A DNA stretch of 62,503 nt, the filler included, from Collodictyon triciliatum (Eukaryota), in NCBI GenBank assembly GCA_043381765.1. It is 3 parts of 3 records of this genome, joined end to end, with 100 filler letters (N's around TTAATTAATTAA, not from the genome) between each part and the next. Parts side by side here need not be neighbours in the genome. Positions count along the whole stretch, not along the records: positions 25,643 to 54,009 come from JBHJMP010000054.1; 2 more parts are not named here. One strand, written 5' to 3'. The notes below the pieces were generated by a model. That model saw only the letters and a list, made by a program, of their open reading frames with translations. It searched no databases and was not told where the DNA came from. Below are positions 1 through 62,503 of the stretch, piece by piece. Each line of letters begins with the position of its first letter. Positions within the stretch are counted from its first letter, which is position 1. Made by a program: the position numbers and the translations under genes.

Positions 1-109
1 ATGGAAAATAAACATTTTCCCCCAATTTTTTTGGGATTTTGGGGCCAGGGTTGGCGAGCGCAAACATACCGCATATGGTATCAGCAAATTAATTTAAATT
101 ATTTATATT

Positions 110-230
110 CCATATTTGGTATCTCCATATATGATAGGAGAATCGTCTAGAAAGGTACCTTACTCGCCATATATGGTAATAGAATCATCTAGAAAGGTCT
201 AGAAAGGTACCGTACTCGCCATATATGGTA
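110..230. repeat. Imperfect tandem repeat array containing three CC(A/T)6GG (CArG-like) boxes
   Basis: The 33-bp unit tctagaaaggtacc(t/g)tactcgccatatatggta occurs at 146-178 and 198-230. CCATATTTGG is at 110-119 and CCATATATGG at 167-176 and 219-228. Confidence 0.7.
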
Positions 231-319
231 TAAAAGACCAGGAAACAGGGGTATAAATAGGTCGAGAGAAATAAAGAGTCATCATCTATATATTAATATT
301 AATGTATAAATGATGACAG

Positions 320-390
320 TTCTCTTCTGCTCTCTTCTATTCTCTTCTGTTCTCTTCTGTTCTCTTCTGTTCTCTTCTGTTCTCTTCTGC
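320..390. repeat. 10-bp minisatellite (TCTCTTCTGT)x7
   Basis: Read directly from the sequence. Confidence 0.9.
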
Positions 391-935
391 CTGCTGCAAA
401 TACAGGCATCGGGCACGGACAACGCACTCGCGTGGTAGAAAACATGCTTTGCTCAGCTATTTGGATTTCTGGTGCCGGAGAAGATATGTGCCACGGCGTT
501 TATGTTCTGTTTTCTGCCTTTCGAATCTATGGAAAAAAACTGGAATGGGGTGTGCACCACGCTCCTATTTTGGGCGATTTTTTCCACTAATAGAAATGTG
601 GTATCCGCAGTTTAGAAAAGAAAGGAAACCTGCCCTTTTACCAGCTCACCAATTAAGCATATTTGACATTATATCCGTGTAAAGTAAAGTGGTGAAAAAC
701 AATCGTCGCTCTTCTAAATGGAATGTTTCCGGTGTCGGAGGGCAGAGCATCGCTGGGTTGGAGAGGCCACAACGACGAGCGATTCCTTCGGCTCTTTTTT
801 TTTTCTTCGGGTTGATTTAAACGAGTTTCTTTTATTGCAAAGCACTACAAGTTTATCATTTGATTTGCATGGAGATGGCACAAAAAGGATGGGCCCAAAG
901 ACATGTCTCCTTCCACATTATTTTTTTGGTCTAAG

Positions 936-2852
936 CTACGACAGAATCCTCTTTTTGATGAATGACCCGACATGCCAACCTAAAACTGCGGCAAGGATGG
1001 AATCACTCAAGGCCAGCATCATGTTTTCCTGCGGAGATATAAATCCTTAAGTTCATATAAGGGGGGATAAATGAGTCATATTCATTTAAATAATGCGCAT
1101 TCCGTTTAATCTCATGATAAGATTTGATTTTTTCCCCCATTTTTAATCAGCTTGTAATCCTACGTTACTACTCCGGTAGTAAAACACTATGCTTTCAGTT
1201 CCTTCGGGTTGGCGTCCAGGTTTAGTTCCTATTAATTAAATATCCATAAATTTATTTAAAAAAAGCTCGTTTTTTATTTATTGGCTGTACTTGTCTTGTT
1301 TTTCTGATTTTGAAAGAAAAAAGTTTGGTCAAAGTCCTAGAAAAGGAATCAAGAGGGAAAGCAAATAGAGTTATAAGTCTGAGAGAGGGAAAATATCATA
1401 TTTATAGGGAACGAAGGATGTTATGAATAAAGAATTTTGTCAATATGCACCCGAGTTTTCCTCCAGGAACTTGAAAATTTGGCCGTATTCTGGTTTGTTT
1501 GAGTAATGGCCGATTAACTTACCACCGCGAAAAAAGGCCAGTTGGGGAAACGCAGGGTTAAGATAGTGAGCAACTAACTCTCTGTATATTAATTAACCAT
1601 TTTTTTTAAAAAAAAATTTGATAAAGAAACATATTTCCATGTGTCAATAATGTAATCTTTAGATTATTCACGGATGACCAATATTGACATCATTAATTAC
1701 TTAATGAATTAGTATATGAAGTGAAGTAAGAATCAATTTAGAAGCTGCGTAAAATCTCTTACGAAAGAATAGAATTTTACTTTGCAGAATGTGGAGAACA
1801 CTCGATAGCATAAACGGGAAGACACGGAAATGAGAGCGATATTAAACGGAGCTCAGACAAAAAGAATTGTGAGACTTGGTGCGTGCACAAATAAAACTGC
1901 GAATTCAAATTATTTTATTTTAAAAAAAAGCACTCTATAAAATTGCGCGCATAAATGCAATTCATCTTAAAAATTAAGTTATAATTGGTTTGAAAATCTG
2001 TGTCTGTGTTGAGGTTTAGAGTATTTATTCGTCCTGAAAAAATTTTTTATGAACTTTTTTTTGTTCTATTTTAAAAATAAACGGAAAAAAAAGTACTGAT
2101 GAGTAATTTTCATAAAAAAAAAATTACATAAAAACACTAACCAAAACAGCAAACATGCGTTCCTTCTTTCCATTTGATTCTGCGATTAATCGAGTGGCAT
2201 TGCTGGCGTAGAGCTCCGTAATGTCTCCCCAACTCAGTATCCCATTAAGCGTCCGGTTGTCAGCAAGCTTCAAGTGCTCATGCCCAGAAGGGACTAAGTC
2301 ATAGTCCATTACACTTAAAAGCTGGAAGGGTAATTGGAGATGCTTTTTTATCACATCTTTAATCAGATAGATTTGATAGAGCATATTGAAATCAAAAGAA
2401 ATCGGTTTTCTAATCCTCCTTCGTTTTTCCTCTTCCTTTTTCTGATTTATTTTCTCTTTTTTTCTTTTTCTTTTTTTTTTGACAGGGGCAGCGACAAGCA
2501 TGACACAGTTTCGGGGTTGCTTGGAAAGCCATACCGACACAACCATCGGGATATTCAACATTTGCAGAGTCGATAGGCGCGGTGGGCTCTGTGGTTTGGT
2601 TAGGAAAGAAAATATCTATCAGCGTAAACGCAAGCGCGTCGTGGCGAGGAGGTCAATAAATATTCAGGGGTCTGTGGCTGAAGACATCGCTTGGCCAAAA
2701 AGGTTTGCATTTGTTTGATGGGAAATGGAGACAAACTGGACTCGTGTAAAACCTGCAAGAGACGGACTTTCGGAAGAAGAAGCCAAGCAGCCAATCGCCC
2801 ACAAGCAGATGAGGGCTGCAGCCAATCGCAAGTAGAAAGCTCTTAAGCTCAT
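936..2852 (-). CDS. Thioredoxin-fold type I membrane protein (TXNDC15 / APRL-like), 7 exons, ~249 aa
   Basis: GT-AG exons 2852-2742, 2588-2535, 2321-2142, 1896-1781, 1581-1451, 1228-1164 and 1028-936 join in phase (750 nt). The product has a signal peptide (MSLRAFYLRLAAALICLWAIGCLA), a Trx-like core (FAVLFYLCTHQVSQFFLSELRLISLSFPCLPVYAIECS...FPQLAFFRGGKLIGHY) and a C-terminal hydrophobic helix followed by KKRILS*. The exon-1 donor (gtccag) is the least certain junction. Confidence 0.7.
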
Positions 2853-3211
2853 AATGCGCCGATCGTAGGCTTGGTGGTGATCGAAGATGATGTCGCAAAG
2901 AAAAGAAGCAAGAACGCGGCATTGTCGTAATCATGATATATCTGGAAATTATACATTATTATTGTATTTTAGCTTCAATCCGGCTTTTTTACGATTATAG
3001 GATTAATATAGCTTCATATGATTATTAGTTGTCCTACATCAGAATAAAGTAAGTGGCCCTTTCTGATTAACCGAGCGCTGTCTGGGTGCTGCGCGTATAA
3101 TGGAGGAAGAAAGAGAAAGAAAATCATGAAAAACAAAAAAAAAAAAAAGAATTCGAAAGCAATGAAGAAAAATGAAAGCAAAGCAGAGAGAATAACCCAA
3201 ACACCTTTTTT

Positions 3212-3315
3212 TTTCTTCTTCTTCTTCTTCTTCTTCTTCTTCTTCTTCTTCTTCTTCTTCTTCTTCTTCTTCTTCTTCTTCTTCTTCTTCTTCTTCTTCT
3301 TCTTCTTCTTCTTCT
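3212..3315. repeat. (TTC)n microsatellite upstream of CTR9
   Basis: Read directly from the sequence. Confidence 0.95.
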
Positions 3316-3349
3316 GCCCCTGTTCTGTTTGGGTCTGAATCACTGCCAG

Positions 3350-6300
3350 ATGGAAGACGTTGGAGGCTCGATCGAGATCCCGCTTTCCAAAGGAACAGAA
3401 ACCGTTGTTGTTCGAAGCTCGGATTTCCGCCAGGAAAACTCGGCCATATTGGATGTACTGTGCGATGAGCTGCCGCCGCTCAGCATTTGGACCCAGTGCG
3501 CGGTGAGTTTCCTGCTACATGATGCGCATTCCTTGCGGAACAATACTTGCACATGACGTCCTTCTTCGCCGTATCCTCACTCTTGGAATGTGGCTCAGGT
3601 GATGTACTACAGGCTCGGAAAGTACGATAAGTTTATTGAGCTACTCAACAAAGCGCTTGGTAAGCAAAACGGGCTTTTTTCCCGCTCTTAAAAAACGCAA
3701 CATGATATTGGTCAACACATCAATTGATAATTATATATAAATATAAAACACAGAAAAAGATATTCCAAGGAGGGCTCCGACTTTTGATAGGGTGCGTTTG
3801 AACATTTGATTTGCTATTAAAAACGACCGGGAATCATGATTTTCATTTAATACAGCTTCATAGAGAAATGGAACATGAATATTTTTTCTAACTCATTCCT
3901 ACAAATATCATTCACACTGCATCGTCAGTATTTTTTTTTTTAAAAAATAATAAATAAAAGTCTTTCGCTACTTCTGTGTTACATACAAATTGTGATAATT
4001 ATCCTCGAGTAATCATTTGATAATTTAGGCTGTGTTTCATTCATGTATCGCTAGTTACAAACTTCTTCTGGTGCAAAGTGAACCTGACCCCCAAATAAGA
4101 AAAGGATTACTTGAAGATGCAAAGAAACACAGTACCACAGCCTTCGAATTCGACTACAACGACCCCTTCGTTTCCTCCACCAAAGGTGTTATAAACGTCT
4201 CTTCTTCTTTACTCCTCTCAAATAAAAATCATTTAAAGTCTTTAATTTTTCTATGTGCTCTCTATTATTCGATGGTTTCTGACTCGGGTATTGATTGTAA
4301 GTGTCGACTACTTGAATTTTTCTCTAGGATTTGTTAGATTACAAGTCGGAGAAATCGAATATGCTTCCAAACACTTTGAAACTGCCATCAGAAAAGACTC
4401 CAAGAATATCCCAGCTCAACTAGGAAAGGTATATTATACTCGCCTGGTCTTGAAATTTCATCCAAATGAATACCTTACCTTACCTTACCTGCCCTTGAAT
4501 GAGCCGAGAGACTCAATTATGTACGATTTCTACCCACAACCCCAGACATTTTTAAAGGGAATATTGATTGCGTGATACTAATGATGATAATACTGATATT
4601 CAGGCCGCCATCTGGTACCACGAGGGAAAATACAAGGAAGCATTCGAGTACATATTTCGAAATATAATCCTAAATAATTGGTTACGAACCTAGTGATATA
4701 TGAAGAGTTCTCACGCTCTACATCGCCACCTTCGTTTGCTTTTGATTGAGTATACATGTATCCCATTCTACTTCAAATAGGATGTACAAGAACGTTGCTT
4801 TAAATCACCCCAATCCCCCGTCAGGAATTTTCATCGGACTCGGTTTATGCCACTTGCAAAGTATGTTGCCTAATACTTGTGCAGCTTCGTTCAATCTTTT
4901 CTTTGATAATTTCATGCAATACTTTTTTTTATTCTTCCTTTCAATTTTGTGCAGGATGAATTTTATGCAATACTTATTTGATACATCAAATCCACCTGTA
5001 TATCTAGTTGGAAACCACATCAACGCCCGCCTATGCTTTTTGAGAGCTTTACAAATGGTTGTAACCATATATTCCATCATATGAAAGTCGAATGAACCGA
5101 CTTTTAATACACTGTCAATGTAATCAAATGATGTAACTGTATTAACTTTAGGACGCTGATGACGTGAACGCACACACTGGGCTCGGTTATGTAGAGCTAC
5201 TCCTGAAATCAAAAGGCTTTTGCCAAAGCGCCATGGGTCATTTCCAGTATGCATATGGTCAGAGCTTTCTCATCACGTCTGTAATTCAGAAAGATTCTAA
5301 AATGAAAGCACCTATTATTTTCAATAGAATCGACCCCCTCCAATGCCGTGGCCTTAAACCAACTTGCCAACCACCTTTTCTATCGGTCCCTTGTGGATGT
5401 GGACCCTAGTTTGTTGGAAACCGTAAGATATTTTATTTTAAATGAAGAGCTTCTTTTAAAACTAATCCACAAAATGAAAACCCTGAATCGAATAAAGAGT
5501 TAAAAACCCACACATATTGAAAGAAAATAGCAATGAAATAGACGACAACCATTAATCTAGATATTCACACATGGTTTATGATTTATTTTTGCATAGATTA
5601 TAAAGTTATTTTATGTCACCTTCATGTAGTCTCGAGCTTTGGCTACCAATGCTCTTGCATCAACTGAATCTCAAAAACTTGAGGCGCAAAGTTTATATAT
5701 CATCGGACGCTGCTACCACCGAGAAGTGCTGATTTGAGACTCAGACACGAAATAATATATTGAAATATTCGAATGGAAATTCAAACGAAGAGTACTTGTA
5801 TTTCAAACTTATCTATTATTACATGCATAGGATAAATATGAGGAAGCATTAGAATGCTATAGTAAATCATCAGAACGTTGGCCTGGGTACTTCTTACCCA
5901 AGTTTGGCGAAGGGCAGCTGTTGCTCTACATTGGTTGACATAATAATTATAATTATAATAATAAATAATACTAATAATAATTTTTTTCCTTTATTCGATA
6001 AAAATACACCATCCGCGATATACTAATAATAAATAAATAAAATAGCGCGGCTTGATGTACACGACGTAATTATTTTAAAACATTTTCGCAATTTTTTTTA
6101 TTACAAACAGGTGAGAAAGAGAAAGCTCGTTCGATATTTGAGTCGCTCTTGCAAAAAAACCCATCTGACTACGATGTGATGAGGGTATTGTTCCCAAAAC
6201 ACAACGATTTTTTAAATGAAAATCGTATGCCTCTTTAATTATTTGCATATCGTTTGCATATCAGATCATATGATACTGTTATCTGCTTAACCGTTTATAT

Positions 6301-8147
6301 TCATATTAGTAGAACTGATATTGCATTTTATTTTCTACTTTTTTTTAAAAAAAAAAAGATGCTTGGTGTGGTTTATAGTTCTATCCCTGAAAAAAAACAT
6401 GAAGCTATTCGCTATATGACAGCCTTTACCAAGGTTTGATTCATCTACACTTTATGTTTTCCTACAGAACCACCGATAATTATGTATTAGTTATTCAAAA
6501 TAATAACGGGAGCCACCCATAATTTTGGATAATTTTTTTCTCAATAATCGTGAATTGCCCTCTTTTTAAAAAAAAAGGCTTATCCCGATGAAAGCGATGT
6601 TTTGGTGGAACTTGCAGAATTGCAGGAAACATTTGATCCAAAGGCATCCTTGCGAGGTTTTTTTTTCTTGAACACTTATATCAAATACAAATCAGACGAG
6701 GCAATTATAAAGAGTACTCTTCGACTTAAATAAGCCTGACTAATCTACTGGGGGTTTAATTTAATAAAAGAAAATCGAAGAAAAAAGACACAAAAGATGT
6801 TGGTATTAAATTGTAGCTACAACAACAATAATTCCGGTTGCAAAAATTAAAACAAAATTTCGAAAATAGCATATGAAAAAGCCATTGAAGTTAAAAGGAG
6901 GTTCAACGAACACATTCCCTATCAACTTCTCAACAACGCAGGGACTATGCACTTTATTGTTGGTTAGATTTTGGTTTCATACATACCATAACCCAATTAT
7001 GGCATCATCGGGTATAATAAATATGACGGGTGTTGTCATTAAGCTTTAAAAAATAATAATGAAGGAACAATCCAACCTTAACTGATGGCTTACTTTGAAT
7101 CAAAAATTATCACAGGAAAGCACAAAAAATACCACACTAGAATTGAGGAACTTACCAGAGCCAACAAACTTGCAGAAGCATTAGGTAATTATATAACTAT
7201 GAGGGAAATTTTTAAAGCCTCTTACCATTAATCATGCAATAGATTCATTTCACCCCTCGCGTCACTTTACGAGCGCACTGCAGTATTTTGACCAAGCGTT
7301 AAGTACTTCTGGGCTTGCTGCGTTTGAAGGAGAAAATGTCACACTTCAATTTAACAAGGGTCGAGTCTATGAGGTTAAAATTATACACATTGCTTTAGAT
7401 GAATAAATGCAAACCCAAACGAGTAGACAAATGCAATTCATATTTCAGTTGAGGAATACTCTATTGTTCAATTGGTTTGTAAATATATATATATATAAAT
7501 TAAGGGCTCCGAAAAAAATTATCTACCAAGTACAAAGTCATTGATGTTTACAATCTAGAAATACATACTCTTTTTATAGGAACTTCACGAAGACCATCTG
7601 GCAATCGAAATTTACGATGAGATTTTGAGTCACCATCCCACCTACACAGATTGTCGGTTTTTCGTGTGCTTTTCTCTTTGCTTGCTTTTTGTGTGCTTCT
7701 TGCGGTTAAGCCATATGCATGTCTATTTGGTACATTAGCACAATTTACTTACGTATCACAACCGCCAGGTCTTTTAAGGAAAGGATTTATGGAAAGAAAG
7801 AAAAAGAAATTCGGATCCGCCATGGAAATCTGCCAAAAAGCTGTCGAGGCAAATCGTATGCAATATGTGCTATTGAAATGTTGTTCCCTTAGTGTTTATG
7901 CTAATACTTTCTTCGTATGCATAATCACCCATATCCCCTCTATAGATAAAAGTGACTCAGGTATTATTTCCAAGGGCTATGTGCAACTTGAATGCGAGGA
8001 TTACAAGGTATAGTCGTATTGTAACCTGCTGTAATCCCTCCAATTATTGAGTTTATTTATTTTATTATAAGATTAGCTTCTTTTTAACCACAGAACACCA
8101 ATAGTATAATGCCTCTAATAAATTTACATCGTCTATACATATCTATT

Positions 8148-8244
<97 letters not shown>

Positions 8245-11200
8245 TACATCATGATAATTAATAAGCCATATAGAGTGCTCTCAAGACCTTCAAGGCAGCT
8301 AGAGAAAAGTTTGATAGATCAGACCCGTATACAGCTGTTGCTTTTGGAAATTTAACGTACGGAACAGCACACGGTCCAGAAAAGCCCAAAGTAAGGATTT
8401 AGTCATGATCAACGTCGTTTTTTTCAAGTATTGACCACTAATCACTAACGCTATTACTGGAAGTAGCCTAGTGGTCTCGTTTTATAACCCTATATAATCA
8501 TAAATAAATATTAGATTTTCAAGGAAGCACTCGGACATTACACTGCTGCTTTCAAGGCTAATCCAAGGTCGCCCAATTTCTCTTAGTTTAGTAAAAATAA
8601 AACCCACCAATCTAATGGATATATGACTATCGCCTATTTTTTTTTTTTAAAAAAAATAGCTTTATTGTGACATAGGAATCTTTATGCTGCAAATGGAATC
8701 GGAATGATATACGCCGAACAAGGAAATTTGGAACATGCAAAGGAAATATTTCAATTGGTAGGCAATTCATATTCCTCTTTGTATAATTTATCCAACACGC
8801 ACGCACTCCTTTTCTCTCATTGATATAGCATTCAATATTTCATAATTAACCCCAGCTCCGTCGAACCTCGGATGTCAGTGACTTTACAATCAACTTGGCT
8901 CATATCCATGTTATCCAAGGATTCCCAGATATTGCGATTCAAATGGTAAATTTTAATATTATATGCGATTCATTCTTATATCGTAGTCTAAATTAAAATC
9001 GAACCATGAAATCTACTAAAGCGTGAAAATAACATTCTATTGTTGTGAATGTAAGCATAAAATGACATGACCATTGAAGCAATGTATATATCTTGATGAA
9101 TTATTTTACCGACATTCCGGGAAAACGATTTTAGTATCAATCAGTTGTATCCAAACAAAGCGATTTTGGAGACCTTTCGTTGATGTGCTATCTCGGTCGG
9201 GCCTACTTTGATTCAAAAAAGTATGCCGAAGCAGAGAAAATCGTTATCAAGGTTGGTCATTGAAGTTTTATTTGCACCGAGTGAAGCTAACTAAAAACGG
9301 CACGTATTGCAATATCTGATTCAATTTCTTTTTGTCATTCTTTGGCTAAATTGAGAGGATTTATCCAACATATTGTTTTGAATAGTCCTAATCGTCAATT
9401 TTAATATGTCCTAGATGCTCCATATTAAACCTGGGCATCTTCAATTCAGCTATAATCTTGCGACGGTATAAACCTCAGATATATATTTATATTATTTTTA
9501 TTTCTTTTGTGAAAAAATGGATGTAATTCTATTATGTTTTTTTTTTTTACTTTACGAAATTTATTTACATAAAATCAGATTCAAACAAAATATGCCAACC
9601 AACTTCTTGATGGAGAAAAAACATCAGAAAATGGCCGAAAAATAACTCGCTTAATCAACTCTGCCATCAGGTTTTTCGACTTTAAATTCATTTCTCTGCA
9701 GTGATAATAATAAATAACATAAAAATCGCCAACAATATTCTCAATTCCATACACATATGCTAGGCCCATATAAATGAATTATTTTATTAGAATATACGGC
9801 AGACTTTTGGAGATAAAAAACACACAAGGTTTGTATGAGCATGCACAGGTGAAGGAAGAAAAGAAAGCTTGTGAGGTGATTGAATTACCTCTTCCCTCCC
9901 CCACCCAGGATAGAATGATAATTAATTAATTGATAAAACAAAACTGACCCCTTCAATCTTTCCCTTCAATTCCCTATTATTTTCCAATTATTGCTCCTTT
10001 TATTCCCATTATTAATCAAACAATTGAATTAAAGACTCACCAACTATTTACACCATTAGAAAATCCTAAAGTACACTGTCGATAAATTTATGAAGCTGGC
10101 AAAAGAGGAAGAGATGTCAATAATTGAGCAGAGGCAAAAGGCCAAAGAACATTTGGAAATGGCTCTTTTAATCAAGAAGAGACAAGAAGAGGAACGGATT
10201 CGCAATGAAGAGCAGCGCCGAGAGAAGGAAGCTGCTATTGCTAACAAACTAATGAAAGAAGTAAGCCTACTTTTCAGTCTGAAATAACAATACTCTTGAA
10301 TATTTTATCAAAACTCCTATAGCTAGAAGAGGAAAGAATGAGACAAGAATCTATTAGACCAGAGTCATCAAAAAAGAAATCCCAAAGGTCAAAGGTAATT
10401 GAACTATCATGCGTCTCACAAAAGTATAAAAAAAATATTTGGGCTTTCCTTTTACTTAAATACGTTAATGGAATCATTTTACAAAGAAACGAAACAAAAT
10501 ATCCTCAATATATTACGGCAAGAATACTCTTTTCTTTTCTTTGGTTTTTGGTTCATTTCTCTTGGCCATAGGGTAAGCATGATGACTCTGGAGACGAGGA
10601 TGACAACCGCAAGGACGAGGTAGACGAACATGCAGAGTACAAGGAGTATGATGAGATGTCCAACCCCTCTGACTCTGACCGAGAAGACGAAGAAAAATCT
10701 CAGGGCGGCGATGAAGAGAGTGAAGAAAGCGCGAAACTCACAGATGAAGACGAGAAAAATGAAGGCGAGGACGGTGATCGAAAGTCACGATCCAAGAAAG
10801 AATTAGAGAAAAAGGAGAAAAAGAAGCGCTCAAAGAAAGATAAAAAGAGCCGGCATGAAGAAAAGGAAGAGCGCAAAAAGGTATCATACAATATGTATAT
10901 ATTGTGCATGGCAATACATTAGGTTTATTATTTGTTATTCATTGAAAATATTTATCAATAAATAGCACAGCAAGGATTCAGAGAAATCCAAAGGTGTGCT
11001 TATTGATTACTTTCTTTTTTTTATTTAACAAACGTGATGTACATATTATTGCTTCTTTTTTTCTTTTCAAATTTAAAGACTGTGGTTATTTTCCTACTTT
11101 TGTTTAACATTATCACGAAACTATGCTTTATTTCACTCCACACCCCAAATATTCATCATATTCCGATTGGCAGAGAAAAGAAAAAAGAAAGACGAAAAAA

Positions 11201-12018
11201 AGCGCGTAAGAAATCTGAATATGTTTGTGTAATTGTAACGACATACCCCTCGTGCATTTAAGTTACGCCCTGAAGCCTCGATTATCTGACGAATTCATGA
11301 ATAAAATTCGAGTATTGCCCCTCTGACAGTAAATACTAAAGGAAACTCATGTCTAATCCACTCCATTTCAACCAGAGGTCATCAAAAAGCATGAAGGATG
11401 ACCTTCGCAGCATGGTGCACAAGAAAAAGAGAGATTCTGATGACCTTTCCGAACAAGAAAGCGAGGATGAGGAACGCGAAACTAGTGACGTTGTATGATA
11501 TTTTTTTTAGCGCATTCCTCTTTTCTTTTTTCTTCAGAAAACATAAAAGTGTATGTGCACCGACCCCTCCCGTCATTTACAAACATGTCCATATTAAAAC
11601 AATGCAGAACCCTGGTGATGAAACCGTGAAGTCTCCCAGGATGAATGGTACCATTTCCAGTTTTTATGTGAAAGCTTGTGAATTTATTCTTATGGAAATA
11701 AATATACAAAAAGAAAGAGGAGGTGTGCTCTTGGCCTCTTTATATAGTAAACGCTACTTTGTGTATTTTTCAACTCATATTCCGCTGAATATCTCTACAC
11801 ATCGTACAGACGAAGATGTGCCTCACGAAGAAGACGATAACGAAGCCGAGATTGTGGTATGAGCATGCTTAAATGTGACATGGTTTTCAGAGACCTTGAG
11901 TCAGTACAATATATTTATTTCTTTTAAAAAAAACTCTGACCGACACATAACCCAGCCTCGTAGAAAGAAAATAAAGACTATGGTTTCCAGCGACGGCGAG
12001 AAGGACGAGGAAATCTAG
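3350..12018 (+). CDS. CTR9: RNA polymerase-associated protein CTR9 (PAF1 complex TPR subunit), about 30 short exons
   Basis: The N-terminus MEDVGGSIEIPLSKGTETVVV...LSIWTQCA|VMYYRLGKYDKFIELL follows the CTR9 pattern. TPR exons include PSNAVALNQLANHLFY, YFLPKFGEGQLLLYIGEKEKARSIFESLL, YPDESDVLVELAEL and NLYAANGIGMIYAEQG. An acidic/Lys-rich tail ends ...DGEKDEEI* (TAG 12016-12018). Confidence 0.93.
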
Positions 12019-12451
12019 AGCCGAACTGGCAAGGTCGTTAATTCAAACTGGGCCTGACAAGAATCGACCAATCTTCCCGATATTAAAAAAAAACACAAGA
12101 GGGAAGGAAACCCCAGCCACTGATTTCATTCTTAGATGTTCTCGTGTTATTATTGTTGTTAATCAAAACAGAGGAACACAGCGAGCCACACGAAAACGCC
12201 CCACAAAACATGGGAAGAAAAAAAAAAGGGAAGGCGGCCACCGCGCTGTTCCCTCTCAAATGATTTATTTCCACATATGAGATGTCGATGACGACATTTT
12301 CGTAAACCATGTGACGCAATATAATTCACTGAACAAATCCCTAAAGTGGAATGAAGCAACGCGTTGGACGCGATGGAATTTTGCAGACTTTCCAACAAGC
12401 CGAGGAAGGAACAAAGCAGCTTTCTGCCCCGCTTCCCGCAGAATCCCAGCC

Positions 12452-12545
12452 ACATATAAAGAGGGCGGGATATAAGGGCGGAGCGGTGGCAGACGTCAGA
12501 TGGGTGGGGCGGATCAGCGTCCGGTGTGTCGAAGCGGGCGTGTGA
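12452..12545 (+). promoter_or_regulatory. GC-rich proximal promoter of the APS kinase gene (GGGCGG boxes with TATA-like motifs)
   Basis: tataaagagggcggga, tataagggcggag and ggggcggat cluster ~120-210 bp upstream of the ATG at 12663. Function is inferred from position only. Confidence 0.3.
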
Positions 12546-12662
12546 TGAAAGAAACGCGGCAGGCAGGCGCACAGGAAGGAAAGGACAAGAAGAGGGTGCG
12601 AGAAGGAGCGCCACTAAACAGCACACCCATACAATCGCAGGAAACACACGGAAGCAGAGCAA

Positions 12663-16267
<3,605 letters not shown>

Positions 16268-16683
16268 GGCGGCGAAACACCCCCTTCAATGACCTGAGTC
16301 CACAGGCAAACTCAACCCTATCATATTCTCCTTCCCTCTACTTTCCCCCAGAAGACGAACCGAGATTGAAGCAAAGCAAAACGAAACAAAACATGATAAG
16401 AAAGCGGCGCCTCTTCTGCTCCAACCCGTGTGCTGTTTTGTTCATTTTGCTTCAAACCTCCTCTGCATTGCCCCACACTCGTCATAAACTCGATAGACAA
16501 AGCCCCAGACATGTCCCCGCTACCGCAATCGCTTCAGCAGCTATGCTTCTCATGTATGTTTTTTCACGATTCCACCGCTCGACTTGTCGGGTTCCGCCTC
16601 CTTTGTGCCTCGCTTTGCCTCCCACGCCACACGCGCTTGGCAATTATCTCACACACGGCGGGTTCGTTGCAGAGACACATTAA

Positions 16684-17670
16684 TCAGCTGTTTATTGGTG
16701 TTGATGCGGCCGCCTCACTTTCCAGCGAGGATTTTCCGGTGTCTGTGCTCAGAAGGCGAAGTGCTTTTGCCCAAGTCGCGCGCAGGCAGGGGATGACGAT
16801 GCTGCAAACACTTTTATTCCACTCTTTGTTGTACTGTGCGATATGCTCCCGATTATACTCGAGCCACCTGGACAACCTCTCCGTTTCTGGCGTCAGGTGT
16901 TGAAAATCGAGTTTAGCATCACGCTCCAATATGACTGCAAGAAATCCTCAAAGCTGGGGTTGGATAGGCAATCATGCATATGCATCGCTCAAATGTAAGA
17001 TATGTATACCATCCATATCCTTGTGCTCCTCATTGAAGCGGTGGAATCGTTCATTGTTCAGCTTCCAAAACTGGTGCTGCTCGATTATCATCCTTTTGAT
17101 TAATTGCCAAAATAAAACAAATAATCAAGTGTGGTGTATCAGAATCAGTTGCAATTATTCACAATATCTCCAACAATTTTAGGAGGAGCATCACGAAGGG
17201 AATATTGTTATGATAAGGACAAGAAAATCACTTTTCGCTCATCAGTCGGAATCCTTTTTCCTCTGGCGTCTCATGAAAAGGGACTTCGTATTGAATCAGA
17301 CGGACGTTTGACTCCGGGTGGGGCTCATAGACAAATAAGGGACGTGGTCCTGGTTTGCTGCAGATTTTTCGGTACTCCTCCTCGAAGTCATAGTGTGTCT
17401 TCTTTTCCTGCTCCAGAGATGAGGACGACGAGGCGATTGTCTGGCACACAAGCACGACCGTAAGATCGCGCACAAGTCAGAGCGCAAGCAAAAGGTGCGG
17501 CAACTTGAATGATTCAAGTTGAACATACATCTCGTTTTCAATATCGAATCGTGATTTAATTTCGGATAATGACAAACCCTTTGGCCACCGGAGCCAAACG
17601 GCATAGAGCCGTGTCGGTTCTTGCTTGGTTGCCGAGCGTAGCACACGTATTGCGCCCCACGCTTCAGCAT
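16684..17670 (-). CDS. COA8: Cytochrome c oxidase assembly factor 8 (COA8/APOPT1 family), 4 exons, ~211 aa
   Basis: Exons 17670-17578, 17440-17232, 17092-17010 and 16934-16684 join in phase (636 nt). Motifs PHPESNVRLIQYEVPFHETPEEKGFRL, QHQFWKLNNERF and WLEYNREHIAQYNKEWNK parallel the APOPT1 blocks. The N-terminus is basic and lacks acidic residues (MLKRGAQYVCYARQPSKNRHG). Confidence 0.75.
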
Positions 17671-19239
17671 CCGACTTTAAAAAACAAACCAAGAAAAAGA
17701 ACGTGCTTTTTTTATTAGTATTATTGATTGATTTGCAGCATACTTTGGCCTGCTCTCAGAGGTGGCCGCGATCGCGTGCCGATCTCTCCACAGAAACTTC
17801 CGTCCTCTGAGCACTTTTCATGGCCAGGCAAGCGGCGTGTTGATTTCCTGCTCCGGTTTGATTAATCGCTGCGTTTCGAGGAGACAGAATATGTCGCTCA
17901 CAGGGGACAAAATATTACAGAACAGTAAATAGATGACCATCTATCTATTATCCATTTATGGAATATATTTCTACTAAATTTAGTATATATTGAAATATCC
18001 ATCTGTTCTTTACTATAAATATATTAGTAAAGTTTGTTTGAATTTGATCATAAGTTATGTGATGTTGTTCGACCCAGAGATGTCCAAATTCCAAATACAC
18101 CCAAAATTCCAGATAAAATTCCAAATTTGGAAAGTAAATCAAGCGATTGGAAAGAGGGATTCTGAGAATGACGAGACCACCTATCAAGAGATTGGAGCTG
18201 CGTAATGCCTGCTGACCGAACACAAACCGCGAAGGCCGACGCAGCCGGCGCTGAGAGCGAAAAGGCCACTTTACCACATCCCTCTTCAACACAGGTTATG
18301 CACCGAGACACACCGAAGACCAAGACACCACTGCCACCAACCCGTGAGTGCAACAACCTACGATTAAGACGGAGCGAGCTCTTTGATGAGCAAGGTAGGG
18401 GCGAAATGATAGTCTTTTGGGCTCGGAGCATGAGCACGCAACGCGCAATGAGCACAACTCCGTGGCATGGACGACTCCAACGCTCCTGGCCTGCTATCAC
18501 TGTGAGATCCCAAAACATGCAATATTGCAACCCATAGAACAACACAACAAATCTCTTTTATTTGTTCTTTGGTAATAAGAATTATGTGTGAAGTGAATAA
18601 AGTGAGTCAAACATTCCTAAATGAAATGGGTTAAAACAATTACGTAAAAAAAAAAAAAGTGAATAAGTCTTATATGATATGAAATGACTGAGGTATTTTA
18701 TTGACGGCTTTTATGATAATAAATGATGTTTTATGAGGTTTGAATATAGAATGGCATATTGATATAAATAAAAACTACTTAGTTCGATTTGACGGAGTAA
18801 GAAGATAAGCAAAAGGGTCATTCCATCAGTCTAGCCAGCATGAGCGACGATCAAGTTTCCAAATATTTGGGTAAAAACAAGTTTAGCGGCTGCAAAATGA
18901 GGGGCAAGATGAAGCAAAAAAATAGCGAGGGAGAGTAAAAGCGGTCTGCAAAAGTCAAGAGGCAAAATGAGACGCCTGAAGAAAAGGAAGGCAGACCAGC
19001 AAAGATGCGGGTTTACGATAGACAAAGACGGAAAAGGGAGATACTCCAGCAAAGAGATGGAAGGCTCAATGCTTAAGTGACTCGGTCACGAGAATCAAAC
19101 AGAACAACAAACAACTGAAGAAAGGGGTCAAATGCCTCGAGCTCTAGCCATCGACTCACGGGTAACAAGATAATTATGAATACAGCACTCAGTATCAGTT
19201 GCTCCGATTCATTCATCCGTTTCTTTTTTTCCGTTTCGT

Positions 19240-19440
19240 TTCTTTTTCTTTTTTCTTTTTCTTTTTCTTTTCTTTTTTCTTTTTTCTTTTTCTTTTTTCT
19301 TTTTCTTTTTTCTTTTTTCTTTTTTCTTTTTTCTTTTTTCTTTTTTCTTTTTTCTTTTTCTTTTTCTTTTTCTTTTTCTTTTTCTTTTTCTTTTTCTTTT
19401 TCTTTTTCTTTTTTGGTTTTCTTTTTTCTTTTTCTCCTTT
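19240..19440. repeat. (TTTTTC)n low-complexity tract
   Basis: Read directly from the sequence. Confidence 0.9.
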
Positions 19441-20112
19441 CTCTTCGGTCTCATTCAGCCTGTAAATAAATAAACTTCATTACAGAGGTTGTGACGAACT
19501 TGGTTTTATCCTCTCAAGGCACAACACTTTTTATACAACGAAAGTGTTCTCATATATAGCGTTTTATGGCACAGACAACCATGGAATTAAATCTGGGTTG
19601 AAGAAAGCAGGAGCTTTGATGAATCTAAGAAGGAACCTGAATAATACAACAGTATGATTAGTATATATAATAAGGTTAAAAAAAATACTTAATGATATCA
19701 TTCCATTCCTATAATTAATCTATATTTTATTTTCTATCTATGTAATGTTATCATTAAAATTCAAAAAATACAAAAAAGTCCTTACTTTGGCCCAGACAGA
19801 GCCCACCCTATAAACCTGCCACCAAACATGCATTTCAAAAAAGCATACTATCCACACTTGCGGTGGTAATCATGTTGTTTGGGGCCGATATGTTGACTTT
19901 CAGTCGCAATGGCTATACGGCCGTCCTTTCGAACTCGTCGAATCAGCTTTCAGCGTTTTGTCTTAAACCACTTACAAAAAACATTGTATGTTTGTTTGCC
20001 GCAATGCGCACAATTTGAAAGTCTCGGTAGAATCTTAATTTTACATAATTTATTTATTTATTGAATTGACTAATTCGCTAAAGTTTTATTAAAATTGAAA
20101 CCTCGGTAGTTT

Positions 20113-22023
20113 TCTAAAGAAAAAAGTAAAACAGAGACTTTCAGATTAAGAAAAGAAAATGTCTTGGGTCTGAGAATCTAAAGTCTGTAAAACCGCTATC
20201 GAAATGTGAAAACATCCCTAAAGTCGATTGTATAGAATCCGGATGACTATGACAAAATCAACGATACGGTTCAATTGTGCCATAATTTGATTACCGACAC
20301 TTATCTGTTTGCAAGATGTTACATATTGAAATCACAACAAGACCCAACAATCGATGATTTTTTTTTGTAAGCTTTAAAGACAGTCGGAATAGTTTCACAA
20401 GAGAGGCTCGCAAGTTTAAAAAATCCAGATATGAGAGATGACATGATGACTTTTTATCTCAATGTTTTTCGATTCCTTTTGTCCCGAGAAGAACGCTCTC
20501 CGTTGGTTGGACTGTCTCATGTGTTACCGTACTTGGCGAAGCAAATGTTTACAACTTATCATTATAACATTAAGGAACATTATGTAAAGAGGTTACTGCG
20601 CTTTATAAATCAAACAGTTCCTAAAGATGAGAATATTACGGAAGATATTAAAAAGGCAGAGTCACGAATGTTAAAAAAAAAAAACCATCTTCAAGAAACT
20701 CGAAATACCGGAACAATGCATAGAATGGGCTAAAACGCATTTGCATCATATCATTCCCAGCGGTATTGTAAAAGGTATCGAATATGACGTCAAAGTCAAT
20801 CCAAACAAGTACGCACCATGTCTGATTTACATGAATCCCATTTTTGAGGATATTGGAACCAAACTGTTTCAACCAATCTCTACAAGAACTACCAATATAC
20901 CATGTCATATTACTCTAGATGCTGCATGTTTGATAGATATGTTAGTATCAATAGGAAAAACATTATTAATGAATATATATATATCAGGATGCAAAGAGGC
21001 ACTGTGGAATGACATCTTTGAAATGAAGAAGAGGGTCTTTCATCAAAGAGATTACAATATTAAATACACAATACAAACAGGCGGCTTGGTGGTGTCATTA
21101 TTGTTTGAAAAGAAACGTATTTAAAATTCAAAATTCAAATAAATCAAAAAACTAGGAATCAATATATAGATGAGCTTTCCGAGGAGCGGTTATTTTTAAT
21201 AGCGAAAAAATAAATAAATAAATAAATAAATAAATAAAATAGTTGGAGTGGACGCAGGCAAGTTTAATATGGCTTACATGGCAGATGAGAGAGGCAAGAA
21301 ATTACGTTACACGGCACACCAAACAAGACATGATAGCAAATCTCTTAAAAATGACAAAATTCTCTTGCGCGAGAAAAAGAAAAGTACAATGCTTCAGGGA
21401 TATACATGACAACAGATTTACAAAGTGCTGTTTCTTTTAGTGCCAGGACTTTTGAAGAGAATCAGCGGTTTGAGACATCAAGAACATCTTTAATCGATTT
21501 AGAGACAGAACCGAGCAAATATAATTCATGCACGGTCGATAATGAAAAATTTCGGGAATATGTATCTATGAAATCAAGATACCAGATAGAACTATCCAGA
21601 TTTTATGAACAATCAACTTTTCGAAAGATGAGATGGAGACAGTATGATAATACAAAACGAAGTGAACAGTTGTTTATGGACCGAATCGAAAAGACATTTG
21701 GCGAGGATGTTGTACTGGCGTATGGATGCTGGAGCAGAAAGCCTCTGATGAAACATTTTATGCCAAGAATCAGAAGAGGATAACGAAAAATACTATCCAA
21801 ACGTCTTGAAACAGTTAATGTAGACGAATTTAGAACCTCCAAGATGTGTTGCAACTGCGAATAAGAACTGGAATATATGAAACCGAAAGGAAATACAAAA
21901 AAAAATGTATAGATGTCTCATATGTAAATAATACAATCGCTCAGAAACCAAACAAAGTGTATTCTTGACAAGGGACTTTAACAGGGCTAAAAATATACTC
22001 AAGAAAATTATTTTAATCCTTTA
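20113..22023 (+). pseudogene. Fanzor1 (eukaryotic TnpB-like RuvC endonuclease) pseudogene
   Basis: The stitched translation gives YRNVKTSLKSIV*...INDTVQLCHNLITDTYLFAR, LSHVLPYLAKQMFT...NIKEHYVKRLLRFIN, KLFQPISTRTTNIPCHITLD and YTIQTGGLVVSLLF. RuvC-I is VGVDAGKFNMAYMAD (21242), followed by FYEQSTFRKMRWR and VLAYGCWSR..MKHFMP. RuvC-II plus Zn finger is VDEFRTSKMCCNC (21820), then YRCLIC, and RuvC-III is TRDFNRAKNIL (~21970). Premature stops lie at 20233, 20368, 21122, 21781 and 21862, with several frameshifts. Confidence 0.88.
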
Positions 22024-22029
22024 AAAAAA

Positions 22030-22260
22030 GTATACATCTTCCTCTAAAAACAGGCTGTCGGATCTCTCCTGGAAACCTTCACCACTACACGATCTTTTGT
22101 GAAAAAAGTGGCGAGACCTGGGATACAGCGGACGAAGTTTATCAATCAAAAGAATGGTTTACTCCTTCTAGTTATGGGATGGTAATAAAAAAAAATCCTT
22201 CATTAAATACACGGATAGGGTGAATGAATCGGTTGTTTTCGAATTAAATGTCGCTAATTC
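22030..22260 (+). ncRNA. Candidate Fanzor omegaRNA scaffold
   Basis: Lies directly 3' of the Fanzor ORF. Nested complementarity: gctgt..atctc (22054-22066) with gggatacagc (22120-22129), tcaccact (22079-22086) with agtggcga (22107-22114), inner cacga/ttgtg. A second hairpin is ttcatt..cac..gtg aatgaa (22199-22228). Confidence 0.4.
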
Positions 22261-24051
22261 ATAATTTATTTTGCTCTTTGTGCCTCTGCAAAGCTAAAAG
22301 GTTGCCTGTATTTTATTTTTAATTTTTAATAGGATATATAAAGTCACAGATATTGTCAAGTTAGATTTTTGTAGCCTATAAAGGCGCTTTGTAGGAAAAG
22401 CATTCTATGGCGAGTCGAACTAATTATACGACCTTCGTTCTTGGTCATCTCTTGCGATGAAAGAACCATCCAAAAACAGCAGCTCTCCAGCTTTCGTCTC
22501 GCCCCATTTATCAAACACGCACAAGACACATGCTACAGGCCAGGCCGTAGAATTTAATTCCAATCACCAATAACTTACCCGTTACCCGGCCCCCGAATAG
22601 CGTCCATGCAAGTCAAAGCTAGCAAACCAAAGCCGAAGCCTCCGCCATTTTAACAAACTGAAAGGAAGGATAAAAAAAAAAATTATCCTTATGTTCCATC
22701 TCACTTCCTCACTGAATCATAGCATTTTATACGGGATGTGTGAAAAAATATACATTTTTACTGACAGACCGTACCGCTTCATCAATATGACACCCCGCCT
22801 AGTTGAAGGGATGAGAGCGTGAAGGTTCGCACACAAGGAAGGCGAAGTAGCATCACAAGAAAAAAGAAGACGCTACAGCAATCCAAGGGATGTGCCTTTA
22901 ATATTTTTACTGTCCATCGCGCAATGTCCAAACAATTCTGCAATTCCGTTTAGTTCTGAGTGATCCTGACTGCGATCCCAGTAACCCGCGACGTGAGGAT
23001 CTGTGCTTTGAATGGGAAGGTGATCTTGAAGGCACGCTGCAATAGCGGATGGATGTTAAGCTCGAGAATATTGGGCTACTGAAGAACGAAAACGCGGCGA
23101 GCAAAAAGCGCATACGAGGTATTCCTGCCCTCTCGTTGGAATCTGCGTTTGGATGCGGTTATCAAAGGGACTTCTGCCAAGCCAACAAAAGACACCGGCC
23201 CCTCGGGCTGTGTGATGGATCTGCCTCCCCTAAGAAAGAAGGACTATCTGATTGGCCGCGCCCACCGCGCAAAAAATAACAGAAGAGCCAATGTGGCTCA
23301 ATACTTTTATTTGCACTTTGTCTGTCTGCATCCTGATCCTTACCAAAGGGGTTCGTGGTTCTTAGGACACTCCCGAACCTTGTCATTACGCGTTCCATTA
23401 TTTTTTTTCCTTTAGCCTCCCCTTTTTTCTTTTTTCTTTTCGTTTTTTCCCTCTTTCGTTAGACCATCTCTCCTTCACAACTTGGCTTCTTTATAGAACG
23501 AATTACACCTTGGTAAAGAATGCGAGGAAGCGAAGCCTTTGAGCAGGCCATGGATCGGGTATGTTCTGTTTTCCGAATCGTACGAGCCAGTCACCGCAGG
23601 ACAATACTTTTGCCTTGAATATATTCTTACTGATATTGAATATATATATATCAATATTAATATATTCAATATCACTTTCATATGCTTGTGCTCTTATTTT
23701 TTGAAATATAATTTCTCATTTCTCATTTTTGTTTTGTTTTGTTATATTTCATTTCATTTCATTTTATTATGTGTTAGATTTCTCAGTATTTTGAGGACTT
23801 GGATTGCGCTATATCCAGAGAAATATCACTCTATTCAAAAGCAGTGTCTAAAGGAGAAAGTGACATTATTGAAAAGGTATAATTAAAAAAATACTATGTT
23901 TTTAGTGTAACAATAGCAATCACGTCTTATGAGCATGTAAAAATAAAACAAAACTTAAACTCAAACTGAATACCCGATGAACATATTTGTCCATGTGATT
24001 TATTGATATGTTGCATAGGTGCGACAAGAGCGCAACCAAAGCCAGAAAGAT

Positions 24052-25263
24052 ATGTCGGGACAAGAATCGATCCTCATGTCCCACCGTAGCGCCATCAAAA
24101 ATATTGTCTTGCTTCCAAGAAAGACTCAACGTCATTCCAACATCCATGGGGTATACTCAAGTGTTTTTCACTATAATACCCTCAATGCGTGCGTTTCATC
24201 TGATGGCAAGGAAAAAGGACATTCATTTGGTATGGACCCTAGTTTGCATGTAATACTCCACCTTCAAACAAGCATCTCTCGGGACACAGTGAGCATGGAC
24301 GACTGGCTTAGTTTAGGGTTCCGTCCTGTGAGGCGTCGCATAGAAACAATCAACAAACCTATCTTGGTTCTCGACTGTGCAGAGAAGGCGCAGTCATCAG
24401 ATCAAACCGCAGCAGGTCTCTATCTTAGAGAAGTGGAATCTGCAAAGCTGTTGAGAAGGAACGGTGTTGTCTTCTACGGTGCATGGGGGATTGCAATCCA
24501 CCCTAAGACGGGAAATCTTTATGTATCAAACTACTCGGGCCACCAAATCAAGATACTCAGCCCAGACCTGGAGTGTTTGGGATTCCTTGGAAACCCTGAA
24601 GGGCGCAGCTATGATATACAGACGTCAAGAATTCAATCTGGGATGGGCAGAGGACAGTTGAATTTCCCAGTAGCGCTTGTGTTTGGACGTGATGGTTCGC
24701 TACTTGTTTCGGAGCATATGAACCACCGCGTCCAACTATTTGACAGTGAGGGAGATTCCAGATGGATTGCTGGGACTTTGGGCAGTGGAGATGCCCAGTT
24801 TTGCAACCATTATGGCGTGGCCATGGATCTGGAGGGAAGCTGCTACATAAGCGATTGGGGAAATGAGCGAATTCAAAAGTTTGACAAGGACGGCAAGTTT
24901 CTGTCCCTCATCGGTCCACGTACTTCTCCTAATCCTGCTCGAAAATCAGACGGACTACTGGTTACGCAATCCAAAACGTTGGTATCTGTTGGTATCGGAG
25001 CGGTTGTCGCTAATGAATATGGGCTTGATGGGACGCACATTGCTTCTTATCAGATTGATGAAGTGAGGGGATACTGTTACTTGAACCATGGGCCAAGTGG
25101 AGGATTTGTGTTGTGTGACCGCGATGGGAATACATTGCGTTTCTACTCGAGGACTTTTGAGCTCCTTAAGCAAATCAATATCCCTTCCCCTTCGGGCGTG
25201 GCCTTTGGGTTTGATGGTAGATTGTATGTAACTTCGATGAATAACATCATTTACGTATTGTAA
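24052..25263 (+). CDS. Intronless NHL-repeat (6-bladed beta-propeller) protein; true start may be the ATG at 24295
   Basis: NHL blades AWGIAIHPKTGNLYVSNYSGHQIKIL, GQLNFPVALVFGRDGSLLVSEHMNHRVQLFD, QFCNHYGVAMDLEGSCYISDWGNERIQKFD and PSGVAFGFDGRLYVTS lie in one open frame. Confidence 0.85.
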   Translation: MSGQESILMSHRSAIKNIVLLPRKTQRHSNIHGVYSSVFHYNTLNACVSSDGKEKGHSFGMDPSLHVILHLQTSISRDTVSMDDWLSLGFRPVRRRIETINKPILVLDCAEKAQSSDQTAAGLYLREVESAKLLRRNGVVFYGAWGIAIHPKTGNLYVSNYSGHQIKILSPDLECLGFLGNPEGRSYDIQTSRIQSGMGRGQLNFPVALVFGRDGSLLVSEHMNHRVQLFDSEGDSRWIAGTLGSGDAQFCNHYGVAMDLEGSCYISDWGNERIQKFDKDGKFLSLIGPRTSPNPARKSDGLLVTQSKTLVSVGIGAVVANEYGLDGTHIASYQIDEVRGYCYLNHGPSGGFVLCDRDGNTLRFYSRTFELLKQINIPSPSGVAFGFDGRLYVTSMNNIIYVL

Positions 25264-25469
25264 TGAGCTTTGCCTGGGTTTTTGAAAAAAAAACATTGAC
25301 GCTTGTTATGGACATCATCGCATAATGATGGGATTTGATATCACGGAAAGGAGCAGCCCATAAATTAGCCCTTCCAATCCTGCGGCTCATTTGCACGCCA
25401 TTATCATCCTGTTCAAATGATGGTAATGTGCCCTGAATATTTTATTTTTGCATGTAAAAAGACTAAGCC

Positions 25470-25523
<54 letters not shown>

Positions 25524-25542
25524 AAAAAAAAAAAAAATATTT

Positions 25543-25642
25543 NNNNNNNNNNNNNNNNNNNNNNNNNNNNNNNNNNNNNNNNNNNNTTAATTAATTAANN
25601 NNNNNNNNNNNNNNNNNNNNNNNNNNNNNNNNNNNNNNNNNN
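25543..25642. other. Artificial scaffold linker: 44 N + TTAATTAATTAA + 44 N
   Basis: A six-frame-stop 12-mer at 25587-25598 is centred in a 100-bp gap. The identical structure recurs at 54010-54109. Confidence 0.95.
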
Positions 25643-26790
25643 AGCCGGCAGTGGACTTTGCTTAACCGGAGTATGGATACGCGTTTGTGGTTTTAGAAAC
25701 ATACGCTCCTGCTTGCTCGGACTGTCTTTGGTGTGTGGAGTTCCAAGCTTGGATTCGACTTGTGCTGTATGTTCTTGCTCCTTGGTTCTCGGTGCGACGG
25801 GCTGGAGCAGGGGAAACGGACTATCTTTGGTGGGCGCTGATTCTTGTGTTGCCTTTGCTTTGGAGTATCCTTTCGGGTAAGTAACGAAGACTGCCTTGAT
25901 GCCTTCTATGTTAACCATATTCCCGTCAGTCTGAATGGGTAGTTTAAGGGGGGATTTCTTTCGGGGTTTGAAGATGCGCTTCTCTTGGGTCTTGCGTTGT
26001 GCGGGCTTGTCCGGTGTTGGCGGTGATGGATGACTCGAGTGCGAGGATTCTGAAGAGGAACCGAGATTTCCTTCCATGTCATCGTCGCTGTCGCTGTATG
26101 CGCGTATATGTTGTGAGTCATGTGGACTCTGATATTGCCTGGCCTTGGCTTCCTTGACCCCGTTGCTGCTTGTCTGCTTGGCGGGTGTATTCTTTTGCTG
26201 GGGCTTTTACTTGTCGTTAGTTGTTCGCGGCTGGCGGACGCTCTTTGAGGATGCGCTTTGGACACTTTTTGCCCATGATCGTAAACTTTGCAGGGAGCTG
26301 GTTCTTGTGACAACGAAACTTCACCACGGCCGTGTCTGTGAAGAAAGCCTTTGTCTCCTTTAATCTCCACGTGGGTCGGTCTGAACGGCTTCAGCTCCTA
26401 GCGAAGGAGTTGCGGCCACACGTCCAGCGGTAGTTGGTAGAGCATCACCGAGGTCTCTGTTGGTTTACTTCTGCTGAAGCTGGTCGTAATATCGCTCAAA
26501 CTTGTCTGCTTCAGCTCCAAAAGCTTTCGGGCGTTTTCTGCAGTGCGGAAGACAATCAGGCAAAGGCCTTCACTGTCCAGTAAGCGCAATTGGATGGACT
26601 CTTCCCGAAGTTTGTTCGCTTTCAAGGAGGAAGTGAGCGCGTCTGTGAGCCTGCGGGCCTTGTTCTTGTTGTAAACGACTTGCTCGACCCCGTGCAAAGA
26701 TACTGTCCGATCAGACAGACTTGCAGGCGGCTTCCTTGCACGGGTTTTCCTAGACTTACGCGCAACTCGGGGTTTTTTCTGCAGCAGCGT
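25643..26790 (-). pseudogene. Degenerate intronless ORF resembling non-LTR retrotransposon ORF1 (RRM-like domains plus Pro/Ser/Lys-rich tail), truncated by the gap
   Basis: ORFs 26973-26398 and 26370-25906 are one frame broken by a single TAG (WPQLLR*ELKPFRPTHVEIKG), followed by a frameshift into 26077-25643. RRM-like blocks are LCLIVFRTAENARKLLEL and TSVMLYQLPLDVWPQLL. GC-richer than the flanks. Confidence 0.45.
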
Positions 26791-27977
26791 TGGAATCAAA
26801 AGAATTATCAATTTATTTTCCACAATTGTCAAACTTATTAGAGGCAACAATATTATCATTTGATTGCAATGCATGCCCTTTAGAGAAAATCGCCGTCCTT
26901 GTAAGGAAGGTATATCGAAAAATGGTGTAACGGATGCTGTCCAAGAATAGGAAACGGAGCACTGTGGCCACAACTGATTCTGGAGTTAAGATAGATAAAT
27001 TCAATGAATTTATACATAATGGATTAATTTAATGAAAAATTCAATAAAATTACCCACTTCCGCTAAAATGCTTCATTTTCACTGGATGTCTTTTATATAA
27101 CTAAGTTATACATATATGCATATTTATTCCAATAAATTTTCCTGTACATTTATGGAAGCAGAAAAAAAAAGAGGTTGTCTTTCGCCTCGCACCCTAGCGT
27201 TTTCCCGCCAGCTCTTTGATGACTGGTGGTGGGGCACGAGTGATGAGGAGAGTTTGTTGATGGCCTCGGAAATTCCCTTCACAGGTCGCCCATTCAGTAC
27301 CGAGGAGGATCACTTCTCAGAGCCCCCCACAACTCTCACATCTGTGATGCCCACGTCGGTATTACACTTCATATGCAAATAACTATCCTTTTTTTTCTTC
27401 TTTTATTTCCATTTTATTTTGTTCCTAATATTTTTATTTGTCTTATTGGTTTCAATCGCCTATTTCGTTTTCTATTCGGGTAAACTATGTTCATCCACTT
27501 CTTTGTTTTTGTTTGTATTTCGTCTTCCCCCTCTTTTTCTTTACTATTCCTATTTGATGGAAGAGCAGGAAAAAAAAATACAAATTGTTGCAATGGTTGT
27601 CAAATCGAAGCAGACGTTGGACTTGGCTTTTGTTCTGCCTTGCGGCACGCTGATCCTCAAAGAACAGTGATCTATGATCTTTTCTGGATTCCCCAAAACT
27701 CATCACGCGACAATGCCGATCCCCCTCCGTGTTTTTTTTTTTTTTTTTTTTGGAGGTGCAGGGAAACCCTGCTTTGTGAATCGATCAGGCCGATTTCGAG
27801 CTTCTTCTTTCTCTTGGGTTGTGATTATGTGCAGCTTATTGACTCTACTATGAGCGCCATACACAGTTGGTTTGAAGATAACTTTGTCTCTGATTCAACA
27901 GTCGACCGAGAAGCCCGCTGAAGATCGGACCACAGCTACACACTGCTTTGCGGCAGGAGACACAGGAAGGCCACACC

Positions 27978-30900
27978 ATGAGACAGACAAGGCCGAGTCG
28001 GCTTTGTGCTGGGGCGACAATGGTTTCTTGCCTTGTGCTGCTCTTTTGTGGTCGCGTGTTTGCGGTATGTTTATTCCATTGGCATAATATATACTCTGAT
28101 GGGGGCTTTTACCTTTGAATCGTACCTGCCATATTATATATATATATATCTTGTGCCGGTGATGTGGGATGTTTTTTTTTTTTTTAGTTTATTTAATTCT
28201 ACCCTTTACAAATTATTCATCAACTAGTGAATGATAGACCCGCAAATAATGATGATTAAAATGAAATCAAATGAAATCAAATGAAATCAAATGAAATGTA
28301 CAGTCAGGAATCATCTTTCGAAAGTACTCTGTGTGTTCATATTTTTTTCTTATCTTTACCTCTACTTTCTCGTTCTACCCAAAGGGGCGCTCTTTGGTTT
28401 ACAGCCACGCCGATCCGCCCCAAGACGAAGGATGGGAATATCCTACCGATCCGGTGTTTATACCAGGCCTGTTCGACATTCGACACTTCAATGTCACTTA
28501 CGATGACGCAGTGGCTTACTTTGATATCACCTTTGGAAACGTGACAAATAGCTACTTCGCACCTCTTGGTATGTCTCCTCACTTTTGATTCATGAGTGTA
28601 CTGCTGGGTTCTATAACGATTTATTTTGTATATTTATCTTAATGTTTGGGTTCTACTGGTTTCTTTTATTACTTATATCAATGTATTTCTGGCCGTCATG
28701 AAAAAAACACACACAAATATATATTTCCTGTGTAATAATAATAATAATACTAATACCCTATATTAAATTATAGGGTTTTCCCATCAGCTGTGCCAGATAT
28801 TCGTCGATTCAGATAGGCGCTTTGGCAGTGGATCAACGGACTCACTATCGAGCAGATACTACTCCACAGCATTCCTGACTGATGAGGCGCCGTACGAATT
28901 CACAATCTATCTTAGAGGGTGGTCATCCTATGTCAACATCGCAAGAAATTCTACATTCATCGATCCCAATCAAATCGCTGTGATGCCCATCGTAATCTTC
29001 TAATCCTCAAAATAGATATTAAGATGATTCATTATTATTATTTTTGTTACTGCATGATGTCGTCGAGTTTGTCTTATGATTTCTCTCTTTCTTTTTTTTT
29101 TTCCTTATGAAATCGCGATATTCCTCCTTTGTTTTCTCATCTCAGCCACATTTTTAGGTCGACAGAAACACCATTAGCATCCCAGTTCCCCTGAACATCG
29201 TAATTATATTGCAAAAAAAAAAAAAAAAAAAATCATAATCATAATAATTTTTCCTTTATTCGATTCAAGGAATNNNNNNNNNNNNNNNNNNNNNNNNNNN
29301 NNNNNNNNNNNNNNNNNNNNNNNNNNNNNNNNNNNNNNNNNNNNNNNNNNNNNNNNNNNNNNNNNNNNNNNNNTGAAAAAAAAAAAAAAAAAAACAATAG
29401 CATCATCATCATCATCATCATCATCATTTTAAGAAAAATGGTGTGAAGCCAGAAGCATTTTGATTCTAGGGAGAGAATATAATATCGCCGCATTTCTATT
29501 TTCCTCCTTTTTTTTTTTTTTTATGTATAGATTGGAATTCCTAACGAGAAATGGGCTTACGTTGTTTGGTGCGGGTCAGAAAATTTCAACGGCTTTCGTG
29601 ATGTGATGAAAAATCCAGCCCAGTATTTTCTTGGGGGTGGTTCTGACAAATATGTAGAAACTCATGTAAGCAAAACTTTTATCGTGTCATAATATTCCCT
29701 TGAATATTTAACCTTAAGACTTATGAATAACATATTTTTTAATTCGCTCATTATATATATTTGCAATTAATATGATTCACACCACGTTATTGAAAAAAAT
29801 CTTTTCAGATTACTGATTTTTTGGCTGAGCCTGGATTTATCAAGAGGACTACTTTCGATTCCTACTTAAAAAATAATCCGTCGTATGTCTATCCTGTCGG
29901 TGTGAACCTCTACACTCCGAAGAGCCTGTATACATTACAAGACTTGGCGAAGTAAAACACTTTTCTATCGTATTCTCCTCTCTCTCTGAAACGGCGGGTC
30001 GGTCTACTTATGAATATGTTTCTTTTCCCTGTTTGTTGCATCATGTGTGCTTTCGGCTGTCTTGCAACCAATTTTTACAGATTTTTGAAATAATATGGAT
30101 TTATTTACCTTCGATTATTACTTTTATATTTTTTATGACTTCAGCGACACAAGGGTGGTTGAATATACTTACAGAAATCTTTCGTCTTGCTTTGATATTC
30201 TATCGATCGAGGTTCTTATTTTGTCTATACGTGAAATGGAATGTGCATCAAATCAAATAGATATTTTTTTTTTTAAAAAAAAACCTGATATCTCCACTTC
30301 TATTTTGATGTACCCCCAAACACGTAACCTGAGGACTTACGTCTTCTTCATAGATGCTGGAAGATACAAAACACGTTATCTTTCGCATCGCTATGGGAGA
30401 GTTGGAAGAATCAGCCACCAAGAATAATGGATTCAACCACCTTATTCTCCAGATATATGTGGATACTGACAACATGTATTATATATTTTGGCTTCATAAT
30501 AAACAAAGCTCTTGCTTTCCCTGCATTTTTAACACTTCAGACGGCTCATACTTTTTCATATCACAGAGAACTGATATTTCTTTTTGCATGTAATGCAATT
30601 ATCATATCTCCTTAGACTCAAGTCTGGAAGCAACGACTCTCAATTCAATGGAAAGTTTTCTTTTTGGGACAACAAGTATGCGCACTCGTTATTGATTATT
30701 TTGTTGTATGCATTGCATTAGTAGCTGTGGTAGACTGTTTAATCATGGTGCACTCCTATGAACTGCCTTATTTTTTCTTGCAATTAATCCTTTTATGTTT
30801 ATTTTCAGAGGGTGGGAGTTTATGGTCTCTGTTGACCCTGACAAGGTGACTGCTGTAAAATATTCAGCTGGGAATTATGAAACCATCGACTTGACAAGAT

Positions 30901-33900
30901 TCAGTTTTATCAGAGCTAATAGTCGTATCATAGAGGTTAGATTGCCAACATATTTTTTTTATGAGATACTTGTTCATAGAATGCTCTTTCACGAAATAAG
31001 AAAACTAGTCATCTCCTGCCTTACTATTCTAGCTGAAAGTACCAAAGACTTTCATCGATGGACTTCCATGTATCGATCGTAACCTTGATTGGTATGTAAT
31101 GGCTAGCTCGGGCATAGCATCATCATCCAACTACTTGAATTTGTGCCAGAAGGTAATAAACTTTTTCTTTTCTTTTTCTTTCTCCTCCTCTTCTTATATA
31201 ATTCATATATATATATAGCTGAATCCTTTTGCACTATAATCTCACGAATACGTCAGTGAAATACACACGTCATGTTCTTGAATAGAGTTGCTACAGCACT
31301 GAGATTGGACCGCTGACATCAAACGTCATTGATATACTCACTCCCAAAAATATAAATAATAAAATGGTAAAATAAGCCATTATTCATATTCGATCATTGT
31401 TAATTGATTGTGTTCTACTTTCAAATAAGGTCTAATCCGACATCTAATTAGATTTTTGGACAAGAAATTCCAAGAAACAATCAGATAAAGCTTCCGTTTT
31501 CTAGCAGAACAGGATTAACTATGCAGGAAATGTTTTTCGTTGAAGATGTAATCGGTGATGAGCTAACCTTCTACCCAATTGGTGGAATGGGGAGCATTCT
31601 TGACACAAATTCAGGACTCTTTGATATTGTGTGTTTACTTATTTCTCCCTTTCAATCTGTCGATGTTCATATGTAAATTATCTTTTTCTTCTTTGTGCTT
31701 TAATCATAGTTTTGATCAATTGCAGGTCAGCTTTGGTTCATATTCCGATTCATCACTTGTACGGTTCAGTATCGAGGTTCGAAGTATCCAAAATAATAGG
31801 AATGGTATATTTACTCTGCCTTATATGTTTATTTTTCTTTTTACCCTGTCATCTAATGCAATCATGATTTAATATCACCTACATTTGGTTCGCTACTCTT
31901 ATCATCCAAATTTTAATTTATCTCATACGATAGGAGTATATCCTGTCATACAAATATCCATCGATCAAGATAAAATATACTGGTCTGGTCAGACATCTAG
32001 CAGATTCAACAGCGGGATTGACTTTCATCCACAAAATGCCTATGAAATTACCATATTGGTGGACCCTTATGGTTTCAACTGCTCAGTAATTCTTTTTATA
32101 CAAACCATTTACTTGTGTACCCTATGATACAATTTTTTTGACAAATAAATTAACATGAGAAGATGGTTTAAACTGATAAAGATTGATGAACGCATCTAGT
32201 TTGTATCACAGAGCATGAAGATGGTAATTGACAAATGTGCCGACTATCAAGGAAATATCATTACTGCTTCTATCCGTCAAAGTACATTTGGTTCTACCCT
32301 GAATAATATGACATGGACATACTCTGTGTTTTCTGGAATCCGCTCAGGTACACCAAAATTATTATTACTCATCCCAAAATCTTGTTAATCCATCCATTGT
32401 CTCCCCTTTTTGGTGTGGTTGAAATATCCACACTTTACGCAAATGATATATAGGTATTGGTGAATTCTCTAGCCTGAGTGACGATTCTGGGGGTGCTTCA
32501 TATGACCGCCGAAATCCTGGTTTAAAATACAACATAGTGGATGTATTGGCCAGTGGTAATTTTACAATATTATCTTCCTATCGCACACGCTCCATCTCTT
32601 TCAAAATGAAGGGAAGAATAAAAATGTTTCTCTTTTCATCTAAATCTTAGTGTCTACTTTCTTTGCCCGACTTTATTCCTCACTCCTTGTTTTTCTAGAA
32701 ACCACTCAGAAAGAAACCATCAAGTATTGGAAACAAAATGCCCTTTTTCTTCAAGTTCCGTTTGTTGGGACAAGTGTGATGCATCTTTGGTCAGATGCGC
32801 TATATGATGTAACCCTTAAGATATATATTAAAGCACTGTTCCCCCTTTTTTTATTCTATATAAAATTATACCTTAAAAAGTTTCAATAGTTTTCCTATAT
32901 TTGAATGTGAAGCTACCTTTTTGAGAAGAAAAACTATCATAATTGAAAAAAAATCAAAAAAAAAAAAAAAAGGACGCTATCGGGGATGAGTTTGGATTTT
33001 ATCCCTTGAACCCCTACTTCACCGGGAAGAAAGGTAGCACGTTACATCCAATATAACGTCGAATTTCTCTTTATTGGGCCTATTTATTGGGCTCATTTAA
33101 CAAGAAAAGTATACATAACTGAATGTATGAAATTATTTTAAAATGGTTTATATTAATATAATTATTATCATTATTTCCAAAAAAAAAAAAAAAGGCCTCT
33201 TTGATCTGCAGTCCTTTTCTGTTCAACACAATTCGGATATCACAAGATTCGCTATGAAAATTCAAACCCTATCAGACACGATAGATGCAAACTTACCTGT
33301 TGGATTCCTTGCCACACAAATATACATTGACACTAACCGCATCCTAGGAAAAGGATGCACAAGTCCCATTGGAAACGCAAATATTATGCCACACCCACAG
33401 TACGCTTGGGAATATGCGTTGTTTTCATTTGGGAAAACCACGTATCTATACACATGCGATTCAATCGGCTTTACAAAAATCAATGTGACTGTCCCTATCT
33501 CTCGTCAGCGCTCATTGCTTTATTTTGATATACCGTCGGACGGCATGCCGTCCCCTACAAATACCTGGAATTTTGTTGTTGTCTCTGGCGCTGTTTTTGA
33601 CCAAAACTTGGTATTTGAAAATATTCCTCCGATCAAAATTTGTATACCAATCCAATTTATTTCTTTATTTTTCATATTTTATTTTATAGAGCTATCCCAT
33701 TTCTCTTCACCATGTCAAATTTTAAATAGGGGAATCTGGTTCAATTTACTGAGCAGCCAACAAGCATGAGTTTCGGTGGAGGTAGTATGAGTAATTTTGG
33801 TGTCAATATCGCGGACGCATTGCTGTATTCAAATGTTATTCAATTATCTCTATTCAAGAACTATAATGTACCAAAGTAAGTTCATTTGTCACACTTGAGC

Positions 33901-35788
33901 GTCAAGATATTATCAATCAAATTTATTTTTCTCCTGTAATAGTTTTTTATCCTAAGCCACTCAATGATGATACCAAAGTAAAATTTGTATGAATAAAGGA
34001 AGAGATACTCTATGATACCCCCAGTGGGGAAAAGTATTGTGGCTGGCGGTGTTGTATGGGAGAAAATTGATGCTACTGGAGACGAGAGGGGTGAATACCC
34101 TAAGAGCATAGCTCAGCATACTGTATGTGTAGTTTTATCACTGAAGAGCGTCCCCTTCAAATATATCCTCAATTTTGAATCTCGTTGCCTTATTTTTTTT
34201 TTTTAAAAAAAACAAAACAAAACAAAACAAAATGTCAAGTCAACTAAATATTTTGCGGATAACCTACTGACAGAGAACTATCTTTACAGGGCAAAGGGCT
34301 ATTCGACCTTGTTAACTATTCAGTCGAAGCGATGGACAACTATGCTGTATTCCGTGTTGCATTAGTAACTCTACAAACTCTTCCGAATGAAATGTCCACC
34401 AAACCAAAGCATACTATATTACACATTTACATCAATATGGATGGAAACGCACAAACGGGAGCAGCCGATGTATGATCTTTCTCATTCACACATATCTCAG
34501 GAGCTCATGCAGCGCTCTTGATTTATTTATTTTTTTTTTAAAAAAAAAATTAAAGAAAATGACTAACTTGGGTAAACGCGATTTTCAGTCTCTCTACAAT
34601 GCTAATGTACGAACTGGGTTGTCATCTGGATGGGAATTTGCCATCGTGATTGGTCCAAGCGGTGCTCTTCTGCACAGCTACAATGAAACCAATAAGATTA
34701 CATCGGTTCTCTTTCAGTTACAAAATATTTATGTGAAAATTTGTGAGAGAAGCCCTGCGCTTTGCTATCTTTTTAGTTTAGATTTCAAATTATTAATTTT
34801 ATACATAAACTCCAAGGTAATGACATTAGACTGGAGCCTAATAAACTGTGAAGGCGACTCGGTAGTTGTTCAAATTCCTAATAATATAGTCGGAGTGCCT
34901 CAACCCTCATGGTCCTATGTTGTCCTTTCAGGTAGTGATATTTTCTATAAAAATGATTGTTTATTGGCCAATTTTTTATATGGTTAAGTATCTTCAGAAT
35001 AAACATAAAATAAAATGACTATACCATGACAAAAAAAAATAATTAATCTAAATACACAGGAATGGAGTCGTCTACACCATGGATGTTTGTTCCTTATGCA
35101 GAACAATCCACACAAACCACATTTGGTGGTGACATAAAGTCGGCATACACACCTAATATCGTTGATATACTGACGCGCTATCCCTCCGACCAAGACACAG
35201 TAGGAAACATATATTTTTGCATTTTAGATGCCTTTCATTTTTCATCTATACCAAATATGATTTTATTTTATTTTCTCGTTCCTGCATATCTAACTATTAC
35301 TCTTGACTAAACTTAATAAAGTTGACTTTTTTTTTTGTTTCGAGTTTGCCTTGGTCTTAATATCCCAAAAAAAATCTATAGATATTTTCTAGCCACAGCT
35401 CGAATAGTGAAGCTAGGATTGTCATACCTTTCATCGGTGGCTCTGATATCCTCACCCTTTTTTCAGTAAACGATGCCCTGTCTGATGAATTTGGGCTATA
35501 CACTACAAACCAAGATATGGGAGGCACCAAGCCCTCCGGATTATTGGACATTACCCACTTTGACATTAAGTTCAACTGGACACACTTTGTTTTATCTATA
35601 GAAATTCAAAAACCAATCAAAAATCCACACAATTACACGTTTGGATTTTCATTCCCAATTATTTCGGTCTACTGCCACGAGAATGTCATGGTGCTCACTA
35701 TTTTATGTGACCTTATCTCATGATGCCTACCAAATTTTGAACACCATTGAATTTGTTTTTTTGTCTTTTTCTTTTTCTTTTCATTTTA

Positions 35789-35882
<94 letters not shown>

Positions 35883-38800
35883 NNNNNNNNNNNNNNNNNN
35901 NNNNNNNNNNNNNNNNNNNNNNNNNNNNNNNNNNNNNNNNNNNNNNNNNNNNNNNNNNNNNNNNNNNNNNNNNNNNNNNNNNTTTGGAGATATATGACTT
36001 ATAATTGAATTGTTAACTTTCATAGAAACCTGGAAGATATCTTCCAGCAGACAAATCATTTGTCGACCTCAACTTTCCGTGGATTTGGATGGCTTTAATG
36101 CATGGGGAGGGTCGATTGTTCCGCTACGGGCCAAGTTGGCCCGGTTCTATGAAAGATATTGAGGCTCTTGCTCAAGACAGTCTAGAGCTACAGTTCGATC
36201 GTGTTTCAAACCAGATCAAGGTCTGTGTGAATAGTAGATACAATTTTTTCTTTTAATGAGATATTTATCGATACTCTATGCCGCAATCTAATCTAATCGT
36301 TATTCTTTAAAATCGAAGCTTTTTATTCCGACGGATTTTGGTGGTGTCCCAAATCCCATGTGGCAGTTCTCAGTACTGATAGGACTTTACGACCCTACAT
36401 CTGGGGACTTTTCGCTGCGAAATAAAGAGCCATCTACGGTAATTGTGACTATTACTTATAATACTAGCTCTTATCGCTAAAAGATGGCCAAATATCTCCT
36501 TTGCAAGTGACTGATGACTACATAATTGAATGTAAAAGTAATATCATACCTACGGGACCCTTTCATAGCGCTTTCTCGGAGGTGGGGATGACGATTTTTA
36601 TGACCCTAATGTGGCGGACATGATTATACCTTCTGTATCCGCGCAAACCATTATCCGCTCAAACGAAAAGGTATTCAAAACAAAATGTATTTTTAAAGAA
36701 GTCCGTCTGTCGTTATTTGTGGACATCTTTCGCTGTTCATACAATTTTCTGCTTTCTTTTTCTATTTCTTCCAAATTTCATTTCTCTTTTTTTTTTTTTT
36801 AAAAAAAAAAAAAAAACATTCCGAAACATTTTTTTTTTNNNNNNNNNNNNNNNNNNNNNNNNNNNNNNNNNNNNNNNNNNNNNNNNNNNNNNNNNNNNNN
36901 NNNNNNNNNNNNNNNNNNNNNNNNNNNNNNNNNNNNNNCGTGTGTGCCTATCCATAGCTCCCTATTGGTGATATTAAGCATTAGAGAGCGGCGATTTGGA
37001 AGGACATGCGGGGTTCGTGCTTGTCTCCAGCTCGCGGTGAGCGGGGTGTGGGTGATGCCCAGTGTTTCTCCCCACTGTTGATGTTTTGACTTTTTGTAGG
37101 GTGTTGGCGGCGATATATTTTATCGAAAGAATTTGGAGTAGGCCATAGCCATCGAGAACTGCATAGACTGCGCACCGTTAGACGAGCGTTCGTTCTTGAG
37201 GCGGAAGAAGAATGGCGACGGGATGTCTCACGAGATTGGTCTGCGTGAGCGCCATTTTCCTTTGTTATTCAGGACGGCTGTGGTTGGCTATGCATCGTGT
37301 GTGCAGAATGTGGTGGAGCCTGGCGTTGTGATGTACGAACCGTCTTCTTTGAATGAGATTTGGGTGTCTCGATTCAAGTTATACAACAGGATAACGCTCA
37401 AGCATCGCCTATCGTTCTTATGAAATGATACACAATCTATTGAAACATGAATGAATTCTGATTGCTACGGCGAGTTAAGCCCGTGTGCGAGATGACAAAC
37501 GCAGAACCCGAAGTCTCATTTTTTCCTCTTTTCTTTTTTTCTTTTTTTCTTTTTTTTTGTTAGGTCTCTGCACCCTCAGAACGCCAATTCCAATCTTGTT
37601 TATAGCGAAAAAAATCATATCTCGGAATCATAAAGCACAGCGCCCACATAAAGGCAATTTCTATGAAAGCCCGTTTTTATGATTGACTATAAAGAAACAA
37701 AAACTCATTCTCCATATGACACAGTATTACATGAATCAAAAAAGAGCCCGCTCCTGCAACACAACAGACACCCCGCGACAGCAACCAAGTGTCCCACTTC
37801 AAAAGACCTCTCATCAAGTCAGCCAGGAGAAGGAGTATTGGAAAAGAGAGTGAGAAAGAAAGACCCAAGACCTGGAGACACGAGTTAGTCGCAGAGACAA
37901 GAGGCCGCGCCAGAGAGCTGACATTTCTTTTTTTCTTTTTGTCAGCTTCTTTCTCTTTTTTAACATAGACTCTTCTTCTGATACATATTGCAGAACCAAA
38001 GAATGACCGATCACGTCCGACTCCAATCTTCCGACATCGCCCTTGGGGACGTAATTCTTGCCGCAGAGGACTACCGTATTCTTCGAGCCATAGACAGGAA
38101 GTCTAACAGCCAGGTGGCTGTGAAGGAGTACCAAAAGTCCCAGCTGCACAAGCCTGAAGACGTGGGAGCAATTATGGAGGAAGTCCAGAAGCTTGTCAAT
38201 CTGCCCAAAAACGCCGGCTTTGTAACATACGTTGGTGCCTATGTGAGCGTTGGGACGCTGCACATTGTCCGCGACTTTGTGGAAGGCAAAACCTTCACCG
38301 AGATCATTCCGACAAACACCCTTGACGTCAGGAAGATCAAAGAGATCGGCGTCAAGATCTGCGACAACGTCCGCTTCCTGCACGAACACGGCGTCTACAA
38401 CTACAACATCAAGCCAGACAACGTGATTCTCAAGGGAGACGGTAGCATTGCGCTCTGCGACTACGCCATGTTGGAGCTGCGCGAGAGTCTCCAACGCCGA
38501 GGAACCTCCTCCAAACGCGCAGACATTGCTGTTGCCCCGCCAGAAGTCTTTCGCAACGGTTCGTATGCGCAAGAGAAGAGCGACGTCTATTCTATCGGGC
38601 TCATTCTGTGGATGCTCAACGCAAAGAAGATCCCCAAAGTCCGCCGCTTTGACACAAAGGGAATTACGGATCCCGCGCTGAAGGACACTCTGACAAGAGT
38701 CTTGAATCAGACGCCCGAGGAAAGACCTTCGCTTGCGGAGCTTCGCGCGCAACTCTTGTTGTAAGCGCCTTTTGATGACAGCCCTTTATACCACGACGCC

Positions 38801-41673
38801 TTTGCCTCCTGTCGAATCGGTATCATCCGGCTCCTTTTCTTTCCATTTCGGTGCTATCATCAAACTTACTCTTTCCTGGCATCTAGGCCCAGCCCTTAAG
38901 TCATCATCAGAATAAATATTCACCATGCTTGGCGGGCCTTCACCATCTTGCGAATATTTTCTATCCTTTTTTTTTTTTTGCAGCGGTCTCGTTCTCGTTC
39001 TCGTTCTCGTACTTTCTTCATCTTTACCTATGGCCATTTTGTCTTTTTTTCCCACCCCATTTCCCTGTGTTTTTCTATTTCTATTTTCTCTTTTCACAAC
39101 CCTTCTAGTGATCATCTCCCAGCGCTAAACGGCCTATCCGACGACATCTGTAACTGATTCTCTTGGTCGACTCAAAGCCGAGAACGGCAACCATACAAGA
39201 TACGAGCGAAGGAAAGTTTGTGTATGTGTGTTAAAGAGCAGAGGTACAGAAAAGCGAGTTGCAGTGACAATTCGCCACTAGGAAGAACTCAGTAAAGGCG
39301 AGTCGGTCAGATGAACAAGTCAGCTGGATGAGGACTGAACCAACAGCCAGAGCCTGAATCTAGGTTGGTAGATATCTTTCGCTGCTTCCTAATAGTTGCC
39401 TTCACTCGCGGTTGGGTTGAGGGAGCCATGGCGGTGATGATAAATCTTTGAGTGCCTTTTGAGTCTGTTTAGTCCCTCGTTCGATGTGTACCAAAGTGTT
39501 GACCAAACAATGTCCCACAACACACAATGTCAACCTCTTGCAACCTGCTTCCAACGACGTTTTTTTTAATCTGTAGCGAGAACAGAGATGTCCACATATA
39601 AATTCCACTTATGAATAAATTCAATGAAAATAGGTTACTTTCCCTATCTCTTCGACAAAGAAAGCTGATTCTTAGACAGAGAACGCCAACCACCAAGCAA
39701 AGGCAAGCGAAACCAAGCTTGAGGTGTTCTGAAGTACCTCTCGGTCACTCTGAAAAGGAATCAAGAAAGAACAAGAAAAATTAGCTGCTTCGAAGAAATC
39801 AAGCTCGCAGGAGAAAAGCGAGGAGGGTTCCTTGCGTCTTGATCGAGTATGTCTTTTCTTTCCTTACTTACCCTTCTCATCCCCAAAGGAAACCAAAGCA
39901 AGACCGATGGCCCAGTCAATCGCCCTCGACGGCTCCAAGCTCAAACCCGTTGAAGACCTTCCTTGCCCACCAGACTTCCGCATCTTTCGAGCCATCGTCC
40001 TCGATAGCGGCAAGGAAGTTGCTGTGAAGGAGTACCAACAAAGCCAGCTTCACATGCCCGGGGATATTGCCGTGATCATGGAGGAAGTCCAGAAGCTGGT
40101 TGATCTGCCTGCTGCAGAGAATTTCGTTGCTTATCTGGGTGCCTATGTCCAGACTGGAGTGCTATACATCGTTCGTGATTATGTGCCTGGGACAACCTTC
40201 ACAGAGGTCATCCCGTCAAACACCTATGATGCCGAAAGGATAAGAGATATCGGTGTTCAGATGTGCGACAGTGTCAGCTTCTTGCACCAAAACGATGTCT
40301 ACAACTACAACATCAAGCCTGAAAATGTGATTCTCAAGGAAGACGGAAGCATTGCCCTTTGTGACTACGCCATGTTGGAGCTGCGTGGCAGCATTCAAAA
40401 GAAAGGTCCCACTTCCAAGCGTGCTGACCCTGCAATCTGCCCGCCGGAGCTTCACCGTGGCGCTGAATTCGCGCAAGAAAAGACTGATGTGTATTCCATA
40501 GGATTTATTCTGTGGATGCTCTGCGCGAAGAAGATTCCTAGAGTTCGTCGTCCCTTCGACCCAAAAGTCATCAAAGACGAGAAGCTGAAGATTGCACTCG
40601 CCGCTGCCTTGAAAGATTCACCCGAGGTCAGATGTACCCTTGAGGAGTTCCGTGCGTTTCTCTCTCCATAAATATGGGTTGCCCTTTCTCGCTCCCAATG
40701 GTCTGTTTCTCATGGGGATACAAAATCCCCACTGCGCAAGGAGTCTCACTCATCACACCGAGCAGACACCCTATCGCCGCTTGAAGAAACGGCCTCTTTG
40801 GAAATCAATAAAGGTTTACCGAACCACTCACGTTCGATTTGTCTGGGGTGATTATATGTAGAGGACGAAATCGGCTGCGTCAAAAATCACAAATTGACAG
40901 GTTGTGCGAGAGGAAAAAACGCGCAGGTTTAAAGCAACTTACAGTTGATATGAATTATACATTATATACGAAATTATTTGTTTACACATCAGCGAGAGCG
41001 ATTCTAAATATTGATATCATGTCAAAAACTTTATTTTCCACAAAAATAAATAAAATGCGGAAAATAATATTTTTGTTCTTCAACGGTCAGCTTTTCTTTG
41101 CCGCTCGCCGTCCGCACAGAAACACCATTTCCCGACAACCCCCTAAAACCCTGCTTCACTAAACAAAGGCCTTCCACACCAATCGAAAAGGATTCCATTT
41201 GCCACGCATCTTGTTTGGAAGGAATAATCCTTTATAAAATAGGCACATGCCCCGCCCCGCGTTGCTCTTCAAACTCCCAAACTCTTCAAAGGCCTTCTTC
41301 TCTTATCGTATTTGCACTAAGAGAACACCTCTACGCAAAGCGTAGGGTCGAACGGGAGAAGCAGTGCCAATACCCAATGAATGGACTCGATCGAAGCCAC
41401 AAGAAAGCTGATCAGCGTAACGTGGATGTAATGGATCAACTTGGACGGTACCAGGCATACCTGACAAACGCCCAACAACGCGCAGGTCTAAAACCTTTTT
41501 TTTTTCCCCCTCTTCTTGTGTCTTTCGCTTTCTTGGCTCTTTTTTTTTTTGTCCAATACCAAAAAGATAAATAAAAATAATCCAGCAGAGTTTATTCACC
41601 ATTCATTATTGATACACAAATCATGTTTTGTTTCTTGCTTTCGTTTTATTCTGACTCCTTTATCTGCAACCTG

Positions 41674-41711
<38 letters not shown>

Positions 41712-41716
41712 CCACC

Positions 41717-41755
<39 letters not shown>

Positions 41756-42046
41756 CATTCCGAAACATTTTTTCTTTATCATCGACCACATTTTAGGCCG
41801 TTTCTGATGTACAAGTTCAAGATTTTATCCTTTCCAACTATGATGTTTTAAAGCAACAGCGAGCAGTTGTTCCTACCATCGGCCTTTTTTCAAAATTCTA
41901 TCTTGTCGATTGGTATAATCCACGTAAGAGAACAAACCACTTTATGGATGTTATATATGCTGATTCAGCGGTCGTGATATTATCCATAGTTACTTATCAA
42001 TTGAATGATTTGTATACTTGAACAAGAATACCATTCTGTCTGGGGT

Positions 42047-42096
<50 letters not shown>

Positions 42097-42205
42097 NNNN
42101 NNNNNNNNNNNNNNNNNNNNNNNNNNNNNNNNNNNNNNNNNNNNNNNNNNNNNNNNNNNNNNNNNNNNNNNNNNNNNNNNNNNNNNNNNNNNNNNNTTAT
42201 ATTTT

Positions 42206-42293
<88 letters not shown>

Positions 42294-45200
42294 ACTCTCC
42301 TGATTGAACCTTTCATAACAATAAATAAAGCAAACGAGCCTACTGGAAGTCAACAAGCGAGGAGCGGGCGATGGAATGAGCTCCGCACGATTTTAATTTC
42401 TGTCATCGTTCCGGTCTTTGTTCTGAGCGCTGTCTTTCTCTTTGTATATACCCGACAAAACAAGAACCGTCTTGCCGACCTGGGCTGGAATGTTAATTTC
42501 AACGAGCTGTCATTCATTCAGAAGATAGGAAGTGGTAGCTTTGGTGAGGTGAGATGTCTGATTGATATTCCAAAATACGATGGATTGTTCTATATCAAAA
42601 TATTCGCCTCTTTAAACAAATACCGAGCTAGATCACACTAACTTCTATCATTCTATAATTGTATATGCGCACATATTTTCTTGCTTTTTTTTTCTTTAAC
42701 ATCGTTCTATTCTCTATCATACAATCACACGTACTCAACTAACTTTGCCAGAGCCTTGAAATTGCAAGATGAAAACTATATTGAAAATGATAATGATGAT
42801 ATACGACTTGGCCCTCAATAGGTTTATAGAGGAGAATGGAGGGATTCCACTGTGGCTATAAAGACACTCTTCGACAAGAACTTATCCAAATCATCGATAC
42901 AAGATTTCCAGAGGGAAATAGCTATCATGTGGTGAGTGCATTCTTCCTCTTTAGTTGGCTACGAATCTACTCGCTACTTTATTAAACACTATAACTCGTG
43001 CATTACAATATACTTTAACCATTTCAAGCGAGCTACGACATCCGTGTCTATGCATGTTTATGGGTGGCTGCATCAACCCACCAAATTTGTTTATCATTAC
43101 AGAATTTATGGACAGGTTACATTTTACCCCGGTTATTTCCTTTGTCACCCCAACGAGCATGATTATATGTCACATTCTTTATTAATTTTTTTATTCAGAG
43201 TATATTCATCTTATTCCTTTTAGGGGGTCGTTGTATGATTTACTCCAAGATGAGAACTTACTGTTGTCCACCTCACATCGCTACATGTTTGCACATGATT
43301 CTGCAAAAGGTATTGTTATGTCATCCTATTGTCATTGTGTAAATGACTCGCTACCTTCCAACGAGGAGCTGAAAATCTATTTGTAGCCCACATCTTTTCC
43401 AGGCAGCCGGCCCATTAAAGAAGCCAGTATGTCCTAAACATTCGATTTTAGGTATGAGCTTCCTTCATAGCCACGACCCCCCGATAATACACGGAGATAT
43501 GAAATCGGTCAACATCTTGGTAGGATGTTTTGTTCAACTTTGTTGTTATGTTATGCTGAAGTGATCTTCTGCAATGCTTAATATGCTCCATATTACCTCA
43601 GGTGGATTCAAAATGGCAGGTAAAAATCAGTGATTTTGGACTCTCTCGGTTTAAAGGATCTAAGGCCAACTCTGCAAATACCACTTTCTCGCTTATGTGG
43701 GCTCCTCCAGAGGCAATATTATCCATTATTCTACGTTTCCTTTCTTCATAATATTAATAAAAATGAATGTTTATCTCCATAAATGAATTGCGTGGGAAAT
43801 TTGACTGTTTTTTTTCTGGAATAGATATGAACTTATTAAATGCATTTGATTAGGGAATCTAAAAAAAAATTATCATCACTTACTCAGGTACTCTCTGGTC
43901 AGCCTGCTACTGAAAAAAGCGATGTCTACAGCTATGCCATTGTTCTGTGGGAGATTTTTAGTCACGAAGAGCTTTACTCCAACATAGACCCATCTTCAAT
44001 TCCCTTACGCGTCCTTCGAGGGCACAGGTTTCTTCTCTTATCTTGTTTTGTTTATTTTATGTTATTTTATTTTATTTTATTTTATTTTATTTTATTTTTC
44101 TGTTACGTCTTATCCTTTCTCTTGAATGAATATCGTTGGCTGAGTATATTTTCAGTATATTAAAGACCTTGTCTTCCACCCACCCCCCCTCCTCCTCCTT
44201 TTTACAACGAATTTCCGACAGACCACCTATAAACGACTATATCGCCCAAGTCGAAGGCATTGAAGGTATATTGAAGCTTGGTTGGGACACAAATCCAGAC
44301 TCTCGTCCGACAATGTCGGCGATAAGAAAGCAGCTCTCAACGCATCCTATTCTGACTTCATCGTCCCCTTACCCTCCATCTGCAATGGCCTCCACAAGTA
44401 TATCCTGTTTTATTTCAGTACCATTGGCTGTTTTTTTTTCTTTTCAGAAAAGAAAATGTATGTTCACAAATAATCATCTCTGCATAGTAATAAACCAGTC
44501 ACTAATTTTAGCTCCCCCGAGCGAGTCTCATCAAACAATGCACTCGAAGCATTGCATAAGAACTTTCGTGTATATGGATATTTTCATGAGCAATTTGATA
44601 TGGGAGCAGAATCCCGACGAAATGTACCATGTATGATTAAATTTCCCCTCATTATTCAGATTTTTATTTTTTTATAATAAATTAACAACACAACGTTGCT
44701 TGATTTAAATTAATGCCATAGAATTTCTTTAAAGTATCAACTAATCAGTTCACTCATGCATCTTATTATTCTCCCTCTCCCCAGGCTCTAAACATGTATA
44801 TATCGCTGATACGCAACTCCACTCCGCAATTCCAAGGGTATACATCAAATGACCTCTGAGTGCACTCTTCACACACTTTTCACTATGCACCCATGTGTGA
44901 AACTTCACAGCACATTATTCTGATGCTCTTACCATTCAATATTTATGTCTTCAGACAAGAAATTCGCATGGACTCTGATACTTGCTTTTTACTGTTTCCA
45001 TCTGCATTGTCTGCGCTTGAGTGGGCTCTGAAATTTCAGGTTTGCTTGTTTTCAAAATGAATTGTTAATTAGAATCTATTAATCTTACTTTTTACATATT
45101 ACTTACATTTATGCATGCTATCCCACTCGTTTGGCTTTCATTACTCACCCTATATTCCCTACCTATTTGAACAGGAGGCACTTCTTGACTTGGAATGGCC

Positions 45201-48015
45201 AACGCGTCTTATCCAAACAAACAAGTATTGCAGCAATCAGGTTTCCAGGGGTGGCTTGGTCATTTTTAATGGTCCACGTGTGCGCACTGCAATCCATTCC
45301 GTTTGCATCATTCATCTTTCTTTTATTTTCTTTTATTTTCTTTTATTTTCTTTTATTTTCTTTTATTTTCTTTTATTTTTCTTCTTCTTCTTCTTCTTCT
45401 TCTTCTTCTTCTTCTTCTTCTTCTTCTTCTTCTTCTTCTTCTTCTTCTTCTTCTTCTTCTTCTTCTTCTTCTTCTTCTGCTCTATGCATATAAATGTCTT
45501 CTACCTATGTATATGGCATTAAGGACCAAGGTCCGATAATCTCAAATATTCTATATAAACACTACACCGTGGTACAACAAATATAGTATGCATCCCTAAT
45601 CCCTGTCATGGCATAAAAATGAACTTCTTTTGAACGTAGGGTGAAGCTGGAATTCAGGAAAATCCCATGAACGGACAGAAAACCTTTATTGGGCCTGCTG
45701 TCAGCAAGATTCGCTATCTTTGTTCCATATTGGATGGTGGTCAGATAGCATTGACGGAAGAAGTAAGCTACACAAGGACTTCCTTGGCTCTGTCAATTTA
45801 AAAGTATCATTTTTCATTTTCAAAGAAAATAAGTTATTGTCTCTGTTTGTCCAGGCCTATGTATCTGCCCAATTCGACCACGCCGCTGGGTTCAAGCATC
45901 ACATCAAAGAACTAAGCTATGCAAATAATGTGGAAAGCCAATCAGACACAAAAATTTTTCAAGTTCTCAGTGATAGGCTAGTAGACAGGCAATATCGCGA
46001 ACTTCGGTTACCGTCGTCTATAAGTGCTGTGCATTTACCAGGAACGCAGACCCCAGATAAACACGAAGTGAGATTTACCATAGCGATGACTGCACTTCGA
46101 TTAATATTATGACTAGTTCTAATAAAATACATACAAGAGTGAGATTATACTTCCGCTCTAAATATTCTTTAAAACCATCAGGATACCGAAGAAAAACCAG
46201 CCTTTCATATCAACTACGATGAAGTCAAGCAAATTAGAGTACTTGGGACAGGTTCATTCGGACAGGTCCTTCTTGCAATGTACAAAGACCGAGAAGTATG
46301 TGCCATCTTTATATATTTATCGCAGAATGGATTGGTGATTTTTAATATGTTACTGGACTGTTCGACAACATTCTCTAAGCCTTATGGAGGGAAATTCATT
46401 ATTTTAAAAGGATTTTTTGGTTCATTTTCATAATATTTTCAATATAGTGTTGGAAAAGAAGTCTTTTCCATATTGACCTCTCGCATTTTAAAAATCGCGC
46501 TCTAGGTCGCTGTCAAGAAACTACTCAGACAAAAGATGACGCAAAAGGGGATAGCTGACTTCCGCCGAGAAGTATTAGTCATGAAGTCTGTTTAAAAATA
46601 TGTTACTTGTTATATTAAAAGGCGATACATTAACGCACTGGCTTTGTAGTGCGAACATATCTGAGTGAAAACCAGACATCATAACCAGCACATATTCACT
46701 TCTTTTTTTTTCTTTCTTTTTCTTTTTCTTTTTCTTTTTCTTTTCTTTTTCTTTTCTTTTTCTTTTCTTTTTCTTTTCTTTTTCTTTTCTTTTTCTTTTC
46801 TTTTTCTTTTCTTTTAAAAAAAGTTTACGTTTATTTTAAAAAATACTTTATTGTAGAAACCTAGACCACCCAAATGTTGTGAAGTTGATAGGCATCTGTG
46901 TTGAGATGCCAAACCTTTGCATTGTCCTCGAGCATATGATCCATGGGTCGGTGGAGGTTTGTGTTGATTTTTAGAGCTTGCATCATAGCATCACTACCTT
47001 TACTGGCTTCGGATATTGCACACCCACTAAACTTTCAGTACAAAATCAGTAAATGTAACCCAAAGTTTTGCTATGCTTTTTTTTTTTCTTTTTCCTTTCT
47101 TCTGTGCATTTGTGCTTAGGATTTATTGAAAAACAAGGATTTTCCATGGACAAATCCATTGCGGCTGCAGATGCTACAGGATGCAGCGCGAGGAATCAAG
47201 TATATTCACGACTGCAAACCACCAATCATACACCGTGACCTGAAAAGTGCAAACCTTCTTGTTGGGGGTGAATACATCGTAAAGATATGCGACTTTGGTG
47301 TCTCCCGAATACAGAACACGCAAAACACGATGACGAAATGTGGAACTCCAGCATGGGCCGCTCCAGAAGTTTGCCTTTTAGCATTACCTCATGACATATA
47401 ACAAGGACCAGCCAAATGACCAAATAACATATAAACAAAAGAAAGAAAGAAAGAAAAGCAATCATATTATACCTGAAGTTTTCTTTTCTGTTAGTCCATT
47501 TTGCCCTGATATATATATGTAGTTTGGTTATAATAAAAAAAAAAACTAATCATGAAGAAATTGCTTTCATTTACAAACACAGATTCTCCGCGGTGAGCGG
47601 TACAACGTTAGCGCCGATGTATATAGCTTCGGAATCGTCATGTGGGAAATGATATCGCGGCGACTGCCATACACCGAGCTTCGTCTGAGCCCGGCTGCCA
47701 TCACAGGGGAGATTGCCACCGGCCGACTCCGCCCACCTATCACATCAGACTTTAGCAAAAAATACGAGGAACTGATGAAAAGGTAACCGCAATATTATGG
47801 GTCACATTATCGTTATTTCCACACATTCACAGCAAATGCAAAATACAGTTCAATGCAACTCAATCTCATCTAAACTTAAATCGAATCACTTCTATTTAAT
47901 TTGGTTTAATTCAATTTCATCCCATACGTCCAGATGTTGGGACCACACACCAGAGACAAGGCCAAGCATGGAGAATGTTTTGATTGAGCTCTCTGACCCA
48001 ATTACGCTTCCTTGA
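27978..48015 (+). CDS. Large single-pass receptor: signal peptide, six glucodextranase-C/DOMON-like carbohydrate-binding repeats, TM, TKL kinase, class III cyclase-like domain, second TKL kinase (many exons)
   Basis: Exon 1 is MRQTRPSRLCAGATMVSCLVLLFCGRVFA (27978-28064). Repeat 1 is DPPQDEGWEYPTDPVFIPGLFDIRHFNV...GFSHQLCQIFVDSD. The TM is ILISVIVPVFVLSAVFLFVY (~42390-42450). Kinase 1 has GSGSFG, VAIK, HGDMKSVN, DFG and WAPPE. The cyclase has TFVYMDI...IFNGPRVRTAIHSG...GGQIAL. Kinase 2 has GTGSFG, VAVK, HRDLKSAN, DFG and CGTPAWAAPE. Stop TGA at 48013-48015. The model spans several gaps and a 5-kb apparent intron. Confidence 0.82.
38003..38764 (+). CDS. Kinase-fold protein, predicted pseudokinase (paralog A); CDS intronless
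   Basis: VAVK, IMEEVQKL, VYNYNIKPDN (HRD lost), CDYA (DFG altered), PPE and DVYSIG are present. First ATG is at 38003 after a probable 5'UTR intron. Confidence 0.85.
   Translation: MTDHVRLQSSDIALGDVILAAEDYRILRAIDRKSNSQVAVKEYQKSQLHKPEDVGAIMEEVQKLVNLPKNAGFVTYVGAYVSVGTLHIVRDFVEGKTFTEIIPTNTLDVRKIKEIGVKICDNVRFLHEHGVYNYNIKPDNVILKGDGSIALCDYAMLELRESLQRRGTSSKRADIAVAPPEVFRNGSYAQEKSDVYSIGLILWMLNAKKIPKVRRFDTKGITDPALKDTLTRVLNQTPEERPSLAELRAQLLL
39907..40671 (+). CDS. Kinase-fold protein, predicted pseudokinase (paralog B); CDS intronless
   Basis: Same motifs as paralog A (VAVKEYQ, IMEEVQKLV, VYNYNIKPEN, DGSIALCDYAMLELR, DVYSIG). First ATG is at 39907. Confidence 0.85.
   Translation: MAQSIALDGSKLKPVEDLPCPPDFRIFRAIVLDSGKEVAVKEYQQSQLHMPGDIAVIMEEVQKLVDLPAAENFVAYLGAYVQTGVLYIVRDYVPGTTFTEVIPSNTYDAERIRDIGVQMCDSVSFLHQNDVYNYNIKPENVILKEDGSIALCDYAMLELRGSIQKKGPTSKRADPAICPPELHRGAEFAQEKTDVYSIGFILWMLCAKKIPRVRRPFDPKVIKDEKLKIALAAALKDSPEVRCTLEEFRAFLSP
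42208..42291. repeat. (GTT)n intronic microsatellite
   Basis: Read directly from the sequence. Confidence 0.9.
45318..45477. repeat. (TTCTTTTATT)n followed by (TTC)n intronic repeats
   Basis: Read directly from the sequence. Confidence 0.9.
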
Positions 48016-48624
48016 CCAGTCCGTCATCCAAATCACAACTCTTGTTTATTTATGCCACTACCTTCTGTTTCTATATCACATGCGAGTACATTACTTAATC
48101 ACATACACAACTAAGAAAGAATAAAGATTTCGTTAATAAAAAGATTAAGACTGAGGAGGAAAAAAAATAAGGCGCTGCATATCTCTCGCAAAGGAAATAT
48201 CAGAGCATTTACAAAAAAAAAAAAAAGGCAGAAGAAAAGACATACAAACGATAATGGAAATGATAGAACGAGGGACTGGCCCTGCTAAACTCCTCAGAAT
48301 AGTGGATATGGTTAATTGGGAATGAGAGAAGAAAACCTCCTGCTGGCTAATATGACAAACCGGCAAGTTTCTCTGTCGAGCAGGACGCGTTCATTGAGAT
48401 CAAGAAGCTAGCGATTACTATAACTATTATCTCTTTTTTGTTTACTTATTTTTATTCTAAGTATTTATGTGATTATGTATTTATGTGTTTATTGCTTCTG
48501 AGTCAGCTGGCCCACAATTCCACAAATTTTTGTCAAAAGGTAATCCCGCTTGACAAATTTATTTATGAGTGCACACGTATGATACATTTAAGTGCCTTTT
48601 CTTTTCAAATGAAAAATAGATAGA

Positions 48625-48820
48625 TACATACATACATACATACATACATACATACATACATACATACATACATACATACATACATACATACATACATACA
48701 TACATACATACATACATACATCCATTACATCCATTACATCCATTACATACATTACATACATTACATACATTACATACATTGCATACATTACATACATTAC
48801 ATACATTACATACATTACAT
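48625..48820. repeat. (TACA)n followed by a 9-bp (TACATACAT-type) compound microsatellite
   Basis: Read directly from the sequence. Confidence 0.9.
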
Positions 48821-48893
48821 CCCCTCCAAAGAAAACAACCCGAACCAACGAAGACGCCTTCTCTTTCAAAGGAACCTCTTTATATTAACTCCA

Positions 48894-53758
<4,865 letters not shown>

Positions 53759-53940
53759 CTTGACATTCAAGATATAGATGATGATTTCAATACATCGCAT
53801 TTGCTTGATAAGAGGCAGTGTTTGTTTTGGTTTTTGTTCTTTTTTTGTTCTTTTTTTGTTCTTTTTTTGTTCTTTTTTTGTTCTTTTTTTTGTTCTTTTT
53901 CTTGTTCTTTTTCTTGTTCTTTTTTTTGTTCTTTTTTTTT

Positions 53941-54009
<69 letters not shown>

Positions 54010-54109
54010 NNNNNNNNNNNNNNNNNNNNNNNNNNNNNNNNNNNNNNNNNNNNTTAATTAATTAANNNNNNNNNNNNNNNNNNNNNNNNNNNNNNNNNNN
54101 NNNNNNNNN
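54010..54109. other. Artificial scaffold linker: 44 N + TTAATTAATTAA + 44 N
   Basis: The 12-mer is at 54054-54065. Two different genes are truncated on either side. Confidence 0.95.
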
Positions 54110-54230
54110 ATGATATGATATGATATGATATGATATGATATGATATGATATGATATGATATGATATGATATGATATGATATGATATGATATGATATGATA
54201 TGATATGATATGATATGATATGATATGATA
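54110..54230. repeat. (TGATA)n microsatellite
   Basis: Read directly from the sequence. Confidence 0.95.
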
Positions 54231-54417
54231 GACTATTGTGCTAAATACCAAGAAAAAAATAGAACGAAAAGAAAAGGAAATAAAATAAGAGACAAGATAA
54301 ATAATGAAGGTCCTGACAAGATTATGAAAGTTCGATGCTATCCTTTTGATGTAAGGTTCATAAACCACAATGCATATATCGCCCTTCTGTAAAGAAACAT
54401 AGAGCTCCTAGACGAAC

Positions 54418-54744
54418 CTCCTTTGGGTAGTGCAACCTCCAAAATCGTGTAGCGAAGCTGGCCAAAGCCAGGTATATCAAGTTTGGATGGCGCTGATAGA
54501 AGCCAAGGGGTTTTGAAGAGGAAGAAGAGGAGGTTGGAGGGTCAGCGTAGCTCTCGTGCAACTGGGCTGTGTGATCCTTGAAGTCTGCTTTATGCTCGAG
54601 ATCATAGTTCTGACTGGATTCCGCTGCTTGTCTGCCTTCGCTCCGGGCTCCGTAGCTCGGCGCAGACACAAGGATTTCGGAGGATTTGCTGTGTCCTTCG
54701 TGGGTGTCCGAGTGAGGCCGGCGGTTGTGAACGTCGCGTTGCAT
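54418..54744 (-). CDS. First exon of a probable dolichyl-phosphate-mannose protein O-mannosyltransferase (PMT/POMT, GT39), 3'-truncated at the linker
   Basis: ATG at 54744. A hydrophilic N-tail is followed by LIYLALASFATRFWRLHYPKE|gt, matching the TM1-TRF-x-L-xx-P segment that precedes VVFDE in PMTs. The VVFDE exon is not visible. Confidence 0.5.
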
Positions 54745-54937
54745 CGGAAACACGGCTTTGCCTCTGGTCTGAGCGTTTTGAGTCCAGTTATCAATAGTCT
54801 TCTCATTATAATTGTAAATTACAAACTATACTTGGTTTCTTGGGTTTGATGTGGTTGGCCTTCCCCAGCGCGTTCAACTTTTTTTTTTTTTTAAATTATC
54901 ATTTTCAGGCTTCTTATCATTCTCTTTTCTCGTGCAC

Positions 54938-55136
54938 TTTTGTTTCATTTGTTTCATTTGTTTCATTTGTTTCATTTGTTTCATTTGTTTCATTTGTTTC
55001 ATTTGTTTCATTTGTTTCATTTGTTTCATTTGTTTCATTTGTTGCTTTTGTTGCTTTTGTTGCTTTTGCTTCTTTTGCTTCTTTTGCTTCTTTTGCTTCT
55101 TCGCTTCTTTTGCTTCTTTTGCTTCTTTTGCTTCTT
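54938..55136. repeat. 9-bp compound minisatellite (TTTGTTTCA to TTTGTTGCT to TTTGCTTCT)
   Basis: Read directly from the sequence. The unit sequence drifts stepwise along the array. Confidence 0.9.
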
Positions 55137-55214
55137 CGCTTCCTTTTTCTCTTTATTGAGTGGCTGCGACTGGATGGGGTATCTGCCCCGGGTGATGGCC
55201 GTGTGTCCGCATCC

Positions 55215-62319
<7,105 letters not shown>

Positions 62320-62503
62320 GCGAGAGTGACTAGAACTGGAGAACAGCTTCAGTCATATCAGAAAGTTTAGAGACATGATCGTCGAAATTGTCTCTTTTTT
62401 TTCTTTTTTTTCTTTTTTTCTTTTTTTCTTTTTTTCTTTTTTTCTTTTTTTCTTTTTTTCTTTTTTTCTTTTTTTCTTTTTTTCTTTTTTTCTTTTTTTT
62501 TTT

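Follow-up and report, generated by a model that had tools for sequence, protein, structure and literature searches.

Positions 20113-22023 of a stretch of the Collodictyon triciliatum genome (assembly GCA_043381765.1; 62,503 nucleotides analysed in all, filler included, hereafter the window) hold reading frames broken by stops and frame changes, which raises the question of whether they are the remains of a Fanzor1 gene and whether that gene could still be alive. Among the TnpB RNA-guided nucleases, Fanzor1 proteins form the branch of eukaryotes and viruses, and they are carried by mobile DNA of eukaryotes and giant viruses. We consider it highly probable that the feature is a Fanzor1 gene copy that is full-length but decayed and non-functional, the rest of our preferred explanation being included in that estimate. 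A frame-aware alignment placed residues 1-648 of P0151, an intact database protein of 648 aa, end to end on window positions 20145-22107 (+), with 378 of 639 aligned codons identical (59.2% codon identity). Compared with the span originally given, the relic starts a little further in on the 5' side and extends 84 nt beyond it on the 3' side. The collinear alignment has no intron-sized gaps, and the label intronless is therefore valid; the tblastn HSPs at the relic are also collinear, with alternating frames. The X-masked read-through scored 513.3 bits (E 5e-158, Z=1) against a family profile built without P0151 (513-568 bits over the hmmsearch runs), far above chance, since the best of 200 shuffled controls reached 4.4 bits. 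The relic keeps 26 of the 29 invariant and 27 of the 32 nearly invariant family columns. Furthermore, a search of protein representatives with the read-through of 21355-22023 returned 1550 proteins at E <= 1e-3, 504 of them at E <= 1e-10, and its full-length matches measured about 620-680 aa; a homologue search with the fragment 20675-21124 ('longer' setting) confirmed none among 112 candidates.

Comparison with solved structures pointed in the same direction. A family profile of 15 full-length relatives (A1) matched PpFz1 (9cf0; E 7.5e-85), SpuFz1 (8gkh; E 2.9e-82, profile positions 3-605) and GtFz1 (9cer; E 4.2e-65) in the PDB, the next match coming only at E 0.015. The three Fanzor1 chains were also the only PDB matches of P0151, Fanzor1 structures were the top PDB matches of separate relic fragments, and the related protein P0002 aligned to SpuFz1 over residues 14-607 (E 9.2e-37). 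Judged from its sequence, the relic is a Fanzor1: PDB, profile and full-length alignment all agree, and the profile or structural match to the Fanzor/TnpB RuvC on which the original prediction had staked itself is present. The three solved proteins share with the relic family full-length homology, a C4 zinc ribbon and a length of about 650 aa, and the SpuFz1 metal ligands D383, E541 and D606 occupy the positions of the family's acidic residues, whereas the relic itself is a pseudogene and the likeness is distant, single fragments reaching only E ~1e-3. Pfam gave sub-threshold matches for single relic fragments (OrfB_IS605, 0.045; Cas12f1-like_TNB, E 0.007) and no family for P0151, which carries the precomputed label PF26935.1. 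Weak C-terminal matches of this kind are expected for the whole superfamily. ISDra2 TnpB (IS200/IS605) has the superfamily architecture in common with the relic family (RuvC-I D, TS-xx-C4 zinc ribbon, RD) and probably also the logic of a 3' guide RNA, but it gave no sequence match to profile A1 at E <= 1, and TnpB uses the canonical RuvC-II Glu where the relic family uses the alternative one described in Jiang et al. 2023.

The catalytic residues, all on the + strand, can still be read. The RuvC-I Asp codon GAC (GVDAG, 21251-21253) corresponds to D364, invariant in alignment A1, and aligns to SpuFz1 D383 via P0002, although the residue beside it is Ala in place of the family-invariant Pro (P365). 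The RuvC-III Asp codon GAC (TRDFN, 21974-21976) aligns by the same route to SpuFz1 D606, R603 and D604 being invariant. The Glu of VDEFRTSK (codon GAA, 21826-21828), which the original prediction had assigned to RuvC-II, is present but does not lie at the canonical position: it corresponds to E555, invariant in A1, aligns to SpuFz1 E541 and represents the rearranged, alternative glutamate that Fanzors typically use, as described in Jiang et al. 2023. The SpuFz1 structure paper names E541, D383, N385 and D606 as Mg ligands. Upstream of it, YGCWS (21721-21735) has C where the family has D or N (motif YG[DN]WS; pattern used: [DNE]x[VLI][IL]xYG[DN]WS); G521 and W523 of this motif are invariant, and its position may be the vacated canonical RuvC-II strand site. 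Sequence reading and the P0151 alignment also bear out the zinc-finger residues and both Asp codons of the original prediction. The TS-xx-C4 zinc ribbon, T-S-K-M-C-C-N-C followed by C-L-I-C, occupies 21835-21925, with Cys codons at 21847, 21850 and 21856 (MCCNC) and at 21914 and 21923 (RCLIC); C562, C565 and C587 are nearly invariant across A1. The ribbon is broken twice, by a TAA (21862) and a frameshift (21895), yet both CxxC pairs persist, and the D/E/D codons and four zinc-ribbon Cys codons survive. The superfamily motif of Bao and Jurka 2013 (PMC3627910), D-X(125,275)-[TS]-[TS]-X-X-[C4 zinc finger]-X(5,50)-RD, is found in full: D (21251), about 194 codons, T-S-K-M-C-C-N-C...C-L-I-C, 15 residues and R-D (21971-21976), or D364, T558, S559, C562/565, C584/587 and R603-D604 in P0151 numbering.

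In contrast to these surviving residues, the frame as a whole is ruined, and the relic is dead today, inactive and without function. The alignment to P0151 revealed seven frameshifts (20196, 20674, 21107-8, 21220, 21380-1, 21895 and 22040-1), three in A-runs and one in an (AAAT)n tract, and nine in-frame stops, a TAG at 20233 and TAA at 20368, 21211, 21227, 21781, 21862, 21929, 22022 and 22045, that is, 16 disabling lesions besides the lost ATG. At the start-codon position (20145-20147, +) stands ATT (Ile), and the residues KKRK, which come next, form a basic NLS-like patch; position 20147 is G in all eight covering contigs of sequencing run X7 and in both covering X4 contigs. The (AAAT)n microsatellite (~21207-21240, +), an insertion relative to P0151 just 5' of RuvC-I, brings two of the TAA stops and one frameshift. 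Every feature of the intronless frame with stops, A-run frameshifts and an (AAAT)n tract was thus read either in the sequence or in the alignment, as first described. Additionally, family motifs have suffered substitutions: the invariant P365 to A, E391 to D, and YG[DN]WS to YGCWS.

Many diverged sister copies exist in a related or identical organism. The X7 contigs gave 459 pieces on the stretch, spanning 19600 to about 22100, of which 47 were at least 99% alike, 99 at 95-99%, 168 at 90-95% and 145 below 90%, and every covering X7 contig differs from the window letter at four lesions (20147, 20233, 21782 and 22022). Because of this number of pieces and their range of likeness, from below 90% to above 99%, the lineage can be said to carry a multicopy Fanzor1 family, which upholds the proposal that it hosts or hosted one. 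Non-coding DNA upstream of the relic (19600-20144, +) is common to the multicopy family, X7 contigs covering six of six bins from 19600, and loose contig ends at 19603 still resemble the window, the repeat running leftward beyond 19600. In this regard, X7 is labelled 'RNA?' by guess, so its coverage limits may be transcript limits and not element limits; none of the sequencing runs matching the stretch is listed as RNA, and all shares are <=0.11. Within the window itself there was no second Fanzor1 copy, and the region 17000-22700 showed no self-similarity.

The closest relatives are P0151 and P0153, intact proteins of 648 aa on short ENA/JGI contigs, which are 59% identical to the relic over its whole length, form a clade with it (support 1.0) and have the KKRK patch at the N-terminus and every motif in common with it; they are intact where the relic is broken, and at 59% they are not one element family with it at the DNA level. 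The next relatives reach only 46% identity, and viral proteins, judged through P0151, 38-47% protein identity. In IMG/VR, relatives are encoded in 417 of 598 candidate stretches; 80 loci have uninterrupted frames of at least 555 aa, and 78 of these end in a stop inside the locus. Scans with P0151 alone yielded 36 pattern matches in IMG/VR, with none confirmed, and one distant metagenome locus, L081 (21% identity). In a midpoint-rooted tree, whose database proteins carry no taxon and whose viral loci were picked by likeness to the relic family, the relic with P0151 and P0153 is sister to P0002, P0154, P0155 and L001-L004 (support 0.786), inside a clade of 94 tips that includes the 80 viral loci (support 0.992). 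The nearest relatives of known source are thus on giant-virus contigs, in Tc1/mariner-plus-Fanzor1 elements. L001-L003 combine a divergent DDE_3/HTH transposase with a Fanzor1 gene in a common block of about 3.3 kb, like the elements of Bao and Jurka, and such a transposase lies in the examined flanks of 26 of the 81 loci. Bao and Jurka 2013 (PMC3627910) already describe Tc1/mariner elements with a Fanzor1 gene from giant viruses and protists (PGv-1, PUl-1), along with PUl-4, which is Fanzor-only, and with Fanzor-only derivatives of Tc1/mariner elements; the relic is likewise Fanzor-only, the likeness to PGv-1 and the PUl elements being drawn from their published description.

These relatives make it conceivable that the relic belongs to an endogenous viral element, a piece of giant-virus DNA that became integrated, and is not a free-standing transposon copy: the nearest source-known relatives sit on IMG/VR giant-virus contigs, viral loci dominate the clade of 94 tips, and relatives are frequent among the IMG/VR candidate stretches. 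However, the nesting among viral loci is partly by construction, because the loci were chosen by likeness, and no window ORF outside the relic matched the 81 loci and their flanks (393 ORFs of at least 60 aa compared). The neighbours have ordinary cellular Pfam domains and look like intron-split host genes (ATP sulfurylase plus APS kinase, an NHL-repeat protein and a protein kinase), and a dispersed repeat explains the hundreds of diverged X7 pieces, all within about 2.5 kb, better than one integration event would, so that a viral integrant seems to us very unlikely. Still less credence can be given to a Fanzor2 or a prokaryotic TnpB, brought in by contamination or recent bacterial transfer. 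The C-terminal 60 residues do show weak matches to Cas12f1-like_TNB, OrfB_IS605, LaTranC and a transposase (the latter two at E 0.015-0.27), but the likeness to Fanzor1 structures is full-length and takes in the N-terminal (REC/WED) half, no TnpB or Fanzor2 chain matched profile A1 in the PDB at E <= 1, and neither a length of about 650 aa nor a KKRK patch at the N-terminus nor eukaryote-like genomic surroundings fits such a reading.

A gene that is alive under a ciliate-type code, with TAA and TAG as sense codons and programmed frame changes, would account for the in-frame stops, all nine of which are TAA or TAG with no TGA, and under table 6 the locus does become three long overlapping frames (20065-20787, 20450-21409 and 21355-22227). 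Nevertheless, a codon-aware null expects a TGA share of only about 26%, so that none in nine has a probability of 0.06-0.07, and two of the TAAs lie in the microsatellite. In P0151, six aligned stops are matched by R, Y, L, N, E and F and not by one amino acid, three of the stop codons have a different letter in every covering X7 contig, and standard-code ORFs of up to 414 aa with Pfam domains occur in the window. The seven frameshifts persist whatever the code, the homologous signal truly switching frame (for example at YIDELSEERL and MYRCLIC...TRDFN), and the copy has substitutions at the invariant P365 and in YG[DN]WS. An alternative genetic code was accordingly rejected on the residues at stops, the frameshifts, the X7 letters and the standard-code ORFs, and a living gene of this type has virtually no chance of being the right reading.

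A decayed Fanzor1 copy, then, remains the preferred explanation, and the locus was searched for the ends and partners of the element that brought it. The relic showed no terminal inverted repeats or associated transposase: comparison of 19100-20150 with 21990-22400 gave a best score of 25 (shuffle mean 23, maximum 29), and no transposase, DDE_3 included, was found in the window (best E 0.69). In comparison, the Spu-1 element has 30-nt inverted repeats, and neither these nor an omegaRNA were found at the relic, which likewise differs from the viral Tc1/mariner elements in having no transposase trace, detectable TIR or viral-type 3' terminal hairpin. The viral relatives carry a conserved 3'-terminal hairpin of about 60 nt that ends in GGTGTAA and shows covariation; a sequence-only model of it (R1; RNAalifold found no pairs on alignment A3) gave no match near the relic, its best hit in the window (E 0.18) lying elsewhere. 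Rfam at gathering and E-value thresholds and a tRNA search returned no match, and fold z-scores carried no signal either for 21960-22280 (+1.92) or for the upstream region (-0.49 and +1.09). The window's subfamily may use a guide scaffold unlike the viral 3' hairpin. Because no omegaRNA, right-end motif or terminal repeats were found at the locus, the mobile-element part of our reading draws on copy number and relatives, the multicopy state in X7 supporting mobility of the family indirectly.

The history that these data suggest begins with an ancestor that would have been an active nuclease guided by an omegaRNA and whose target, as for SpuFz1, would have been double-stranded DNA next to a transposon-adjacent motif, cut by a RuvC site made of the RuvC-I D, the rearranged E and the RuvC-III D. 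The element that carried it may have been non-autonomous, having no transposase of its own and being mobilised in trans; the copy, having landed between host genes, would then have drifted neutrally, gathering homopolymer slips, a microsatellite expansion and point stops. More tentatively, the relic and P0151 could be traces of a burst, confined to one lineage, of a Fanzor1 element without transposase in a freshwater eukaryote. The element would descend from giant-virus Tc1/mariner-plus-Fanzor1 transposons by virus-to-host transfer, some copies would be intact and possibly expressed, and the scaffold would be unlike that of the viruses, perhaps lying entirely within the 3' end of the coding sequence and not in a 3' hairpin; we regard this scenario as possible but doubtful.

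As a find, the relic is ordinary, one more decayed Fanzor1 copy in a family catalogued in thousands, Jiang et al. 2023 reporting 3655 putative Fanzor-type nucleases that stay distinct when clustered at a threshold of 70%. Its subfamily has no name and stands at 59% identity to the nearest database protein, and it may already figure in the supplementary locus lists of the Fanzor papers. It does add a freshwater eukaryote with a multicopy Fanzor1-only family, and the giant-virus, mariner-type home of the nearest source-known relatives agrees with the proposal, already in print, that Fanzors travel between hosts in large viruses. The suggestion that intact copies or a consensus could give a new programmable nuclease is plausible, but its value would be only incremental given the size of that catalogue and the intact relatives already public; such relatives, P0151 for instance, are usable for ordinary nuclease screening.

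Homology searches identified the remains of a Fanzor1 nuclease in this stretch, as the original prediction had held. Pieces of one protein were found on the + strand at ~20.1-22.1 kb, distributed across alternating frames. Single fragments matched Pfam below threshold (OrfB_IS605, E 0.045; Cas12f1-like_TNB, E 0.007), and two non-overlapping fragments each had a solved Fanzor1 protein as best PDB match (21355-21783 with GtFz1, 9cer, E 0.0024; 20675-21124 with PpFz1, 9cf0, E 0.0048). When the read-through of 21355-22023, with stops as X, was compared by HMMER with 1.84 billion representative proteins, 1550 proteins were found at E ≤1e-3, 504 at E ≤1e-10 and 7 at E ≤1e-30, the full-length members being ~620-680 aa long. 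The intact 648-aa protein P0151, from a 2.6-kb ENA contig, showed 63% identity to this query in a word-indexed search, and its only PDB matches were GtFz1 (2.1e-28), PpFz1 (2.7e-24) and SpuFz1 (3.7e-23). Additionally, another relative, P0002 (634 aa), aligned with SpuFz1 over residues 14-607 (E 9.2e-37), and A1, a profile of 15 full-length relatives, matched PpFz1 (7.5e-85), SpuFz1 (2.9e-82) and GtFz1 (4.2e-65), followed by LaTranC (0.015-0.017) and a centromere protein that is unrelated; TnpB and Fanzor2 chains were absent from this PDB search at E ≤1. The relic read-through, with X at every break, scored 567.7 bits against A1 and 513.3 bits against A1 rebuilt without P0151, while the best of 200 shuffles reached 4.4 bits. 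In the 90%-clustered database, a search with P0151 gave 242 proteins at E ≤1e-20 among 7037 candidates, and only the P0151 cluster itself lay above 46% identity.

A protein-to-DNA dynamic programme allowing frameshifts placed P0151 residues 1-648 on window positions 20145-22107, free of intron-sized gaps, with 378 of 639 aligned codons identical (59.2%). In this alignment the start codon at the 5' end is lost (ATT at the start position) and seven frameshifts occur, at 20196, 20674 (in a 13-A run), 21107-8, 21220 (inside an (AAAT)n tract at ~21207-21240), 21380-1, 21895 (in an A-run) and 22040-1. The nine in-frame stops are TAG at 20233 and TAA at 20368, 21211, 21227, 21781, 21862, 21929, 22022 and 22045. 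The predicted loss of the intact frame through stops, frameshifts and the (AAAT)n tract was thus borne out, and this copy is dead. Of the 29 invariant columns of the family the relic retains 26, and of the 32 nearly invariant ones 27. It has lost M1, E391, five of the nearly invariant sites and P365 (P in DPG, here A), and the family motif YG[DN]WS reads YGCWS.

All the motifs quoted in the original prediction, the (AAAT)n tract included, lie where it had placed them. Direct reading of the + strand gave GVDAG (Asp codon GAC, 21251-21253), VDEFRTSK (Glu codon GAA, 21826-21828), MCCNC and then RCLIC, and TRDFN (Asp codon GAC, 21974-21976). In SpuFz1, two Mg ions are liganded by E541, D383, N385 and D606, according to Saito et al. 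(2023, PMC10432273). In the P0002-SpuFz1 alignment, with SpuFz1 positions counted along the fusion chain, D383 (D of IDPN) corresponds to the D of GADPG, E541 (E of LLDEYKTS) to the E of SINEFRTSK and D606 (D of NRD) to the D of TRD. These are the invariant A1 columns D364, E555 and D604 (P0151 numbering) and the window codons at 21251, 21826 and 21974, so the three RuvC acidic residues are indeed still readable. Furthermore, Jiang et al. (2023, PMC10530073) describe all Fanzors as lacking the canonical RuvC-II glutamate and having an alternative one ~45 residues off; by that description the E of VDEFRTSK is the alternative glutamate. The relic read-through also matches the Fanzor motif D-X(125,275)-[TS][TS]-X-X-C4-X(5,50)-RD, as given by Bao and Jurka (2013, PMC3627910).

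A sequencing-run index gave 14 runs with matching sequence (shares all ≤0.11), mostly freshwater and aquaculture metagenomes, and also two runs labelled as organisms A and B. Contigs of four runs (X1, X3, X4 and X7) were aligned to the window at ≥80% likeness. X7, labelled organism A and guessed to be RNA, gave 459 contig pieces over 19600 to ~22100, with 47 at ≥99%, 99 at 95-99%, 168 at 90-95% and 145 below 90% likeness. There is therefore a multicopy family with diverged members, in support of the proposed Fanzor1 family in this lineage. X7 coverage was near zero past ~22096 and persisted to the left edge of the compared stretch, where loose ends at 19603 were still window-like. X1, X3 and X4 gave one or two pieces of 132-151 nt each with zero differences (X1, X4 and X3 runs: e.g. 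21248-21513, 21635-21785 and 22187-22335), and therefore this locus or a near-identical one is present in those samples. These identical pieces cover unique flanking DNA as well, so freshwater and aquaculture samples contain the organism itself or a very near relative. Additionally, a single X7 contig, with a shorter side of 28 nt, omits 144 nt at 20772-20917, in frame and with GT..AG borders; either a copy with a deletion or a product of splicing might explain this.

Since the nine stops comprise TAA and TAG but never TGA, we tested whether the relic could be a live gene under a ciliate-type code, a reading that was rejected. The lack of TGA is not significant (codon-aware null, P(0 TGA of 9) ~0.06-0.07), and two of the TAA stops fall within the microsatellite. 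Frame changes are still required under table 6, and the homologous signal itself switches frame, e.g. at YIDELSEERL and MYRCLIC...TRDFN. Opposite the six stops that are aligned, P0151 has six different residues (R, Y, L, N, E, F), which contradicts reassignment of the stops to a single amino acid. Furthermore, at three of the stop codons all X7 contigs that cover them differ from the letter in the window. The relic, a dead copy, is one more Fanzor1 of a published kind; Fanzor1 genes, their decay products and their occurrence in giant-virus mariner-type elements are already in print (PMC10530073, PMC10432273 and PMC3627910).

In IMG/VR, at least 417 stretches encoding relatives were found among the 598 candidates listed. 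The best 80 of these loci, many with giant-virus MAG contig names, and one metagenome locus have uninterrupted frames of 555-637 aa (median 624), two of which overrun the locus end. A midpoint-rooted FastTree phylogeny (LG+gamma; 152 rows x 608 columns) was built from the 81 loci, the relic and those database proteins that are 550-800 aa long, leaving out shorter or longer proteins and P0152. The relic grouped with the proteins P0151 and P0153 (support 1.0), sister to a clade of P0002, P0154, P0155 and the viral loci L001-L004 (0.786), both within a 94-tip clade containing the 80 viral loci (0.992). Since the viral loci had been chosen for likeness to the relic's family and the database proteins carried no taxon, the tree speaks of kinship, not of transfer direction. 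L001 and L002/L003, from different viral contigs, share only L001 1631-4952, which comprises a divergent 346-aa ORF (DDE_3, E 1.3e-13, plus HTH), the Fanzor1 ORF and 47 nt. This IS630/Tc1-mariner-type transposase lies on the - strand ~320 nt 5' of the Fanzor1 ORF (L001:1638-2678; L003:1645-2676), and a homologue occurred within the available flanks of 26 of the 81 loci. The block has the arrangement of PGv-1 and PUl-1, Tc1/mariner-plus-Fanzor1 elements reported along with Fanzor-only derivatives such as PUl-4 by Bao and Jurka (2013, PMC3627910). A trace of the transposase was found nowhere in the window (best E 0.69).

DNA similarity among the viral loci stops sharply ~81-107 nt past the stop codon, and their last ~60 nt end in ...GGCGTTTTAAATGnnnAAAGGTGTAA, the final GGTGTAA coinciding with the point where locus-to-locus similarity stops. 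This terminal element lies just after the Fanzor1 stop (e.g. L012:2272-2333 and L001:4890-4951), and in L001-L003 it overlaps the stop codon. In 61 distinct IMG/VR sequences it forms a long hairpin that encloses a GC hairpin; compensatory changes are seen in the closing helix (e.g. columns 77/129, UA in 25 sequences and GC in 23). It probably serves those giant-virus elements as omegaRNA scaffold or right end. A sequence-only covariance model of the element run over the window found none at or near the relic (best match at 6519, where the sequence is T-rich, E 0.18), and Rfam gave no match at the relic. The relic's 3' region folded no better than shuffles (z +1.92), and the shared region upstream showed no fold signal. 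In the relic's subfamily the guide RNA may overlap the 3' end of the coding sequence, or it may have decayed.

The relic is the only copy in the window, and inverted repeats between its flanks did not rise above chance. Outside it, no window ORF was similar to any viral locus or its flanks. At 19176-19470, directly 5' of the DNA common to the multicopy family, lies a long, imperfect microsatellite, (CTTTTT)n / (GAAAAG)n, which might mark or mask the left limit of the element. The window looks like eukaryotic nuclear DNA; searches of it with tRNA models and Rfam gave no match, its reading frames are fragmented and cellular Pfam domains flank the relic on both sides (PUA_2 plus ATP-sulfurylase and APS kinase at 13.7-16.3 kb, NHL repeats at 24.0-25.3 kb, a protein kinase at 39.8-40.7 kb). 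At 13394-16683 (+), the PUA_2/ATP-sulfurylase exons are followed by an APS-kinase exon on the same strand. This sulfurylase-then-kinase order is of the fungal type, as opposed to that of animal PAPS synthase, and hints only weakly at the host lineage.

Follow-up and report, generated by a model that had tools for sequence, protein, structure and literature searches.

A gene at positions 27978-48015 (plus strand) of the analyzed window, a stretch of 62,503 nucleotides (filler included) joined from three parts of the Collodictyon triciliatum genome assembly GCA_043381765.1, is very probably one intron-rich gene encoding a single-pass receptor, and this high confidence applies to both its architecture and the single-gene model. 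The spliced model contains 51 exons encoding a protein of 2282 aa with no internal stop, in which a signal peptide is followed by six tandem Glucodextran_C domains (PF09985, DOMON-like), one transmembrane (TM) helix, a kinase, a cyclase-homology domain, and another kinase. The best overall explanation is that the protein is probably a type I membrane receptor of the kinase/cyclase-homology/kinase family, with a polymer-binding ectodomain of six DOMON domains, a two-kinase output, and a regulatory pseudo-cyclase.

The start codon of the model is the first ATG downstream of the 5' end of the transcript contig (27978), and the TGA stop codon occupies positions 48013-48015. The introns include 49 with GT-AG ends and one with GC-AG ends; 49 of them measure 82-407 nt, and intron 30 alone reaches 5126 nt. 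Transcript contigs, which are assembled sequences and not single reads, were mapped over positions 27700-45370. The runs X1 and X2 belong to one study, which is possibly the source of the assembly, and their kind is recorded as 'RNA?'. Contig cover is absent at 30650-31239 in all three runs and over most of 29470-35369 in X2, and among the contigs listed none spans the complete coding sequence. Homology alone is the basis of exons 4-12 and 44-51, the latter having no read evidence because they lie outside the mapped stretch, with a repeat at 45379-45478. Exons 7-8 were placed by hand using splice sites and the reading frame, and repeat 2 is the least certain stretch of the exon model. Among the 15 joints listed (of 32 found), 14 are GT..AG joints of the receptor gene, and a spliced alignment to the Diphylleia rotans transcript protein EP00002_P032505 (P0089), based on homology only, reproduced 12 of 14 joints exactly. 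Four 100-N gaps fall within modelled introns, and an Rfam scan of the window gave no match.

The signal peptide and the six repeats of the ectodomain are encoded as follows:

27978-28064, plus strand: exon 1, with the ATG and a 29-aa signal peptide (MRQT...GRVFA) that forms the second-highest hydropathy peak
28406-29868, plus strand: repeat 1, aa 37-242, exons 2-6; Pfam 42.3 bits (E 7.9e-11) for exon 2 and 18.4 bits for exon 3; HMM i-E 8.7e-36
29941-31466, plus strand: repeat 2, aa 267-467, exons 6-13; HMM i-E 9e-18; Pfam 17.4 bits for exon 8, below the cut-off
31545-32733, plus strand: repeat 3, aa 494-693, exons 13-18; HMM i-E 4.5e-12; five consecutive GT..AG joints in one X1 contig
32973-33867, plus strand: repeat 4, aa 719-923, exons 19-21, with a large exon at 33195-33610; Pfam 38.9 bits (E 9e-10); HMM i-E 1.5e-30
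34069-35399, plus strand: repeat 5, aa 948-1155, exons 22-27; Pfam 22.5 bits for exon 23; HMM i-E 2.3e-26
35472-36667, plus strand: repeat 6, aa 1180-1390, exons 27-30; Pfam 22.9 bits for exon 27; HMM i-E 1.6e-18

By profile (all six) and by fold (the model of repeat 4), these repeats are Glucodextran_C domains, an identity that the earlier note had proposed from their shared pattern and that both kinds of check now uphold. The Pfam profile PF09985 was run on single exons or ORF pieces, and its curated cut-off of 22 bits was passed by single exons of four of the six repeats (1, 4, 5, and 6); the two exons of repeat 3 that were tested gave no match. A prokaryote-only HMM, built from 12 prokaryotic sequences, detected six near-full-length domains in the spliced model, with i-E values (at Z = 1e6) from 8.7e-36 to 4.5e-12. 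The AlphaFold2 model of the repeat 4 exon (146 aa; pLDDT 78.4, pTM 0.75) has eight strands in a beta-sandwich fold like that of the glucodextranase C-terminal domain, and its first Foldseek match is 1UG9 (E 4e-4, probability 1.00, TM 0.65, rmsd 3.5 over 144 columns), which is also the only PDB match at E <= 0.001. Searches of the PDB using phmmer with repeat 4 (P0001) or the whole D. rotans ectodomain (P0003) returned nothing relevant, 1UG9 being reached by the fold search only. The domain envelopes start at 28406, 29941, 31545, 32973, 34069, and 35472, in agreement with the six repeats first placed at 28385, 29930, 31540, 32780, 34060, and 35460. Position 32780 falls in the linker exon preceding repeat 4. 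The joint between 28064 and 28385 that ends exon 1 is present in contigs of both X1 and X2, and the repeat 6 joints 36220 to 36319 and 36438 to 36569 are also present in contigs. The ectodomain contains 13 N-x-S/T sequons in 1426 residues, compared with four in 802 cytoplasmic residues.

The claim that the repeats were amplified and acquired introns is substantiated by the six copies and the 26 introns inside them. Across three proteins (the window protein and two from D. rotans) the repeats cluster by position, with support of 99/97 for repeat 1, 98/94 for repeat 4, and 100/99 for repeat 6, and the six-repeat array predates the split of the two D. rotans paralogues. The prokaryotic derivation suggested for the module is plausible, and the repeat tree does not decide it. 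Three of the 15 matches from the representative protein search (P0002, P0004, and P0010) were rejected as Ig-like repeat proteins without PF09985.

We propose that the ectodomain array would bind an extracellular polymer. Our best guess, a glucan or some other polysaccharide, comes from the position of prokaryotic Glucodextran_C domains next to catalytic domains of the GH15, GH57, GH53, and GH65 families. By analogy with these enzymes, a carbohydrate may be the ligand of the ectodomain, an assignment that we make tentatively. Ligand binding would then alter the geometry of a receptor dimer, and the output would be carried by the two kinases. The DOMON superfamily also includes haem binders, and an ectodomain of this type might be no glycan sensor at all, binding instead haem, a lipid, or a protein, or acting as a rigid stalk or adhesion module in contacts of the cell with substrate or prey. 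Such a role, which we consider rather unlikely, would fit the quite different ectodomains (Kelch, Cu/Zn-SOD-like) borne by paralogues of the cytoplasmic module in D. rotans, and therefore this module accepts many sensor types. It would also fit the record of the domain itself, since PMC10074034 states that sugar binding is not demonstrated for Glucodextran_C, and the 'carbohydrate-binding' label attached to the repeats at the outset is not established. The same article points the other way in reporting enzyme kinetics that hint at a role of Glucodextran_C in alpha-glucan recognition, as do the starch-binding Sas6/CBM74 structures, which come next after 1UG9 in the fold search with non-significant E values. 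The prokaryotic relatives scanned (n = 3) likewise argue against a role unrelated to glycans, as they contain a glycoside hydrolase domain or no other domain (GH57 in P0006, GH53 in P0008, none in P0005), and a fourth protein, P0019, has GH57 according to a precomputed Pfam list. These GH57- and GH53-linked proteins also bear out the initial statement that the domain is known from prokaryotic glycan enzymes.

The remainder of the protein consists of the following elements:

41797-41923, plus strand: exon 31, juxtamembrane ectodomain linker (AVSDVQVQDFILSNYDV...), joined on both sides in contigs; homologous linker in P0017 and P0089
42381-42449, plus strand: TM helix, aa 1451-1473, in exon 32 (42331-42548); highest hydropathy peak
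42513-44336, plus strand: kinase 1, aa 1495-1745, exons 32-39; GSGSFG, VAIK, HGD (non-RD), and DFG motifs; four joints in contigs
44556-45974, plus strand: degenerate cyclase-homology domain, aa 1784-1977, exons 40-45; phmmer E 1.1e-23 to P0024
46233-47991, plus strand: kinase 2, aa 2026-2275, exons 46-51; GTGSFG, VAVK, HRD (RD), and DFG motifs

Only one strong peak stands out in the Kyte-Doolittle profile (19-mer means), reaching 3.01 at aa 1454-1472; the N-terminal signal-like peak ranks second at 1.94. The TM helix is followed by basic residues and then by the Gly-rich loop of kinase 1. Exons of both kinases match PF07714/PF00069 in profile order. In kinase 1, which holds the sole GC..AG intron of the gene (43713-43887), five exons match successive parts of the Pfam kinase profile (15-55, 58-83, 111-130, 137-174, and 179-215; best score 28 bits). 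In kinase 2, the Pfam Pkinase profile matches exon 49 with E 2.9e-19 and exon 50 with 29.5 bits; exon 49 shares 77% identity with D. rotans P0020, and the best six matches of the kinase-2 exon are all D. rotans proteins. Thus, the signal peptide, TM helix, and two flanking kinases of the layout originally read from the DNA are all recovered, while the cyclase between them proves divergent and lacks key catalytic residues.

Homology of the central domain to cyclases comes from phmmer, which matches it with E 1.1e-23 to a cyclase domain verified by Pfam in the D. rotans paralogue P0024. None of the four window exons tested has a Pfam cyclase match, the D. rotans ortholog isoform P0020 scores 17 bits against the Guanylate_cyc cut-off of 21.9, and P0089 has no Guanylate_cyc match at E <= 0.01; D. 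rotans paralogues with canonical cyclase domains score 81-84 bits. The catalytic residues of class III cyclases are two Asp, a Lys/Asp or Glu/Cys pair, an Asn, and an Arg, with the Lys specifying the purine. In an alignment of the cyclase motifs limited to six sequences, the window protein keeps both metal-binding Asp (in FVYMD and MDSD) as well as the RxxIHxG and GGQI motifs, and has Arg in place of Lys, Thr in place of Asp, Ser in place of Asn, and Tyr in place of Arg, so that only the Asp pair of the canonical set is present. The canonical VVNKAAR (P0023, P0024) reads AVSKIRY in the window and AVARVKA in the ortholog, where the transition-state Asn and Arg of P0089 are both replaced by Ala.

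From these replacements, the central domain is likely a pseudo-cyclase, and the conserved loss of catalytic residues suggests a kinase-only output. It would serve mainly as a dimerisation or regulatory module and not as a maker of cAMP or cGMP, having kept the metal aspartates and lost the transition-state Asn and Arg. We regard as quite unlikely that the receptor works as a true ligand-gated nucleotidyl cyclase, the activity assumed for the Acanthamoeba and Physarum family, with the divergent domain producing cAMP or cGMP either by itself or paired with a canonical paralogue in a heterodimer. The retained aspartates and the RxxIHxG and GGQI motifs speak for activity, as does the similarity between the window and D. 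rotans central domains (phmmer E 6e-61), a conservation that places the domain under selection, and as do the canonical cyclase domains of D. rotans paralogues; a heterodimer with an intact paralogue could still form one active site. Against activity stand the substitution of Asn and Arg of the VVNxAAR motif in both orthologs, the Arg/Thr that occupies the Lys/Asp specificity pair in the window, and the Pfam results for P0020 and P0089 given above.

The ectodomain and the kinases are separated by the single large intron:

36671-41796, plus strand: intron 30, 5126 nt, GT..AG; contains a 100-N gap (36839-36938) and two nested genes
38003-38764, plus strand: nested gene 1, intronless, 253-aa kinase-like protein, predicted pseudokinase; Pfam Pkinase E 1e-24
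39907-40671, plus strand: nested gene 2, 254 aa, paralogue of nested gene 1; Pfam Pkinase E 6.4e-24

Both nested genes are predicted from their sequences to be small pseudokinase genes on the same strand as the receptor. The product of nested gene 1 has NYN at the HRD position and no Gly-rich loop; the single homologue found in the database is 45% identical, and nested gene 2 shares 59% identity with it (BLASTP). Contigs stop in poly(A) loose ends at 38942 for nested gene 1 and at 40827 for nested gene 2. X1 and X2 each have one contig with the ectodomain-kinase joint (36668 to 41795; exact GT..AG register 36670 to 41797), whose shorter side is 101 letters long. The four joints that follow, leading into the kinase, likewise occur in a single contig of each run, at an identical depth value. 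In two runs, contigs bridge the last ectodomain exon (ending at 36670) to the TM and kinase exons, which places all of these exons in a single transcript. It is highly improbable that two separate genes, one for a secreted repeat protein and the other for a TM kinase, were misjoined by scaffolding or by chimeric contig assembly. In favour of a misjoin, the halves lie 5.1 kb apart, the interval holding two other genes as well as an N gap, and the bridging contigs are assemblies rather than reads. Against it, the bridging joint has exact GT..AG ends in two runs, exon 31 shares a gap-free contig with the nested genes, in transcript order, and a D. rotans transcript protein that was assembled independently keeps the unbroken order down to the linker residues encoded to the left and right of the big intron. 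The separate-gene outcome that the earlier note had named as damaging to its model was thus not found, as contigs bridge the ectodomain and the kinases and the product is collinear with the 2272-aa D. rotans protein.

The layout is conserved in two D. rotans paralogues, both unannotated transcript proteins in EukProt: EP00002_P032505 (P0089, 2272 aa) and P006332 (P0017, 1633 aa). P0089 is collinear with the window protein over its full length (995 identical of 2315 alignment columns, 43%; 77% in the kinase-2 exon) and has six Pfam Glucodextran_C stretches (E 4.1e-97) and two kinase stretches; it shares the six repeats in the same order, the TM helix, the kinase, the degenerate cyclase-homology domain, and the second kinase. 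P0017 shares the six repeats in the same order, the TM helix, and the kinase, but is a paralogue truncated inside kinase 1. Unlike the window gene, both come from another species, are known from transcripts alone, and have no function or description attached. When proteins of 898-2858 aa were searched with the P0017 ectodomain, the only matches were one GH57 protein from a prokaryote and the cluster of P0017 itself. This search scored the 7999 candidates sharing most words, as cluster representatives only (P0089 stands behind a 742-aa representative), and for this reason lends weak support to the rarity of the architecture. No published description of it was found in the literature on Glucodextran_C or glucodextranase, DOMON receptor kinases, and Diphylleia cyclases, and the Glucodextran_C literature found contains nothing on eukaryotic receptors. 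The suspicion that the architecture was undescribed is in line with the papers found and fails for databases, where it already stands, unannotated. The window protein is probably a member of the known kinase-cyclase-kinase receptor family, apparently outside Amoebozoa.

A broader scenario, which we put forward as unlikely, is that the protein is a glycan pattern-recognition receptor of predatory non-amoebozoan flagellates (Diphylleia relatives), in which a module taken from alpha-glucan enzymes of prokaryotes gave rise to six copies and became coupled to a kinase/pseudo-cyclase/kinase output for sensing prey or bacterial polysaccharide. If true, it would provide the first evidence of Glucodextran_C as a true ligand-binding module, make the kinase-cyclase-kinase family older or more widely exchanged than Amoebozoa and their giant viruses, and show that the cyclase of this family is able to become a purely structural dimer module. 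Acanthamoeba and Physarum encode kinase-cyclase-kinase receptors in very large numbers, and no ligand of theirs is known. The Glucodextran_C relatives are tied to glycan-degrading enzymes and therefore offer a concrete ligand hypothesis. This locus adds Diphylleia relatives to the organisms with a receptor of this family, whose layout was in 2013 termed unique to one cellular organism.

The kinase-cyclase-kinase layout, correctly given at the outset as known, is described for Acanthamoeba, Physarum, and giant viruses (PMC4053784, PMC4758236, PMC5203793), with 66-67 receptor nucleotidyl cyclase genes in Acanthamoeba castellanii, 43 in Physarum polycephalum, and further ones in amoeba-infecting giant viruses (PMC4053784, PMC4758236, PMC5804921, PMC5203793). 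Like the window protein, the amoebal and viral receptors combine an ectodomain with one TM helix and place a cyclase-type domain between two Ser/Thr-type kinase domains. The window protein differs in its ectodomain of six Glucodextran_C domains, the amoebal members being compared through published descriptions only, and in its degenerate cyclase domain. Its closest relatives found are in Diphylleia rotans and not in Amoebozoa, with amoebal and viral sequences compared by description only. With the C-terminal domain of the Arthrobacter globiformis glucodextranase (1UG9; PF09985) the window repeats share the profile, above the Pfam cut-off, and the fold, and the motifs GFSHxLxQIYxD and FGGGDD..DPN are common to the glucodextranase-type domain and the repeats. 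The prokaryotic proteins scanned carry one Glucodextran_C copy beside a catalytic domain, whereas in the window protein six copies follow a eukaryotic signal peptide in tandem, with introns within the repeats and without a catalytic domain. Functional analogues are the carbohydrate-sensing receptor kinases of plants (LysM, malectin-like), which place a carbohydrate-module ectodomain on a single-pass kinase, and the animal receptor guanylyl cyclases, which combine a kinase-like domain with a dimeric cyclase domain. The ectodomain folds of these plant and animal receptors are unrelated and their cytoplasmic domains differ in order and number, so that homology with them is confined to the kinase and cyclase superfamilies.

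The receptor region is AT-rich, with many short introns, and is interrupted by four 100-N assembly gaps (29274-29373, 35883-35982, 36839-36938 and 42097-42196). The repeated motif described by the earlier note is visible in the plus-strand stop-to-stop frames, and near 42.4 kb the frames of this strand carry kinase motifs just after a hydrophobic segment. In a Pfam scan of raw ORF pieces, two of the four from the ectodomain matched Glucodextran_C (PF09985; curated cut-off, 22 bits):

28295-28588, plus strand: ORF piece matching PF09985 (42.3 bits, E 7.9e-11)
33131-33769, plus strand: ORF piece matching PF09985 (38.9 bits, E 9e-10)

Pkinase matches on raw pieces were found at 47120-47401 and in two intronless ORFs, 37982-38764 and 39754-40671. 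No further Glucodextran_C or kinase-cyclase-kinase locus was found in the window at E < 1e-5. Neighboring plus-strand ORFs encode an NHL-repeat protein (24019-25263; PF01436, E 3.1e-13) and, at 13722-14621, a piece bearing PUA_2 (E 6.6e-15) and ATP-sulfurylase (E 5.8e-14) domains.

The ectodomain exons stop near 36.67 kb and the exon encoding the transmembrane (TM) helix begins at 42.33 kb; the interval, which holds an N gap and a pair of kinase-like ORFs, was the chief risk to the one-gene model of the earlier note. Contigs from two public runs of the same study, X1 and X2, whose kind is recorded only as 'RNA?', were placed on 27700-45370, the repeat at 45379-45478 lying outside the placed stretch; the share of sampled words of 42300-48015 present in the runs was 0.32 (X1) and 0.27 (X2). 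The contigs skip introns at GT..AG, and among the 15 of 32 joints listed, 14 are GT..AG joints of the receptor gene. The key joint, 36668>41795, skips 5126 nt and occurs in one contig per run, with 101 letters on the shorter side; in GT..AG register its exon ends are 36670|41797. Joints with the same per-contig depth values lie both upstream (36217>36316 and 36437>36568) and downstream (41923>42331, 42546>42820, 42930>43028 and 43113>43222). These joints place kinase 1 and the TM exon on one spliced molecule with the last Glucodextran_C repeat, through a linker exon of 127 nt. Since exon 31 (41797-41923) shares the gap-free contig 36939-42096 with both kinase-like ORFs, the latter lie inside an intron, which speaks against an insert placed there by mis-scaffolding. 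Support for a single receptor gene is strong, and the ectodomain-kinase joint is present in contigs of both runs.

The gene structure was built by protein-to-genome spliced alignment, made without RNA data, against P0089, a 2272-aa transcript protein of Diphylleia rotans. This homology-only alignment matched 12 of the 14 listed RNA joints exactly, and the two deviating joints were moved to the RNA positions. Exon 3 was extended to the contig-piece end at 28991 and exon 27 to 35690, exon 26 was lengthened as far as the in-frame donor that follows 35199, and the start of repeat 2 was hand-built from exons 30145-30211 and 30354-30475; exons 4-12 and 44-51 have homology as their sole basis. The final model comprises 51 exons (27978-48012 plus TGA) encoding 2282 aa with zero internal stops, and its introns (49 GT-AG and one GC-AG) measure 82-407 nt in 49 cases and 5126 nt in one. 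It matches P0089 over the full length (995 of 2315 alignment columns identical), and the N gaps cause no missing block. The GC..AG intron, 43713-43887, is unique among the 50; its donor was chosen because the orthologue match needs an exon end at ...WAPPE and no GT donor is in frame.

A repeat HMM trained solely on 12 prokaryotic domain sequences recovered six near-complete domains in the spliced model (i-E at Z = 1e6):

aa 45-241: repeat 1, i-E 8.7e-36
aa 275-465: repeat 2, i-E 9e-18
aa 512-689: repeat 3, i-E 4.5e-12
aa 719-922: repeat 4, i-E 1.5e-30
aa 948-1154: repeat 5, i-E 2.3e-26
aa 1199-1385: repeat 6, i-E 1.6e-18

For repeats 1, 4, 5 and 6, an exon on its own exceeds the Pfam cut-off, a repeat 2 exon scores 17.4 of the required 22 bits, and two scanned exons of repeat 3 gave no Pfam match. 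Modeled with AlphaFold2 from a 13-row alignment, the repeat 4 exon is all-beta (pLDDT 78.4, pTM 0.75), and the sole Foldseek match in PDB at E <= 0.001 is glucodextranase 1UG9 (E 4e-4, probability 1.00, TM 0.65, rmsd 3.5), in agreement with the proposed glucodextranase-C fold. Hydropathy gives one TM peak (aa 1454-1472) plus a signal-like N-terminal peak, and sequons number 13 per 1426 ectodomain versus 4 per 802 cytoplasmic residues. The repeats, TM helix and kinases reported from the sequence were therefore confirmed by HMM, Pfam and hydropathy. The carbohydrate-binding label of the repeats is a putative one: PMC10074034 places Glucodextran_C, a DOMON-like domain of CBM9-like fold, in glucodextranase and GH57 amylopullulanase, with sugar binding not shown and kinetics suggesting alpha-glucan recognition.

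Of the proposed kinase-cyclase-kinase layout, the flanking kinases held and a canonical cyclase did not. Kinase 1 exons match consecutive stretches of Pfam kinase profiles and carry GSGSFG, VAIK, HGD and DFG; kinase 2 has GTGSFG, VAVK, HRD and DFG. The 190 inter-kinase residues align with cyclase domains that Pfam verifies in P0024, P0104 and P0023 (E 1e-23 to 3e-22), and this region is, judged by sequence homology, a cyclase-homology domain. Four of its exons in the window were scanned and gave zero Pfam matches, the score of the ortholog isoform P0020 is 17 bits where the cut-off is 21.9, and P0089 has no cyclase match at E <= 0.01. In a six-sequence alignment, both metal aspartates are retained; where the canonical paralogues have VVNKAAR, the window has AVSKIRY and P0089 has AVARVKA, with loss of both Asn and Arg. 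In the window, the Lys preceding the second Asp is replaced by Arg, and the Asp seven residues before Asn by Thr. The catalytic roles of these residues are those of the class III cyclase literature. The domain is probably a pseudo-cyclase retained as a dimer or regulatory module.

Intron 30 (5.1 kb) contains two nested genes on the receptor's strand:

38003-38764, plus strand: nested gene 1, intronless, polyadenylated, 253-254-aa kinase-like product
39907-40671, plus strand: nested gene 2, intronless, polyadenylated, 253-254-aa kinase-like product

These paralogues are 59% identical and share only 21-23% identity with the receptor kinases; a near-length database search gave one homologue, P0107 (45% identical). 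Both products have no Gly-rich loop and have NYN at the HRD position, and are therefore probably pseudokinases. Contigs of nested gene 1 carry identical 20-21 unaligned 5' letters in X1 and X2 (37992-38005), their alignment starting at an AG after a pyrimidine-rich stretch, 10 nt upstream of the ATG. At the 5' end of the receptor, the contig starts with 22 unaligned letters, which precede an AG at 27900-27901; in the nested gene 2 contig, 19 such letters precede an AG at 39887-39888, both stretches being known by length only. The leader has no match in the window at up to two mismatches, and none of the papers listed for Collodictyon, Diphylleia or CRuMs mentions 'spliced leader'. Possible sources of the letters are trans-splicing of a spliced leader, a 5' exon lying far upstream and a library oligo. 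Upstream in the same intron, directly 3' of the N gap, all contigs over 36940-37361 mismatch the window at many sites (22 differences listed within 36992-37311), with loose ends at 36942, 37121, 37287 and 37361 and a non-canonical joint, 37162>37244 (AT..TG). These contigs seem to derive from similar copies elsewhere, which would belong to a gene family or a multi-copy element.

The large exon of repeat 4 (P0001) served as query in an exhaustive HMMER search, which returned 15 matches at E <= 1e-3; three of these, Ig-repeat proteins without PF09985, were discarded. One match, P0003 from the D. rotans transcriptome (EukProt), contains Glucodextran_C in six stretches, and P0017, a longer isoform of it, continues into a TM helix and the start of a kinase. 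The remaining 11 are of NCBI or metagenome origin, and none of the five matches whose sources were checked came from a eukaryote proteome. Three scanned relatives carry Glucodextran_C with GH57 (P0006), with GH53 (P0008) or alone (P0005); another GH57 protein, P0019, came from a separate search with the ectodomain.

In a maximum-likelihood tree of 29 rows (18 repeats from eukaryotes plus 11 domains from prokaryotes, fragment P0007 excluded), repeats cluster by position, not by protein. R1 (support 99/97), R4 (98/94) and R6 (100/99) each unite three proteins, R3 (99/97) unites the window with P0089, and R2 and R5 have support of 93/91 and 84/68. The six-fold array is therefore older than the split of both D. 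rotans paralogues and the window's organism. The eukaryotic repeats may have a single origin; the eukaryote-prokaryote backbone is without resolution, the label taking two changes on the best tree, and thus their prokaryotic origin rests on distribution, not the tree. Among 26 introns within repeats, 20 are confined to one repeat and only three pairs are alike in position (<= 1 profile state) and phase, a pattern that fits intron gain or loss following repeat amplification.

With the kinase 2 exon as query, 69 proteins reached E <= 1e-10, and the best six are all from D. rotans. The best match, P0020 (77% identical), belongs to a cluster that includes the isoform P0089, in which six stretches match Glucodextran_C (E 4.1e-97) and two match kinases. 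The reading in the earlier note needs correcting here, as unannotated D. rotans orthologues are already in a public proteome (EukProt); the literature searches gave no paper describing a Glucodextran_C array combined with kinase-cyclase-kinase. In other D. rotans proteins the shared cytoplasmic layout follows a Kelch or Cu/Zn-SOD-like ectodomain, some of them with canonical cyclases (81-84 bits), and this occurrence behind differing ectodomains implies that the kinase-cyclase-kinase family diversified outside Amoebozoa. The module is listed in P0092, P0022, P0025 and P0106, preceded by a Cu/Zn-superoxide-dismutase-like ectodomain in P0092 and by Kelch propellers in P0022 and P0106; Pfam gave no cyclase in two Kelch proteins scanned.

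PMC4053784 reports this receptor layout in 67 Acanthamoeba genes and considered it at that time unique to one cellular organism, giant viruses aside. Other papers describe it in 43 Physarum genes (PMC4758236), report Protostelium to be without it (PMC5804921) and discuss its exchange between amoebae and viruses (PMC5203793). Compared with these systems, the receptor is an architecture variant within an already known receptor kind.
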